A stretch of 63,851 nt of DNA, counting the filler, from an uncultured Methanosarcinales archaeon (GTDB lineage Archaea; Nanobdellota; Nanobdellia; Woesearchaeales; CAYSVS01), in assembly GCA_964434475.1 (NCBI GenBank). It is 6 parts of 6 records of this genome, joined end to end, with 100 filler letters (N's around TTAATTAATTAA, not from the genome) between each part and the next. Parts side by side here need not be neighbours in the genome. Positions count along the whole stretch, not along the records: positions 23,725 to 35,197 come from CAYSVS010000043.1; 5 more parts are not named here. One strand, 5' to 3'. The position numbers and the translations under genes are program-made. The notes under the pieces were generated by a model that was not told the origin of the DNA, searched no databases, and saw only the letters and a program-made list of their open reading frames with translations. Positions 1 to 63,851 of the stretch are shown here, piece by piece; position 1 is the stretch's first letter, and each line of letters starts with the position of its first letter.

Positions 1-145
1 AAATATCAAGTAGATATATAGAGTTTACGTTTTTGCTAATTTTGCAAAGTTCCCTCTATCAAATGAGCGAATGCGATACATAAAGAACAAGAAAAAAGGG
101 CAGTTTTCCGTAAAGTTTTAAATATTATTAAACTAAATTCTGTGT

Positions 146-1087
146 GTGGCACAAAAAAAGCAAAAACCTTGGAACAAAGGAAAAAAAGGATTGCAAGTTG
201 CTTGGAATAAAGGCAAGAAAGGAACTCATTTTTCTCCTAAAACTGAATTTAAAAAAGGCTCGGTACCTTGGAATAAAGGTAAAGGAAAATATATGTCGGG
301 AAGTAAAAATCCTTTTTATGGTAAGAAGCATTCAGAGGAAACAAGAAGAAAAATGAGTGAAGCTGCCAAAAAAAGAGTTAACGGAGGAATGTTTGGCAAA
401 AAACATTCTAAAGAAACAAAGAAAAAGATAAGCCATTCATCAAAAGGAAGAAAATCTCCGATGAAAGGAAAACATCATTCTAAAAAATCAAGAGTTAAAA
501 TGAGCCAATCTCAGAAAAAGTGGTTTGAAAATAATAATGTTTGGAATAAAGGAAAACCAATGCGTAAAGAATCTAGGCTTAAGCTTAGTGAAGCGCTTAA
601 AGGAAGAATTCCTTTTAATAAAGGAAAAACAAATGTTGGGATGTATGGAGAAGAAAAAGCTAAGGTTTTAGAGCAATTAAATAGAGAGCATATTTTAATC
701 ATGTATGCTTCAGGCACTTTTCCAAAACAAACAAATACAAAAATTGAAATATATATGAAAAAAGAAATGTTAAAGAGAGGATATCGAGAAAATATTGATT
801 TTTTTCATCAATTTAATTTTAATAATAAATTTATGTGTGATTTTGTATTTCTTAAACAAAAGATTGTTATAGAATGTGGTGGTGATTTTTGGCATGCAAA
901 TCCTGAAACATATGCTGGGAAAGAATTAAAGCAAGCACAATTAAATACTCTAAAAAAAGATAAAGCAAAAAATGCGTATATTTCTAAATTTGATAAAGGT
1001 TCTTGGAAACTATTGAGATTTTGGGAATGTGATATTAAAAAAGATGTTTCTAAGTGCGTTGATAAAATTGAAAAATATCTGAAATAG
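146..1087 (+). CDS. NUMOD3-repeat protein with C-terminal Vsr/DUF559-like endonuclease domain (cassette 1 cargo)
   Basis: Repeated PWNKGK and GKKHSxETxxK(M/I)S motifs; C-terminal CDFVF...VIECGGDFWH...LLRFWECDI. Flanked by IR AGGGCAGTTTTCC (97-109) / GGAAAACTGCCCT (1087-1099). Confidence 0.8.
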   Translation: MAQKKQKPWNKGKKGLQVAWNKGKKGTHFSPKTEFKKGSVPWNKGKGKYMSGSKNPFYGKKHSEETRRKMSEAAKKRVNGGMFGKKHSKETKKKISHSSKGRKSPMKGKHHSKKSRVKMSQSQKKWFENNNVWNKGKPMRKESRLKLSEALKGRIPFNKGKTNVGMYGEEKAKVLEQLNREHILIMYASGTFPKQTNTKIEIYMKKEMLKRGYRENIDFFHQFNFNNKFMCDFVFLKQKIVIECGGDFWHANPETYAGKELKQAQLNTLKKDKAKNAYISKFDKGSWKLLRFWECDIKKDVSKCVDKIEKYLK

Positions 1088-1125
1088 GAAAACTGCCCTA
1101 TCTGTTTTTTTAGCCTAAAAAGATT

Positions 1126-1161
1126 ATTTCACTTAAGAACGCGATCGCTCTTATATACCCT
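1126..1161 (+). repeat. Cassette junction S1 (collapsed form)
   Basis: ATTTCACTTAA-GAACGCGA-TCGCTC-TTATATACCCT. Same 8+6 core as S3 but without the inner arms and loop. Confidence 0.75.
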
Positions 1162-1231
1162 GACTTACGAACGAAATGTAGTGAGGAAGGTGCGTAGCGT
1201 TAGCGGAGCAAGTAAATTTAAGCGTGAAAAA

Positions 1232-1522
1232 TTACTCTCTTTCTTGCATATAGTCTACTACTATAGTTATTATTTTTTTTGTAATTTCATTGCAATTCTT
1301 AAATGAAATTTTATCTAAGATTTCGATTCCATATTTTCTAATTAAGTCACTGATTAAAGCGTGAATAAATGATTGAGTTGCTGATTCAATTTTTTCAAAA
1401 TCTAGAGTTATTTCTTCCTTTTTATTTAACATAGGAATTATTTTATTGATTCTAATATCTCTAGCTATATCTTTATTCTCAGCAAAGCTCCCGACTAAGG
1501 GGTGTAGTTTTATTGTAGTCAT
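1232..1522 (-). CDS. STAS-like domain protein (DUF4325 family; cassette 2)
   Basis: ITLDFEKIESATQSFIHALI motif; overlaps the stop of the upstream ATPase gene. Confidence 0.75.
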   Translation of the reverse strand: MTTIKLHPLVGSFAENKDIARDIRINKIIPMLNKKEEITLDFEKIESATQSFIHALISDLIRKYGIEILDKISFKNCNEITKKIITIVVDYMQERE

Positions 1523-2484
1523 ATAAATCTTGGCCTCCTATATTTTGCTTTTTTTCTTTCTCTCACAGTTTTTATATATGTTTCTCTAATTAAATCTAAT
1601 AAAATTGAAAACTTTTTTGTTGCGTCTAGTGATATGTCTATTCCTACAATGGTTCCATTCCAAAAAGGAAGATTTTCATCTTTAGAATGTCTATCTTTAA
1701 ATGGGTCTGAATATAATCTAATGTGTTTTTGTTCAGGTTTACTTTTTAGTAGTTTATACATGGCATTCCCGCTATATATCACAAAAAAGTCACGATTTAC
1801 CTTAGCAATTGACTTAATAAAAAACAATCCTGCTCCAGCATTAAATTCTGAGCCTCCCTCTTTTGTTGTAGTTCCAGTTATTCCTGGCGTCAGTGCTAGT
1901 TGAATTGCTTTTAAGTGAGTTGATGCAGGATAAGAATAACTGATTGCTTTTTTAATTCCAATACCTGTATCCACTATACCAATCCTAATAGTATTGCTTT
2001 TTTTATAGTATTGGGCTGAAAGTATTGCACCAGAGTTAGATTTAGAGTGTTCCAATACATTTCTCACTAACTCACTGACTATATATTTAATAGGTTCTAC
2101 TTGTTTAGGTTCTAGGTGTAATAAGGGAATCATTTCAGTAATAAAATTAGTCAATTCTGTTGAATTTTTTATTTGTGTTAGAGGTATGAATCGTCCAGCA
2201 GGTTCATGTTTTGTAACTTTTATATTTGATTCAATTCCTAAGAACTTAAATAAACCCATTCTCTCAAGATAATGTTTTGATGTTGCTTCAATTTTTTCAC
2301 AATCTATATTTGAAGATTTTACTTTTAGGCCAAGAGAAGCTAACATAGATAAAACTACTGGATGAATCGAAATCCATTTTTTATTTGCTGTAATTTCTAA
2401 TTTATCGGGGCGAGAACTATCAAATTTTCTAATAAATGGATCAATATTTCCTAAAAATGCACTATTTGGAAGGTGTATTTTCAT
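1519..2484 (-). CDS. Histidine-kinase-like (HATPase_c/anti-sigma-type) ATP-binding protein (cassette 2)
   Basis: N-box SELVRNVLEHS, G1 box IVDTGIGI, G2 box GAGL. Start placed at the ATG at 2484 (MKIHLP). Confidence 0.8.
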   Translation of the reverse strand: MKIHLPNSAFLGNIDPFIRKFDSSRPDKLEITANKKWISIHPVVLSMLASLGLKVKSSNIDCEKIEATSKHYLERMGLFKFLGIESNIKVTKHEPAGRFIPLTQIKNSTELTNFITEMIPLLHLEPKQVEPIKYIVSELVRNVLEHSKSNSGAILSAQYYKKSNTIRIGIVDTGIGIKKAISYSYPASTHLKAIQLALTPGITGTTTKEGGSEFNAGAGLFFIKSIAKVNRDFFVIYSGNAMYKLLKSKPEQKHIRLYSDPFKDRHSKDENLPFWNGTIVGIDISLDATKKFSILLDLIRETYIKTVRERKKAKYRRPRFI

Positions 2485-2586
2485 ATTACCGGGAAATATA
2501 ACAGTATTTATAAATGTTTTGTTTTTACCGGGAATCCCGGGCAATATATGTTTATTCTAATTCCCGGTAAATTCGCGCTTAAATTT

Positions 2587-2622
2587 ATTGAACTTAAGAT
2601 CGGCATGCCTCTTAAGTTCTCC
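2587..2622 (+). repeat. Cassette junction S2 (collapsed form)
   Basis: ATTGAACTTAA-GATCGGCA-TGCCTC-TTAAGTTCTCC; hairpin with a 2-nt bulge. Confidence 0.8.
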
Positions 2623-2738
2623 GCCAGTTACAAAGTTCTGGCGGATTGCGATCGCAAAGTAAAATTTAGGTTTCCAGTCAATTTCTACTGAAGGTAGACT
2701 ATATTTTAGGGAATTCTCTATGTTTAAAAATAAATAAT

Positions 2739-2930
2739 CTATTTTCCTTTTATCTCAGGAACAATGTCCAAAACGATTGTTTTTTCAGAATTTGTTAGTT
2801 CTTGATTTAAAACTAGTTTCTTGATAATATCTTTTAAAACTTTGTTTTCATTAGATAAACTACCAACTTGAGATTGAGCTTCATCTCTTTGACGTCTTGC
2901 AGTTATACCTGGCCATGGATTATTATACAT
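2739..2930 (-). CDS. Small hypothetical protein (cassette 3)
   Basis: 63-aa ORF with ATG start and an upstream GTGA motif; no family recognised. Confidence 0.45.
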   Translation of the reverse strand: MYNNPWPGITARRQRDEAQSQVGSLSNENKVLKDIIKKLVLNQELTNSEKTIVLDIVPEIKGK

Positions 2931-3137
2931 AATATCACTACAATGCTATTAGAAATAATACTTTATAAAACTAATCTAATTAATTTTCATTAAGTCGTTT
3001 ATTTATAAATAAAATCAAAAAGTATAAATATGACATAATACAATTTATGTAATAATGGCAAAAAGGGGATTAGCTAGTTTTCTTAGTAATCATACATTAG
3101 ATTTAAATTTATTCCTCATTTATAATGGGGTAGAAAA

Positions 3138-3827
3138 ATGAGTTCATGTATACGTAATAGAGAAATTTGTACCCCTGTCAATGATTTTATGTCGACATTT
3201 AGGACTGTTCTTGATAGCTTTTTTGTTAAGAAAGATCATACAATCAATGCACAATTAGTTATGAATGAATTAAAACAAAAAAAAATCAATATAGAACAGA
3301 TTAAGATTTTTCTAGATACTTTACCCAAAGAAGAATGGAGCATAAAAACTTTCCTTGATAATATTGAAAAACTTAATGATTTTTTCGGAATAAGTGATGA
3401 GGAAATTAATAAGTGGAGTGTGAATCAATTAAACGAAAAAGATGTCTTGGAAATAAGATTTAGAGTTGTTGTTGAATCTATGATAGAATATACTAGATTT
3501 GCATCTGAATTTTATGATGCTTTAAAATATAATACTAATAACCAACTTTCAATGGCAAAAATTAAATTGCTCAATGAATTAATGATGGTCTTTAAATATA
3601 TAAAAGAACAATCAAAAATGATATCGGAGCATTTTAAAAACCGCAAATACAGTATAAAAAATCTAAATGATTTAAATGTGGCCAGACTACCTATTGAATT
3701 TTTAGTTTTAAGAATTCTTTATATAAGTATGAATCTAGCAAAATCTAATGACAAAATGATTGTACATTATGCCGAACTACTCAGCAAAGAAAGAATTTCT
3801 TTAATATATCAGAAAGTAGTTGCATAA
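3138..3827 (+). CDS. Hypothetical helical protein (cassette 3)
   Basis: 229-aa ORF overlapping the start of the next gene. Confidence 0.65.
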   Translation: MSSCIRNREICTPVNDFMSTFRTVLDSFFVKKDHTINAQLVMNELKQKKINIEQIKIFLDTLPKEEWSIKTFLDNIEKLNDFFGISDEEINKWSVNQLNEKDVLEIRFRVVVESMIEYTRFASEFYDALKYNTNNQLSMAKIKLLNELMMVFKYIKEQSKMISEHFKNRKYSIKNLNDLNVARLPIEFLVLRILYISMNLAKSNDKMIVHYAELLSKERISLIYQKVVA

Positions 3828-4587
3828 AATGAAAACGGCATCTGATGTAAATACAATTTTTGCATATAATGATTCATCTCACTTCTTTCATAGACCAGTC
3901 TGCTTACACATGGCAAAAAATATTCGAGGAAAATATGTTCTATTAGATAAAGTAAAAGCAAATTTCATACACACTTATAGAACATACATGACTGATTGTG
4001 AAATTATTATTGAAAAGTCAGTAAGGGAGTACAAACAAAAATTAAGTTCATCACCTTCTAAAACATATACTCCTTCTCTACTAGCCATATCAAAAAATGT
4101 AGATAGCATTATAGCTGGACATTTAAAAAAAATGTCAAATAATATGGACTTTAACATTAAAGCGATAAGAATATTTATCACTTTAATGCTGAGTGATTAC
4201 TCCATTCCAGAACTTGTAAAGAACGATACTGCTTTAGGCGACTTTAAGGAAAAATACCTACTTAAAGCTGAAGAAAGAGCAAAAGATTCACTAAATAAAT
4301 TTGTAAAGTTTTTCAAATCAAATGAATTTGAATTAATGAATATAGGACAATATGAAACTTATGACGAATGGGTAAAAAAAATAAAAAATAGTAAAAATAA
4401 CAGTATTTTTAAAAATAAAAAAGATTATGAGGACATAACTATTGCTGCAGAACTATTTGCATTTAATTCGGAAATAAGTAAATTAGCATTTTTCACAACT
4501 GATTCCGATTTTCAATACTCAACTCCAAAGATAAGTAAAGAATATAAACAAGAAATCGGAAACATAACGTTAATATCAAATAAATAA
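3820..4587 (+). CDS. Putative PIN-like domain protein (cassette 3)
   Basis: N-terminal SDVNTIF and C-terminal EDITIAAE...FFTTDSDF acidic motifs resemble the PIN fold. Confidence 0.55.
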   Translation: MHKMKTASDVNTIFAYNDSSHFFHRPVCLHMAKNIRGKYVLLDKVKANFIHTYRTYMTDCEIIIEKSVREYKQKLSSSPSKTYTPSLLAISKNVDSIIAGHLKKMSNNMDFNIKAIRIFITLMLSDYSIPELVKNDTALGDFKEKYLLKAEERAKDSLNKFVKFFKSNEFELMNIGQYETYDEWVKKIKNSKNNSIFKNKKDYEDITIAAELFAFNSEISKLAFFTTDSDFQYSTPKISKEYKQEIGNITLISNK

Positions 4588-4671
4588 TATTTACTATTAG
4601 TTTAAAAAATATTAATTTATTTTTGTTAAAAAAGAGAATTCCCTATTTATTTTTATAGAAACCTAAATTTT

Positions 4672-4841
4672 ATTGAACTTAAGAACGCGATTAGGCGATA
4701 GTTTTTAGGGTGCAGAGCTGATTGAGGCAGCCCACAATCCTCTGAGGTTAGGGTGGCGTAGCTGGTAGAATTTGGGAGAACGTAGGCGAAGCTACGAAGT
4801 GGCGAGCCGTAGTGAACCGCCTAATCGCTCTTAAGTTCTCC
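4672..4841 (+). repeat. Cassette junction S3 (full form)
   Basis: ATTGAACTTAA-GAACGCGA-TTAGGCG...loop...CGCCTAA-TCGCTC-TTAAGTTCTCC. Two inverted dif-like sites with 8- and 6-nt spacers. Confidence 0.85.
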
Positions 4842-5110
4842 CGACTACGAAGTGGGAGGGATTGCGAAGCAAAGTTGTGTTTAAGTTCCAATCAATTCGA
4901 GCGTGGCGAGTCAATATGTCCGAAGCACGGGGGGAGTTCAGTTCTTTCAAAAGAGCGAAGCGATACTTCAAGAACAAGAATAAAGGGGAGTTCCTATTTT
5001 TTATATTTCAAGGCAGGGCCATCATTTACAACCCTTTAATAGTGACAAAAACAGAAAGAGTTATAACTGGGCGTAGCTTTATACCAATATTAAACTCATA
5101 AGGTGATAAA

Positions 5111-5944
5111 ATGTCAAAATTAGAAACAATTACTGATAATTTACATGATGGATATAATCAATTAAAGAAAGGCACTTTCAGAAGTTCAAAACAGATTCAA
5201 ACCGAAAGGATGAATAATGAAGAACTAAGAAATAAATACTTTTATACTGCTAATGTAGCTACTTATGAACATGCAAAAGATGGTACTGTTAGTTTTTCTC
5301 TTGGCGATGATGTTGCATTTGAATCCGTCATAGGAAGTGAAAATATAGGACAATTCTGTAATGATTTATTAGAAGAAGGAGACCATACGCTTAGTGATTC
5401 TCAAGTAAAAAAACTATCCGAACTTGATAAGAAACATGTTGTAAAGGTTAAGTATAATGATTTAAGATTAAACGAACATCATAGTCAGCTAAGTTATTTA
5501 GAAATCAATACGACTAATTTTGATTCACTAAATGATTCAGAGAAAGCACTTGTTAATATGGTTCATGGAAATGACTATAAGAAGAAAATGGAAATGCTTT
5601 CTGATTCAGGTATAAAAACCACTAAAATTTATATGTTGTCTGAAAATTATGTTAAAAATAATGTTAAGAAAGGTTCATCTATTGCGCGGGCGTGTTGGCT
5701 CGGTAGTTTCTATTACATTTCCTACTTCGGTGCTAATCTCAATAGTGTGGGTAGTCACGAGCGTCTGCGTGGGGTAAATAATTCCGGCGCAGCCGGTGTA
5801 AATGCGAACGATAGTGAGCAAACACAAAAATATACTGATATTGGAATAATTAAACACTTTGATGAAAATCCAATTAGAGACCTAGATTTAGCTAATAAAT
5901 TAATGGGCAAACTTAATGACTTTTATCAAAGTTTAAAACAGTAA
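5111..5944 (+). CDS. Putative diversity-generating retroelement (DGR) target protein (cassette 4)
   Basis: C-terminal ARACWL...FxA...RLRGV variable-region-like segment rich in NNY codons, followed by a CCGGC-GCA-GCCGG hairpin. AGGTGA RBS upstream. Confidence 0.75.
   Translation: MSKLETITDNLHDGYNQLKKGTFRSSKQIQTERMNNEELRNKYFYTANVATYEHAKDGTVSFSLGDDVAFESVIGSENIGQFCNDLLEEGDHTLSDSQVKKLSELDKKHVVKVKYNDLRLNEHHSQLSYLEINTTNFDSLNDSEKALVNMVHGNDYKKKMEMLSDSGIKTTKIYMLSENYVKNNVKKGSSIARACWLGSFYYISYFGANLNSVGSHERLRGVNNSGAAGVNANDSEQTQKYTDIGIIKHFDENPIRDLDLANKLMGKLNDFYQSLKQ
5684..5796 (+). other. Putative DGR variable region (about 5684-5776) plus cis hairpin (5784-5796)
   Basis: GC-rich stretch within an AT-rich gene. 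About 13 codons are of NNT/NNC form, derivable from AAT/AAC by adenine-specific mutagenesis. Confidence 0.7.
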
Positions 5945-6115
5945 ATATTAAATATTCTTTCTTTTTTATTATTCTTGTCTGGCTTAATTGCTGGGCTACA
6001 CGCTTTTTTATTTTTAGGAACTCCCCTTTTAGAATAATTAAATTTCTTTACTAAGTAAAGTGTAACTGTCCGAAGGACTAGAACTCCCCCTATTTTTTAA
6101 AAGAACTTAAACACA

Positions 6116-6253
6116 ATTGAACTTAAGATCGGAATTATCTGAAGTTTTTTGGTGAGGCAGCCCACACCAAAAAATTTGGGAAACATTCGGTAAATCGCTT
6201 GGCGATTTAGCGTAAGCGACCGAATTTTCCTGATAATTCTTCTTATATCCTTT
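6116..6253 (+). repeat. Cassette junction S4 (full form)
   Basis: ATTGAACTTAA-GATCGGAA-TTATC...loop...GATAA-TTCTTC-TTATATCCTTT. Confidence 0.85.
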
Positions 6254-6471
6254 TCCCATACTCAAGTGTGGGAAAACTGCGTCCGCAGAGTGGAATTTGA
6301 GTTGAAAGCGTAGATTTCTTTTAGTTTTTCAGTATTTAGGGGTTCCGAGTTATTAAGGGGTGAGAAAAAAATCATATTTAGTTTACTAAATAGTATACTA
6401 AAAAGAGAAAGTTTAAATAAAAGATATCCCCAACAACTCTTGTGCGATTGCTGGGGATATGTTCGATTCCT

Positions 6472-6774
6472 TCAAATTAAATCAATTTTGTTTCTGTTTT
6501 TGTAAGCTACTTCATCACGGTATGTTATCCTTTCAAAGGATCCGTTTTGTTCGATTTCTCGTAAATCGGCTTCCACGTCTTTTTTTCTGTTGCGGTATCT
6601 TCTGTAGATTTCCTTTAAAAAAACTACACTGTTGTGATGTTTTAACCTCATCTGAAGGAACCGTTCGACATTTGTTTTCATTTCAAACACCTCATGGTCC
6701 TCCAAACCGGCTTTTTTTCCGTGTAAGGAATCTACGTATGCGAAAAAACAGATATATTTATAAATCTTTCGCAA
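6472..6774 (-). CDS. Hypothetical protein (cassette 5)
   Basis: About 100-aa charged ORF divergent from the HTH gene; start uncertain. Confidence 0.5.
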   Translation of the reverse strand: MRKIYKYICFFAYVDSLHGKKAGLEDHEVFEMKTNVERFLQMRLKHHNSVVFLKEIYRRYRNRKKDVEADLREIEQNGSFERITYRDEVAYKNRNKIDLI

Positions 6775-6832
6775 TTACTGGAACTAAATGGTTCTATTTT
6801 GGAACTATTGCTTATGGAAAAGAGGTGATACC

Positions 6833-7156
6833 ATGAGGAGGCTTGACAAAATGGAGGTCAAAACTGTAGACGATTCGGCTTTTTTTGAGATACTAGGAAA
6901 AAGCCAGAACACTAAAATATTGGAATTATTTATTGAACGAGATAGAGATCAATTTAATTTTAGTGAAGTCGCTGAAATGGCTAATGTGCAAAGGCAAAAA
7001 ATAAAAGAAATCCTGGATATTTATTGTAAGATTGGATTACTTTCAATTGCCAAAGAAAGAAAAAATAGAAAATTGTATGTTTTAAACAATTCGAATGCTT
7101 ATGCTAAGCATATTAAAAAAATATATCAGCTAATATTAAAAGAAAAAAACCTATAA
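6833..7156 (+). CDS. Winged helix-turn-helix protein (cassette 5)
   Basis: KILELF...FNFSEVAEMANV...KIGLL...LYVLN wHTH pattern; GAGGTGA RBS before the ATG at 6833. Confidence 0.75.
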   Translation: MRRLDKMEVKTVDDSAFFEILGKSQNTKILELFIERDRDQFNFSEVAEMANVQRQKIKEILDIYCKIGLLSIAKERKNRKLYVLNNSNAYAKHIKKIYQLILKEKNL

Positions 7157-7269
7157 TTTTTTAATTTTTAATTATTTTAAAGAAAGAATTTCATATGTGT
7201 AGTGTTAAATTATTTGAAGTGCTAGATTTATATATAATTATTATTTTTTATTCTAAAAAGGTAAATGAA

Positions 7270-8088
7270 ATGTTAGGAAGACACCATAGTGCATTGACAA
7301 TTGGAACTATTTTACCATTTTTAATTCCTTTAATATTTGTATCAAATGATAATGCCTTAATTTATGGGTTTACTTTCTTGATTGCGGCATTAATTGGATC
7401 ATTGACGCCTGATGCTGATTGTGGAGGTAATGCAACATTATACTATAGATTTGGTCCTATTGATTGGCTGATGAAAAAAGTAGTCATTAAATTGACCATT
7501 AAACTATATGAACAACCTTATTTGAAAAAACAGGTTCAAGAGGGATATAAAGTTCAAGAAGAGCACAGAGGAATTATGCATGCACCTGCGGGGATTATTA
7601 TCAGTTCTTTGATTTTGACTATTATTGGAGCAATTATCGCATATTTTGTTGAATTATTTAATATTACATATTTAATGATAATTTTTAGTGGTTTGTTGGT
7701 CGGACAATTTTTCCATTTGTTAGAAGATAGTTGTACTGTTTCGGGAATCAATTGGAAATTTCCTAAAGGAAAAAAAGAATTAAGTGGGAATATCTACACA
7801 TTTGATAAATTTCAAGATAAAAAAGATTATAGACCAGATCTATTTTTTGAAATTTTATCTGTATTAAACTTGGCGATATTCTTACTATTAGGCTTAGAAA
7901 AAATGACACTTGCATTATGGCAGTATTATCTAATCGTCTGCTTCACTATACTGATCATATGGCTATTTTTTCTTTGGTTATCTGGTATTTGGTCTGAATC
8001 AAAAGAAATTCCAAAAATATTCTTAATTGACAAGGAGAAATATAAAGAAATAAAGAAAGGATTAAGAAAATCAATAAAACAAAGGTGA
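7270..8088 (+). CDS. YdjM-like membrane metal-dependent hydrolase (cassette 5)
   Basis: MxGxxH, GSLTPDAD, HRGIMH and HLLEDxxTxSG motifs; several TM helices. Confidence 0.85.
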   Translation: MLGRHHSALTIGTILPFLIPLIFVSNDNALIYGFTFLIAALIGSLTPDADCGGNATLYYRFGPIDWLMKKVVIKLTIKLYEQPYLKKQVQEGYKVQEEHRGIMHAPAGIIISSLILTIIGAIIAYFVELFNITYLMIIFSGLLVGQFFHLLEDSCTVSGINWKFPKGKKELSGNIYTFDKFQDKKDYRPDLFFEILSVLNLAIFLLLGLEKMTLALWQYYLIVCFTILIIWLFFLWLSGIWSESKEIPKIFLIDKEKYKEIKKGLRKSIKQR

Positions 8089-8126
8089 ATTGATTCGTTA
8101 ATTTTATATTGTTTGTATGCTATTAA

Positions 8127-8912
8127 ATGAAAATGGTTAAGAAAAAAGATTTAGGACATTTGATATCTCCAGTACTCAAAGCAGGATTGAATATACCTAC
8201 ATGCGGTTTTGCAAGTGCCATAGCAGATGTTTTTGATGCACCATATAAAATTCAAAGACAAAAAAATTTAAAGAATTTTGTTGATCAAACAATAAAAAAA
8301 GTCAAAGAGTTAGATATAAAGATTTCAGAATTAGATTTTAAAAAAAGAATTAATGAGCCTGAATTTATACAATTATTTTCAGAGATTCTTAATAAAATTC
8401 AAAACGAAACAAGAGCGAAGATTAGACAAAGTTACTCAAATTTATTGACTAATTTATTAAAAGAAGAAGCAAATATTAATTTTAATAAAAAAATGTTTTT
8501 CGTAAAACTCTTGGAGAGTCTTAATGAAGATCACATCAAATTGTTGCATATATTTTATAAGGATAGAACTGTAAAAAATAGGCTGAAATTAGATACTTTA
8601 CATCAAAAAATGAACTGTTTCATAAAACGTAAAAGAAAAAAAGGAGACCCTGTTAGTTTATTTACTGATGATAAAAGCAAATATATTACTGTTCTTGATG
8701 AATTAAAAAGCTCATATATAGAATCATTAATAAGTGATTTAGACAGTAAGAAACTAATCAATATTGAAATGGATATTTCTTCGGAAGCTAATGTTGATGA
8801 AAACGAAGGTAATGTTACGGCAGTTGATTCCATTGACAATGATATATCTTATGAATATATGGGAACTCAATTAGGATTTGATTTCTATAAGTCAATAAAA
8901 GAATATAAGTAG
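8127..8912 (+). CDS. Hypothetical protein, possibly Abi-alpha/DUF4393-like (cassette 5)
   Basis: Helical core with YSNLL...FVKLLESLNEDHIKLL and a C-terminal wHTH-like TQLGFDF; resemblance only. Confidence 0.5.
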   Translation: MKMVKKKDLGHLISPVLKAGLNIPTCGFASAIADVFDAPYKIQRQKNLKNFVDQTIKKVKELDIKISELDFKKRINEPEFIQLFSEILNKIQNETRAKIRQSYSNLLTNLLKEEANINFNKKMFFVKLLESLNEDHIKLLHIFYKDRTVKNRLKLDTLHQKMNCFIKRKRKKGDPVSLFTDDKSKYITVLDELKSSYIESLISDLDSKKLINIEMDISSEANVDENEGNVTAVDSIDNDISYEYMGTQLGFDFYKSIKEYK

Positions 8913-9050
8913 TTTCTTATTTTAAAAATTGATAGACCTATTTTTTTACGTATTGTTTTTTTTCTCGCCCCTTACATTATTTTCTTTTGCTTTGCAAAAG
9001 GCTAGATTTACTCGGAACCCCTCATCTTTATTGTTAAGAACTCAAATTCC

Positions 9051-9139
9051 ATTGGATATAAGACCTATTATGCGCATTTCTTTTTCGCATAATGTGCGTA
9101 TAAAGTGGTTATTGCGCATAATTAGGTCTTAAGTGCTTG
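9051..9139 (+). other. Terminal dif-like recombination site S5 (candidate chromosomal attachment site)
   Basis: ATTGGATATAA-GACCTA-TTATGCGCATT (11-6-11, 9051-9078), an extra half-site TTTTCGCATAA (9082-9092) and an inverted copy ATTGCGCATAA-TTAGGTC-TTAAGTGCTTG (9111-9139). Confidence 0.75.
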
Positions 9140-9211
9140 ATTTTGGACGTATGTGTTATAGAATATGTGTGTCCTTTTAGCTCAGTTTAACATTGTTAAA
9201 TTCAGAACTGT

Positions 9212-9616
9212 TTAGTTTAGAAGATTGCTTAGCTCTTGTTTTATGTCAGGTATTCTTGTGCTTTGTATTGTCTTTGTCTGCTGGCGGATGCCATTTTCAT
9301 CTTTGCCGTACTGCGTATATTCTTTATTTATGTGTGTCTTGCATTTTGCTATAAATTTAGTATATCCTATATCTTTGTTAATCTTTATCTCTATTAGCCT
9401 TTCTATGCCATTATTATATTTTATCTTGTATTCTTCTGTGCAAGCTATTGATTTTCTTTTGGATATCTTAACTGCTTCGCAATACTCAGGATTATGTATC
9501 CTTTCGGAATAAAGTCTTTTGATATCCTTTAATGTTTTTACTTTATTGTTTTCAAGATAATTTAATATGCATTTTGCGGCATATTTCATATCTTTCTTTG
9601 TAATCTTTGAATTCAT
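9212..9616 (-). CDS. Hypothetical protein
   Basis: 134-aa ORF; no family recognised. Confidence 0.55.
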   Translation of the reverse strand: MNSKITKKDMKYAAKCILNYLENNKVKTLKDIKRLYSERIHNPEYCEAVKISKRKSIACTEEYKIKYNNGIERLIEIKINKDIGYTKFIAKCKTHINKEYTQYGKDENGIRQQTKTIQSTRIPDIKQELSNLLN

Positions 9617-9714
9617 GTTTTTGATATGGATAGTTTATTTAAAAATGTAGTGTGTTTTTTATTGTATAATCTATCATACAAAACATTATAAATACTCCCT
9701 TAATCAACATACTT

Positions 9715-10959
9715 ATGAAACTTATTGCTGATTTACATATTCATGGAAAATACAGCCAGGCAACTTCTAAAGAGCTTACTATCCCTAATTTAGAGAAATG
9801 GGCAAGGATAAAAGGTGTCAACTTGTTAGGCACTGCTGACTTTACACATCCAAAATGGATAGAGCATATCAAAGAAAACCTAGAAGAGGATGACACAGGA
9901 ATATTAAGAACAAAATCAGGCTTTCCTTTCATGTTACAGACAGAGCTTTCTTTAATCTACAGTCAGGGCGGAAGAGGCAGGAGAGTACATAATATTGTAC
10001 TTGCAAAAAATATAGAGGTAGTACAACAAATAACAGAGGCTTTGTTAAAAATAGGAAGAGTAGATTATGACGGAAGACCTATATTTGGCATGAGCTGCAT
10101 TGAATTTGTTGAGCTTATGAAAAGCATAGACAAAGATATAGAGATCATTCCAGCACACATATGGACTCCTTGGTTTTCTGTATTCGGAAGCAAAAGCGGT
10201 TTTGACACATTAGAAGAATGCTTTGGTGACCAACTAAAACATATACACGCATTAGAGACTGGATTAAGTAGTGATCCTGCGATGAACTGGCGTTTATCAC
10301 AATTAGACAAATATACATTGATAAGCAATTCTGATTTACATTCATTCTGGCCTTGGCGTATAGGTAGAGAAGCAAATATTTTTGAAATCAACAAATTAAC
10401 CTATGATAACATACTCCAGATTCTAAAAACAAAAGAAGGCCTAAAAGAAACTATAGAAGTGGATCCTGCATACGGTAAATATCATTATGATGGTCATAGA
10501 AAATGCAATGTGTGTTTAAAGCCGTCAGAAACTATGAAAATGCAAGGTATTTGTCCTGTATGCAAAAGACCATTGACTATAGGTGTAGAATATAGAGTAG
10601 AGCAATTAGCAGACAGACCGCAAGGATTTAAGCCAAGAAATGCTATTCCATTCAGAAGCTTAATACCTTTATCAGATATAATCTCAAAAATAAAAGGAAG
10701 AGCTGTTACAACTAAGACAGTCTGGGCTGAATATAATAACTTGATCAAGGAATTTGACAATGAATATAATATTCTATTGAATGTAGGGTCCCAGGAATTG
10801 AAGAAAGTGTGTGATGAAGAATTAGCAACAGCGATAGTCAATTCTCGATTAGGTAACATCAAAGTACAGCCTGGATTTGATGGTGAATACGGCACACCTT
10901 TATTTTCAGAAAGCGATAAAAGAGTATTTCATAATATAGAAAAAAACAAAAAGGTTTGA
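9715..10959 (+). CDS. Endonuclease Q family PHP-domain protein (TIGR00375-like)
   Basis: ADLHIHGKYS, GTADFTHP, PAHIWTPW, SNSDLHS, GKYHYDGHRKC and CPVC zinc motif. Confidence 0.9.
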   Translation: MKLIADLHIHGKYSQATSKELTIPNLEKWARIKGVNLLGTADFTHPKWIEHIKENLEEDDTGILRTKSGFPFMLQTELSLIYSQGGRGRRVHNIVLAKNIEVVQQITEALLKIGRVDYDGRPIFGMSCIEFVELMKSIDKDIEIIPAHIWTPWFSVFGSKSGFDTLEECFGDQLKHIHALETGLSSDPAMNWRLSQLDKYTLISNSDLHSFWPWRIGREANIFEINKLTYDNILQILKTKEGLKETIEVDPAYGKYHYDGHRKCNVCLKPSETMKMQGICPVCKRPLTIGVEYRVEQLADRPQGFKPRNAIPFRSLIPLSDIISKIKGRAVTTKTVWAEYNNLIKEFDNEYNILLNVGSQELKKVCDEELATAIVNSRLGNIKVQPGFDGEYGTPLFSESDKRVFHNIEKNKKV

Positions 10960-10965
10960 ATGATT

Positions 10966-11424
10966 TTATTTGACTATAACCTTTCCCTGTATTGCTTGGA
11001 AAGCTGCACTATATATCATAAATTCTCCTGTTTCTTCAAAGGTATAACTGACATTTTCACCAGGCGCTACTCTTTCAAGTTTGAAATTTTTTGAGCTATC
11101 ATAAGGTATGGGTTTGCCTAACAATCTATGCACTGCATGTCCGTTATTCTTCCACATAACTGTAGTTCCTTTGGTAATCTCTATCTCTATAGGGTCAAAT
11201 TGTTTGTTTAAATTTATTTCCCTATATTCTATTTCTTTTGGCTCCTCTATTTTAGGTTCTTGTTTATCTGGCTCAGAAACAGGTTCTTCAGATTCGGTTT
11301 CAGGAATAATCTCTGTTGGTACAGTCTCTTGTTCAGGTTCAACTATCGGCTCTTCAACAATCTCTTGTGGAGTACAGCCTACAATAAACATCATTAAAAT
11401 TAATCCTGTAAATATTCTTTTCAT
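10966..11424 (-). CDS. Lipoprotein with cupredoxin-like domain
   Basis: Lipobox IVGC, acidic Pro-rich linker, FDPxxIEIxKGTTVxWxN...H. Confidence 0.75.
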   Translation of the reverse strand: MKRIFTGLILMMFIVGCTPQEIVEEPIVEPEQETVPTEIIPETESEEPVSEPDKQEPKIEEPKEIEYREINLNKQFDPIEIEITKGTTVMWKNNGHAVHRLLGKPIPYDSSKNFKLERVAPGENVSYTFEETGEFMIYSAAFQAIQGKVIVK

Positions 11425-11460
11425 ATTATTATCACCTAAAAAAATAAAAGAAAAAAAGAT

Positions 11461-11931
11461 TTATTCTGTAACAGTTACAATAAGTCTGTTTCCATAGACA
11501 ACATCCATGAAAGTAAACTCGCCAGCAGTATCTAAAGGTATTTCAGTTATGTCTCCTTTGACCATTGACGCACTTCTGAAAATATCGCTGTCTCTTGATG
11601 AGATTGCGTGTCTGTTCTCATCCATAACCTTTAAGACTAAGCTTCCGCCTTTTTTGACTGTAACTTCTTCAGGTTTAAATCCTGATCTTGTTATTGTAAC
11701 ATCGACACCTTCTGGTGTTTCCATTTCTTCTGCTGTAGTTTCTTCTGTTTCTGGTGCTGCTTCCTCTTGAGGAACTTCTGGTGCTGTTTCTTCTGCCGGA
11801 GCTTCAGGTTGAGCCACAGGTTTTTCTGGTTGAGTAGTTTCAGCTGGTTCTGTTGCTTGCTTCTGTGCACAGCCAACTAGTAAAACAACCATTATAATTG
11901 CTAGTAGATATTTAATCTTCATCAAATTCAC
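11461..11931 (-). CDS. Lipoprotein with cupredoxin-like domain
   Basis: Lipobox LVGC, acidic linker, GFKPEEVTVKKG. Confidence 0.75.
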   Translation of the reverse strand: MNLMKIKYLLAIIMVVLLVGCAQKQATEPAETTQPEKPVAQPEAPAEETAPEVPQEEAAPETEETTAEEMETPEGVDVTITRSGFKPEEVTVKKGGSLVLKVMDENRHAISSRDSDIFRSASMVKGDITEIPLDTAGEFTFMDVVYGNRLIVTVTE

Positions 11932-12050
11932 CTCTGCGTTTTTTGTGATTTTATATATAATTATCTATCCTCTTTTATAAACTTTGTGTTTTTTAGGGTT
12001 CATCCGGAATAAGGTTCAAATAATATTTTAAATATGAGATTAATCATTCT

Positions 12051-12150
12051 NNNNNNNNNNNNNNNNNNNNNNNNNNNNNNNNNNNNNNNNNNNNTTAATT
12101 AATTAANNNNNNNNNNNNNNNNNNNNNNNNNNNNNNNNNNNNNNNNNNNN
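12051..12150. other. Artificial contig linker
   Basis: N44-TTAATTAATTAA-N44 (stop codons in all six frames). Confidence 0.97.
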
Positions 12151-12250
12151 GGACAAAACCCATTTTATTCTTTAAAAGCTCTAATCTAAGCTATGCACAT
12201 ACTAAGAAACGATAGTATTTTATATAATTTGTGATTGGAAAGGTGATAGT

Positions 12251-13690
12251 ATGAATATAAAAAGAATAGTCATAAGTATTGTATTGTTGGTGTTGCTTTC
12301 AAATATTGTTTTAGCTCAGAATACTGTACATCTTTATTTTTTCTATGGTGAAACATGTCCTCATTGTGCGCAGGAAGAGCTTTTTTTAGATGAGTTAGAA
12401 GATAAATATCCAGATCTAAAAGTGCACCATCATGAAGTGTATTATGATAGTCAGAATCAAAAACTGTTTAAGGAGATGGCTCAAGCTTTTGGTACAAGCG
12501 CAAGAGGTGTTCCAACAACATTTGTTAATGATAAAGTTTGGGTAGGGTATGCGCCAGCAAGAGCTTCAGAGATTGAAGAAAGAGTAAAAACATGCATAGA
12601 ACAAGGTTGTATTGATCCTTTGGAAAAGATAGGTAAAACATCAAGCAATGGTGAAATTTCGACAGATATGGAGACTGTTGTATCTGTCGAGCATTCTGGA
12701 AATGGCAATGAGCAAGAAGATAAAACTAAAGAATCTACAGATACAAATGTAGAACTGCCTTTTATTGGACAAGTAGATGCTTCAAAGATGTCTCTGCCTG
12801 CATTAACTTTGATCTTAGGATTTATAGACGGATTTAATCCTTGTGCTTTTTTTGTTCTGTTATTTTTGTTGAGTATGCTAATATATGCAAAATCAAGAAA
12901 GAGAATGCTTATAATAGGTGGAACTTTTGTATTATTTTCAGGCCTGATATATTTTATATTCATGGCAGCTTGGCTTAATATTTTTTTGCTTATTGGCTCA
13001 TTGAAAATGGTTACAACAATAGCGGGAACTGTTGCTGTAATAATCGCTGTAATTAATATTAAGGATTTCTTTTTATTCAATAAAGGTATAAGCTTATCTA
13101 TTTCTGATGAGGCAAAGCCAAAGCTGTTTCAGAGAATGAGAAATCTTCTTAGGGCAGATTCAATGACTAATATGTTGATAGGAACTATAGTCTTGGCAGT
13201 TGCAGCTAATATGTATGAATTGCTGTGCACAGCAGGATTTCCTATGGTGTTTACAAGGATCTTGACATTGAATAATTTTTCATCTTTTACATATTATATG
13301 TATTTAGTGTTTTATAATATTGTATATGTGGTGCCTTTGGCTGTTGTGGTAGGAGTATTTACTAAAACATTGGGTGCGAAAAAAATGACAGAATGGCAGG
13401 GCAGAGTGCTAAAATTATTGTCAGGGATGATGATGCTTTCTTTAGGATTGCTGCTATTGTTTGTGCCTGAGCTTCTGAATAATGTATTTATATCAGTCGG
13501 AGTCATAGCTTTTGCATTGTTTATGACATGGATAATAGTAACTGCAACAAAAGATGCATTGAAAGAACATGCTCAAGAAGATGAATGTGTTAAGATGTGC
13601 AAGGAAAATAAGAAAACAGACAATGATAAAAAGGATAAGGATTTAAACAAAGATGAGGAAGAAAAAGATAAATTTTCAAAGAAAGATTGA
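12251..13690 (+). CDS. Thioredoxin/glutaredoxin domain fused to DsbD/CcdA-like membrane domain
   Basis: Signal peptide, CPHC, DGFNPCA and ELLCTAGFP motifs; multiple TM helices. Confidence 0.85.
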   Translation: MNIKRIVISIVLLVLLSNIVLAQNTVHLYFFYGETCPHCAQEELFLDELEDKYPDLKVHHHEVYYDSQNQKLFKEMAQAFGTSARGVPTTFVNDKVWVGYAPARASEIEERVKTCIEQGCIDPLEKIGKTSSNGEISTDMETVVSVEHSGNGNEQEDKTKESTDTNVELPFIGQVDASKMSLPALTLILGFIDGFNPCAFFVLLFLLSMLIYAKSRKRMLIIGGTFVLFSGLIYFIFMAAWLNIFLLIGSLKMVTTIAGTVAVIIAVINIKDFFLFNKGISLSISDEAKPKLFQRMRNLLRADSMTNMLIGTIVLAVAANMYELLCTAGFPMVFTRILTLNNFSSFTYYMYLVFYNIVYVVPLAVVVGVFTKTLGAKKMTEWQGRVLKLLSGMMMLSLGLLLLFVPELLNNVFISVGVIAFALFMTWIIVTATKDALKEHAQEDECVKMCKENKKTDNDKKDKDLNKDEEEKDKFSKKD

Positions 13691-14001
13691 TTAAAGAGGT
13701 GGATTTGATGACTGATGATTCATGGGTAAAAGAAGAAGGCGATATTGTTGTTGTTGGTGTTAATAAAGATGCGGCGTCCAAAGTAAAAGAATTTGTTTTT
13801 GTGAAATTGCCTGAAAAAGGGAAGGATATAAAAAAAGGCGAAGAATACGTAAGCTTAGAAGCTGTAAAATGGAGCGGTCATCTTGAAAGCCCTGTAGAAG
13901 GAGAGATAGTAGAAGTGAATGATACTGTTTCAGACGATCCCAGCTTAATAAATAAGGATCCTGAGGGTAAAGGCTGGATTATGAAAGTGAAGTTGAAATG
14001 A
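13687..14001 (+). CDS. gcvH: Glycine cleavage H-like lipoyl carrier protein
   Basis: LEAVKW lipoyl-lysine motif, SPVEGEIVEVN, PSLINKDPEGKGWI. Confidence 0.85.
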   Translation: MIKEVDLMTDDSWVKEEGDIVVVGVNKDAASKVKEFVFVKLPEKGKDIKKGEEYVSLEAVKWSGHLESPVEGEIVEVNDTVSDDPSLINKDPEGKGWIMKVKLK

Positions 14002-15290
14002 AAAGAATCGTGATTATAGGGGGAGGAGCTGGCGGAACAGTTGCTGCTTTTGAATTAAGGAAATTGGACAAGGATGCTGCTATAACAATAATAGAAAAGA
14101 CAAAAAACACAGAATATTCTCATTGTGCTTTGCCTTATGTAATATCTGGAGAAATAAAGAATTTTGAATCTGTTTTTATGTTTGATGAAGAGGATTATGA
14201 AGACAATGACATCAATCTGTTGTTGAAAGAAGAAGTAAAAGCTATAGATACAAAAAAACAGCATGTTGTATTGAAAAATTCCAAGGTTAAGTACGATAAG
14301 CTTATAATCGCTACAGGGTCAAAGACTTTTGTGCCGGATATAGATGGCTTAAAGGAGTTTTATGCACTTAAAACAATAGAGGATGCGAAAAATATAGCAA
14401 AAGCAGCGAAAAAAGGCAGTACAGCAGCAATAATAGGATGCGGATATATAGGCATAGAACTGGCAGCTGCATTGAATGAAGTAGGCATGAATGTTAAGAT
14501 GATAGAAGCTTGCGAACATATTTTACCTGCGCAGTTTGACAAGAATATGGCAGATGAGATCAAAGAATATTTGTCTAAAAAAAATATAACCTTTTTTGAG
14601 GATACAAAAGTTAAGGAGATCAAGGATAACAAGGTAATCACAGACAAAAAGAAGATAGAATACGATATGCTTATCCTGAGCTGCGGTATAAGGCCTAATA
14701 TTGAATTAGCTAAAGGTTTGAAAAAAGATAAAGGCTTGATCGTAAATAAATATATGATGACTAGTGATAATAATATTTATGCCTGTGGAGATATTGTAGA
14801 AAGTACTGAAAAAAATACTGGAAAAAAGATAATGAGTCAGTTAGGCTCGACAGCATACAGACAGGCAAAAGTCATAGCTGATCATATATCTGGAAATAAA
14901 CAAGCATTTTCTGAAGTTGTCAATGCGTCTGTATCAAAAGTTGATGAAAAATATATTGGATGTGTCGGAATAACCCAAGAAAGGGCTCAGAAGCTGGGTA
15001 TAAAAACAGTAAATGCAGTATATAAAGGAATGCTTAAATCAAAATGTTATGGCAGTAAAGATAAACTTTCTCTTAAATTAGTATGCGACTCAAAAGGCAA
15101 ACTATTGGGTGGACAAGTAATAGGAACAAAAGATGTTTCTGGCAAGATTGAAGCATTGTCTCTAGCGCTTCAAAAAGAAATGAATGTAAAAGAGTTGGCT
15201 AAGGCAGAGATGCCTTATAATCCTGCAGCTGCTTCATTATATAATCATATGGTAATTGCAGCTGAAATATGCATGAAAAAGTTGGGATAA
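13998..15290 (+). CDS. FAD-dependent NAD(P)H oxidase / CoA-disulfide reductase family oxidoreductase
   Basis: GGGAGG FAD motif, single-Cys SHCALPY, GCGYIG NAD motif, IYACGD. Confidence 0.9.
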   Translation: MKRIVIIGGGAGGTVAAFELRKLDKDAAITIIEKTKNTEYSHCALPYVISGEIKNFESVFMFDEEDYEDNDINLLLKEEVKAIDTKKQHVVLKNSKVKYDKLIIATGSKTFVPDIDGLKEFYALKTIEDAKNIAKAAKKGSTAAIIGCGYIGIELAAALNEVGMNVKMIEACEHILPAQFDKNMADEIKEYLSKKNITFFEDTKVKEIKDNKVITDKKKIEYDMLILSCGIRPNIELAKGLKKDKGLIVNKYMMTSDNNIYACGDIVESTEKNTGKKIMSQLGSTAYRQAKVIADHISGNKQAFSEVVNASVSKVDEKYIGCVGITQERAQKLGIKTVNAVYKGMLKSKCYGSKDKLSLKLVCDSKGKLLGGQVIGTKDVSGKIEALSLALQKEMNVKELAKAEMPYNPAAASLYNHMVIAAEICMKKLG

Positions 15291-15291
15291 T

Positions 15292-16122
15292 ATGCAAGAA
15301 CTTCCAGACTGGTTCAGGATAAAAGATTTTGACAAAGAAGCTTACAAGAAAACATTGGATATTATCCAGGATACTGATCTTAATACTGTCTGCATATCAG
15401 CCAACTGTCCGAATAGGTATGAATGTTTCTCTAATGGGGCTGCAACTTTTATGATACTTGGTGATGTGTGTACACGGAATTGTAGATATTGTAACATTGA
15501 ATCCGGAAAGCCTGGAGAAGTTGATAAGGATGAGGTTAATAAGATAGTTGATGCAGTGAAAAAACTAAAGCTAAGATATGTTGTAATAACATCTGTTACA
15601 AGAGATGATCTTGATGATAAAGGTACAAAGCAGTTTGTGGATGTGGTCAATGCATTGAAGAAGATAGGATGCAAGGTTGAGGTGCTTATTCCAGATAATG
15701 TTGATGTAATTGAGATAATAGATGCAAAGCCTGATGTTATCAACCATAATCTGGAGGTTGTAAGAAGATTGTTTTATGGATTAAGGCCGCAGGGTGATTA
15801 TGACAAAAGCTTGAGATTATTGAAGAAAGTAAAGCAGATTAATCCAGACATGAAAACCAAATCTGGTATTATGGTAGGATTGGGTGAATCTGATGAAGAT
15901 ATTGTTCGATCTTTGGAAGATCTAAAGCAGGCAGATGTTGATATTGTTACAATAGGCCAGTATCTGCAGCCTACAGATAAACATGCAGATGTTGAAAAGT
16001 TTTATAAACCAAATGAGTTTGAATCAATAAAAGAGAAGGCTCTTGCTAAGGGTTTTAAGAATGTTTTTTCTGGACCTTTAGTAAGAAGCAGTTATAAGGC
16101 TGAGGAAGCATGTGGAGACTAA
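15292..16122 (+). CDS. lipA: Lipoyl synthase
   Basis: CX4CX5C (CISANCPNRYEC), CX3CX2C (CTRNCRYC), C-terminal RSSY. Confidence 0.95.
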   Translation: MQELPDWFRIKDFDKEAYKKTLDIIQDTDLNTVCISANCPNRYECFSNGAATFMILGDVCTRNCRYCNIESGKPGEVDKDEVNKIVDAVKKLKLRYVVITSVTRDDLDDKGTKQFVDVVNALKKIGCKVEVLIPDNVDVIEIIDAKPDVINHNLEVVRRLFYGLRPQGDYDKSLRLLKKVKQINPDMKTKSGIMVGLGESDEDIVRSLEDLKQADVDIVTIGQYLQPTDKHADVEKFYKPNEFESIKEKALAKGFKNVFSGPLVRSSYKAEEACGD

Positions 16123-16859
16123 TAAAATTAAAGGAAAATTCTGGAGCTATGAATATGGCATTAGATGAAGCCATGATGCTTGCTAGGCAGCAAGGTAAAG
16201 TTTCAAATACATTGAGATTTTTTACCTGGAATCCTGCATGTGCAAGCATAGGTTTTTTTCAAAGCTTGGACAAGGAAATAGATATTGACAAGACAAAAGA
16301 ATTAGGAATTGATGTAGTAAGAAGATATACTGGTGGAGGAGCTGTATTTCATGATGCTGAATTGACTTATTCATTTGTTCTTGACGAAAAGGATGCAAGC
16401 GATGATATTATCGAGTCTTATCATAAGATTTGCAAAGGAATAATATTTGGATTGGAAAAATTAGGGATAAAAGCTGAGTTCAAGCCTATAAATGATATCA
16501 TAGTTAATGGAAAAAAGATATCTGGGAATGCACAGACAAGAAAGAATAAGGTTATACTTCAGCATGGAACCATACTGTTAGATGTTGATGTAAATAAAAT
16601 GTTTTCTATATTGAATGTGCCTGATGAGAAAATAAAGGATAAGATGATTCAGGCTGTAGAGCAAAGAGTGACAAGCCTGAATAAGGAAATGGGCAAAGAT
16701 ACAGCTATTGAGATTGTCCAGGATGCTTTAATTGAAGGCTGGAAAAAAGCGTTTGATGTTGAATTTGAAGAACAGGATTTTACTGAATATGAATTAGAAC
16801 AAGCGAAAAAACTTTATGAAAATAAGTACAATACAAAAGAATGGTTGGAATGGCGTTAA
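16110..16859 (+). CDS. lplA: Lipoate-protein ligase catalytic subunit
   Basis: NMALDEA, RRYTGGGAVFHD, KKISGNAQ, QHGT. Confidence 0.92.
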   Translation: MWRLIKLKENSGAMNMALDEAMMLARQQGKVSNTLRFFTWNPACASIGFFQSLDKEIDIDKTKELGIDVVRRYTGGGAVFHDAELTYSFVLDEKDASDDIIESYHKICKGIIFGLEKLGIKAEFKPINDIIVNGKKISGNAQTRKNKVILQHGTILLDVDVNKMFSILNVPDEKIKDKMIQAVEQRVTSLNKEMGKDTAIEIVQDALIEGWKKAFDVEFEEQDFTEYELEQAKKLYENKYNTKEWLEWR

Positions 16860-17125
16860 AAAATATAGATTATAAGGTTGAAGGCGGAAAATTATTGCGT
16901 TTGGAAATTGATATTGATAATGGTGTGATTATACAAATTAAGATTACTGGTGATTTTTTTATGCATCCAGAAGAATCTATAATCTTAATAGAGGAAGCAT
17001 TGAAAGGAATTAATGTTGAGAATGTTGCTCATGTAGTGAGAAATGTAATAATATCTCGCGACATCAAGGTGATAGGATTTACTGCAGAGGATTTGGAGAA
17101 AGCTATAGTTCAAGTTAGTCTTTAA
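16850..17125 (+). CDS. Lipoate-protein ligase C-terminal domain protein (LplB-like)
   Basis: YKVEGGKL...IKITGDFFMHPEE. Confidence 0.85.
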   Translation: MALKNIDYKVEGGKLLRLEIDIDNGVIIQIKITGDFFMHPEESIILIEEALKGINVENVAHVVRNVIISRDIKVIGFTAEDLEKAIVQVSL

Positions 17126-17383
17126 GTTTTTCTTTTAATTACAAACTGGGTTTTATACCTCTTTGCTTTGCAATGGTTTTCAGTTTGTAATCTTAAAAAT
17201 TCCGATTGCGTAGCAAAAAATCTAGCGTATACCTTGTAGTTTGTTACGACGGGAAGTTAGATTTTAGGATTTTTCATTGATTTTCTTCATCTTTGCAAAA
17301 CTTGATTATCTTTTCAGTAATGTTATTAAATCATTGTTCTCCTATACTTAACTTTTATATCTATTCCTCTTTTTCTTTATATT

Positions 17384-18571
17384 ATGTCCAAGTTATTTGA
17401 TAGGTTACAATCACAGAGCGAGTTTAAGCATAAGGTGTTGGACAAAGCTTTGTCAAGTTTTGTCTTTAGCTTGTCAAGAGGAAATTATCACACAGTGTTT
17501 GTGGATACCCACGCAGGAGCTGGAATTTATGGAGGAGAGCCTGGAGGAAGTCCAGTCATTGCCATGCATCATACTTGGGGTTTGATAAACAATGGTGCTC
17601 CTTATAATCCTATGTTTAGCTTATTCTGTGAAAAAGAGCAAGGTATTGCTAAACAGCTGAAAGAAATGCTTGAAGGGGAATATCCTGATTATTCTAGGCA
17701 TTATAGAGTATTAAACTGTGATTCTAATGATTTGGCTGCGAAGATTGTTGAAAAGTATAAGGATAGAGCTGCATTCTATTTTATCAATCCTTTGGGAATA
17801 GTATATAAGAATATTATTGAAAACATAAATGAAAAACACCAAGCTCCTATTGAAATCCTTGCGAGGTTTAGTCCTAAAGAATATCTTAGGCATGCTGGAA
17901 GATGTGTACATAAGATAGGCGAGAAAGAAAGATGGAGCAATGCTGTGAACACTTTTATTCAGCAGTTGAAAGAAGACAAGATTTATGGCGGAAATGTCAT
18001 GTATACAATATTGAGCGATTATTTTGGCTTAGGGTTAGGGTCTGATATTCATGTAAATAACCCTTTGCCTGATTCGGTTTTAGAAGAGGTTGAAGATGAA
18101 CTAAGAAAATATTTTCTCTCAAATTTTATAGAGCATCCTATTAGAGGAGCCTTTAACATGAGTCTTCCTGTTATGAGAGAAGGAAAGCTTGACTATAATC
18201 TTTATTTTCACTGCACTCATTATAAGCCTGTGAAACTGATGAATGACAAACTGTATGATCTGCTTCTTGAAGATTATAAGCTGCATAGTAATTCTCATTT
18301 TAAGATGCTTAAACAATTTGATGATGACGAAAAATTGTATGGAAAAAGGGTGCAAGAAAAGCTAAAGCCAAAAATAAAGGAATTGCTTCAAGGCAAAAGA
18401 AATATGGTTGTTGATGATTTAATCTTTCAGCTGATAAAAAAATATACCTTCAAGATAAAAACAAAACATGTAAGAACTGCTTTAAGGCAGCTGCAGAAAG
18501 AAGATTATCTTAGTATACCTGGCGGAAAGTTCAATGCAAAGACAGACATTTACCCAGTAAGTTTAATATGA
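17384..18571 (+). CDS. TcmP (three-Cys-motif partner)-like methyltransferase-fold protein
   Basis: SEFKH, FVDTHAGAG, GSPVIA, FYFINPLG; C-terminal wHTH-like region. Confidence 0.65.
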   Translation: MSKLFDRLQSQSEFKHKVLDKALSSFVFSLSRGNYHTVFVDTHAGAGIYGGEPGGSPVIAMHHTWGLINNGAPYNPMFSLFCEKEQGIAKQLKEMLEGEYPDYSRHYRVLNCDSNDLAAKIVEKYKDRAAFYFINPLGIVYKNIIENINEKHQAPIEILARFSPKEYLRHAGRCVHKIGEKERWSNAVNTFIQQLKEDKIYGGNVMYTILSDYFGLGLGSDIHVNNPLPDSVLEEVEDELRKYFLSNFIEHPIRGAFNMSLPVMREGKLDYNLYFHCTHYKPVKLMNDKLYDLLLEDYKLHSNSHFKMLKQFDDDEKLYGKRVQEKLKPKIKELLQGKRNMVVDDLIFQLIKKYTFKIKTKHVRTALRQLQKEDYLSIPGGKFNAKTDIYPVSLI

Positions 18572-19753
18572 TTGATGTAGAATTTCTTTACTGTATTTTT
18601 CTTTACACTTAAAATATTGCGCAGCTATGTATCCAATAGAAGCAAGTGTCTCTTTTCTAGGTTGTATATTCAAATTTTTTAAGTTAAATCCTTTTGAATA
18701 TGCTAAGAATGGAACCTGTTCTCTATTATGAAAACCATACATCTTTCCTGGCTTGTATTCTTTTTGCTTCATTCCGTGATCAGCAGTGAATATTATTATG
18801 TCTTTGTTGTCCAATCTTTTAATCATCAAAGGAATGGCTTTGTCTATCTGTTCTAAGCATTTTATAACTCCTTTGACATCTCTTTTGTGTCCATATAGGC
18901 TGTCTGTATCAACAAGATTAGCAAAAATAAATGCGTTTTCAGTTGTATTTTCAAGTGTTTTCAGTATGTTTGTTAAATTATAACCATTAGTATCCTTATT
19001 CTTTGGATGTATGTGTTCTAATCCATAGCCTAATTCTTTATCTTTTATGCTGAGATTGAATCCTTTGCCTATAAGATCAGCTGGTTTTCCTATGCTTATC
19101 TTTTTTACATCAAGCACATCCAGTAATGTTTTCCCAGGTAATTCTATAACAAAGTCTTTTCTGTTGGCAGTTCTTGTAAACCCATTTTCATCTCTTATAT
19201 ATGGTCTTGCTATGGTTCTGTTTATTTCAAATATTTTCATCTCTAGAGCAAGCTCAAGTGCATTTTTGCATATAGAATATTGTTCATCTATCTTTATCTT
19301 GTTTTCATCCATTGCGATTTGGATTATAGGATCGCATATACTTGAGTATAATATCGGAGCGCCGGTCTTTATGTGTTCTTTATGATTAAGTTTAATGGCT
19401 TGCATGCCTTCTGCTATCTGGTTAAACATTATTTTTCTGCCTATTTTTTGTTCTAATGCTGTAATGAATTCATCAGGAAAACCATTATGAAATAAGTCAT
19501 ATTTTTTCAAGTCTATTATGCCCACTATCTCTCTGTGGCCTATTACACTGTCTGCATCTTTGGACTCTTGTTCTAATGAAGTAACCACTCTTTTTGGGCC
19601 TATGATACTTAAATTATTGCTCTTAAGAAAATTATTTAATTCAAAGTATTTGTTGAAATTAGGCAGTTCTACTTCTTTTCTGTATTCTTTTAGATATGAT
19701 TCTAGTGTTGGTTTTCCTAGCGCATCTATGACTATTGTGATGAGTCTTGACAT
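18563..19753 (-). CDS. deoB: Phosphopentomutase
   Basis: IVIDALG, DSVIGHRE, TIARPY, RTANRKDF, NLVDTDSLYGHKRD, TADHG. Confidence 0.88.
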   Translation of the reverse strand: MSRLITIVIDALGKPTLESYLKEYRKEVELPNFNKYFELNNFLKSNNLSIIGPKRVVTSLEQESKDADSVIGHREIVGIIDLKKYDLFHNGFPDEFITALEQKIGRKIMFNQIAEGMQAIKLNHKEHIKTGAPILYSSICDPIIQIAMDENKIKIDEQYSICKNALELALEMKIFEINRTIARPYIRDENGFTRTANRKDFVIELPGKTLLDVLDVKKISIGKPADLIGKGFNLSIKDKELGYGLEHIHPKNKDTNGYNLTNILKTLENTTENAFIFANLVDTDSLYGHKRDVKGVIKCLEQIDKAIPLMIKRLDNKDIIIFTADHGMKQKEYKPGKMYGFHNREQVPFLAYSKGFNLKNLNIQPRKETLASIGYIAAQYFKCKEKYSKEILHQSY

Positions 19754-20011
19754 TTTAATAATATTTGCTGTTGCTTTCTTTTAAATATTATTGTTATGGA
19801 GAATAATTGTATGTTGTGTATGTTTTTTTCAGTTAATCTATTATATTAACTTATATTTGTAGCTGCTATGGTTTCTTGCCTATAGGATAAACTTGAACAA
19901 AATGATAGATGTTAAGATAGATTCAGAAATGCATAAAGAATACAGAAAGGCAACACCTGAAGAATGCTATTCGATAGATAATCTTATATGTGGTTTTCAT
20001 GATCTGCTTGA

Positions 20012-21112
<1,101 letters not shown>

Positions 21113-21122
21113 ATGAAGGGCT

Positions 21123-21782
21123 ATGAAAAGAAAAGATATTGTTTTAGCTGGTGTATTTGTTTTTCTTATATTTTTTATAGTTATACTTTCTAATTTTAAA
21201 CTGCTTTTCTTTGACACTGATTTTTATTTTGATGAATTCGAAAAAAATCAAGTTTATGAAACATTTAACACACATCATTATGAGTTAGCGAAAACATTGG
21301 ACCAATTGGGCAATTATCTCGCTTTTTATCAAGGCGATGATGCTCTTTATTTGACCATAAATAACAATTATGTGCTTACTCCTTTAGAGCAGGAGCATAT
21401 GAAAGATGTGAGAGATCTTGTGCAAAAATCATTTTTTGTGTTGAGATTAAGCATGATTATGTTTTTAGTGATGCTTCTGATAAATGTAGATAAGATAAAG
21501 AAGAATAATAAATTATTGAAGTCTGTATTCAGCTATTCAGGTATAGTTTTGACAGGATTTTGTTTGATTTTGCTGCTGATGTCTTTTTTTAGTTTTGATA
21601 TCTTATTCAGTATATTCCATAATATCTTTTTTTCAGGCAATTGGATGTTTCCAAGTTCAAGTGCTTTAGTTATGCTTTTTCCTGCGAGATTCTTTTTTGA
21701 TGCAGGCTTTGTAATATTGACAAGAAGCTTTTTATCCGGCATAGGCTTTATTTTGATTGGTCATATTATGCCGGGGAGGTAA
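21123..21782 (+). CDS. DUF1461/TIGR01906 family membrane protein
   Basis: EHMKDV, FHNIFF and W..P...L..LFP motifs. Confidence 0.8.
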   Translation: MKRKDIVLAGVFVFLIFFIVILSNFKLLFFDTDFYFDEFEKNQVYETFNTHHYELAKTLDQLGNYLAFYQGDDALYLTINNNYVLTPLEQEHMKDVRDLVQKSFFVLRLSMIMFLVMLLINVDKIKKNNKLLKSVFSYSGIVLTGFCLILLLMSFFSFDILFSIFHNIFFSGNWMFPSSSALVMLFPARFFFDAGFVILTRSFLSGIGFILIGHIMPGR

Positions 21783-21786
21783 AAAA

Positions 21787-22458
21787 ATGCAGACACCAAT
21801 AATAATCGTAAATTTCAAGACATATGATTCAGCTTACGGCAAAAGAGCTATAGAGCTTGCAAAATTATGTGAGAAGGTTGCAAAAACCACAGGCAGTCAT
21901 GTTGCTGTTGCAGTATCTGCTGTTGATCTTTGTACTGTTGCAGAGGAAGTAAACATACCTGTATTGGCTCAGCATATAGATGATATTGAGTTTGGGAGTC
22001 ATACAGGCTACATAGTTGCAGAGGATGTAAAAGAAGCAGGTGCTGCAGGTACTTTACTTAATCATTCAGAGCATAGGCTAAGGATGGATGTATTGGAAAA
22101 GAGCATAAAGCGCGCTAAAGAGAATAATCTTATCACTATTGTTTGTGCAAAGGATGCTGTTGAAGCAAAAGCTGTAGCGGTTTTTGAGCCAGATTTTATT
22201 GCAATAGAGCCGCCTGAACTTATAGGGGGAGATGTTTCAGTAAGCAAAGAGGATCCTGAGATAATATCTGATACAGTAGAAAATGTTAAATTCGTGAATC
22301 CTAACATTCCTGTGCTAGTTGGTGCAGGAATAAAGACAACAGAAGATGTGAATAAAGCTATAGAATTAGGAGCAAAAGGTATTTTAGTAGCAAGCGGAAT
22401 AACTAAGTCAGAAGAGCCGGACAGGGCATTATTGATGATGATTAAAGGGATGGAGTGA
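21787..22458 (+). CDS. tpiA: Triosephosphate isomerase, archaeal type
   Basis: VNFKTY, LNHSEH, IEPPELIG, GAGI, LVASG. Confidence 0.95.
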   Translation: MQTPIIIVNFKTYDSAYGKRAIELAKLCEKVAKTTGSHVAVAVSAVDLCTVAEEVNIPVLAQHIDDIEFGSHTGYIVAEDVKEAGAAGTLLNHSEHRLRMDVLEKSIKRAKENNLITIVCAKDAVEAKAVAVFEPDFIAIEPPELIGGDVSVSKEDPEIISDTVENVKFVNPNIPVLVGAGIKTTEDVNKAIELGAKGILVASGITKSEEPDRALLMMIKGME

Positions 22459-22976
22459 TTTATATGAAGATACTTATGGTTATAGCAAAACAAGGTTTTA
22501 AAGATCAGGAATTTCAGAAGCCGTATGAGATATTTCAAAAAAATGATGTTCTTGTCGATATCGCAAGCACTTCAGAAGGTGAATGTAAAGGAGCAGACGG
22601 CAGTAAAGTTGATGCAAATTTGGCTTTTAGTGATGTTAACATTGTAGACTATTCTTGTATTGTTGTAATAGGCGGACCAGGTTCTCCAGCATTGGTTAGC
22701 TTGTCTGAATTAGAACGTTTATTGCATAAGGCTCAAGAAAATGATATAGTCATTGCTTCGATCTGCTATGCAGGAGTTGTGCTTGCAAAAGCTGGCGTGT
22801 TGAAAGGCAAGAAAGCGACAGTTTGGAATGGCGATGGAAACCAAAGCCCTATTCTAGAGCAAAATGATGCAGAATATGTTGGTGAAAGCGTTGTAGTGGA
22901 CGGCAAAGTTATTACAGCAAACGGACCAAGTGCAGCAGAGGAGTTTGGCGATAAGATTATTGAAATTATTGGATAA
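22455..22976 (+). CDS. DJ-1/PfpI family protein
   Basis: GFKDQE, GGPG, ASIC, ITANGP. Confidence 0.9.
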   Translation: MIYMKILMVIAKQGFKDQEFQKPYEIFQKNDVLVDIASTSEGECKGADGSKVDANLAFSDVNIVDYSCIVVIGGPGSPALVSLSELERLLHKAQENDIVIASICYAGVVLAKAGVLKGKKATVWNGDGNQSPILEQNDAEYVGESVVVDGKVITANGPSAAEEFGDKIIEIIG

Positions 22977-22996
22977 TATTTCCTTATCTTTGGATG

Positions 22997-23573
22997 CTAT
23001 TTCTTATACTCTATTATTTCTTCATTAAAGTCATTTTCCTGCATTTCTTTAAGATGCCTGATCATTTTATCGTATTCTGGAAGGTTTCCTATCTCATCAT
23101 TCAATCTTTTCATCTCATCTATTCCTTTGACAACTCTTCTTTTATCTTCTGCTCTTATAGCTTCCTCTACATCTCTTGAGATTTCCTCTATCTTTCTCTC
23201 TATATCCTTCCTTTGTATCTCTTCTTCCTTTTGTATCACTTTTTGCTCAAACAATTCTTTTTCTTCCTTTTGCTTGTTCACTTCTGACATCTGTATAAAG
23301 ATAAATAATATTATGAATATTGTAATTCCCCATTTTATCCATCTTTTTCCTATCTTCCTTTTTATGGGCTTTGGCTTAAAAAATCCTTTTATGCCTTTCT
23401 CTCTCAATACTTTGTAAACCTTTATTTCTTCAGGTATTCCTTTGAAATGCCTATATCCTACTTTTGCTGTAGGTATCTCGCTTTTGTTCATAGCAAGATA
23501 TACTGATTCTGTAAAATATATGCTCCCAGGATCTGAGATGCCTTCTAATCTTGATGCTATATTAACAGCTTCA
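22997..23573 (-). pseudogene. 3' part of a class III adenylate/guanylate cyclase gene, truncated at a probable IS end
   Basis: The frame upstream of the ATG at 23491 reads EAVNIASRLEGISDPGSIYFTESVY...FKG (cyclase catalytic motif) and then breaks off at GAGAACTTTGCATAATT. Confidence 0.75.
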
Positions 23574-23624
23574 GAGAACTTTGCATAATTGCTGTTTAGC
23601 TTAGCTTTTTAGATTAATTGCACA
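23574..23624. mobile_element. Probable IS terminus at contig end
   Basis: GAGAACTTTGCATAATT matches the reverse complement of 38-54 (GGGAACTTTGCAAAATT) at 15/17 positions and interrupts the cyclase gene. Confidence 0.5.
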
Positions 23625-23724
23625 NNNNNNNNNNNNNNNNNNNNNNNNNNNNNNNNNNNNNNNNNNNNTTAATTAATTAANNNNNNNNNNNNNNNNNNNN
23701 NNNNNNNNNNNNNNNNNNNNNNNN
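23625..23724. other. Artificial contig linker
   Basis: N-run with TTAATTAATTAA. Confidence 0.97.
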
Positions 23725-23778
23725 TGTACTGGAGAATATAGATGCGATGATTTCAAGAATTATTAGCTATGCACATAC
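23725..23778. mobile_element. Repeated element end (probable IS terminus)
   Basis: 54 bp identical to 35299-35352; terminal AGCTATGCACATAC also at 12189-12202; all lie at contig starts. Confidence 0.7.
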
Positions 23779-23820
23779 GTTTCTTATATTGTAACAATAT
23801 ATAAATGTTGGTTACAAAAA

Positions 23821-24318
23821 ATGAAACTAATTAATTTCAAAGAAAATAAGTTTTCAAAAGACATATTTTTAGTACTTACTGCACTAATGGGTTTTATCTT
23901 CATAGTATCCTTTAGCGCATTATATGTCTCAGATGCAATAAAAAACAACAATGCTTGCGGATGTGTTATACCCATACCCTATATGATACTGATGCTTTCC
24001 TCTTTAGGATTGTTCATAGGAAGTTTAGCATTTTACATACTGATATCAAAACATCTTAATGAAAAAAAAGAGATAAGTAAAAACATAGAATTAACATTAA
24101 AGTTTCTTGAAAAAAATGAAAAAAGCATAGTAAGGTCACTTATAAAAAACAAAGAGCCTATACAGCAAAGCAAACTCGAATCTGAAACAGGAATGCATAA
24201 GGTTAAGATCCATAGGACATTAGACAAGCTTATTCAAAAAGGCATAATAGAAAAATTACAGGAAGGTAAGATAAATAAGATAAAACTAAAAGAAGAGCTA
24301 AAAGATATATTCAATTGA
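23821..24318 (+). CDS. Membrane-anchored winged-helix transcriptional regulator
   Basis: Two TM helices with CGC, then IQQSKL...KVKIHRTLDKLIQKGIIEK. Confidence 0.8.
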   Translation: MKLINFKENKFSKDIFLVLTALMGFIFIVSFSALYVSDAIKNNNACGCVIPIPYMILMLSSLGLFIGSLAFYILISKHLNEKKEISKNIELTLKFLEKNEKSIVRSLIKNKEPIQQSKLESETGMHKVKIHRTLDKLIQKGIIEKLQEGKINKIKLKEELKDIFN

Positions 24319-24663
24319 TTAGCTAAAATCCTCTATTGCTTTCATTACAAGCTGGACATACATCAAAGCTGGTCCACCGCCCATCAATGCTGCAATCTTA
24401 CATACATCCATTATCTCCTCTTTCTTTGCGCCTACATCCAATGCATTCTTCACATGAAATGCGATACACCATTTACAGTGCGCTGTGACAGACAAAGCTA
24501 TTGCTATCAACTCTTTCTGCTTCTTGTCCAGACCGTTAGGCTTTTCTGCTGCTTCCATAAAAGCCATAAACCCTTTCATAAATTCAGGCTCTTGTTTACC
24601 TAACTTATCCAAACTTTCATTGACCTCATCCAATAATTTTTTCATATCTTCCATAATCCTCAC
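24319..24663 (-). CDS. Carboxymuconolactone decarboxylase/AhpD family protein
   Basis: KELIAIALS...HCKWCIAFH...MGGGPA. Confidence 0.9.
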   Translation of the reverse strand: MRIMEDMKKLLDEVNESLDKLGKQEPEFMKGFMAFMEAAEKPNGLDKKQKELIAIALSVTAHCKWCIAFHVKNALDVGAKKEEIMDVCKIAALMGGGPALMYVQLVMKAIEDFS

Positions 24664-24751
24664 CTCACATATAAATCAATAAAAATTCCTGTTGTCCCAA
24701 CATAGCTATCAATCCAAAATACATTATCCCCAAAAAAGTATTGCTTACCAT

Positions 24752-25591
24752 TTATTTTACCTCTTCAACTATAAAATCTGCAATCTGATTAAAAATTTCT
24801 TTATATTTTTCATCATATGCAACAATAGGTTTTAGTGCAGTTAAAGCATTTACAAAATTTTTATCATAAGGTATTTTAGCTAAAACATCTTCTTTATAAT
24901 ACCCTGGATTAATATCGTATTTATTCAATATTACGGAATAAGGAATATTGAAATGCTCTACAATAGTCAATACTCTTTTCAAATCAGATATCCCTGAAGG
25001 TGTTGGCTCTGTAACAGCAATAACATAATCGCTTCCAACAATCGAAGCTATCACAGGACAGCCAATACCTGCAGCAGCATCTATTATCATATAATCCGCA
25101 TCTTGTTGTTTTGCCAAATCCTTAACTTTAGCAACAATCTTACCGCTGCCTGACTGCCCTACCTCCAACTGTCCTGTAATTATAGGAAATCCATATTTAG
25201 TTGTTGCTGTACCTATTTTTGCATTTTTTACATCAACAAGTTTTATCGCGTTGAAAGGACAAACCACTGGACATACTCCACAACCCTCGCATCCAAATTC
25301 TTTCAAATAAGGCTTGCCGTCTTTCCATCCTATCGCATCAAAATAACATATGTCTTTGCATTTACCGCATCCTGTACATTTGTCCATATCAAACTTAGCA
25401 ATCTGCTTTACAGATATAGAATGTTCATCCTTAAATTCTTCTATCCCTAAAATTAAAGCAAGATTAGCAGCATCAACATCACAGTCAGCACAAACTACCT
25501 TTTGGGTTTTTGCCAAAGTAACAGCTAATGAAGCAGTTATACTGCTTTTCCCCACTCCTCCTTTGCCTGACAATACAGTTATCTGTTTCAT
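24752..25591 (-). CDS. MinD-superfamily P-loop ATPase with inserted 4Fe-4S ferredoxin domain
   Basis: SGKGGVGKS, DCDVDA, two CxxCxxCxxxC motifs. Confidence 0.92.
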   Translation of the reverse strand: MKQITVLSGKGGVGKSSITASLAVTLAKTQKVVCADCDVDAANLALILGIEEFKDEHSISVKQIAKFDMDKCTGCGKCKDICYFDAIGWKDGKPYLKEFGCEGCGVCPVVCPFNAIKLVDVKNAKIGTATTKYGFPIITGQLEVGQSGSGKIVAKVKDLAKQQDADYMIIDAAAGIGCPVIASIVGSDYVIAVTEPTPSGISDLKRVLTIVEHFNIPYSVILNKYDINPGYYKEDVLAKIPYDKNFVNALTALKPIVAYDEKYKEIFNQIADFIVEEVK

Positions 25592-26400
25592 CTCAAATCC
25601 CTTGCTATCTTAACTATAGATTCATGCTCTATTGGCTTTGCGTTTGCATAAGCATCAACTATATCTTTACTGTAAGGAACTTTTGCTAATATTTCTTTGT
25701 CAAGCGCTTGCTTGACTAGATAATCATCTCCGTCATATCTATTTAGCACAACGTCATACTTTGTTCCTAGTTTGTTCAACAGACCAAGTATTAATTTTAA
25801 ATCGTGCACACCCAAAGGAGTTGGTTCTGTAATAGCCAAAACATAATCACAGTCCACCAATGCACTAATTACATCGCAATGCGTTCCTGCAGCAGTATCT
25901 ATAATAATAAAATCATAAACATCTTCATCTATTTTCTCTTTGACTGCAGAAACAACAAACTCAGAAACAGACTCATTTATCTTTAGTTCGCCTGATAAAA
26001 AATCAATATTATATTTGCTGCCTTTGTATATACTGCCTATGTCTTTTTTTGTCCAGGATATTGCATCAACAGGACATTCTAGAAAGCAGGCACCACAGCC
26101 ATTGCATTGCTGCTCCATAAATATGGGGTTCTGACCTTTGACTGAAACTATCGCATTTTGCCTGCACACCTTGCCACATCTTCCGCACTTTGTACATATA
26201 TCATAATTCCATCCAGGAATCCTTTGTTCAACGTCTGCAAACTTCTGTCTTTCTATACCCAAAAGAAGATGATCATTCGGACAATCAACATCCATATCAA
26301 CAAGCAATACTTTTTTAGTTTTCGCCAACTCAAACGCCAAAGCAGTAGCTATGGTTGATTTGCCCGTTCCGCCTTTTCCGCCAGTTATACCTATCTTCAT
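25588..26400 (-). CDS. MinD-superfamily P-loop ATPase with inserted 4Fe-4S ferredoxin domain
   Basis: GGKGGTGKS, DMDVDCPN, two ferredoxin motifs. Confidence 0.92.
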   Translation of the reverse strand: MKIGITGGKGGTGKSTIATALAFELAKTKKVLLVDMDVDCPNDHLLLGIERQKFADVEQRIPGWNYDICTKCGRCGKVCRQNAIVSVKGQNPIFMEQQCNGCGACFLECPVDAISWTKKDIGSIYKGSKYNIDFLSGELKINESVSEFVVSAVKEKIDEDVYDFIIIDTAAGTHCDVISALVDCDYVLAITEPTPLGVHDLKLILGLLNKLGTKYDVVLNRYDGDDYLVKQALDKEILAKVPYSKDIVDAYANAKPIEHESIVKIARDLR

Positions 26401-27158
26401 TCGGAATTATCGCCTTCTTCTTTTTCAACACCATAACCCTTACCTTCTCCAGGAGAGCATTTACTTTCGCCTTGCTCAAGCTTATCTTTCATGTAATCTT
26501 TAACAACATCATCAACCTTGCCGCTCACGCCAACAACAATCTCAATACCAAAACTTTTGAACATATCAACAGCCATAGGTCCAGCACCTCCTGCTATAAC
26601 AACATCAACACCTTTTTCCTTAAAAAATTCAGGAAGATAACCTTGCTTATGGCCTGGGTTCGCCAGTTCTTGTTTATTTACTATCGTATTATCTTCAATC
26701 TCAAATAATGTAAAGACAGGACATCTGCCAAAATGCGCAGATACTTGATCATTGTCTGCAGCTACCGCTATTGTTTTACTTTTTTTTGCTGTAAGTTTAG
26801 GCATAGTATGTCCTGGAACAGTAACACCTAATGGTTTAAGCTTTTCTGCCCTGAAATTTTCGATAGCATTTTTCACGCTTCCTTCAGCCTGATAAACTTT
26901 CAAGCCAAGCTGGCTTAAAACCCTATATGCGTTAGGCCCAAGATTTCCTGTGATAATCGCATCAGGCTCAAGATCTCCAACAACCTGCCCAGCCTGTATA
27001 CCTGCACCATGACCTTGTAAAGCAGCTTGATTTTCTACAGCTTCAAAGTCTTCTGTTTCTGTATTATAGACAAGGAAATATTTACACCTTCCAAACCTTG
27101 GATCAACATCACTATCAAGCTTATTTTCTGTTGCAGTTATCACTAGTTTCATTTTCAA
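26397..27158 (-). CDS. NifB/NifX-family protein (two tandem domains)
   Basis: RFGRCKYF and HFGRCPVF repeats. Confidence 0.88.
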   Translation of the reverse strand: MKMKLVITATENKLDSDVDPRFGRCKYFLVYNTETEDFEAVENQAALQGHGAGIQAGQVVGDLEPDAIITGNLGPNAYRVLSQLGLKVYQAEGSVKNAIENFRAEKLKPLGVTVPGHTMPKLTAKKSKTIAVAADNDQVSAHFGRCPVFTLFEIEDNTIVNKQELANPGHKQGYLPEFFKEKGVDVVIAGGAGPMAVDMFKSFGIEIVVGVSGKVDDVVKDYMKDKLEQGESKCSPGEGKGYGVEKEEGDNSE

Positions 27159-27445
27159 TGCTCCTCTTCTATATTTTTAACGACATCCTTGTTCAGATTA
27201 TCTTCAAGTTCTTTAGCCATAGCTTTATCGTGTTTTCTTACCCATTCCAAAAGCATAGCCATATGTTCTTTTTCTTCATTAGCATTATGCTGCAATATTT
27301 TTTTAAGCTCTTCGTCTTTTGTAGCATCTACCCTTTCTTCATACCAATTGATGGCTTCTATCTCCTCAATCATGCTTTGCCTTGCTCTTTCAAGATCTTT
27401 AGTCCTTTCACTCAAGTTTTCTCTTCCTTCATGTTCTCCAGTCAT
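27155..27445 (-). CDS. Short ferritin-like protein (encapsulin-cargo type)
   Basis: RARQSMIEEIEAINWY...HNANEEKEH. Confidence 0.88.
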   Translation of the reverse strand: MTGEHEGRENLSERTKDLERARQSMIEEIEAINWYEERVDATKDEELKKILQHNANEEKEHMAMLLEWVRKHDKAMAKELEDNLNKDVVKNIEEEH

Positions 27446-27759
27446 TTTTCATCCTCCAAAAATGTTTTAACAGCATCCTTTACGGTTATATCCTGCACCA
27501 TAATGTATTTGATTTTCTTTTCATCAAGAATTGAAGTCATATTTGGACCAAACTTACCGCCAATAACAACATTAACTTCCTTGTTCGCCAGCATCTGCGC
27601 AACACTTACGCCTGCTCCTCCTCCTCCAACAACAAAGGGGTTCTTTATTGCTTCTATCAATTTGTCGTCTTCAAAAATCAAATAAAATTCAGCTCTGCCG
27701 GTTATAGGGCTCACTAAAGCTTCTTCCTTATCGCTTGAACTAGCTATAGCTATCTTCAT
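27442..27759 (-). CDS. NifB/NifX-family protein
   Basis: MKIAIAS...GRA...NPF..GGGAG...KFGPN. Confidence 0.88.
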   Translation of the reverse strand: MKIAIASSSDKEEALVSPITGRAEFYLIFEDDKLIEAIKNPFVVGGGGAGVSVAQMLANKEVNVVIGGKFGPNMTSILDEKKIKYIMVQDITVKDAVKTFLEDEK

Positions 27760-28262
27760 TCTTCAACCTCCATAAGTTTTTCAACTGTCCATCCCTGAAG
27801 CATGGAAACAAAAACCATCACAATAGTTAATACAACAGCATAAGCCAAGCCAAAATAATATATGAACAAAGGCAGTAATGCAGGCTTTATAGCTCTATTG
27901 TATAGGAAAGTTGCTATCAAACCATTTTTTACCTTATGCTTCTGCAGTTCATTAAGCAAAGGATACCACATATATATCGGACCAGTTGATATTATTCCTG
28001 TTATCGTAGCATAAAAATATCCTAAAATTCCTGAATCCTTGCCTAGATATTTAACTAAAGTATCTGGCTTTGTAAAATAATTGATTACAAACATCAAACA
28101 GAATATGAATAATAATATTGGAATAATCTTTATCAATATATTTTTGAAAAAATATAAGCTTGAAACAACAGCTTCAAAATTAAATATTCCAACAACTGCA
28201 TAAAACAATATAACTATCAAAAAGAAATACAATCCTGTCCTGCTTTGCTCGCTTGTTCTCAT
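27756..28262 (-). CDS. Predicted permease subunit
   Basis: Hydrophobic; GIISTGPIYMWYPLL motif. Confidence 0.8.
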   Translation of the reverse strand: MRTSEQSRTGLYFFLIVILFYAVVGIFNFEAVVSSLYFFKNILIKIIPILLFIFCLMFVINYFTKPDTLVKYLGKDSGILGYFYATITGIISTGPIYMWYPLLNELQKHKVKNGLIATFLYNRAIKPALLPLFIYYFGLAYAVVLTIVMVFVSMLQGWTVEKLMEVEE

Positions 28263-28681
28263 AATATCGCCATTATTCCTACAGTTATTATAGCAGTCAA
28301 TATTGAAAATAAAAATGCTATTATGTTCCGTGTTATTGCAAACTTCTTTCCAAGAAGCACAGATTCTGCAGGCAATTGGACCAATCCTACAGTAACCCAC
28401 GCTACAATAAATGCTGTGACAGCTAATAAAGAAACTCCTTGAGCAAGCATCTCTCCTCCTAAAATGTAACTAGTCACAGGATTTCCTGCTAATATACTGC
28501 CCAAAGAACTGCCTATCAAAGGATCAAATATATTACTTCCAGTAAATAATGTTGTGTATGCCTGCTTGGGAATCAATGTATTCGCCAAGCTAACTAAAAG
28601 TATTACTCCTAATATAATAGGCAATATTTTCCATAAAGGCATTACTGATTTTTTTAGTGCTTGCTTAAATTCTTGATTCAT
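28259..28681 (-). CDS. Predicted permease subunit
   Basis: GSILAGNPVTSY, WVTVGLVQLPAE. Confidence 0.8.
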   Translation of the reverse strand: MNQEFKQALKKSVMPLWKILPIILGVILLVSLANTLIPKQAYTTLFTGSNIFDPLIGSSLGSILAGNPVTSYILGGEMLAQGVSLLAVTAFIVAWVTVGLVQLPAESVLLGKKFAITRNIIAFLFSILTAIITVGIMAIL

Positions 28682-28986
28682 TCTAATTCAGCTAGTCGTT
28701 TCTTTATGTCATCAAGTTCTTCTTTAAGTAATTTTTGTTCTTCCTCTAAAGCTTTTGCGTCTTGTTCAAGATATTGCTTTTCCTGCTCTTTTGTCGGCTG
28801 AATAGGTTGTACAGGCTGCACTGGCTGCATCAGCATCCTTCCGAAACTTCCTCTGAAACCCATACCTCTACCAAAGCCTCTTCTAGAGTTTGCAAATCCA
28901 GGCATATCATAGCCATTACAATATCCTAATCCTCTTCCAGTTCTTGGACCCATTCTGTTTGGGCCAGATGAATCTCCTCTTGGCAT
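28678..28986 (-). CDS. DUF5320 family protein
   Basis: MPRGDxxGP..GPRTGRGLGYC, Gly/Arg-rich segment, C-terminal coiled coil. Confidence 0.85.
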   Translation of the reverse strand: MPRGDSSGPNRMGPRTGRGLGYCNGYDMPGFANSRRGFGRGMGFRGSFGRMLMQPVQPVQPIQPTKEQEKQYLEQDAKALEEEQKLLKEELDDIKKRLAELE

Positions 28987-29025
28987 TTTTATCTACCTCC
29001 TAAATATTTATTTGTTGAAATGTGT

Positions 29026-29568
29026 CTAGGCTCTTGTCATCATCTTGCCGCACTTAGGACATTTTCTGTCAACACAAGGCGTTCCTACTATATGTGCAGT
29101 TTCATAACCGCATTCAGGACATTTGCATGATCCTCCAGGACCTTCTGCAAAACCTTGCATCCTGCCTCTGCCGCCTGACTGTAGTCTACCGACACCTCTA
29201 CCAGCACCAGCAATTCTACCTCTTAATCCTCTTCCAGTTCTAGGACCTCTTCCTGCAGGTCCTGTTTGATCTCCTCTTGGCATTTTTATCATACCTCCTT
29301 CAATTTTTATTACTTTTCCATTGATAATAGCGTCAGCAACCTTTTGCCTTGCTCTTGCCAATGTTCTTTGAAATGTACTTTGATGAATATCCATCTTTTT
29401 TGCAGATTCTACTTGGCCTAAATTTTCATAATCTTTTAACCTTATAGCTTCATACTCGCCAACAGTCAATATCACTTCCTGCAATGCAGATAAAGGCACT
29501 GCCTGCGGCTTAAAATAAACATGATTAGGCATCCGCATTATTCTTCTATATCGTCTTGGTCTTACCAT
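29026..29568 (-). CDS. DUF134 domain DNA-binding protein with C-terminal zinc motif
   Basis: MVRPRRYR, EYEAIRLKD, TFQRTLARAR, IEGG; CKCPECG...CPKCG. Confidence 0.9.
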   Translation of the reverse strand: MVRPRRYRRIMRMPNHVYFKPQAVPLSALQEVILTVGEYEAIRLKDYENLGQVESAKKMDIHQSTFQRTLARARQKVADAIINGKVIKIEGGMIKMPRGDQTGPAGRGPRTGRGLRGRIAGAGRGVGRLQSGGRGRMQGFAEGPGGSCKCPECGYETAHIVGTPCVDRKCPKCGKMMTRA

Positions 29569-29683
29569 AATTTCACCATTTTCTTTCCACATTATGCATA
29601 TATATGCAGAACTATTTAAAGATTATGGTTTTTGTTTATAAATAGAGAAAGATTTAAAAGAATCAATAAAACATTGGTAAAAT

Positions 29684-29845
29684 ATGAAATGCGAAATATG
29701 CAATGCAAAACTTGCTGAAACTTTTTTGGGCAAAATAAAAGGCACTATAGTAAAGGATGAGAAAGGAAAAAAGCATGCGATATGCTTTGACTGCCAGAAG
29801 AAGTTCAAAAACAAAGCAGAAACACTAGAAGCTTTGAAGAAATAA
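29684..29845 (+). CDS. Small CxxC...CxxC zinc-binding protein (53 aa; not in the ORF track)
   Basis: MKCEICNAKLAETFLGKIKGT...AICFDCQKK. Confidence 0.7.
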   Translation: MKCEICNAKLAETFLGKIKGTIVKDEKGKKHAICFDCQKKFKNKAETLEALKK

Positions 29846-29859
29846 TTTTTATTCTCCAT

Positions 29860-29932
29860 GCCTCTGTAGCATAGTAGCTATTGCGTCGGTCTCGTAAACC
29901 GAAGGTCGGGAGTGCAACTCTCCCCAGAGGCT
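29860..29932 (+). tRNA. tRNA-Thr(CGT)
   Basis: Acceptor stem GCCTCTG/CAGAGGC, anticodon arm TCGGT-CTCGTAA-ACCGA, T arm GGGAG-TGCAACT-CTCCC; no encoded CCA. Confidence 0.92.
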
Positions 29933-30025
29933 TATATCCCTACAGTATAGATCTTTTTTTGTAGTTTACACATAAAATAAGACAAAAAATGTTTATATCA
30001 TATTATTTCTTATAAAAACAATAAA

Positions 30026-30240
30026 ATGAAACAAACAAAAAGATTAGGAGATGTCAAATATTTTATTAATCGAGTAACTCAAGAGATTGAATTACTTCTG
30101 ATGGATAAGTTATATAATTCAGAAAAACTCCACAAAATGCTTCGTGAAAGAAGAATCTACAGCTTCGCTCCTATAAAAAAGAACTAGGCAAAAAGTCAGT
30201 TAAGAAAGCAGCTTAGAGACTGCTTTGACTATGCTCCACA
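30026..30240 (+). pseudogene. Degraded IS5-like transposase fragment
   Basis: Reads MDKLYNSEKLHKMLRERRIYSFAPIKKN*AKSQLRKQLRDCFD, resembling the DKGYD region of DDE transposases, with an internal stop. Confidence 0.5.
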
Positions 30241-30264
30241 TAAAACCTGATTAAACGAAGATTT

Positions 30265-30292
30265 ATTTCGCATAATAGGTGTTATATTCAAT
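30265..30292 (-). other. Second dif-like recombination site
   Basis: Minus strand ATTGAATATAA-CACCTA-TTATGCGAAAT; 24/28 identical to S5. Confidence 0.78.
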
Positions 30293-30428
30293 TTTTGGAT
30301 TACTTATTTTTAGAAAGAGAGAGGGGCTTAGTCCTTCGGACATTTTGCCTTTTACTTCGTAAAAGAATTTATAGGAAGGGGCGTCAAGATAGTCTTTTTC
30401 TGCGAAAAAGAAATTTATTAGGGGCGTT

Positions 30429-30920
30429 TTAAACATAAAAATAGATTATTAAACTCCATAAAATCAAAATCAAATTTGTTATTGATGTGTAAAACCAAGG
30501 AAATTTATATTTTCTTATTCTACAAAACCAAATATAAACTAGCAAAATCCACTCTACAAATATCAATATTAAATATTCTTTTACAATAGGAAAAACCCAA
30601 TTCAAAAATAAACCAAAAAGCAAAACTAAGAAAAAACCTACTACTAACTCTAACAGAAAAAACACAAAACCTTTCTCTTTCGTAGAAAATAGATGATTTC
30701 CAAATATTTTACTATAACCTTTACCACCCTCATACACAATTCCCGGAATCATCGCTCCAATTGTTAATGTAAAAAACCATACTAAAAATGTCAATAAAAC
30801 ATTTATATGAGAAATAATTGTATCTTTCATTAACCATAAAAGTAAAACATAAACTCCAGTAATGAGAAAAATAACAAGTTCAGTCCACCATTTAATTTTT
30901 TCTTTATTATTTTTTCCCAT
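30429..30920 (-). CDS. Hypothetical membrane protein (about 5 TM helices)
   Basis: Hydrophobic 163-aa ORF, last gene of the RM operon. Confidence 0.7.
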   Translation of the reverse strand: MGKNNKEKIKWWTELVIFLITGVYVLLLWLMKDTIISHINVLLTFLVWFFTLTIGAMIPGIVYEGGKGYSKIFGNHLFSTKEKGFVFFLLELVVGFFLVLLFGLFLNWVFPIVKEYLILIFVEWILLVYIWFCRIRKYKFPWFYTSITNLILILWSLIIYFYV

Positions 30921-30927
30921 AGTGATC

Positions 30928-31410
30928 TTATAATTTCGGCGTCAAACTGGAATAATCAATACAATCTCTCGCTTTATCCCACTTCGCTATTTGCATAAAT
31001 TTATTTGTTTTTGTTCCAAACTTCAATAAATCTTCTCTTTTCAAGACATTAATAATATGTGATAATCTGCCTAATCCTTTAGAAGAAACTAAAAAAGATT
31101 CTATTGGATCTATTAATTGAGTGTATCCCCAAAGCTGTCCTAAATCTTTGAGAGTTAAATCTGTGTCTTTCACTTCAACAAAAACAAGTTTAAACTCATC
31201 GCCTCTTTTCAAAATTCCTACAATATCTACTTTTATTTGTAAGCCTATTGCTTCTTTACATTGGATGCCTTTACTTTTCAAAACAACATCTAAGTTTCTT
31301 CTTGAAGTTTCATAAGTAGTCTGAACTGTATAACCTTTGTATTTATCAGTTAAGTAATTCTGCAACCATTCTTTTATTTCAGGATAAAGTTTTTCTTCTT
31401 CTTTACTCAT
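30928..31410 (-). CDS. Small PD-(D/E)XK nuclease-fold protein
   Basis: EEKLY...VDIVG...FVEVK...GQLxGY motif. Confidence 0.7.
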   Translation of the reverse strand: MSKEEEKLYPEIKEWLQNYLTDKYKGYTVQTTYETSRRNLDVVLKSKGIQCKEAIGLQIKVDIVGILKRGDEFKLVFVEVKDTDLTLKDLGQLWGYTQLIDPIESFLVSSKGLGRLSHIINVLKREDLLKFGTKTNKFMQIAKWDKARDCIDYSSLTPKL

Positions 31411-32314
31411 CGTAACCTAACTCCTTTGACATATCTTTCCAACTATCAAAATGTTTTCTAACTTTTGTGGGTAATTTCGTACTTTTTTCTTCTGGATGTT
31501 TTGGTTTTTTCCTGTTTATTTCCTTAGTCTCCCAATAAAATTTATGATGTGCTTCTGAAATTGGTTTATCCTTATATTTTTTAGAATCTTTTGATGCTTC
31601 TTTCCAATTTTTTCTGTTTAAGTCAGCAAATCTCTTTAGAAGCTTATTTTTATGGTCAATATTAAAACCTACTTTTTCAAATTCTTCTGCCCATACTTTT
31701 ATTTGATGTTCTTTATTCCAAAATTCTTTTGAACCTTCATTATATTTTTTCAAATTTGGATCAACTATGTTTGGATGAGCAAACCTAATTGTTTGAACTG
31801 GAACATCTAATTCTTTTAGCAAATTCGCAATATCTATGCACAAATCCCAATTAACCATTATTTCAACATAAACTCTATTTTCATAATCTTTCCATGCAAC
31901 ATTACTTTTTCTTATATGAGCTGTTACGTCGGCAATTCCTCTTAAAAATTCTAATTTTATGTCTTTTGTTGCAGAAAATATTTCTGTTGGTATTCTTACA
32001 TCTCTCCAGCTTACATGGTTTTTCAAATATGTGTTAATAGTTCTTATCAAATAATCTCCATTTGGTTTTGAAAAAGAAATATGGGCGATGTTTGGTCTTG
32101 AGGTGTCCCATTCCATATCTGCTCCAACAAGAATTTTTAATCTTCCAACAATATCTAATAAACTTGACTTTACTGATTGTTGGGTATTCTCTCCTTCAAT
32201 CACTAAATTTTTATGTGGAATATCTATGATAATCTCCGTATCTCTATTTCCTCTAATTATTTGTCCTTTCCCGACAATCATTCCCAATAAATAAGCTATA
32301 TCTGCATTTAACAT
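31403..32314 (-). CDS. LAGLIDADG-like two-motif protein with degenerate catalytic residues
   Basis: IAYLLGMIVGKG and IPxxIF...EFLRGIADVTA. Confidence 0.6.
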   Translation of the reverse strand: MLNADIAYLLGMIVGKGQIIRGNRDTEIIIDIPHKNLVIEGENTQQSVKSSLLDIVGRLKILVGADMEWDTSRPNIAHISFSKPNGDYLIRTINTYLKNHVSWRDVRIPTEIFSATKDIKLEFLRGIADVTAHIRKSNVAWKDYENRVYVEIMVNWDLCIDIANLLKELDVPVQTIRFAHPNIVDPNLKKYNEGSKEFWNKEHQIKVWAEEFEKVGFNIDHKNKLLKRFADLNRKNWKEASKDSKKYKDKPISEAHHKFYWETKEINRKKPKHPEEKSTKLPTKVRKHFDSWKDMSKELGYDE

Positions 32315-32318
32315 TTTT

Positions 32319-33119
32319 TCACTTCCTAAATATGAGTATGAACTCATGAACTTTATTTACTCTAAATACAAATGGATAACCAAGAGGACGCATATTATTA
32401 TACTCTTTTTGTCTATCCCAAATAATCATATCATCTAATTCAAAACCAATTTCTTGCATTTTGTTTATCATATCCATATGAAATGGATAAAACTTTGCTT
32501 TTTTTCTAATGTCCATTACCACAACGATACAATATTTTCCTTTCTTTAAAACTTTATAGACGCCTTCAAATCCTGTTTTGAGTTTATTTAAGAATTCTTG
32601 ATAATCTGCGATATTTCCCAAGTCATCTTTTGAATTACTATAATTTCTTATTTCTTTTCTATCGGCTGACCTTTTGGCGTTTAGAATATCCCAATATGGC
32701 GGAGATGTAATAACTAAATCAACAGAATCTTCTTTTAATGTTTTAGGAATATCAAAAATAGTTTTATTATAAATTTCTGGCTTAATTAAATCCTCTGGCT
32801 TTTGTTCTAAATTTAACTGAGTTTCTTTTATTCTATTTTCAGATAATTTAATGTATTCTTTAGAAAGTTCAAATCCTATTCCTTTTCGACCTAATTTATA
32901 GGCAGATACGACCGTACTTCCACTTCCTAAAAACGGATCTAAAACAACTTCCCCTTTATTTTTAGTGTGAATTTGAATTAATCTTGATGTTAATTGAGTT
33001 GGAAACATAGCAGGATGTTTTAATTTCCTTTCTCCGTTGGTTTTTTCAATATCTTTCCAAATACTAAAAGAGTATTGTAACCATTCTTTCCCTGTTAAAT
33101 TATTCATTCGTTCTCCCAT
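32319..33119 (-). CDS. Amino-DNA methyltransferase (probably N4-cytosine)
   Basis: HPAMFP, DPFLGSGST, TSPPY. Confidence 0.9.
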   Translation of the reverse strand: MGERMNNLTGKEWLQYSFSIWKDIEKTNGERKLKHPAMFPTQLTSRLIQIHTKNKGEVVLDPFLGSGSTVVSAYKLGRKGIGFELSKEYIKLSENRIKETQLNLEQKPEDLIKPEIYNKTIFDIPKTLKEDSVDLVITSPPYWDILNAKRSADRKEIRNYSNSKDDLGNIADYQEFLNKLKTGFEGVYKVLKKGKYCIVVVMDIRKKAKFYPFHMDMINKMQEIGFELDDMIIWDRQKEYNNMRPLGYPFVFRVNKVHEFILIFRK

Positions 33120-33120
33120 T

Positions 33121-34788
33121 TTACCACAAACTTTTTTCAGACATTATTTGCTTTAATGCCATGTTTATTTTATCTTGTTCAGTTTTAGTTAATCCATATA
33201 GCTTATAGACCTTTTTATCCAATTCAGGCAATAATTTTTTTATATTACCTTGATTAATTTCTCTAACAAGACTAATAATCTCTTTTTGTTTTTCTTTAGT
33301 AACTTTTTTAATTGGAATTTTGCCTAAATAAACTTTATCTGTGTGCATGGTTAATTTTGATTTATTGAAAACTGCATACATCAAATAGAAATTTATCAAT
33401 TTAGAATTTAACAAGCCATAGATATAATCTAATTCGTAAGATTTGTCTTTAAGAATAATGTTACTTACAGTATCAAAATTCAAATTTCCTTTTTCGTCTA
33501 TTGCGGAAATAATCCCTGCTTCTCTTGAAAAGATATTCTGAAGAATTATTTTTCTCTTTTGAAGTTCTCCTAATTTCGAAGAATCATTCATTAAACATTT
33601 AGCATCAATAAAAAAACCATTTGTAAAAAAAGACTTTGAAATATCATTACCCTTAATAATTGAAACATTTTCCTTGCCCTTTGATTTAGATATAATCTTA
33701 GAATTTGGACTTATAGAAATTCCTCTAAAAATGTCTGCAATATTTTCTAAATTGTTTCCTTTAATTTTATCTATCAACTCATAATAAGACTTATCTTCAA
33801 ACATCAAAAAAGTATTATATTTTTGAAAAGTTTTTTGAGGAACAAAAAATTCTTTATCCTTATCAAATAACTTGATTAAAACCTTATTATTTTGTATTTG
33901 TTCTTTTTTAGTTGTTTTTTGTATGAATAAAACAACCTGTTCTCCTCGAACATCTTTAAAACAAGTACTTAAATCAAGTATATGTAATATTTTGGAATTA
34001 TTTAATAAAAATTCCCTTAATCTTGAATATGAGTTTACTCTAATTAATGTTTTAGGCAAAACAAAAGCCATCACTCCACCCTCTTTGAGAAGCTCATAAG
34101 ATTTAGCAATAACTAAAGAAGCAGCATTTGTGCTACCATTAGCAATATGAGAGAAGAAAGATTCAGAAACATCATAATCTCTTTTATTCTTTAAAGTTAC
34201 ATAAGGGGGATTTCCGATTATAAAATCAAAGCCGCCCTCATCAAGAATTTCCGAAAATTGTTTTTTCCAATCAAAAGCTTTTTTATCCATAAGTTTATTC
34301 TCAACAATAGAATTCCCTATTTTAATATTTTTTTCAAGAATGTTTAGTGAGTTTGAATCTTGACCATTTCTTAACCATAAATTTATTCTTGCTATCTTTG
34401 TTGCAGAATTATTTAAATCAACACCAAAGATGTTATTTATTGCATTAGGATTCTTTTGTTTTAAATGATTATATGCAGTTACTAAAAAAACACCACATCC
34501 ACAAGTTGGATCTAAGATTTTAGAATCTGCTTTAATATCAAGAAAATTGACCATATAATTAACGATTTCTTGCGGAGTGTAAAACTGCCCTAAATCCTTT
34601 TTTTCTTGTTCTCTTATTAATTTTTCAAATAAAACTCCAAGGGTATCTTCTTTAATCTTTGCTATTTGTTCTTGTTCAATTTTTTTAACTACTTTTTTAA
34701 TGATTTTATCTTGATATGGTAAGGACTCCAAAGTATCTCTACTTAAATGAAAATTCTCTTGCGTTGGATGAACTAAAATAGTGTCCAT
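33121..34788 (-). CDS. N6-adenine DNA methyltransferase (gamma class) with TaqI-like TRD
   Basis: GQFYTP, LDPTCGCGVFL, GNPPY, GLLNSKL. Confidence 0.92.
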   Translation of the reverse strand: MDTILVHPTQENFHLSRDTLESLPYQDKIIKKVVKKIEQEQIAKIKEDTLGVLFEKLIREQEKKDLGQFYTPQEIVNYMVNFLDIKADSKILDPTCGCGVFLVTAYNHLKQKNPNAINNIFGVDLNNSATKIARINLWLRNGQDSNSLNILEKNIKIGNSIVENKLMDKKAFDWKKQFSEILDEGGFDFIIGNPPYVTLKNKRDYDVSESFFSHIANGSTNAASLVIAKSYELLKEGGVMAFVLPKTLIRVNSYSRLREFLLNNSKILHILDLSTCFKDVRGEQVVLFIQKTTKKEQIQNNKVLIKLFDKDKEFFVPQKTFQKYNTFLMFEDKSYYELIDKIKGNNLENIADIFRGISISPNSKIISKSKGKENVSIIKGNDISKSFFTNGFFIDAKCLMNDSSKLGELQKRKIILQNIFSREAGIISAIDEKGNLNFDTVSNIILKDKSYELDYIYGLLNSKLINFYLMYAVFNKSKLTMHTDKVYLGKIPIKKVTKEKQKEIISLVREINQGNIKKLLPELDKKVYKLYGLTKTEQDKINMALKQIMSEKSLW

Positions 34789-34928
34789 TATTTAACCTCT
34801 TTTTTTACTTCTTTTTCCATATAATTTTGAAATTGTTTGGAAACAATCCATCCTTTTTTATCGCACTGCTCTTTAAATTTATCATAAATTTCAGAATCCA
34901 CAAATAAAGTTACTCTTTTTTTAGCCAT
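34788..34928 (-). CDS. Ribbon-helix-helix regulator (46 aa; not in the ORF track)
   Basis: MAKKRVTLFVDSEIYDKFKEQCDKKGWIVSKQFQNYM; TAATG overlap with the MTase start. Confidence 0.75.
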   Translation of the reverse strand: MAKKRVTLFVDSEIYDKFKEQCDKKGWIVSKQFQNYMEKEVKKEVK

Positions 34929-34939
34929 CATCATCCCCT

Positions 34940-34957
34940 TTATGTAAGCTTACATAA
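34940..34957. promoter_or_regulatory. Perfect 18-bp palindrome, candidate operator of the RM operon
   Basis: TTATGTAAGCTTACATAA between a TATA-like tract and the RHH start. Confidence 0.55.
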
Positions 34958-35197
34958 GATTATTAACAAACATCTATATAAATCTATCGCACACTTGTCT
35001 AGTGGTAAGTGTAAAAGACGCCCCTAAATGTTCTTTTCAGAAAAGAACCAAAACAAGACGCCCCTTCTATCTTCTTTTTTTAGAAAAAAGAAGCAAAAAA
35101 TCTGACGCCCCTCTCTCGTCCTTCGGACATATACACTCCCTGCGGTCGAATTTATCAGTAATCCAAAAACTCTAAAATTTTCCTACGGAACGTTGCA

Positions 35198-35297
35198 NNN
35201 NNNNNNNNNNNNNNNNNNNNNNNNNNNNNNNNNNNNNNNNNTTAATTAATTAANNNNNNNNNNNNNNNNNNNNNNNNNNNNNNNNNNNNNNNNNNNN
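35198..35297. other. Artificial contig linker
   Basis: N-run with TTAATTAATTAA. Confidence 0.97.
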
Positions 35298-35298
35298 T

Positions 35299-35352
35299 TG
35301 TACTGGAGAATATAGATGCGATGATTTCAAGAATTATTAGCTATGCACATAC
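35299..35352. mobile_element. Repeated element end (probable IS terminus)
   Basis: Identical to 23725-23778. Confidence 0.7.
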
Positions 35353-35396
35353 CAAAAACAGAAACTTTTTTAAATAAGGTCAAATTTCTGGCTATT

Positions 35397-35912
35397 ATGG
35401 CAAGATTAAGAAAAGCTAGTACATATAGAAGAACAGAAAGACCTTATACAAGATTCAGTAAATATAGGTCTAAGAGTTATGTTAGAGCTAAGCCTAACTC
35501 AAATATAGTTAAGTTTGATCTAGGAGATCCTTCTAAAGAATTCACGCATATGATTGAACTAAAATCTAAAGAATTTCTACAGATAAGACACAATGCTCTA
35601 GAAGCTGCCAGACAGACAGCAAACAGATGCCTTGAAAAAAGAGCAGGAAAAGGCAACTATCATATGAAGATTAGAGTATACCCTCATCATATCCTAAGAG
35701 AAAATCCTCTTGCTAGCGGAGCAGGAGCTGATAGGATGAGTACAGGCATGAAAAAATCATTCGGCAAGATTATCGGCTGTGCAGCTCAGATAAAAGAAGG
35801 TCAGACAATAATCTCTGCAAGAGTAAATAAAGCTCAAGTGCCTATAGCTAAACTTGCATTAAAGAGAGCGAGCCAGAAGTTTCCCTGCAAATGCACAATA
35901 GTTGAGGCTTGA
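35397..35912 (+). CDS. rpl10e: 50S ribosomal protein uL16 (L10e)
   Basis: QIRHNALEAAR, YPHHILREN...AGADRMSTGM...FGK. Confidence 0.96.
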   Translation: MARLRKASTYRRTERPYTRFSKYRSKSYVRAKPNSNIVKFDLGDPSKEFTHMIELKSKEFLQIRHNALEAARQTANRCLEKRAGKGNYHMKIRVYPHHILRENPLASGAGADRMSTGMKKSFGKIIGCAAQIKEGQTIISARVNKAQVPIAKLALKRASQKFPCKCTIVEA

Positions 35913-36036
35913 AACAAATGATGATGATGATTTTGTTCAATTTATTTGAAGTTATCAAAACATCTATGTTCTAAACGTAAATTATATCAGCATTAAGCGG
36001 TTATGAAAAAATAATAGAGAAAGTAACAAAATGATT

Positions 36037-37005
36037 CTATTTTTTCTTTAACATTTTTTTTATCTTTTCATTGAATTCTTCATAGCTGATAACATCATAC
36101 TTCTTAGACATCTTCTTCAACTGCTTATTATCCTTTAACATGTCTACTTTGCTGAAATACACAAGCATAGGCTTATCCAATTTTTTGGTTTCATCATACA
36201 ATTTTTTCTGTTGATCTAGAGGATAACTTGCTTCTGTAAGATCAAACATATAGACAATGACATCAGCAAGATATTTTAATGCCAAATATGCCTGTTTCTC
36301 AGGCATGTTCATCTTATTGAACCTGTTCAATGTTCCAGGAGTATCAATTACCTGTATCTTTTGAGGATATATCTCAAAATATCCTATATTGATACCTTTT
36401 GTTGTAAAAGCATAGTTTGATATCTCTGCTTTCGCTCCTGTCAATTTTGTCAGCAACGTTGTCTTGCCCACATTAGGAAAACCTGCAATAGCTATTGTCT
36501 TAAATTTTGTCTTGATGGTTGGAAAGTTTCGAATCACTTTCCTAGCTTCTTCTAAGAAGACGAATGCATCTTTTACTTGTTTCATCAAAGAGCTAATCCT
36601 ACCATAATATTGTTTTCTATAATTGTTCATTGCCCTTATATCCTTGCATCTGCCTATCTTCTGAGAATATAATGCATTAAAATCAGCAACCTTTTTTCTT
36701 GCCCATATCAATGCTGCAACAGATTTTTTTAGCATACCATAATCTATAGTCGCCTTAACAAGATTAGCATAAAAATCATCCATCTGATTGACATGAGGGA
36801 ATTTTTCAATTATATCCTTAAGCTCAGCTGAAAGTATATCTGCGATGATGTTTATCTTAAGTAGTTCGATATTTCTTGATTTGATTATTCTTTCTTCTTT
36901 TGATTTCTTCTGTCTTGCTAATGACGCTTTATTCTGAGCTCTTTTTATAGCTTTATCTAGATAAAATTGATAATTCTCTATCTTCTTTATATCTGTAAAA
37001 GCCAT
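36037..37005 (-). CDS. NOG1-family GTPase
   Basis: YGRISS, GFPNVGKT, YAFTTKG, DTPG, SKVD. Confidence 0.92.
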   Translation of the reverse strand: MAFTDIKKIENYQFYLDKAIKRAQNKASLARQKKSKEERIIKSRNIELLKINIIADILSAELKDIIEKFPHVNQMDDFYANLVKATIDYGMLKKSVAALIWARKKVADFNALYSQKIGRCKDIRAMNNYRKQYYGRISSLMKQVKDAFVFLEEARKVIRNFPTIKTKFKTIAIAGFPNVGKTTLLTKLTGAKAEISNYAFTTKGINIGYFEIYPQKIQVIDTPGTLNRFNKMNMPEKQAYLALKYLADVIVYMFDLTEASYPLDQQKKLYDETKKLDKPMLVYFSKVDMLKDNKQLKKMSKKYDVISYEEFNEKIKKMLKKK

Positions 37006-37075
37006 GGAAAACTTTATAAATGCTGAATATATAAATCTATCGTAAAAGAAACAGTATTGAAAAAGAGGTTAAATC

Positions 37076-37813
37076 ATGGGCATTATGGGTTTTTTATGGC
37101 ACAGACATTATAATATAGTCAGAGCTTCAAGAGATTTTGTAGCTAAAGAATATAAAAACATTCTAGACGAAGCAAAATTATTGCAAAAAGAAGTTTCTAT
37201 ACTTAACAAGATAAAGAAGGATATGCGTTCTGGTCCACAAGGATTTAATTTTAGAAATGTAATAGATAATATCATAGGTATACTTGACGATGCTAGATTA
37301 CACTGTAATAAGCTAAAGAATATCATGATTGATCAGGATAAAGTACTCAAAGATATGCATAGGCTGATGGTAGATATAGAAAAAGGAGAAAATAGAAGAG
37401 ATAAGATCAAAGTTTTCTTGCAGCTTAGACAGGATTTTGAAAAATTCAAAGAAGAACACAATTTAGAATATATCGAACTTGAAACAAAATTGTATGATGA
37501 TGTAAATTATGCCAGCCATCAGATAAATAATCTGAAAAATTACAGATGGATTACAGCAGATTTCAATGATCTGTTCAAGTATATAAAAAAGATCCAAAAG
37601 ATGATAAGAATACTTAAGGATATAATCAGACACGAAACAAAGATGGTTTATCAGATATCAGCAAGGATAGATAATATATATGAAAAAGAGATTAAAGCCA
37701 TACAAACAGAACATGAAAGACAGCAATCAGAGAAAGAAAAAAAGAAAAACGAACAGAAAAGACAAAAACTTAGGTCTATGTTCAAAAAAAGAAGACTAGT
37801 TTATAATCACTAA
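37076..37813 (+). CDS. Hypothetical coiled-coil protein
   Basis: 245-aa ORF with GAGGT RBS. Confidence 0.65.
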   Translation: MGIMGFLWHRHYNIVRASRDFVAKEYKNILDEAKLLQKEVSILNKIKKDMRSGPQGFNFRNVIDNIIGILDDARLHCNKLKNIMIDQDKVLKDMHRLMVDIEKGENRRDKIKVFLQLRQDFEKFKEEHNLEYIELETKLYDDVNYASHQINNLKNYRWITADFNDLFKYIKKIQKMIRILKDIIRHETKMVYQISARIDNIYEKEIKAIQTEHERQQSEKEKKKNEQKRQKLRSMFKKRRLVYNH

Positions 37814-38071
37814 CTATCTTTTATACAGAACAACAACATTACCCACAACATCTATTAACTCGGATCTTGTTTTCTCAGCAACTTCGTTAGCGCATTGTTT
37901 TCTATCTTTATCTTCTACAAAACTCCTTAGAAATCTTACTTTCACAAGCTTCTTCGCTTTCAGATTCTTTCTTATCTCGTCCAAAATATTATGAGTCATC
38001 CCATTTTTGCCAATCCTTGCAACTGGCTCCATGTACTTTGCTTTATCCCTAAGTTCTTTCTTTGAAGACAT
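37814..38071 (-). CDS. YhbY/CRM-domain RNA-binding protein
   Basis: PVARIGKNG, LVKVRF, VGNVVVLY. Confidence 0.9.
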   Translation of the reverse strand: MSSKKELRDKAKYMEPVARIGKNGMTHNILDEIRKNLKAKKLVKVRFLRSFVEDKDRKQCANEVAEKTRSELIDVVGNVVVLYKR

Positions 38072-38301
38072 TTTAATATTTACATATCAAGCATATTTAA
38101 AAAACTTTACATCTTTTCTTAAATAATATATACTTTATTACTTATTAGGGTTTTTATTTTTAGATTAAAATAGTATAGCTGTTATTTTTTGGCATGTCAA
38201 TAACATCTTGAAAAATCTTTAAGGTATTGCTGACTGCTTTGCTTTCCCATAGGGAGCATCATAGAGCATAAGGAGTTTTAACCTTAAGTATGCTATACAG
38301 A

Positions 38302-39102
38302 CTATTCTTTCTTTATCAAGCTAAGCATATCGCTTGCTATGTAAGAATATCTGAACTTTTTATAAAGAAAATCTCCTATCTTGCCATTGTTTTTTGCAGC
38401 TAAATATGCTGCTTTGAAATTGTCTTTTGTCTGTGCTAAATATCCTGCTGTTATACCAGCCAAAACATCCCCTGTTCCAGCTACAGACATGCGTTCGTTT
38501 CCAGTATTGTTTGTTTTTATCTTGTTTTTTGATATTATGTAATCAATAGGACCTTTTAGCAGGATAATATTATTGTTTATGTATTTTTGAAGCTGTTTTA
38601 ATCTTTGTTTTTTATCTTTTATCTTATTCAATTTTTTTAATTTAGAATTTTTTAGAAAAATATCTAATTCTTTTTCATGAGGAGTAAGTATAGCATTATT
38701 TACATCTGTTAATGAAATAGCTTTTATCGCGTCAGCATCAATAACTAAAAGCTTGTCTATTGTTTTTATTAATTTATTTACTATCTGTTTTGACTTTAAT
38801 GTTATTCCATTGCCTATAAGAATTACATCGTGTTTTTCTGCAAGTTTCTTTATTTCTTTGTAATGTTTTAATGAAATATAATCTCCTTTTAATTTTGCGG
38901 TTACCAGATCAGGAGATAGTTTATTTACAGCCCAAGCTGCTTTTTCAGGACAAGCTACAGTAACCCAATCCACTCCGCTTCTTAGGCAGGCTATACCTGC
39001 TAACGTTAGACAGCCAACATATTCCTTGCTTCCACCGATTATCAAAACTTTGCCATTATCGCCTTTTTTTGATGTTTTCTTATGTTTTAACATCAGTTCC
39101 AC
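38302..39102 (-). CDS. nnrD: ADP-dependent NAD(P)HX dehydratase
   Basis: KGDNGKVLIIGGS, VIDADA, LTPH, LLKG, GTGDVLAG. Confidence 0.9.
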   Translation of the reverse strand: MELMLKHKKTSKKGDNGKVLIIGGSKEYVGCLTLAGIACLRSGVDWVTVACPEKAAWAVNKLSPDLVTAKLKGDYISLKHYKEIKKLAEKHDVILIGNGITLKSKQIVNKLIKTIDKLLVIDADAIKAISLTDVNNAILTPHEKELDIFLKNSKLKKLNKIKDKKQRLKQLQKYINNNIILLKGPIDYIISKNKIKTNNTGNERMSVAGTGDVLAGITAGYLAQTKDNFKAAYLAAKNNGKIGDFLYKKFRYSYIASDMLSLIKKE

Positions 39103-39856
39103 CTGCTGGCAAGAATCTTATGATCTCGTCAAGATCATCATAATCTAATGCTTTTCTTATCTTTTTTGCACTATCTGAAGCTTTGTTTCTTCCTTGTTTT
39201 ATTATGATATGGTTTTCTGAATTATGCTTTATCGCTTCTACTGGCCCGCCTATCAATTGTTTATCTTTTGTTATGCCTATAGCAAGCTCTAGCTTCGGCC
39301 TTAGAATTGTTTTTTTTCCTCTTATCATAAATGCACCTTTTGCGATATATTCTCCAGATTGAGCTTCTTTGCTGACTTGGCTTGGCTCTACATAAAAAAC
39401 ATCACTTGAACTTAATCCTAATTTCCAAGCTTTTGAGTATGATGCAGCTGCCTGTGCTGTCTCTTTTAATGTATCTTTTGGAACTTTGCCTTCTGTCTTT
39501 ATAACAAAAAACGGACTTCCTGGAGCTTCTGTATGGAAAACAACATCATTCTCATCAGTATGTTTTTTTATTATTATCTCGTTTGTTGTAGCATCTTTTC
39601 CGCCTATAACTAAAAAACCTTCACTTGAATAAAACCATCTAAATTTCTCATACCATTCCCTTTTTCTTTGCTGTTTTTCTTCAGGTATGTTCTGCTCAGC
39701 TTTTGCTTTCTTCTTTTTTTCCTGCTCAAGTTTTTTCAGGGATTTTTCTAAAGCTTCTTCTGCACCTTTTATCTTCTTCTTTGCTTTTTTTGCCTTGTCA
39801 AAATATACGCCAGCATTCTCTTCTACAGACTTGTTGAGAAATATGTTTATTTTCAT
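39080..39856 (-). CDS. NFACT RNA-binding domain protein (DUF814)
   Basis: WYEKFRWF, GGKDATTNE, GAFMIRG. Confidence 0.9.
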   Translation of the reverse strand: MKINIFLNKSVEENAGVYFDKAKKAKKKIKGAEEALEKSLKKLEQEKKKKAKAEQNIPEEKQQRKREWYEKFRWFYSSEGFLVIGGKDATTNEIIIKKHTDENDVVFHTEAPGSPFFVIKTEGKVPKDTLKETAQAAASYSKAWKLGLSSSDVFYVEPSQVSKEAQSGEYIAKGAFMIRGKKTILRPKLELAIGITKDKQLIGGPVEAIKHNSENHIIIKQGRNKASDSAKKIRKALDYDDLDEIIRFLPAGGTDVKT

Positions 39857-41115
39857 TCTAATAACCACTTCCATACCGGCAAGACTATTATCTTTTTATT
39901 GTCTATATTTAACTTATCTTCTTGGTCATAAGTTAAAATCAATCCTTTTTTAAGCTTAAATTTATCCATGGCTTCCAATAATCCTTTTATTTCTCGATTC
40001 TTATTATCTTCATTAATACTATAACATATTTGTATGACATTTAGTATTTTCAAATCTTTCTTGACAACAAAATCGCATTCTCCTTTATCTTTTGAATAGT
40101 ATAACTCAAACTTTCTTCTTTTTATTTCAATAGCTGCCAGATTTTCTAAAAGCTTACCTTTATCATGAGAAAATCTAAAACCAACAGAAGCGATAAATCC
40201 ATTATCGATGCAAAATGTTTTCTTAGGGTTTTGCGATTGTTTTTTTAAAGAATAATCAAATTTATTAGAAAAAAAGAACAAGAATGCAGCTTCAAACGAA
40301 CTGACTACATTCTTAACAGTTGCAATATTCTTAACATCACTTATTTTTGACAGTGTCCTTAAACTTACTTGTGAAGTAATATTTGAGATAAGATAAAGAG
40401 ATATTTCCTTAACTTGTTTTGTTAAATTAGGATTGAATCTCTTGATAATATCCCTATATAATATATTTTTATACAGTTCAGAAACAATTACAGGTTTGTT
40501 AGTGATAACTCTTTGTGGGAATCCTCCTGACTCTAAAAATGTCTTGAATTCTTTTCGTATTCTTGATTGTTTTTCCAGATCAACATTCCAATTAAGGATA
40601 TCTATTTTTTTCGCATCAAGAAATTCCTTGAAACTAAACGGAAACAATTCAAAACTTACAGACCTGCCTGTCAAAACAGAAGATATCTCTTTGCTTAACA
40701 GTTTAGAATTTGATCCTGTTATAAAAATAGTATATTGCCTTTTTATCCTATCTATCCATCTCTCCCAATTATCCACTTCCTGAATTTCATCAAGGAACAA
40801 AGTACATCCCTTTTTCTTGTGTTCAATAATAAAGTCCATTATTTTCTGAAAATCAGAAGTTTCGAAATTGATCAACCGTTCATCATTAAAGTTTATATAT
40901 AGAAATTCTTTATCTTCAAGGTTAAACTTATCTTTCAATATTTTTAATAAAGAAGATTTACCGCAACGCCGGATTCCTGTAATGATTATTGGCATTTTCA
41001 AATCTTTAAGTGCAATTATATCTTTAGTTATTTCTCTATCTATCAAATCCTCGCTTTTTCTAAAATATTTTTGCTGTTCAAATAACACATAATAAATATC
41101 CTGCCTGTCCATCAA
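39853..41115 (-). CDS. AAA_14 ATPase with DUF4143 domain
   Basis: GIRRCGKS, LDEIQ, TGS, GGFP, LEN, ECDFV, IQI. Confidence 0.9.
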   Translation of the reverse strand: MMDRQDIYYVLFEQQKYFRKSEDLIDREITKDIIALKDLKMPIIITGIRRCGKSSLLKILKDKFNLEDKEFLYINFNDERLINFETSDFQKIMDFIIEHKKKGCTLFLDEIQEVDNWERWIDRIKRQYTIFITGSNSKLLSKEISSVLTGRSVSFELFPFSFKEFLDAKKIDILNWNVDLEKQSRIRKEFKTFLESGGFPQRVITNKPVIVSELYKNILYRDIIKRFNPNLTKQVKEISLYLISNITSQVSLRTLSKISDVKNIATVKNVVSSFEAAFLFFFSNKFDYSLKKQSQNPKKTFCIDNGFIASVGFRFSHDKGKLLENLAAIEIKRRKFELYYSKDKGECDFVVKKDLKILNVIQICYSINEDNKNREIKGLLEAMDKFKLKKGLILTYDQEDKLNIDNKKIIVLPVWKWLLE

Positions 41116-41282
41116 GATAGTAAAACATCAAATATATTTAAATGTTTCGAAAGTGATATAAAAATTGTTACACTTTATTTCAAAAGTGATACAGAACTTG
41201 TTACACAGCAAATAGAAGTAAACAAAATCAGAAAAAAAGAAATGTTACGTTCTATTGTAACATATTAAAAGTAAAAAGAAAT

Positions 41283-41576
41283 CTATCCTTGCACTTGCTG
41301 TTGTTGCTGAGCTGCTTGAAGACATTCAACAGCCACTAGATTAATACTTTGGTTTCCAACATACAATGGCACTTGTTGGCATGTTGCAGCCTGCTGAGCC
41401 AACTGCATCACAGCTTGTTCATAGCCGTATTGCGCTCCTTGCTCAAAAATGCTCAATTGTTCCTGTTGTTTAGCTGCATTGTATCTTCCCATGGCAATAT
41501 ATCCAGCTAAGATAACAACAACCAAGATCAATCCGAAAATCAACCAATTCTGTTTTTTTGGCTTCATAAACATCAC
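41283..41576 (-). CDS. Small membrane-anchored hypothetical protein
   Basis: N-terminal TM helix, GAQYGY, two Cys. Confidence 0.7.
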   Translation of the reverse strand: MMFMKPKKQNWLIFGLILVVVILAGYIAMGRYNAAKQQEQLSIFEQGAQYGYEQAVMQLAQQAATCQQVPLYVGNQSINLVAVECLQAAQQQQQVQG

Positions 41577-41636
41577 CTTTTAGATTACTTTATTGTTTAT
41601 ATTATAAATATTTCTATAATAAAGAAAATAAAAAAT

Positions 41637-42893
41637 TCATTGAAGCACCCATTTCCACAATGGGATGAAATCTATACCTTTCTCTTTTTTGGATATGTCT
41701 TTTGTAATGATTATCAATTCTTTTGTTTTGGATTTGAACTTTTTCTTAAATTCTACTAATCCTCTTATTTCTCTATCATCAATATCGTTAGTATATGAAA
41801 CATTTATTGCAGAAAGTGTGTTATCCTTATGCTTAACAACAAAGTCAACTTCATTTTTATCTTCCCAATAAAATATATCTTTACCTTTTTTTTTAAGATC
41901 CATATAAACTAGATTTTCTGCCAATCTACCTTGATCTTGGGAGAACTTGAATGAAACTGCATTTCTGATCCCATTATCTATACAGTATATTTTTTTGTTT
42001 CTTATTTCCTGTTTCTTCAAAGAATATGAAAAAAAATTAAGTTGAAATATCAAAAAAGCTTCATCTAAATATGAAAGATAGCTTTTCACAGAATCTATTG
42101 ACATGTCTAGCTGCTTCTTTATAGAATTAAGCGATATCTTTTTACCTACATTTGTCAGGCAAAAAACAGCCAATCGTCTTAAAAGATTAACATCCCTTAT
42201 CCCATGCCTTATGACTATATCTTTATACAAAATATCTTCAAAATAATCCTTAAGCTGTTCTTCATTCTTTGAAAGGATTATCTGCGGAAAACCTCCTATT
42301 GAGAAATAAAAGTTAAATTTTTTAAGAATCTTTATCTTGTTTCTGATGAAATCTGCATCAGATTCAGGAATCTTAAAATCATCAAATATCAAAAACTCTT
42401 TGAATGTTAAAGGATATATTCTAAATGATATATGCCTGCCTGTAAGTTTTGTGCCAAATTCCCTGCTTAACAACTGAGAGGATGAGCCTGTAACAAAAAT
42501 ATGTGCTAGTTCAAGATCACGCATTTTTCTTACCCATTGTTCCCATTGCGGAATGTTCTGAATCTCATCCAAGAATAGATATGGCTTTTTTTTAGGATTG
42601 AAATGCAGCTGATATGTTTTCCATATTAGTTCTAACAGTTCTACATTATAATTGCCTATAAATGCAGGATCTTCAAAATTTATATAAATATAACCATCAT
42701 CTTCTAATCCAAGCTCCCGTATAATCAAGAACAGGAGAGAAGATTTGCCTGATCGCCTTACACCCACAAGATCTATGATTTCTTTAGATATATTTTTAAT
42801 AATCTGTTTTGATATTTCTCTAGGTTTTAATTCTTGCTTGACTTTTTTTCTCCAGTTTTCTATTACTTCCAAAATTTGTTGTTCTAATATCAT
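41637..42893 (-). CDS. AAA_14 ATPase with DUF4143 domain
   Basis: GVRRSGKS, LDEIQ, GGFP, AEN, EVDFV. Confidence 0.9.
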   Translation of the reverse strand: MILEQQILEVIENWRKKVKQELKPREISKQIIKNISKEIIDLVGVRRSGKSSLLFLIIRELGLEDDGYIYINFEDPAFIGNYNVELLELIWKTYQLHFNPKKKPYLFLDEIQNIPQWEQWVRKMRDLELAHIFVTGSSSQLLSREFGTKLTGRHISFRIYPLTFKEFLIFDDFKIPESDADFIRNKIKILKKFNFYFSIGGFPQIILSKNEEQLKDYFEDILYKDIVIRHGIRDVNLLRRLAVFCLTNVGKKISLNSIKKQLDMSIDSVKSYLSYLDEAFLIFQLNFFSYSLKKQEIRNKKIYCIDNGIRNAVSFKFSQDQGRLAENLVYMDLKKKGKDIFYWEDKNEVDFVVKHKDNTLSAINVSYTNDIDDREIRGLVEFKKKFKSKTKELIIITKDISKKEKGIDFIPLWKWVLQ

Positions 42894-42987
42894 AATTTAT
42901 AGAAAAGTCTAATTTATTTATATGTGTTTCGGTTATAACCTATAAAAATTTAAATAATTGTAGGTTATAACCGACAATTATGAAGAA

Positions 42988-44868
42988 TCAATGCGTTTGC
43001 CAAGATGAGCCATCGCAAATATAGAGTACATCAGTATCATACTTATACCACATCCTTCCTCTATCGTTTGCAGTTGTACAATGTCCTGCTGGAGGTGCTG
43101 ATGTTCCTGCATCTATCTGAGTATAGTCATAATTACCATCTGTCGGATCTCCTACTTGTAAAGTTGAGTTTGGTGTTGTTTGAGATATTCCTACATTGCC
43201 ATTAGCAGAAATTGTAATTAAATTCCCTAATATATTTCTAGATACTAAATTTGCAACGTCTTGACTTTTTACATCAATACCCAAATATTGCCAACCACAA
43301 TAATCTTGATAACATGAACCACCACTTACGCCAGTATCATTAAACCTTATATAAATTTGATCTGGACGTTCATTATTAGGTGAAATTGTAATTTTTCCTG
43401 AAACAATTGGATTAATACCACTATCTGAATCAATCTGTGTCCAATTTATACCATCATATGAATAGTATGCTCTAACAGTAGTGTTACCTTGATTACCACC
43501 TGCATTTCTCCAGACTCCTTTAGCATAAAATTCATTAATACCCTTACCTACTAATTTGTATGTAATAGATGTAGGATTTGATCCTCCTCCTGATTGCGTT
43601 GTTGGATTTGATAAAATATAATAATTATCATTTGAAGCTTTACCAGCAATACGTAAATTAGAGTAGGAATATGCTGAGTGTAAAGATGCTTTTTCTTCGC
43701 CATTGCTAGAGTCTGATTGATCAACTTGTTGCCATATCCATTTTTGATTTGAATAGATGCTTCCATTAACATCTAATTTAGAACTTGGATTTGTCGTGCC
43801 GATACCCACATTGCCGCCAGCAGTTATCCTCATCTGTTCTGTGCCATTTGTATTTAATGACATATAAGTACCACCACCTAAAAAAAGTCTACTGGTTGTA
43901 GTAAGCCAATCCTGACCTAAACTCATATTAGTCCAAGTATTTCTTACTTCAACGACTGCATTTCTTCCAACGTGCGTATTCTCAACTAAAAGACCATAAA
44001 AATTAGAATCAATATCTTCTGTGATTTGCAACTTACTTTCTGGATTAGTTGTGCCTATACCTATTTCACCGTCAGATGTAATAACCATCCTTGATGTAAG
44101 GGCATCTCCAGTAGGTTGTGTGAAAAAACGAATATCTCCAGCATCGTCTGCACCATCCCTATAGAAATCGATAGAAGATACTATTTCCGCTTCTCCTGCC
44201 TGGCGATTTATTACAGATAGTCTTCCAAGAGCTCCAGTTGCATCCCTGTCTCCAGTCAAATATACAGATGCATCACCGCCGACACCTTGATCAGAATCGA
44301 CTTTTATAGAAGGGTATTGGCTTCCAGTCACTTCCAAAGTATTTGTTGGAGCAGTCGTGCCTATTCCAACATTGCCATTATTCGATATTTTCATAAGCAT
44401 ATTTGACTGATTTGCATGAATAAAAGCCCATCCACCATTAAGATTAGATGTAGTACTATTGAAATAAATAGTCCTGTCTGCATCTATTTCTGGACGTATC
44501 TCTGCCCAACCTGATGCAACATAATAACGTGCAGCTCTAACATATCCTCCTACATCCAAAGTATATTCAGGATTTGTTTTTGCTATACCAACCTTATAAC
44601 TTAAATTTGAGGGAAAAAGATTTTCGCCTGTAAGGTTCCAATATGTGCTTCCACCGCCTACTGCCCAGCTTGTTTGGCAATCGCCATCCAAACATACTTC
44701 CGGTGTATGAAGCTTATCAGTTACGTTCACATATCCTGTGAACTTATAATCTCCAGCAGGAAACTCTCCTGGTAAGATCTCTGCAGCAGGATGGCTTATC
44801 TCAGCCAAAACAATTGAACTTAAGATTAGTAAAAATAGACCTAATATTGTTAATTTATCTCCCCTCAT
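42988..44868 (-). CDS. Secreted surface/fibre-like protein with GNVGIGTTxP repeats
   Basis: Signal peptide; five (N/K/E)(V/I)GIxxTxP repeats; C-terminal C...GRMWY...LYICDGSSW. Confidence 0.75.
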   Translation of the reverse strand: MRGDKLTILGLFLLILSSIVLAEISHPAAEILPGEFPAGDYKFTGYVNVTDKLHTPEVCLDGDCQTSWAVGGGSTYWNLTGENLFPSNLSYKVGIAKTNPEYTLDVGGYVRAARYYVASGWAEIRPEIDADRTIYFNSTTSNLNGGWAFIHANQSNMLMKISNNGNVGIGTTAPTNTLEVTGSQYPSIKVDSDQGVGGDASVYLTGDRDATGALGRLSVINRQAGEAEIVSSIDFYRDGADDAGDIRFFTQPTGDALTSRMVITSDGEIGIGTTNPESKLQITEDIDSNFYGLLVENTHVGRNAVVEVRNTWTNMSLGQDWLTTTSRLFLGGGTYMSLNTNGTEQMRITAGGNVGIGTTNPSSKLDVNGSIYSNQKWIWQQVDQSDSSNGEEKASLHSAYSYSNLRIAGKASNDNYYILSNPTTQSGGGSNPTSITYKLVGKGINEFYAKGVWRNAGGNQGNTTVRAYYSYDGINWTQIDSDSGINPIVSGKITISPNNERPDQIYIRFNDTGVSGGSCYQDYCGWQYLGIDVKSQDVANLVSRNILGNLITISANGNVGISQTTPNSTLQVGDPTDGNYDYTQIDAGTSAPPAGHCTTANDRGRMWYKYDTDVLYICDGSSWQTH

Positions 44869-44921
44869 GAAATACCACCTTTTTTTGTAATTTTTATCAA
44901 TCATAATATATAAAGCTTTCT

Positions 44922-45374
44922 TTATGAAAGCTCTCCTTTTAATCTTTTTCTTATGTTTTCTATTTTTTGCGAGTTAAGATCATTCAATATCTCTTTACAC
45001 CTTGATACAAATCTTTTGACATCATTCTCATTAGTCAGTTCAATCTGCTTAAGATAATATTGAACTTTAATTCTATCTGATTTCAAATTTATCAAGAATT
45101 TAATTTGATTATCATCAAAACCAAACAAATCCATAAGTTCAATACTACAATCATGAATTTCACACCTTATCCCACACCTTATCAACAATGCATAATAAGC
45201 ACTGTAACATGCATAGTAGCCAGTTATCAGCTTCCATTTACCTTTATTTACAAGCATACTTTCCAATGTATCGTCTGCATCCTTGAGATAAGAATCGCTT
45301 AGATGCTGCTTCTCTTCAACAATCTGGATGCCTTTCTTCTGTTCACTGCACCATTTGATTTTTTCAAGGTTCAT
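44922..45374 (-). CDS. HEPN domain protein
   Basis: YYACY, HDCS, RxxxQY; directly downstream of an MNT gene. Confidence 0.8.
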   Translation of the reverse strand: MNLEKIKWCSEQKKGIQIVEEKQHLSDSYLKDADDTLESMLVNKGKWKLITGYYACYSAYYALLIRCGIRCEIHDCSIELMDLFGFDDNQIKFLINLKSDRIKVQYYLKQIELTNENDVKRFVSRCKEILNDLNSQKIENIRKRLKGELS

Positions 45375-45982
45375 TTGTGCACCTCAATAAAAAAATCGAT
45401 CAGTTTAGAGACATCTCCAAATAAAATATGGTTATGCATGATTTCTATAGCCAAAGGATTTTTCTTCTTCAGCAGGCTTTTAAGTTCAGAAAAGGACACA
45501 TAGTGTTCATTGATCTCTAAATTTTGTCTATTTCTAAAATATTTGATCTTCTTCTTATCGTAATTTCCTACAATAACAATGTCTAGATCAGAGGTTTTTG
45601 TGTATTTGCCTGAAGCATAAGAGCCAAAGATAATGATACTGTTGCAATAGCCTAAAAGCTCCTGAATTATTGGAGATATTATCTTGTTTTCATTCATAAA
45701 AACCAAGGATCTTTGATTTTCAACAATGTTTAACAGGATTTTAGTCTGTTGTTTTCTTAAATCTAGATAAAACAACTTATTCTTTCCGTCTTTTACATAA
45801 GAGACAAGATTCAAGGCAACCAATTTATCCATATATCTGGAAACAGTCTGTTGAGGGAATCCAGAAAGCCTTGAGATGGTGCTTCCAGTCATTTTAGCAT
45901 CATAATCTCTAGAAAAAGGTTTTAGTGTATTTACCCATTTTTGAGTAATGTTACTCATTTTTAAGTCGTTTAGTTCTTTCAT
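45371..45982 (-). CDS. wHTH plus minimal nucleotidyltransferase (MNT)
   Basis: FGSYASG...SDLD. Confidence 0.88.
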   Translation of the reverse strand: MKELNDLKMSNITQKWVNTLKPFSRDYDAKMTGSTISRLSGFPQQTVSRYMDKLVALNLVSYVKDGKNKLFYLDLRKQQTKILLNIVENQRSLVFMNENKIISPIIQELLGYCNSIIIFGSYASGKYTKTSDLDIVIVGNYDKKKIKYFRNRQNLEINEHYVSFSELKSLLKKKNPLAIEIMHNHILFGDVSKLIDFFIEVHK

Positions 45983-46058
45983 GATATTGATCCTTCTTTT
46001 GTTTCAATTTTAGGAACAGATGTCCTAATTTTGTTAACATCTAAAAAAAATAAAAAAA

Positions 46059-46725
46059 TTATGTGCAAGTAATTCCATCATCAAACCTTACCCAATTTGC
46101 TCCATTACAGAAGCAAGGCGCGCTCTCTGATTCGTCGTAATATATCGTACCTTCATGACCTGCATCACAACTTTCATCTGGTGAGTCTGTGGGCTCAAGC
46201 ATCAATGTGTTGTTGATATGCACAGTAGCTTGCGGCAACATACTATTGCCTCTACTAAACGCAACATCTCCTGAATTCTCAATTCTCATGAACTCATTGC
46301 TATCGTACTCAAATGTTAGATCCCCATTAGAATTTTGCTTAAAGTTCCAAGGATACCCGCCTGAGGTATAGCCAGTATTGCCTATCTTCAAACCAGTTGT
46401 TGCGTTTATGTGCAATGCAGCGCTTGGATTTGTAGTTCCTATTCCTAAATTACCATCCTTATCCAGTCTCATCTGTTCAGCATATAAAACACCAGCACCT
46501 TGTCTTTGACCAAAAACAAAATCACCACGACCATCAACATCAGAATCTACAAATGCAAAATAACCTATAGGATTCGCACCCGTATCACCAGTCATCTGGA
46601 ATTTAATTCCTGCCAATCCTGCATCAGTATCGTTAGTATTTCTTACTGTAATAAAAGTTCCGTTTGGATAATAATAGTTTCCTGATGAAGTATACGGACT
46701 GCCAAAGTTATCTTCAACCCATAAT
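46059..46725 (-). CDS. 3' part of a second GNxGIGTTNP-repeat surface protein (cut by contig end)
   Basis: GNLGIGTTNP; C-terminal C...EGTIYYD...CFCNGANW. Confidence 0.7.
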
Positions 46726-46825
46726 NNNNNNNNNNNNNNNNNNNNNNNNNNNNNNNNNNNNNNNNNNNNTTAATTAATTAANNNNNNNNNNNNNNNNNNN
46801 NNNNNNNNNNNNNNNNNNNNNNNNN
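46726..46825. other. Artificial contig linker
   Basis: N-run with TTAATTAATTAA. Confidence 0.97.
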
Positions 46826-47384
46826 TTATTTTTATATTTTTTTTAGGAAAAATTTTTGTAAATCTTTCTATATGTTCGCAGAATTTAATTCTGTCTTTAT
46901 AATATAAATATGAAGCTGCAATATTTCTTTTAGGGATTTTTTTATTTTGTTTTCTTAGTTCTTCTATATCTAATGCTTTTTTAAAATTATTGATAGTTTC
47001 ACCATGGGCTATTAAACTATGAGAATGATAAGAATATAAAAAATCGACGGGTTCTCTGAACATAGCTATAATTTTAGCATCTTTATTGAAGCGATATATG
47101 TTTTTTGCAGCAGTTTTTGAATATAGATAATTGGTTGAACCTTCTCCTTCATATATATATTCTTTTTTTTGAGGAAACAATTTCATGTATTCTTTCAATG
47201 TTCTTATTGGAAAAAATCTTTTTTTTCCGTGTTGTTTATCGCTTTCTTTATGAAAATCTGTGCAAAAAAAATGTGGTTCTTTGAATTCTGACATATATAT
47301 TTTGGGATGTTGCTTGAGAAATTCGTAAAGTGCTGTTGTTCCGCATTTAGGCTCACCTACTATGAATAAGTTTGGTTTTTTCAT
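46826..47384 (-). CDS. Sulfotransferase (5' part, cut by contig end)
   Basis: PNLFIVGEPKCGTT 5'-PSB loop, KEPHFF, REPVDFLYS 3'-PB motif. Confidence 0.9.
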
Positions 47385-47394
47385 TTGTTTTATT

Positions 47395-48555
47395 TTATAT
47401 TAACTCTTTATATATCTTTTGCATATTATTCTTGTAATTTTCTTTATTGTATTCTTTTTTTATTTTTTCCTGATTTTTTTTAAGTTTGTGTGCAGGTATA
47501 TTATGTCTGATAGCATTTATTATATCATCTGCTATAATTTTAGGTTTTATATCTCTAAAAAAAAAGCCGTTATTTCCTTCGTCTAGCCATTCTACTATAC
47601 CTCCGCGACTTGTGGTGATTACAGAAGTTCCGCAAAGTATTGATTCTATTCCTACTAATCCGAACTGTTCTAGCCAAACGCTTGGCATGACAAATAATGA
47701 TGATTCTGCATATAATCTTGATAATTTAGAATGTTTCATTTTTCCATGCATAATGATATTATCTGAAATTTTATTTTGTTTAATAAATTGTTCAATCTTT
47801 TCTTTTTCTTCACCTTCGCCGACTATATGTAATTTGATGTCTGGAATCTTTTTTTTGATATAAGGGATGCTTTTGATCAATAATCCTATGCCTTTTTGTT
47901 TAGTTAAAGATCCAACAAAAAGCAAACTGTTTTTCTTTTTCTTAACTTTTTTTGCTTCAGGTAGCTTAACGAAAAGCGGCACATAGTTTACATTTTTGAA
48001 TTTGTGTTTTACTAAATATTTTTTTAATGTTTTAGAAGGAGATATAAATTTGTTAACTATCTTTTTTTGCAATGGATTTTTGAGGAATATTATTTTGTAT
48101 ATTAGATACTTCCAAAAAGAAATGCAATTTTTATAACATTTGGGACCTATGCCACCTTCACACACCTTTAATGTGTTTTTTTTCACGCACCACATAGTTG
48201 GACAGATAACTCCATAATCATGTATTGTTCTTACAACTTTTTTGTTTTTACAAGCTAATAAAATTGTTAAAGGATATCTGTCTATGTTGTGCAAGTGAAT
48301 TATGTCTGGATTAATCTTTTTAATATATTTTTTTATTGAGAAATACGCTTTAGGAAAAATAAATATCCCTTGTAGATATCTTAATACTTTTATCCTGCTT
48401 TCTTTGATTACTTTTATGTTATTTTCATTAAATTTTTTATTTCCTAAACTTAATATATTAAATTTAATTTCTTCAAGGCTTTTTATTTGGTTAGTTATTG
48501 CTGTATTAACGCCTCCTATTTTTCCATAAATGTCGTTTATTATTAGAACTTTCAT
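47395..48555 (-). CDS. GT4 glycosyltransferase
   Basis: IHLHN, TIHDY, FVGSL..QKG, PSVWLEQFGLVGIES. Confidence 0.9.
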   Translation of the reverse strand: MKVLIINDIYGKIGGVNTAITNQIKSLEEIKFNILSLGNKKFNENNIKVIKESRIKVLRYLQGIFIFPKAYFSIKKYIKKINPDIIHLHNIDRYPLTILLACKNKKVVRTIHDYGVICPTMWCVKKNTLKVCEGGIGPKCYKNCISFWKYLIYKIIFLKNPLQKKIVNKFISPSKTLKKYLVKHKFKNVNYVPLFVKLPEAKKVKKKKNSLLFVGSLTKQKGIGLLIKSIPYIKKKIPDIKLHIVGEGEEKEKIEQFIKQNKISDNIIMHGKMKHSKLSRLYAESSLFVMPSVWLEQFGLVGIESILCGTSVITTSRGGIVEWLDEGNNGFFFRDIKPKIIADDIINAIRHNIPAHKLKKNQEKIKKEYNKENYKNNMQKIYKELI

Positions 48556-49571
48556 TTTATCAATTCCAAAACCGCATCTGCAAACGCTTTTATATCTTTT
48601 TCTGGAACAAGAGTTCCGTTCTTTACAACTTCTGGGTGAGGTCCTATGTTGAATGCCACCACAGGTTTTTCGCATGCTTGAGCCTCAACAACAGGCATAT
48701 TAAAACCTTCCCATAATGTTGCAGTAGTATAGACACTGCAAGCTCCGTAATAATCCGGAAGCTCTTCATCAGCGACAAATCCTGTAAATATTATCTTTTT
48801 TGGATCAACATTGTCAGCTAGCTTTTCTAATTTTTTACTGTAGTTTCCGAATGTTTTTTTCCCAACTATTATCAATCTTGCTTCTGGTTTTTCTTTTAAT
48901 ACGAGGTTGAATGCTTTAATCAGTAAATCTATGCCTTTGTGTGGAGATATTCTTCCAACATATAAGCATATAGGATTATTACCAAGTTTATATTTTTCTC
49001 TTATTTTTTTACCAGATACGCCCTTATGAAACCTTTTTCTGTCTATTGAATCATATACAATCTCGCTATTAATGCCTGTTTCTTTTTTAAGAACTTTTCT
49101 TAGATAATCGCTTATGCTTATTGCTTTGTCTGCTTTTTTTGCTGTGTAGTTGGTCAATAGCCTAAATAACCTCATATAAGTTCTTTCAAGAAAACTTTCA
49201 AACAATTCAGGATGGCCTATGCCGTGATTATGGTATACATACTTTACTTTGTATTTCTTTTTTGCATATATACCGAGCCAATTCATAGGATAGAAATGGC
49301 TTATTATTTTATCATAATCTTTAAGCATTTTACCATATTTTTTTATTTTAAAATAATCCAAGAAAAATAATAGTCTATATAATCTTTCAAAGAATGGTTT
49401 TTTTGGCATTCCCATCTGTATTAATTTTGCTCTTTTTGGTTTCATGCCTGCTTTTAAGCAAAATATGGTTACTTCGTGTCCTTGTTCTATGAATTCTTCT
49501 GCTTGTAATTCAACAACTCTATCGATTCCACTAAAAGATGAAAACGTTGGCGTTAGTATTGCGATTTTCAT
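48552..49571 (-). CDS. GT4 glycosyltransferase
   Basis: YVGRISPHKG, EGFNMPVVEA. Confidence 0.92.
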   Translation of the reverse strand: MKIAILTPTFSSFSGIDRVVELQAEEFIEQGHEVTIFCLKAGMKPKRAKLIQMGMPKKPFFERLYRLLFFLDYFKIKKYGKMLKDYDKIISHFYPMNWLGIYAKKKYKVKYVYHNHGIGHPELFESFLERTYMRLFRLLTNYTAKKADKAISISDYLRKVLKKETGINSEIVYDSIDRKRFHKGVSGKKIREKYKLGNNPICLYVGRISPHKGIDLLIKAFNLVLKEKPEARLIIVGKKTFGNYSKKLEKLADNVDPKKIIFTGFVADEELPDYYGACSVYTTATLWEGFNMPVVEAQACEKPVVAFNIGPHPEVVKNGTLVPEKDIKAFADAVLELIK

Positions 49572-49604
49572 AATAACTCACAAATATGGATTTGTTTATA
49601 TATT

Positions 49605-50498
49605 TTACTTCAAATTAATCAAATACAGTGATGAATCTGATAGCTGTATTTCTGTTATGATGCTTAAACAGAAAGCAGCTAAAGGATTTTTTCCTATGTC
49701 TTTCATTATGTGGTTATATATTTTCCTGTATCTTTTATTTCTTGACAGATATTCTTCTATATCTAGTTTGTTTATCTTGTCAAAAGATTCGTTGAAATAA
49801 TCATTAACTTTTTTTAAAACCTTAAAATCAGGAAGCTTTTTACTTTTTTCTAAAACATCTGTATAAAGGTGATAATAGTTTCTTACAACCCCCCATAAGC
49901 TTAAAGCTATAGTATAATATGGAAAATTTTTGTTGTCAAACAATTTTTGTTTTTTTATTATCCTGATTATCAAGTCTCTTTGTTTTAATACATTGATTCT
50001 TAGCTCTTTTAGTTCTTCTTTAGATTCAAATTTATTTTTATTGATGTCTGTGATTATTATCTCTTGCATCATTTTTATTGTATATATTATTTTCTGCACC
50101 AATGAATGCACATTGATGTCTTCATAATTATATATGCTTTTGATGAAGCAATTGTTTTTATCGTCATAGAATATCTCAAATCCATACATTGTGTTTACTG
50201 CTCTAACAAGGTTTGTTATTATCTTCTTATTATTGAAATTTATCTTTATGGTGTCAAATCCGCCCCTATACAGGCTTCCTAATAAGCTGCGATAAGCTTC
50301 TGGACTATCGTATTGCAGGTTTATTGCTATACTTTCTTCATGTTTTTTAGCTTGTCCTGCAGGTTTTATAATTATCTTGTTATCTATATCTTCTAAATCT
50401 AAATCATCACTAAAATCTAATCTATTCTCTTTTATCCATTTTTTAGGCAATGAAATAGTATATGCTCCATTTCCTTGTTTTACGATTTTTCTTATCAT
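49605..50498 (-). CDS. AbrB/PhoU-type phosphate uptake regulator-like protein
   Basis: RKIVKQGNGAYTISLPKKW N-terminus; Y..GFD.I. Confidence 0.8.
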   Translation of the reverse strand: MIRKIVKQGNGAYTISLPKKWIKENRLDFSDDLDLEDIDNKIIIKPAGQAKKHEESIAINLQYDSPEAYRSLLGSLYRGGFDTIKINFNNKKIITNLVRAVNTMYGFEIFYDDKNNCFIKSIYNYEDINVHSLVQKIIYTIKMMQEIIITDINKNKFESKEELKELRINVLKQRDLIIRIIKKQKLFDNKNFPYYTIALSLWGVVRNYYHLYTDVLEKSKKLPDFKVLKKVNDYFNESFDKINKLDIEEYLSRNKRYRKIYNHIMKDIGKNPLAAFCLSIITEIQLSDSSLYLINLK

Positions 50499-50564
50499 TT
50501 TTATATAATGTTATATAATTTATATAAATAATCCTTAAATATTTAAAAGTTTTACTGATTTTTT

Positions 50565-51446
50565 ATGGATAGATTAGATAAACTTGAGGCACAATCAATA
50601 TATATAATAAGGGAAGCGTTTAATCAGTTTAACAACTTATGTATGCTTTGGTCTATAGGCAAAGATAGTACAGTTATGCTTTGGTTGACAAGAAAAGCTT
50701 TCTTTGGGCATGTACCTTTTCCTTTGGTGCATATTGATACTTCATTTAAGATTCCTGATATGATAAAGTATAGAGATGAGCTTGCCTTAAAGTGGGGCTT
50801 AAATATGATTTATGGTCAAAATAAGAAAGCATTAGAGGAGAAAAAGACCTTTCCTGGTGGTAAGATATCTCATCTTCAATGTTGTAAAGCATTAAAGACT
50901 GAAGCTTTGAGAAAAACATTATCTGGAGAATGGCCTAGATATAGGATGGACCATACTAAAAAAGAATATGTTGTTGATAAGAATAAAGAGCCTTATACTG
51001 GAGTTATAGTGGGTGCAAGATCAGATGAAGAAGGTTCAAGATCAAAAGAAAGATACTTTAGTCCTAGAGATAAGAAAAACGAATGGGATGTTGGTGATCA
51101 GCCGCCTGAATTATGGAATCAGTTCAAGACAGACTTTGCTCCTGGAACACACATTAGGATCCATCCTTTGCTGGATTGGACAGAGTTTGATATATGGGAA
51201 TATATACATAGAGAAAACATCCCTATAACCAAATTATATTTTGATCAAGGAAAAGGTAAGAGATACAGATCTTTAGGATGCTACCCTTGCACTACTCCTG
51301 TTGATTCTACTGCAAAAAACACTGCAGAGATAATAGAAGAACTAAAATCCGGAAAATTTGTCAATATTGCTGAAAGAAGCGGAAGAGAACAGGATAAAGA
51401 AGATGGCGGTGGATTAGAAACATTAAGAAGAGAGGGGTATATGTGA
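50565..51446 (+). CDS. cysD: Sulfate adenylyltransferase subunit 2
   Basis: SIGKDS, HIDT, RSKER, RSLGC, LRREGY. Confidence 0.95.
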
Positions 51447-51646
51447 GAGAAAGAAAAAGAAGATCTATAGCTAAAGCGATTAGTTGGAGGGTTCTTGCTA
51501 GTATAATCACAATGAGTCTTGTTTTCATATTTACAGGCAGGCTGTTGCTTTCTCTTGAAATAGGGTTTACAGAAATAATAGTTAAGATGGCTTTTTATTT
51601 TGTGCATGAAAGGACGTGGCTTAATATAGGATGGGGTACATACTGA
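51443..51646 (+). CDS. DUF2061 family small membrane protein
   Basis: [10 protein letters not shown]...YFVHERTW. Confidence 0.88.
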
Positions 51647-53427
51647 TGGAACGTGAAAATATGAATATAGTAATAGTAGGACATGTTGATCATGGTAAAA
51701 GCACAGTAATTGGTAGAATGCTTGCTGATACTGGTGCTTTACCAAAAGGTAAGCTTGAACAAGTTAAGGAGAAGTGCAAAAGAGAATCTAGAGAATTTGA
51801 ATATGCTTTTTTGTTGGATGCATTAAAAGATGAGCAAAGTCAAGGTATAACAATAGATAGTGCGAGATGTTTTTTTAAGAGTAAAAAAAGAGACTATATT
51901 ATAATAGATGCGCCAGGACATATTGAATTTTTGAAGAATATGATATCAGGAGCAGCAAGAGCAGAAGCTGCTTTGCTTGTAATTGATGCTGATGAAGGTA
52001 TACAAGAAAATAGTAAACGCCACGGTTATATGTTATCTATGCTTGGAATAGATCAGGTTGTTGTATGTGTAAATAAGATGGACTTGGTAGATTATGATAA
52101 AAATGTTTTTGAAAAGATAAGACAAGAATACACTGGATTTCTTAAGAAAATAAACATAATTCCAAAGACTTTTGTTCCTGTTTCTGCTTTAAAAGGTGAT
52201 AATATTGTAACTGATTCAGAGAACCTTTCATGGTTTAAAGGAAAAAGTGTGATTGAAGCACTGGATAGTTTTGAAAAAGAACAGCCAGATCATAAAAAAC
52301 CTTTTAGGATGCCTGTGCAGGATGTTTATAAATTTACCAAGCAGGGAGACAATAGAAGGATAGTTGCAGGCAGGATAGAGTCTGGCTCGATAAATGTAGG
52401 TGATAAGGTTATATTTCTTCCAAGCAATAAGCGTTCAACAATAAAGAGTATTGAAGGCTTTAATCTGCCTAATCAAGAAACCATAAGTGTAGGTTATTCT
52501 ACAGGATTTACTTTGGCTGAGCAGATATATATCAATAGGGGAGAATTGATGTGTAAAGAAAATGAACTTCTTCCGAAGACAAGCAGCATGTTCAGAGCTA
52601 ATATTTTTTGGATGGGAAAGCAGCCTATGCAGCTAAATAAGGAATACATCTTGAAGATACATACTGCAAGAGCTACAGTTAAATTAAAAGAGATCAAGAA
52701 TGTGTTGGATGCTTCAGAACTAGATAGTTCAAAGAAAGATATTATTGAAAGGCACGAGGTTGCTGATTGTATATTTGAGACAGTATCTCCTTTATCTTTT
52801 GATCTTGTAGGTGATATGAAGTCAACAAGCAGGTTTGTTATAGTTGATAATTATGATATCGCTGGCGGAGGAATAATTGCTGAAAGCAGGGAAGATACTG
52901 AAAGTCAAGTAAGGCAGCAGGTTTTTTTACGTGAAAAGAAATGGGATCATGGCCTGATAAATTTTAATGACAGAGCTTTGACGTATGGTCAAAAGCCAAG
53001 CTTGATATTGTTGACAGGTCCAAGTGGAACAGACAAGAAAGGGTCTGCAAAAATATTAGAGAAGATGCTTTTTGAGTCAGGAAGGAAAGTTTATTTTCTT
53101 GGTATAGGCAATCTTCTCAGAGGATTGGATTCAGACATAGATAAAGAAAAGAGAGAAGAGCATATAAGAAGATTGGGTGAAGTATCTAACATATTGATTG
53201 ATGCAGGATTGATAGTTATAGCTACAGCATCTGATCTTAATGAAGATGAATTGAAGATATTGCAGACAATAAATACAAAAAACAACATGTTTATAGTTAA
53301 TTGCGGTTCAAAGATCTTGGACTGCAACATGATAGATCAGGATATAAATCCAGAAGATACTTCAGAAGCTAATGCTTTGAAGATTCTGGGCATGCTTAAG
53401 TTCAAGAATCTAATGTTTAGCTTATAG
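51646..53427 (+). CDS. cysN: Sulfate adenylyltransferase subunit 1 with degenerate C-terminal APS-kinase domain
   Basis: [23 protein letters not shown]; the C-terminal P-loop is degenerate (GPSGTDK). Confidence 0.92.
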
Positions 53428-53432
53428 ATAAA

Positions 53433-54023
53433 ATGACAGATAATGTGCACTGGCACCATCACAAGATAACGCGAGAAGAAAGAGAGAAACAACTTAAACA
53501 AAAGTCTTTTTTACTTTGGTTTACAGGCTTAAGCGGATCAGGAAAGAGTACTGTTGCTATGGATTTACAAGAAAAGCTGCATTCTATGGGAAAGCTTAGC
53601 TATGTTCTTGACGGAGATAATATTAGACACGGTCTTAATAGCAATCTTGGTTTTTCTGCAGATGACAGAAGCGAGAATATAAGGAGGATAGGCGAAGTCG
53701 GCAAACTTTTTGTGGATGCAGGTTTTATTACTATAGCCTGCTTTATCTCTCCGTATAAGAAAGATAGGGATAAGGTGCGTGAAAAACTAGGAGAAGATTT
53801 TATTGAAGTATATATAGAATGTGATGTAGATAGATGTGAGCAGAGGGATCCTAAAGGGCTATACAAGAAAGCCAGGGCAGGAGAGATAAAAAACTTTACA
53901 GGAATAAGCGCTCCTTATGAAGCTCCTGAAAATCCTGAGATAAAAATAAACACGGGCTGCACTGAAGTTGGAGCTTGTTCAGATATGGTTATTGATAAAC
54001 TAAAAAAAAAGGGATTGTTATGA
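53433..54023 (+). CDS. cysC: Adenylyl-sulfate kinase
   Basis: [38 protein letters not shown]. Confidence 0.96.
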
Positions 54024-54784
54024 TAGATGTAGATCTTTTGATAAATGTTGCCAAGCAAGCAGGAAAAGAGATTTTAAAAATATATGGGACTGATTTCGAG
54101 ATAGAACAAAAAAAAACAGACAGTTTTGATGAAGGAGAAAGTCCTCTAACTAAAGCAGATACTGCATCTAATGATATTATAATAAGATCATTAAAAGAAA
54201 AATATCCTGATATTCCTATACTTTCTGAAGAGAATAAAGAAGTAGATTATCAAGAGCGTAAGGATTGGAAGCGTTTTTGGCTTATAGATCCTTTAGATGG
54301 GACTAAGGAGTTTATCAAAAGAAATGGCGAATTTACTGTTAATATAGCTTTGATTGATAATAAAAAGACTGTTTTTGGTGTTGTTTATGTTCCTGTTACT
54401 GATGTTGTTTATTATGGGAATGATTGTGGAAGCTATAAAATAGAAAATGGAGAAAAGATAAAATTGCCTGTTTTGAATTATAAACGTGAAAAAATTATTG
54501 TAGTTGCTTCAAGGTCACATTTTAATGATGAAACAAAAGAGTATGTGGAAAGTTTAGGGAAAGAATATGAATTAGTGTCTAAAGGTAGTTCTTTAAAATT
54601 ATGTATTGTTGCAGAAGGAAAAGCAGATATCTACCCAAGACTTGGTCCAACAATGGAATGGGATACTGCTGCTGCTCATGCTATAGTTAAGTTTGCAGGT
54701 AAGAATGTATATGATTTTAAAACACATCGTGAATTACAATATAATAAAGAAAGTTTATTAAATCCCTGGTTTATCGTTAAATGA
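54020..54784 (+). CDS. cysQ: 3'(2'),5'-bisphosphate nucleotidase
   Basis: [25 protein letters not shown]. Confidence 0.95.
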
Positions 54785-55876
54785 ATGAAACAAATAAATG
54801 AAGGAAAAGCTAGGTTAAACATTTCTACAGGTAAGATTAGCAAAAAACTTCCTGTATTTTATAATCCTGATATGGAACTTAATAGAAGCATATCTATAGC
54901 TTTGCTTAATTCTGTTTCAAATAAAGATATGCAGATAGCTTTGCCTTTGGCAGGCAGCGGTATCAGAGGAATACGATTTTTGTTGGAACTTAAAAAAAGC
55001 AAGATAAAGAACATAGGTTTCAATGATATGAATCAAAAAGCTATAGATTCTATAAAGACAAATCTGGAGTTAAATAAGATAAAAATATCAGATAAAATAA
55101 ATATCCATAACAAAGACGCAAATCTATTTATTTTAGAAAGCAATGGTTTTGACTATGTAGATATAGATCCCTTTGGTTCTCCTAATTTTTTATTGGATAG
55201 TGCTTGCAAAAGGATGGCTCGTGGAGGCATATTAGCTGTAACAGCAACAGACACAGGAGCATTAGCTGGAACCTTCAAAGCAGCTGGTATAAGGAAGTAT
55301 TGGGCAAAGCCTATGAAAAATGAATTGATGCATGAGACTGCATTGCGCATCCTTATTAGAAAAGTGCAGCTTATAGCAGCACAGTATGAAAAAGCTCTCA
55401 TCCCTATATACTGCCATGCTACATTGCATTATGACAGAGTATATTTTAAGGTAGAGAAAGGCAGGCAAAAGGCTGATGCTTTGTTGAAAGAACATAAGTA
55501 TATTTTGTATTGCGATAAATGCATGGAACGTAAAGTTAGTGAGTATAATTTAAGTGTTTGCAGCTGCGGCAATAAGTTTAGTTATGCTGGTCCTTTATGG
55601 GCTGGAAAATTATGGGATCCTAAATTAGCTTTAAAGATGGCCAAGGACAGTCATGTTAAGTTATTGAATATTATATCTAATGAATCTAAGATAAACTCCA
55701 TAGGATTTTATGACATACATAAGTTGGCAAAATTATATGGATTCGCGATACCTAGAATTGATCTATTAGTTGATATGGTAATCAAAAAAGGTTACAAAGC
55801 TTCAAGGACGCATTTTTCAGGGTATTCTATAAGAAGTGATATAGGACTGAAACAGTTAGTGGAATTGCTAACTTAG
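54785..55876 (+). CDS. trm1: tRNA (guanine26-N2)-dimethyltransferase
   Basis: VFYNP, SGIRGIR, DIDPFGSP, TATD, GPLW, RTHF. Confidence 0.93.
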   Translation: MKQINEGKARLNISTGKISKKLPVFYNPDMELNRSISIALLNSVSNKDMQIALPLAGSGIRGIRFLLELKKSKIKNIGFNDMNQKAIDSIKTNLELNKIKISDKINIHNKDANLFILESNGFDYVDIDPFGSPNFLLDSACKRMARGGILAVTATDTGALAGTFKAAGIRKYWAKPMKNELMHETALRILIRKVQLIAAQYEKALIPIYCHATLHYDRVYFKVEKGRQKADALLKEHKYILYCDKCMERKVSEYNLSVCSCGNKFSYAGPLWAGKLWDPKLALKMAKDSHVKLLNIISNESKINSIGFYDIHKLAKLYGFAIPRIDLLVDMVIKKGYKASRTHFSGYSIRSDIGLKQLVELLT

Positions 55877-55957
55877 GGATTATAATTGGCGATTTCATGA
55901 CAAATCGCAGGTTACAATCGACAAATTTATAAATAATCATCGATTATAACTTGTGAA

Positions 55958-57241
55958 ATGAAAGAAAATGTTGAAATTGCTCTTGAAAAACAGAACCCTT
56001 GGTGGTTTAATAAAGAGATTAAATCAGGCATACCTCGCTTAGAGTACTATCCTAATGTTCTCAAGTATATGAAAACTAAAGAGATTTTACTTATACTTGG
56101 AGCAAGAAGAATAGGCAAGTCAACACTACTTTATCAGATTATAGATCAGCTTAAAGTAAAACCAAAATCTATACTTTTTATTAATTTTGATGAACCACTA
56201 TTTCAAAGCAAAACAGATGACCCTGAGTTTTTACAGAACTTAATAGGAGAATATATTATAAAAAATAAAGATATTAAACATTTTTATGTTTTTATTGATG
56301 AAGTACAGAATTATAATTACTGGGTACAAACATTAAAAATATTCCATGACGCCACCCCAAACATTAAATTTATTTTGACTGGTTCGACTTCAACTCTTAT
56401 TGAAAGCGGCATAAGCACCCGTATTTCAGGCAGATATTTTTCAACCTTAGTCTATCCATTATCCTTCAAAGAATATCTTCTTTTTAATGACGTGAAAAAT
56501 CCATATATGCTTGAGAAAAAGATACTATTTAACCAATATTTAAAATATGGAGCCTTTCCGAGAGTTGTGCTTGAGGAGGATAAAATATTAAAGCAAGAAT
56601 TATTGAAAAACTATTTTCAGACAATTTATCTCAAAGATATAGTTTATCCTCATAAAATCAGGAATAATAAAGACGTATTTGATTTGTTATATTTTATTCT
56701 TTCTAATATTGGAAAATCTATATCTTATAATAAGATTGGGCAAATTTTAGGTATATCTCCTGAGACTGTAAAAGAATATTTATTTTATGCAGAGCAGGCT
56801 TATATGCTTTATTCTATAAATAAGTTTGATTATTCTGTAAAAAAACAGCTATCAAATCCTAAAAAAATATACTGCATAGATACAGGCTTGGTAAACAACC
56901 TTTCATTTCAGTTCTCTGAGAATAAAGGGCGCTTGTTAGAAAATCTTGTTTTTATCACATTAAAACGAAAGTTTGATGATATTTTTTACCACAAAAATGG
57001 CAGCGAATGTGATTTTGTGATAAAGACAAATCTTAAAATTAAGTATGCAATTCAAGTTAGTCTATCTTTAAAAGATTTAGATGTGCGTAAAAGAGAAGTT
57101 AAAGGTTTACTTGATGCAATGAACACTTACAAATTGAAAGAGGGATTGATTATAACAGAAAATGAAAAGGAAACAATCGAAGTCTGTGGTAAAATCATAC
57201 ATGTTTTTCCAATTTATGAATGGATTGAAAAACAAATGTGA
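55958..57241 (+). CDS. AAA_14 ATPase with DUF4143 domain
   Basis: QNPWW, GARRIGKS, IDEVQ, LEN, ECDFV, IQV. Confidence 0.9.
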   Translation: MKENVEIALEKQNPWWFNKEIKSGIPRLEYYPNVLKYMKTKEILLILGARRIGKSTLLYQIIDQLKVKPKSILFINFDEPLFQSKTDDPEFLQNLIGEYIIKNKDIKHFYVFIDEVQNYNYWVQTLKIFHDATPNIKFILTGSTSTLIESGISTRISGRYFSTLVYPLSFKEYLLFNDVKNPYMLEKKILFNQYLKYGAFPRVVLEEDKILKQELLKNYFQTIYLKDIVYPHKIRNNKDVFDLLYFILSNIGKSISYNKIGQILGISPETVKEYLFYAEQAYMLYSINKFDYSVKKQLSNPKKIYCIDTGLVNNLSFQFSENKGRLLENLVFITLKRKFDDIFYHKNGSECDFVIKTNLKIKYAIQVSLSLKDLDVRKREVKGLLDAMNTYKLKEGLIITENEKETIEVCGKIIHVFPIYEWIEKQM

Positions 57242-57311
57242 GAATATTCTGTGTTTTTTTACACGATAATGTCTTTTATAAAATGTTATAATAAATAAGA
57301 AAATAAATTAT

Positions 57312-57590
57312 TTAACCCAAAGCAAGATCCATTTTAGCTACTTCTGATGACTGAACGCCTTCTAATTCTTTCATCTTTTCAGCAGTCTCATCAAATTGTC
57401 CGCCTTCAACTTCGTACATAGCAAGTATAAGCAGAGCTTTTAATCCAAAAGCTATAGGTTCTTCTTTGCTTTGCATCTCGCCTATAGCTCCTGCTTCTTT
57501 TGCTATAGCTAATGCTTTTTCTTTAATAGGTTCTAAATCAACTTCTGGTGATTCAGGCATAATCTTGAATGTAATTATTGCTTTCGCCAT
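57312..57590 (-). CDS. ef1b: Elongation factor 1-beta
   Basis: KIMPESPEVDL...EPIAFGLKAL. Confidence 0.93.
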   Translation of the reverse strand: MAKAIITFKIMPESPEVDLEPIKEKALAIAKEAGAIGEMQSKEEPIAFGLKALLILAMYEVEGGQFDETAEKMKELEGVQSSEVAKMDLALG

Positions 57591-57616
57591 TTTTTATTTA
57601 CCTCTCTATATTCTAT

Positions 57617-57790
57617 TCAGTTAGGTCCTTCAAATCCACATTCAGGACATTTGTATTTTGTTGCTAGTTTTCTGCAGTTTGCACATCTTATTATTTCAGA
57701 TTTGCCGCAATTAGGGCATTTGAAAACCGCAGATCCACCAATATTGGTAATCCTTACTTTGCATGATGAACAGTATATCTTTTCCGCCAT
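57617..57790 (-). CDS. Zinc-ribbon protein (DUF1610 type; not in the ORF track)
   Basis: CSSC...FKCPNCG...IxRCANCRK...YKCPECGFEGP; usual position upstream of ef1b. Confidence 0.88.
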   Translation of the reverse strand: MAEKIYCSSCKVRITNIGGSAVFKCPNCGKSEIIRCANCRKLATKYKCPECGFEGPN

Positions 57791-57857
57791 TATAATAACC
57801 TCCTATCTTTTTGAATCTTGATAGATTATTTATAAAGATTTCTATTTGAAATTGAGA

Positions 57858-57898
57858 ATGTACGATTTGAAAATTCTTGCAATTTCTATATTTATTAA
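57858..57898. mobile_element. Repeated element end (probable IS terminus)
   Basis: 41 bp identical to 63799-63839; both copies lie at contig ends. Confidence 0.65.
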
Positions 57899-57998
57899 NN
57901 NNNNNNNNNNNNNNNNNNNNNNNNNNNNNNNNNNNNNNNNNNTTAATTAATTAANNNNNNNNNNNNNNNNNNNNNNNNNNNNNNNNNNNNNNNNNNNN
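57899..57998. other. Artificial contig linker
   Basis: N-run with TTAATTAATTAA. Confidence 0.97.
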
Positions 57999-58330
57999 AA
58001 TATTTAGAGGTTTAGCCAAGGCTAGAGTTTAAATCTGCACAACTCCAGTATAACTAGCTATCTTTTTATAGTTGCTATAGCATTTTCTGCTGCAATCTAT
58101 ATATAATCTGCAAGCTTTCAATATCCTTATGTCTGCTTTCGATAGATTTGAACCTTTAAGTGCCTTTTTTAGTTTTTGTATTATATTATCCTTGATGTTT
58201 GTCTTTTGATTAGATTTCAAAAATGTTTTTGGAGATAAAGCTTATGATCTTGATTGGTTACATAAACTTATATTCAAATCAGGATGTAATTCTTTAATTA
58301 ATATAAAACAAGAAGAAATACCCTTAGAAA
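57999..58330. pseudogene. Transposase debris
   Basis: Plus-strand fragment FGDKAYDLDWLH (IS5-like); short broken frames at a contig start. Confidence 0.4.
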
Positions 58331-58649
58331 AAATAGTAAAAAAGGTACTAAGTTTTTGCGAGACAATAAACTATATAGTAAAAAGAGTATTTAGTTCTAT
58401 TTTACATATTAGAAACTTAGCAACTCAGAAAATTGAGTTGTTATTCCTATTTATAAAATATAATCTTGAAATAATTATCAAGATATCAAAAAATATCTTT
58501 TGTACTCTTTTGTTTTCCCTCTATTTTTCAAAAAATAGCTATTAAATTCAGTCAAATGATCATATTGCCTGCTTGAAATTCAAAACTGTTCTATATAGTC
58601 ATGCAATCGAAACCTTTTTAAACGCAGGAATGTATATATAATTAAAAAG

Positions 58650-58922
58650 ATGGCGATAAATACGACAATGTTGACTTTTGATCCAGTTATGTACAGTTTA
58701 CAAGGTGTAGTTAATCAGCTTGAGGTTCTTGTAGGAGGTATGTTTGGTTTATATCTATTCTTTATCATATATAAGGTCATAGAGATGAAAAGACAAAAAA
58801 AGGTACTGAAGGATATTAAGCACGATATAAGTTTGGTGAAGAAGAAACTGATGATAAACGAGATAAAAGAGAGAGATAAACGGTTTCAAAATGAAAATTT
58901 CGATAAAAAAAGAAATATTTGA
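58650..58922 (+). CDS. Small membrane protein
   Basis: One TM helix plus a basic coiled coil. Confidence 0.6.
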   Translation: MAINTTMLTFDPVMYSLQGVVNQLEVLVGGMFGLYLFFIIYKVIEMKRQKKVLKDIKHDISLVKKKLMINEIKERDKRFQNENFDKKRNI

Positions 58923-59520
58923 TAAGTTCAACCTAAAATTAGGTGTGATTGCTGCAAAAAATATAGACAATAAGCCCAATAATGATGTTTTTCATCTTCT
59001 TGAAGAGACACAGCGATTGACTAAGCTTAGGTTTAACCCAGATAGTATAAGTACACATCATCTTATTTCTCCTGTAAATACAATATATGAAGAATTCGGC
59101 TATAAGCCGCATAAATACAAGAGCAGCGTGGAAGAATTGATGCATAGCGCATTGAAATCAGATATTAATGTTTCAAATCTTATGATAGATATATGTAATT
59201 ATGTTTCATTGAAGCATATTATTCCTATCGGTGCAGTAGACACAGATAAGATAAAAGGAGATATAATAATTTCTATAGATAAGGATGTCATCATAGAAGA
59301 CAAAGAAAAAAAATTGTTTGAAGCTTGGTTCTTTAAGCAAAAAAATGCTAAGATAACATCAAAGACAAAGAACGCTTTGATACTTATAGCAGGATTAAAG
59401 CCTGTAAGAAGGTCCAAACTTGATAAAGTATTATATGATATAGAACAATTGCTTATACCTTTCTCAAAAGAGATAAGAACAATGGTGTTGGATAAGAATG
59501 AACAAAAAAGTATTGTTTAA
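58891..59520 (+). CDS. B3/B4 (PheRS-beta editing-like) domain protein
   Basis: KYKSSVE, IDICNYVSLKHIIPIGAVD. Confidence 0.8.
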   Translation: MKISIKKEIFDKFNLKLGVIAAKNIDNKPNNDVFHLLEETQRLTKLRFNPDSISTHHLISPVNTIYEEFGYKPHKYKSSVEELMHSALKSDINVSNLMIDICNYVSLKHIIPIGAVDTDKIKGDIIISIDKDVIIEDKEKKLFEAWFFKQKNAKITSKTKNALILIAGLKPVRRSKLDKVLYDIEQLLIPFSKEIRTMVLDKNEQKSIV

Positions 59521-59686
59521 GCTGATTAAAGCCCACGGTAATGAATTGATTTTCATATTTGTATTAATATTTGTCGCAGTAGTAATCATAACCAACAGAT
59601 TGCTGCAGGATGTTATAGTCTTTGCGTTAATCTTATATATACTATATCTGTTCTATTTCAATGAAGGATTCGGTCATGGTGGATGA
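59498..59686 (+). CDS. Small membrane protein
   Basis: 62 aa, two TM helices, overlaps both neighbours. Confidence 0.55.
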   Translation: MNKKVLFKLIKAHGNELIFIFVLIFVAVVIITNRLLQDVIVFALILYILYLFYFNEGFGHGG

Positions 59687-61380
59687 TTGTGGATTTCAAA
59701 GAAAAAATTATTGAATTATTAAAGAAATATATTAAGCTGGATGAACTTTACTTAGAGATACCTAAAGACAATAATCTCGGTGATTATGCTTTTCCCTGCT
59801 TTATTCTTGCAAAAGAGATGAAAAAGAATCCTGTGGTGATTGCAAAAGATTTAGAAAAAAAGATTTCAAAACCCTATTTTATCTCTGACATAAAAGCAAC
59901 AGGTCCTTATCTAAATTTTTTTGTTGATAAATCTTTGTTGTTTAAAGAGACGCTAAAAAAGATATCAAAAGAAAAAGACAATTATGGCAGTGGAAAAAAT
60001 AAGAAGCAGAAGATAATGATAGAGTACAGCCAGGCAAATACGCATAAGGCATTTCATGTAGGTCATCTTCGAGGCACTTCACTAGGAGAAGCTTTGGCTC
60101 GGATTCTGAAATTTTATGGATATGATGTTGTACAGGCGAATTATCAAGGAGATACTGGGGCGCATGTATCTAAATGGCTTTGGTGCTGCCTTAAATATCA
60201 TAAGAATGAAAAACCTCCTAAAGATGAAAGAGGAAAATGGATAGCTTCAATATATGTTGAAGCTATTCAGAAACTGACAAAAAATCCAGAACTCCAGGAA
60301 CAGGTTGATGAGATAAATTATAAGCTCGAGAATGACATGGACAGTAAGCTCACTTTACTATGGAAAAGGTCAAGAAAATGGAGTCTTGATGAGTTTGAAG
60401 AGATATATAATGATCTTGACGCGCATTTTGACTATTATTTTTTTGAGAGAGAGATGGAAGATCCTGGAAAGAAGATGGTTGATAAAATTTTGAAGAAAGG
60501 CTTGGCAGAAAAATCAGAAGGCGCAATCATCATCAACCTGGAAAAATATTGTTTAGGTGTCTGGGTTTTGTTGAGAAAAGATGGAACAACTTTGTATTCT
60601 GCAAAAGATCTGGCTTTAGCTGAAAAAAAATTCAATAAGTTTAAGATAGACAAAAGCATATATGTTGTTGGTAATGCACAGTCATTGCATATGAAGCAGT
60701 TGTTCAAGACATTGGATCTCATGGGCTTTAAACAGGCTAAGGATTGTTATCATCTGTCTTTTGATGAGATAAGGCTGCCTACTGGTAAGATGAGTTCAAG
60801 GACAGGAGTAAACATACTCTACACTGATTTGAAGAAGGAACTATTTGAATACACTGAAAAGGAGACAAGAGCTAGGCATAAGGATTGGTCTGAAAAAAAG
60901 ATTAAAGAGATAGTGGATAAGGTTGCTTTGGGAGCTATGAAGTTTGATATACTCTTGAAAGATAGCAATAAGATCATAGTTTTTGATATCAAGAAAGCGT
61001 GTGATTTTGAGGGTGAAACAGGACCATACGTGCAATATGCACATGTAAGATGCTGCAGTATCCTGGATAAGTATGGGCAAAAACTGAAAGATGATGTAGA
61101 TTTTTCTTTGATAAAAGAAAGATCAGCATCAGAAGTGGTCACTTTATTGTCAAAGTTTGATGATATAATCAAGCAAAGTTGTGATAACTATAAGCTTAAT
61201 ATTCTAGCAAGATACTTGATAGATCTAGCGCAAAAGTTTAATGAATTCTATCATGAGTGCCATGTTATCACAGACGATAAAAAACTTACGGAAACAAGAC
61301 TATTGATAGTAGACTGCGTAAGGCAGGTATTAAATAACGGTTTGAAATTATTGGCTATAGATGCTCCTGAAAGAATGTGA
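59683..61380 (+). CDS. argS: Arginine--tRNA ligase
   Basis: GDYAFPCF, HVGH, KMSSR, GETGPYVQYAHVR, PERM. Confidence 0.96.
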   Translation: MIVDFKEKIIELLKKYIKLDELYLEIPKDNNLGDYAFPCFILAKEMKKNPVVIAKDLEKKISKPYFISDIKATGPYLNFFVDKSLLFKETLKKISKEKDNYGSGKNKKQKIMIEYSQANTHKAFHVGHLRGTSLGEALARILKFYGYDVVQANYQGDTGAHVSKWLWCCLKYHKNEKPPKDERGKWIASIYVEAIQKLTKNPELQEQVDEINYKLENDMDSKLTLLWKRSRKWSLDEFEEIYNDLDAHFDYYFFEREMEDPGKKMVDKILKKGLAEKSEGAIIINLEKYCLGVWVLLRKDGTTLYSAKDLALAEKKFNKFKIDKSIYVVGNAQSLHMKQLFKTLDLMGFKQAKDCYHLSFDEIRLPTGKMSSRTGVNILYTDLKKELFEYTEKETRARHKDWSEKKIKEIVDKVALGAMKFDILLKDSNKIIVFDIKKACDFEGETGPYVQYAHVRCCSILDKYGQKLKDDVDFSLIKERSASEVVTLLSKFDDIIKQSCDNYKLNILARYLIDLAQKFNEFYHECHVITDDKKLTETRLLIVDCVRQVLNNGLKLLAIDAPERM

Positions 61381-62316
61381 TTACAGCATTTCTATAACTG
61401 GCTTAAGAAAAGAATATTTTATCTTATCTACCTTATATGCTTTTTTCAGATATTTTATAGCTTTATGGTTGTCATCTAATATGTTGCAGCATGTTCCTGC
61501 TCTTATATAGATATCTCCTTTTATCATATTTGGAATCTCTATATTTTTGTATATGTTCAATGCTTTTTCAATACCTTTCTTGCTGTCTTTTAAACCATTG
61601 ATCATATCATATACTGCTTTGTCCATCATTGCATTTGCTTTTAGTATTATGGTCATAGGATCTTTGTTTAATTCATATGCTTTTGTAAACGCTTTTACTG
61701 CGTCTTCGTATTCATTGCAGTCTAACATACAAACTCCTATTTTAGTGTATATCTCTGCTCCTTTATTCTGGATAAACTCGTCATCTCCAATAATCAGGTT
61801 ATATTTTTCATCAAGTATCTCTTCTATTGGTATTATTCTTGTTGTATTATCGTATTTTTTAGACTTAAAGCAGCAATCAACAAGCTTAAGATATGCTTCT
61901 CCCAGATCTTTTAGGTTTTCTGGAAATTTTAAGATTATAGATTCTATGATGTTATCCAGTGTCTTTTCTGCAATACTGAATTCATTATAGTTTATCATAG
62001 CATCTACGTACTTGAAAGCATCAGTTATCTCTGAAAGATCTTCTATACCCTTTTCATATTTTTCGACGAATGAGAACATAAAGTCAAACAGAAAATTTAT
62101 GCTTTCTTGGTTATGTGTTGTTTTCTTACCATTATTATTTTCTACTAAAATGTTGCTATGTCCTGATTCCTTTATCTTTAATATTAGTTCTGCCGGACTA
62201 TTAACAGTATATAGTTTTCTTTGTTTAGTATCTTTGACTAAGAAATATGCCAATTTATCTATGTTTTCTTCTTTATAGCAGCTTGCTAATATGTGCATAT
62301 AATCTTCTTCCATCAT
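61381..62316 (-). CDS. TPR-repeat protein
   Basis: IYTKIG...YEDAVKAFTKAYEL and a second TPR-like repeat. Confidence 0.75.
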   Translation of the reverse strand: MMEEDYMHILASCYKEENIDKLAYFLVKDTKQRKLYTVNSPAELILKIKESGHSNILVENNNGKKTTHNQESINFLFDFMFSFVEKYEKGIEDLSEITDAFKYVDAMINYNEFSIAEKTLDNIIESIILKFPENLKDLGEAYLKLVDCCFKSKKYDNTTRIIPIEEILDEKYNLIIGDDEFIQNKGAEIYTKIGVCMLDCNEYEDAVKAFTKAYELNKDPMTIILKANAMMDKAVYDMINGLKDSKKGIEKALNIYKNIEIPNMIKGDIYIRAGTCCNILDDNHKAIKYLKKAYKVDKIKYSFLKPVIEML

Positions 62317-62616
62317 ATCATATAAACTACGCTTATTTATAAAAATAACTGTTAAGTAGTAACAAAAGATTAAAGTTTAATGCAGATAATCTTTAGATAT
62401 TTTATCATCATAAAGATTATCATATGATAAGAATTCGATAGGCAGGATATATTTGCTTTGTTTTAGTTCTCCTGGCGTTTCACCACTTTCAATATCTGAT
62501 TCTTTTATCCTATCTTCTAATTTGTCTAATGTTTTTGTTATCCAATCTTCCATGATTATATATTCGTAAGATGGCTTGTTAATTGTTATGAATAGAAAAA
62601 ACAGATGTATATACAT

Positions 62617-63729
62617 TTAATTTAAATTTACATCTGAAAAATTATGCTTTAAGCTCTTGTAAAAATTATTATATTCTTTATTTTCACTAAGTATGCTATT
62701 ATATTTTTGAGCAAAATTCATTGCAAAAGATGTATTGTTTTTTCCTAAATTTTCCTTGTCCCTGATCATATATATAATTACATCTTTTATTTTATCGATT
62801 CCTTGTTTTCCTGTTTGGTCTATTTCAGCAATCATCTTATAGTATTTTTCGTAATTATGATCTTCTATTGCGCTATAGAAGTTTTCTCTGATTCCATCTT
62901 CTGATAATAAGTGTTGTATCCTATTTTGTTTCTTTTCATGTTTTTGTTTCTCGATATTTTTCATCCTTATTTGATATAATGTGGGACTGAGAAACCTTAG
63001 TATATTTGTCATGATCTTCCTTGATTTATCAGAATGTAGTTCTGGTTTTTTTCCTATCATCAACCCATTTCTTTCTCCATATCTTATTATGTCCTTTGTT
63101 TTTTTTGATGTTGTATCATCAAGCTTTTTTGTTCTGAAGTATCTGTTGAAATCTATTAGGTCTATCATTTCTTTTAAAGGAATCATGTCTGTGCTTATCT
63201 TGAATTCTTTTTTAAGTGCATCTGCAAATTCCCTGGCTTCTTTTTGCCTTTTTATGAGTTTCTCTTTACTTTTGAAATATTTTTTAAAATCCTTATAATT
63301 CTGTCCAAGTATTATATTTCCAATTTTATCTATATTTTGTTCGTAATCTTTAAAGATCAAAGGTGCGTATATGGAAAATAAACCTAATGATAATGCTAGA
63401 GAGTTTATTCTTTTATCTCCTAAGTTATTTTCCCAAGTATCAACAATGTAATCTGTAATCTCATAGCCTTTTTTATCATTAAAGGTTGTATAGTTAAGGA
63501 ATTGTTTGATTACCTCGTTTTCAAGTTCATCTACGGATTTAACATTATTTAGCATATCTATTTCTTTATTCTTCATTTGTTCTTTAAATCCTTCTAAATG
63601 GCTTTCTAAGCCTTGAGATTTAGAAAAAAAGAAGTTATTGTTCTGATAAATACTTGTAGAAAAAACATGAATCTTAAGTCTTGCTTTCTGTTTTTCTCCT
63701 TCACTAAATATTATTCTATCTATGTCCAT
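62617..63729 (-). CDS. Hypothetical protein
   Basis: 370-aa ORF with GGAGG RBS. Confidence 0.7.
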   Translation of the reverse strand: MDIDRIIFSEGEKQKARLKIHVFSTSIYQNNNFFFSKSQGLESHLEGFKEQMKNKEIDMLNNVKSVDELENEVIKQFLNYTTFNDKKGYEITDYIVDTWENNLGDKRINSLALSLGLFSIYAPLIFKDYEQNIDKIGNIILGQNYKDFKKYFKSKEKLIKRQKEAREFADALKKEFKISTDMIPLKEMIDLIDFNRYFRTKKLDDTTSKKTKDIIRYGERNGLMIGKKPELHSDKSRKIMTNILRFLSPTLYQIRMKNIEKQKHEKKQNRIQHLLSEDGIRENFYSAIEDHNYEKYYKMIAEIDQTGKQGIDKIKDVIIYMIRDKENLGKNNTSFAMNFAQKYNSILSENKEYNNFYKSLKHNFSDVNLN

Positions 63730-63798
63730 ATTCCCTCCCTTTTTTTCAATATATTAATGTCTATACTGATATATAAATGTTTTCTTTTTTAAATGAAT

Positions 63799-63851
63799 AT
63801 GTACGATTTGAAAATTCTTGCAATTTCTATATTTATTAATTTTGCAATATT
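63799..63851. mobile_element. Repeated element end (probable IS terminus)
   Basis: Matches 57858-57898. Confidence 0.65.

Follow-up and report, generated by a model that had tools for sequence, protein, structure and literature searches.

Does the block of restriction-modification (RM) genes at the end of one contig of a tiny DPANN archaeon belong to the cassette family found elsewhere in the same DNA, and is it bounded by a dif-like site or by the tRNA gene nearby? The DNA analysed (the window, 63.8 kb) strings together six contig pieces, with N linkers between them; the pieces are MAG contigs. The RM block is found at the end of piece 3 (positions 23725-35197). We compared it with 18 related loci, among them five metagenome contigs (L001-L004 and L006) that make up, with the window copy, six framed copies of the cassette; a further contig, L005, has a diverged frame. 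With a probability of roughly 0.78 for both parts jointly, we read the block as a self-contained mobile gene cassette in an integron-like, Xer/dif-type capture array, whose boundary is inside the dif-like site, where its left arm meets its spacer.

Cassette ends and boundary

On the minus strand, the block runs into a 28-bp site of 11-6-11 layout, ATTGAATATAA-CACCTA-TTATGCGAAAT (30265-30292), which has one exact match in the window versus 0.00 expected. Its next-closest counterpart in the window is S5 (9051-9078, plus strand), a dif-like site that terminates the cassette array of contig 1, with 4 mismatches and thus the 24/28 identity originally reported; the runner-up to S5 has 8 mismatches. 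The six framed copies all terminate in ...AGTAATCCAAAA-ATTGAATATAA-C and then continue in six different ways: L001, L002, L003 and L006 go on into a folded junction followed by a further cassette, L004 into a dif-like site adjoining a XerA-like recombinase gene, and the window into CACCTA-TTATGCGAAAT. The left arm ATTGAATATAA (30282..30292, minus strand) is identical in 6/6 copies and divergence sets in directly after ...TAA-C. A crossover between left arm and spacer would assign this arm to the cassette, as its 3' terminus, and leave to the chromosome only an attI-like part (30265..30281, minus strand) made of the spacer (30281-30276) and the right arm TTATGCGAAAT (30275-30265). This chromosomal half is identical to that of S5 (GACCTA-TTATGCGCATT) at 14/17 positions (right arms, 9/11). 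The right arms of the L004 and L005 terminal sites (TTAGGTGTACT and TTAAACGCAGT, respectively) are quite unlike those of the window site and S5, and the flanks of S5 and of the RM-block site have nothing in common.

The chromosomal side of the site carries a tRNA-Thr(CGT) gene (29860..29932, plus strand; ARAGORN; Rfam tRNA, 63.3 bits), 332 nt away. A search for this locus in relatives returned one distant match. The same flank contains a 53-aa ORF (30026-30187) with a sub-threshold match to a DDE transposase (E 0.0037, 17.5 bits versus a cutoff of 23).

Just inside the boundary lies a trailer (30293..30431, minus strand; 78-82% homologous in L001-L004 and L006) that is the mirror image of a leader at the other end (35017..35172, minus strand; 86-93% identical in L001-L006). 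In plus-strand coordinates, the trailer comprises IR1 (30293-30304), IR2 (30317-30327), the mini-hairpin GTCCTTCGGAC (30331-30341), a hairpin at ~30349-30365 and AGGGGCG at 30377-30383 and 30420-30426; the leader has CGCCCCT at 35019, 35059 and 35106, GTCCTTCGGAC at 35118-35128 and IR1' at 35157-35169. The sole two exact copies of AGTAATCCAAAAA in the window are at 30292-30304 (minus) and 35157-35169 (plus). AGGGGC occurs three times on the plus strand of the whole window, always within 30322-30425, and three of the five occurrences of GCCCCT fall within 35020-35112. The nested inverted repeats built on AGGGGC(G) were confirmed, and the likeness is not limited to four short repeats: once reverse-complemented, the trailer aligns with the leader over ~150 nt (116/202 columns identical) with a score of 118.5, versus 46.2 +/- 7.2 in 200 shuffles (maximum 67). 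The motifs said to be common to the block and cassette 4 of contig 1 were also recovered, each with two matches in the window and 0 expected: AATTCGA-N7-GAGT-N3-TATGTCCGAAG at 4894-4925 (plus) and, inside the leader, at 35121-35152 (minus), and TTTAC-NAA-GTAAA-N-TGTCCGAAGGACTA at 6047-6080 (plus) and 30329-30363 (minus). The cassette ahead of the RM unit in L005 bears the same leader and trailer as window cassette 3. Each cassette has inverted repeats of its own, and arms are common to cassettes. The common motifs and junction architecture support the original assignment of the RM block to the same family as the contig-1 cassettes.

The window contig breaks in the loop of a leader hairpin, of which it retains the first half (35173..35197, minus strand; CTAAAATTT...AAATTTTAG). 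Relatives run on past this point as ...TGCA-CTAAATTTTAGG-...-GAATATAACA, and in run X1 a loose end has the sequence ...GTTGCACTAAATTTTAGG. Because the contig ends before the junction, we infer the 5' end of the window copy from relatives. A junction had been predicted within tens of bp past 35197; in 4/4 relatives that extend there (L001, L002, L003 and L006), TG-TTATATTC lies 36 nt past the equivalent base and is preceded by a folded junction, of CA...TG rather than the expected GA...TC type. Further genes or cassettes, anticipated as a possibility, are present upstream of the junction in L002, L003 and L006. The cassette would thus extend from 30282 to beyond 35197, with its genes on the minus strand and adjoining the insertion site of the array; the predicted discrete unit of defence genes is there in five other contigs, at a size of ~5.1 rather than ~4.6 kb.

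These copies place the same unit, with the same exact ends, in differing contexts. The segment 35197->30928 is common to L001-L004 and L006 at 86-93% nucleotide identity, with the same end repeats, and L005 matches 35100->30925 at 86%. Over 5,285 nt, the cassettes of L001 and L002 have 99.94% identity, yet their downstream junctions differ from the sixth base past the arm, which suggests recent cassette movement. The junction core of L001, L002 and L003 is common from CATCGC on, and the upstream arms (ATTGCACATAA, TTCGACATAA and ATTGTATTTAA) and flanks differ. The RM operon is unframed in L007, and a diverged copy in L009 sits beside a 415-aa integrase and a tRNA-Ser gene, so the genes travel by other routes too. 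The cassette ends are present in multiple copies in the source community and in related ones (X1 and X2), with depths over the end bins of 43 and 153 versus ~10 in X1 and of 635 and 1849 versus ~100 in X2. Contigs joining both ends without cargo (30372->35027, depth 117.7 in X1; similar joints in X2-X4) are weak evidence because their matching sides span only 23-34 nt.

Cargo genes

The cassette has six ORFs, two of them DNA methyltransferases, downstream of a putative promoter region (34940..34982, minus strand) that is conserved in L001-L006. The region contains a TATA-like element, TTTATATA (34975-34982), and a perfect palindrome, TTATGTAAGCTTACATAA (34940-34957), which may act as promoter and operator, respectively. 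The first ORF (34785..34934, minus strand, as are all that follow) encodes a 49-aa putative ribbon-helix-helix controller that is conserved upstream of the methylase in L005; it has no family match in profile searches, so its assignment is a reading of the sequence alone. The methyltransferases are a 555-aa N6-adenine enzyme with a TaqI-like specificity domain (33121..34788; PF07669, PF02384 and PF12950; PADLOC MTase_II, 4.2e-42) and a 266-aa N4/N6 enzyme (32319..33119; PF01555, 9.9e-37; PADLOC MTase_II, 1.2e-51). At the 3' end, a 163-aa multi-pass membrane protein (30429..30920), rich in hydrophobic stretches and without a Pfam, NCBIfam or PADLOC family, occupies a variable slot that holds other genes at exactly that place in relatives.

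The label of RM island suits the two methyltransferases; the nuclease part departs from the usual. LAGLIDADG motifs usually carry an acidic catalytic residue at positions that are K27 and T142 in the 314-aa protein (31403..32347). This protein, once taken for the restriction enzyme, is instead predicted to adopt a double LAGLIDADG fold (AlphaFold pLDDT 90.7), with Foldseek probabilities of 1.00 to the bI3 maturase, I-AniI, I-DmoI and PI-SceI, and it has no Pfam, NCBIfam or PADLOC match. It has 833 homologues at E <= 1e-5, and among the 120 listed every one named by its source is annotated as hypothetical. The cassette nuclease is probably the 160-aa PD-(D/E)XK-like protein (30928..31410), in which D62...E79-V80-K81 is invariant in 10/10 aligned homologues; its model has a pLDDT of 70.7 and its best fold matches, all weak, are the Hjc resolvase 1gef (E 3e-3, probability 0.98-0.99) and restriction-endonuclease-like folds. 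The pair of methyltransferases, the small putative controller and its palindromic operator, and the PD-(D/E)XK-like protein recall type II (IIS-like) RM systems; the conserved LAGLIDADG-fold partner does not, and neither candidate nuclease matches a restriction-enzyme family model in Pfam, NCBIfam or PADLOC.

Junction hairpins and the candidate recombinase

The arms at the two ends of a cassette match each other. The window left arm ATTGAATATAA matches the 5' arm TTATATTC of the same cassette, as seen in relatives, and RM copies have GAATATAACA at both ends. The match is preserved by a compensating pair in L005 (GAATAGAA / TTCTATTC), with GAATAGAACA at both ends, and on contig 1 cassette 5 has GGATATAAGA and cassettes 3 and 4 have GAACTTAAGA at both ends; the arms of cassette 2 are unmatched. 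A stem of at least 8 bp directly follows a 2-nt 5' bulge (TC or AC) in 8/9 distinct junction cores, with a different stem sequence in each of the eight; the stem of the L001 Jb junction is imperfect. Computed DNA folding energies are -28.4 kcal/mol (z -7.65) at the L001 junction and, at window junction J4, -31.8 (z -6.73). The stems covary and the bulge is constant, which points to attC-like hairpins, although folding cannot tell DNA from RNA. C(GAA)G hairpins are especially stable in DNA. The cassette ends show a strand bias: over 5.46 kb of them, CGAAG outnumbers CTTCG by 26 to 3 and C-GNA-G its complement by 52 to 8, versus 19 and 21 for CGAAG and CTTCG in the whole window. The first spacer base is G in S5 and C in the window RM site, and junctions are of the G type in 4/4 cases on contig 1 and of the C type in 7/7 RM-family rows tabulated.

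A recombinase gene was found at a like site in a relative. In L004, a gene for a 264-aa tyrosine recombinase comes no more than ~85 nt after the arm and the same spacer (ATTGAATATAA-CACCTA); the best model for this protein is archaeal XerA (NF040815, 205.9 bits, just below the cutoff of 220). The protein matches this model end to end and the integron-integrase model TIGR02249 in two separate stretches (177.8 bits versus a cutoff of 265), and thus lacks the IntI-specific insertion. Such a gene adjoins one of the two terminal sites seen in relatives; the other, in L005, adjoins SRP54. No tyrosine-recombinase domain was detected in the 55 window ORFs of at least 110 aa outside the island or among the island ORFs, the window has no xerA, and no excised circle or empty site was observed.

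Taken as a mechanism, a cassette would consist of the folded junction core, an inverted left-arm copy, the leader, cargo with its own promoter, the mirror-image trailer and the left arm, and would join neighbouring DNA by crossover between left arm and 6-bp spacer. The left arm of the last cassette would then meet the CACCTA-TTATGCGAAAT resident in the chromosome, and the two would resemble a full 11-6-11 dif site. The arm duplex formed when the junction folds as a hairpin with its 2-nt bulge, probably in single-stranded DNA of the strand reading arm-spacer, could be bound by a XerA-type tyrosine recombinase of the host. This enzyme would exchange one strand pair with the dif-like site, itself double-stranded, much as happens when CTXphi integrates or attC recombines with attI; replication would complete the integration. 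Catalysis by XerA on a folded strand is somewhat favoured.

Known systems and alternative explanations

A literature search found no published description of cassette arrays like those in the window. In integrons, intI adjoins the insertion site, upstream, and points away from the array. The L004 recombinase gene, read on the opposite strand, has the same placement. Also integron-like (for archaeal integrons and CALINs, PMC9668308) are the row of self-contained cassettes split by imperfect palindromes that fold, contain extrahelical bases and have covarying stems, the position of new cassettes next to a double-stranded insertion site, and the accessory and defence cargo; unlike integrons, the arrays have a dif-like 11-6-11 insertion site and an adjacent XerA-like recombinase without the IntI insertion, and their cassettes have the hairpin on the gene-proximal 5' side, ~150 nt mirror-image ends and their own promoter. 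IMEX, especially CTXphi, use a host Xer recombinase to integrate at dif through a folded hairpin, with spacer homology limited to one arm's side and successive elements stacked at dif (PMC3442271, PMC5357621); the one-sided homology fits a single strand exchange completed by replication. The window cassettes, however, are not phages and lack replication or packaging genes, form arrays of many small units with private inverted-repeat ends, and reside in an archaeal host with a single XerA-type enzyme. A module of the pdif type has a complete double-stranded XerC/XerD site at either boundary, and these sites alternate in orientation. Internal junctions of the window type are instead hairpins of two copies of one arm and a variable core, and a full dif-like site is present only at the array terminus. 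The pdif (dif) modules of Acinetobacter plasmids and chromosomes (PMC6449649, PMC12907356) resemble the arrays in that accessory genes are flanked by Xer-type 11-6-11 sites, with more than one dif-like site per replicon, chromosomal ones included.

Least probable among the alternatives is that the block is an ordinary genomic island whose own integrase inserted it at tRNA-Thr, the dif-like site being an incidental passenger. The proximity of the tRNA gene would suit it, as would the absence of the other end of the region from the contig and the integrase and tRNA-Ser of L009. Yet the stretch from the tRNA to the contig end has no integrase and no repeat of the tRNA-Thr 3' end was found elsewhere in the window; in addition, 12/13 related loci scanned lack any tRNA, the exception being L009, whose RM genes have no cassette frame, and the tRNA-side flank (window below 30273) is matched by 0/18 related loci. 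With 6/6 framed copies ending at the arm, the original prediction of a boundary at the dif-like site stands, and the tRNA gene is better supported as a chromosomal neighbour. It is only slightly less improbable that the ~150-nt terminal inverted repeats are transposase ends of a cargo transposon or MITE-like frame for which dif-like sites are merely preferred targets. Long imperfect repeats, multi-copy end modules, cargo-free end joints (a weak point) and the sub-threshold transposase match of the 53-aa ORF agree with it, but the unit has no transposase, its ends show no target-site duplication, and every copy meets a recombinase-type arm at one and the same base, the repeats being private and the arms shared.

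We also consider unlikely a classical integron cassette in a CALIN (an attC cluster without integrase) moved by an IntI encoded elsewhere, as reported for Archaea, even though the junctions have the imperfect palindrome, extrahelical bases and variable central part of attC sites and RM-family junctions carry the triplets ...ATAAC / GTTAT.... Ghaly et al. (2022) report 539 attC sites versus 6 IntI genes in 75 archaeal genomes, Nanoarchaeota included, and arrays like ours may be among their CALINs (PMC9668308). Against this, the sole recombinase found at a terminal site lacks the IntI insertion, the insertion site is dif-like, contig-1 junctions read AAG/CTT and not AAC/GTT, and each cassette has mirror-image ends that integron cassettes lack. 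A more serious possibility, though still the weaker reading, keeps the same cassette biology and dispenses with a second landing site: S5 and the RM-block site would lie in different strains, organisms or replicons of the MAG, or one of them would be the only true dif. The window consists of MAG contigs, the surroundings of the two sites have nothing in common, and the many related end modules in the source run indicate that related strains are present. Two active dif sites on one chromosome should, moreover, be unstable, since XerA needs no cofactors to recombine dif in vitro (PMC2958812). On the other hand, the 14/17 identity of the chromosomal halves, versus the quite different right arms in L004 and L005, fits one recombinase specificity in one organism, and the G/C difference at spacer base 1, matched by the junctions of each array, would limit recombination between the two sites. 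That both sites share one chromosome is about as likely as not. For the cassette reading itself, near-identical copies elsewhere in other metagenomes point to integron-like gene capture that is apparently run by a Xer-type recombinase.

Cassette boundary within a dif-like site

The final 4.9 kb of piece 3 (23725-35197) are taken up by the RM cassette. The window consists of six contig pieces with N linkers between them (GC content, 32%) and elsewhere encodes a ribosomal protein of the L10e type and the GTPase NOG1. The 28-bp site reported at the 3' end of the cassette, ATTGAATATAA-CACCTA-TTATGCGAAAT (30265-30292, minus strand), is real, with one match in the window against 0.00 expected. Its sole near relative there is S5 (9051-9078), the terminal dif-like site of the contig-1 cassette array, which, as had been noted, is identical at 24 of the 28 positions; no other candidate comes closer than 8 mismatches. 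A metagenome scan with the 314-aa cassette protein as query returned 18 related loci. All six copies carrying the same end modules share the 3' end ...AGTAATCCAAAA-ATTGAATATAA-C, stop at the left arm and diverge at the arm-spacer border, confirming that the cassette boundary lies inside a dif-type 11-6-11 site. The window copy continues as CACCTA-TTATGCGAAAT and the copy in locus L004 as CACCTA-TTAGGTGTACT, followed approximately 85 nt on by a gene for a 264-aa tyrosine recombinase. The copies in L001, L002, L003 and L006 run into four different junction cores, and another cassette, with a leader similar to that of the RM cassette, lies downstream in L001 and L003. The comparison shows that only one half of the apparently complete dif site is chromosomal and that the other half belongs to the cassette. 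A copy with a diverged frame, in L005, ends in ATTGAATAGAA-CAACTA-TTAAACGCAGT and adjoins SRP54. Below 30273, on the tRNA-Thr side, the window matched none of the 18 related loci.

Two more inverted dif-like pieces directly follow S5 (window 9079-9139). One, TTTTCGCATAA-TGTGCG-... at 9083, bears the right-arm variant found in the contig-3 site; the other reads ATTGCGCATAA-TTAGGT-CTTAAGTGCTT at 9112. A head-to-head pair is also present at the L005 terminal site (12440-12500). We dropped a dif-like candidate in L007 (10618-10645, minus strand) as AT-rich and unsupported, and an 11-nt arm scan with up to 2 mismatches gave unusable noise in AT-rich DNA. The 25 longest pairs from a repeat search of the island were low-identity AT-rich matches and were not used. 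A 53-aa ORF (30026-30187, plus strand) between the tRNA-Thr and the dif-like site matches a DDE transposase below threshold (E 0.0037; 17.5 bits, cutoff of 23) and may be what is left of such a gene.

Hairpin junctions at the 5' boundary

A junction had also been predicted just past the contig end, and it is present in relatives as TG-TTATATTC (gene strand), 36 nt past the base equivalent to 35197 and preceded by a folded junction. The four relatives that extend past the window's contig end (L001, L002, L003 and L006) run through CTAAATTTTAGG, the other half of the leader hairpin, to GAATATAACA. As for the contig itself, two loose ends in X1, the run of the probable source sample (29 and 35 nt, Logan contigs), show the second leader-hairpin half and stop short of the junction. 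The junction core is common to L001, L002 and L003 from CATCGC onward, and the arms and flanks upstream differ. Because the copies end at the arm and the shared core has differing upstream arms, the crossovers are placed at the arm-spacer border on both sides, so that the cassette unit begins with the junction core and ends with the left arm. The span between IR1', the terminal repeat of the leader, and the left arm is 5,285 nt in L001 and L002 and 4,890 nt in the window, where the unit is estimated at ~5.1 kb once the missing junction is added.

The two ends mirror each other, as the original prediction held. AGTAATCCAAAAA is found exactly at both island ends, inverted; all three plus-strand copies of AGGGGC in the window fall within 30322-30425 and three of the five of GCCCCT within 35020-35112. 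Leader and reverse-complemented trailer align over ~150 nt (116 of 202 columns identical; score of 118.5 against 46 +/- 7 for shuffled sequences). The leader and trailer motifs said to be shared with contig-1 cassette 4 gave two matches each where none were expected.

The 5' boundary is a hairpin junction of two left-arm copies around a core of 10-170 nt, and the right arm is found only at the terminal site. Each junction reads left arm, two bases, a 2-nt bulge (TC/AC), stem, variable core, complementary stem, two bases and inverted arm. A stem of at least 8 bp follows the bulge directly in eight of nine distinct cores, with eight different stem sequences, and DNA folding of the long junction forms is strong (z-scores of -7.65 and -6.73). 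RM-family junctions read ATAAC...GTTAT and those of contig 1 TTAAG...CTTAA. The 3' arm of a cassette matches its own 5' inverted arm in four versions, that of L005 being a compensating change; contig-1 cassette 2 is the exception. Spacers follow the pattern [C/G]-A-N-C, with G first in all contig-1 junctions and S5 and C first in all RM-family junctions and terminal sites. Long cores in window contig 1 and in the relatives have in common a loop GAGGCARCCCACA ... AATTTGGR, a module that may be the site of an accessory protein. The order of loop, AATTTGGR and a second hairpin is seen in the window (4668-4850 and 6112-6252) and in distant metagenomes (L001 1-120 and L003 1881-1995); the short window junctions J1 and J2 have none of the three.

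The cassette ends are also strand-biased. On the arm-to-spacer strand, CGAAG outnumbers CTTCG by 26 to 3 and C-GNA-G its complement by 52 to 8, as compared with 19 CGAAG and 21 CTTCG in the whole window. C(GAA)G loops of the d(GCGAAGC) type are unusually stable DNA mini-hairpins. If the loops at the cassette ends are that stable, the bias would favor a folded single DNA strand, although folded RNA may account for it too. An Rfam search of junctions and ends from the window, L001, L003 and L006 returned no family except tRNA; two miRNA rows (E-values of 0.3-0.5) were attributed to chance.

Cargo genes and an exchangeable slot

All of the cassette genes lie on the minus strand. The gene for a 49-aa putative RHH controller is preceded by an 18-bp palindrome without mismatch and by a TATA-like box. 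Two methyltransferase genes come next, one for an N6 enzyme of 555 aa that has a TaqI-like specificity domain and one for an N4/N6 enzyme of 266 aa. A 314-aa protein without family match (31403-32347) is predicted to adopt a double LAGLIDADG fold (model pLDDT of 90.7; Foldseek probability of 1.00 to bI3 maturase, I-AniI, I-DmoI and PI-SceI). Its K27 and T142 stand where LAGLIDADG motifs normally have the catalytic acidic residue. The gene always next after it encodes a 160-aa PD-(D/E)XK-like protein (30928-31410) with an invariant D...EVK motif and a fold that weakly matches Hjc and restriction-endonuclease-like structures, and the last gene of the cassette encodes a 163-aa membrane protein (30429-30920). 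The description of the region as an RM island is reasonable for the methylases, because two clear methyltransferases share the operon; its nuclease side is putative and unconventional. Neither candidate nuclease matched a restriction-enzyme family model. The PD-(D/E)XK motif, the weak fold matches and the LAGLIDADG-fold partner suggest a putative endonuclease, and a LAGLIDADG scaffold acting as DNA reader may represent an undescribed RM architecture. The 314-aa protein has 833 homologues at E <= 1e-5, and among the 120 listed none has a functional name from any source; among the matches listed, those at 75-82% identity are labelled Asgard, Altiarchaeales and Nanoarchaeota. Defense-type genes are found in other array cassettes as well, including an N4/N6 methylase and HNH nuclease in L002 (1049-2471) and, in window contig 1, a DrmA-like fragment and an Abi-alpha-like protein (1519-2544 and 8127-8912).

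L001-L004 and L006 are 86-93% identical to the window from 35197 to 30928, the L004 match beginning at 35156, where the L004 contig starts, and L005 is 86% identical over 35100-30925. Past window 30928 other genes replace the 163-aa gene, and the trailer (30430-30280) is matched again at 78-82%. L001 and L002 have a PDC-M50A gene paired with a ThsB-like one in its place, and each of the other four loci encodes an unknown protein (449 aa in L003, 308 aa in L004, 286 aa in L005 and 116 aa in L006). Because different genes take this place between conserved parts, we regard it as an internal exchangeable slot. Exactly one slot, from the 160-aa gene to the trailer, is exchanged; its breakpoints are gene borders and no site is visible there.

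The cassettes of L001 and L002, which come from different datasets, differ at 3 positions in 5,285 nt (99.94% identity), yet their downstream junctions part from the sixth base after the arm. Base-exact ends and different neighbors of one 5.3-kb defense cassette in two metagenomes are clean evidence that the arrays are active. The operon genes also travel by other routes: L007 has the same operon without the cassette frame, and in L009 a 73%-identical operon lies beside a 415-aa integrase and a tRNA-Ser. Diverged copies of the cassette genes also occur in further sequencing runs, taken from groundwater, aquatic and lake samples. In the sequencing runs X1-X4 the end modules (30292-30515 and 34996-35197) have 4-18x the depth of the cargo. 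In some contigs the two ends meet with no cargo between them, or the number of AGGGGCGTC-plus-hairpin units is smaller; the cargo-skipping joints have sides of 23-34 nt and, because the ends are repeats, only hint that frames lacking cargo exist. Frames of this family that are shorter or empty of cargo seem abundant in the source and related communities. A ~230-nt unit between two junctions in L003 (1650-1881) has no ORF and resembles an empty cassette. Scans of viral contigs, one for the cassette terminus and one for the junction-core motif, gave 0 hits and are uninformative about vehicles.

Candidate recombinase and likeness to known elements

The L004 recombinase matches the XerA model NF040815 over positions 4-261 of 263 (205.9 bits; cutoff of 220) and the integron-integrase model TIGR02249 in two split stretches (177.8 bits; cutoff of 265). 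In our own reading of its sequence it appears to keep the catalytic Arg, His-x-x-Arg and Tyr. There is no tyrosine recombinase among the window's 55 larger ORFs, none of the six cassette ORFs has a recombinase domain, and tblastn of the L004 enzyme against the window found none (best hit, E 1.5). Adjacency in L004 points to a host XerA as the probable recombinase. Under such a mechanism, the junction would fold so that two arm copies form a duplex, which XerA would bind; one strand pair would be exchanged with the double-stranded terminal site beside the left arm, where the spacers agree, and replication would resolve the intermediate. CTXphi (PMC3442271) and attC x attI recombination (PMC4792948) follow the same logic.

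Several known elements resemble the cassette in part. The palindrome, constant 2-nt bulge and covarying stems in eight of nine junction cores partly recall the attC sites of integrons; the AAC/GTT core triplets of attC are read in the RM-family junctions, and AAG/CTT in those of contig 1. L004 has an attI-like layout of array, terminal site and recombinase, but the site is dif-like. A classical IntI carries an additional domain, whereas the L004 enzyme is XerA-like and the window has none; nor does a recombinase gene lie beside the terminal site in the window or L005. Like an IMEX, the unit has its boundary within a dif-type 11-6-11 site; an IMEX also uses the host Xer enzyme, which the cassette, with no recombinase domain in its six ORFs, may do as well. 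A pdif module, on the other hand, has complete XerC/XerD sites in opposite orientation on both sides, and here the 5' side is a hairpin junction. Unlike a TIR transposon, the unit has no transposase, its flanks are arm and hairpin, and there is no target-site duplication. Any likeness to Type II RM lies in the methyltransferases of one operon, the endonuclease being a candidate. As for a tRNA-targeting island, there is no integrase from the tRNA to the contig end and no tRNA-fragment repeat in the window, and the far boundary lies beyond the contig. When the neighboring DUF134 protein was used to look for the tRNA-Thr locus in relatives, the one hit was distant (53% over 86 residues) and lay in a bacterial-titled 3.3-Mb MAG, of no use as a relative.

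Whether S5 and the contig-3 site are two landing sites on one chromosome is close to an even bet. Their chromosomal halves are identical at 14 of 17 positions, the right arms of other organisms differ strongly, and their flanks are unrelated; the G/C difference at the first spacer base would insulate them. Yet the window is a MAG from a sample in which strains coexist, and two dif sites on one chromosome would be risky (PMC2958812). That paper describes archaeal dif as 11-6-11 and XerA as acting without cofactors.

A bolder reading, to which we give a tentative probability of about 0.4, is that DPANN archaea capture genes in an integron-like manner with a housekeeping-type XerA and chromosomal dif-type sites. 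Folded single-stranded junctions with a fixed 2-nt bulge would replace attC and cassettes would have private mirror-image ends. One genome could keep at least two insertion sites, insulated by the first spacer base (G-type in contig 1, C-type in contig 3) and each with its own cassette pool, and complete defense systems with their own promoters would move between distant archaeal lineages. Our literature searches turned up no account of cassette arrays run by Xer in DPANN or CPR, and such arrays may have been scored as CALINs (attC clusters without an integrase) in PMC9668308. That survey covers archaeal integrons in 75 genomes, Nanoarchaeota included, with 6 IntI and 539 attC; some archaeal CALINs, with many attC-like sites and almost no IntI, may be Xer-run arrays. 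With its small recombinase and short DNA substrates, the system would be easy to test at the bench. A half-cassette dif site is relevant to the prediction of dif sites and replication termini in the genomes of DPANN and CPR. The system also bears on the origin of integron integrases from Xer-like enzymes (PMC4792948): if plain Xer handles folded substrates, the IntI insertion would be dispensable for single-strand recombination.
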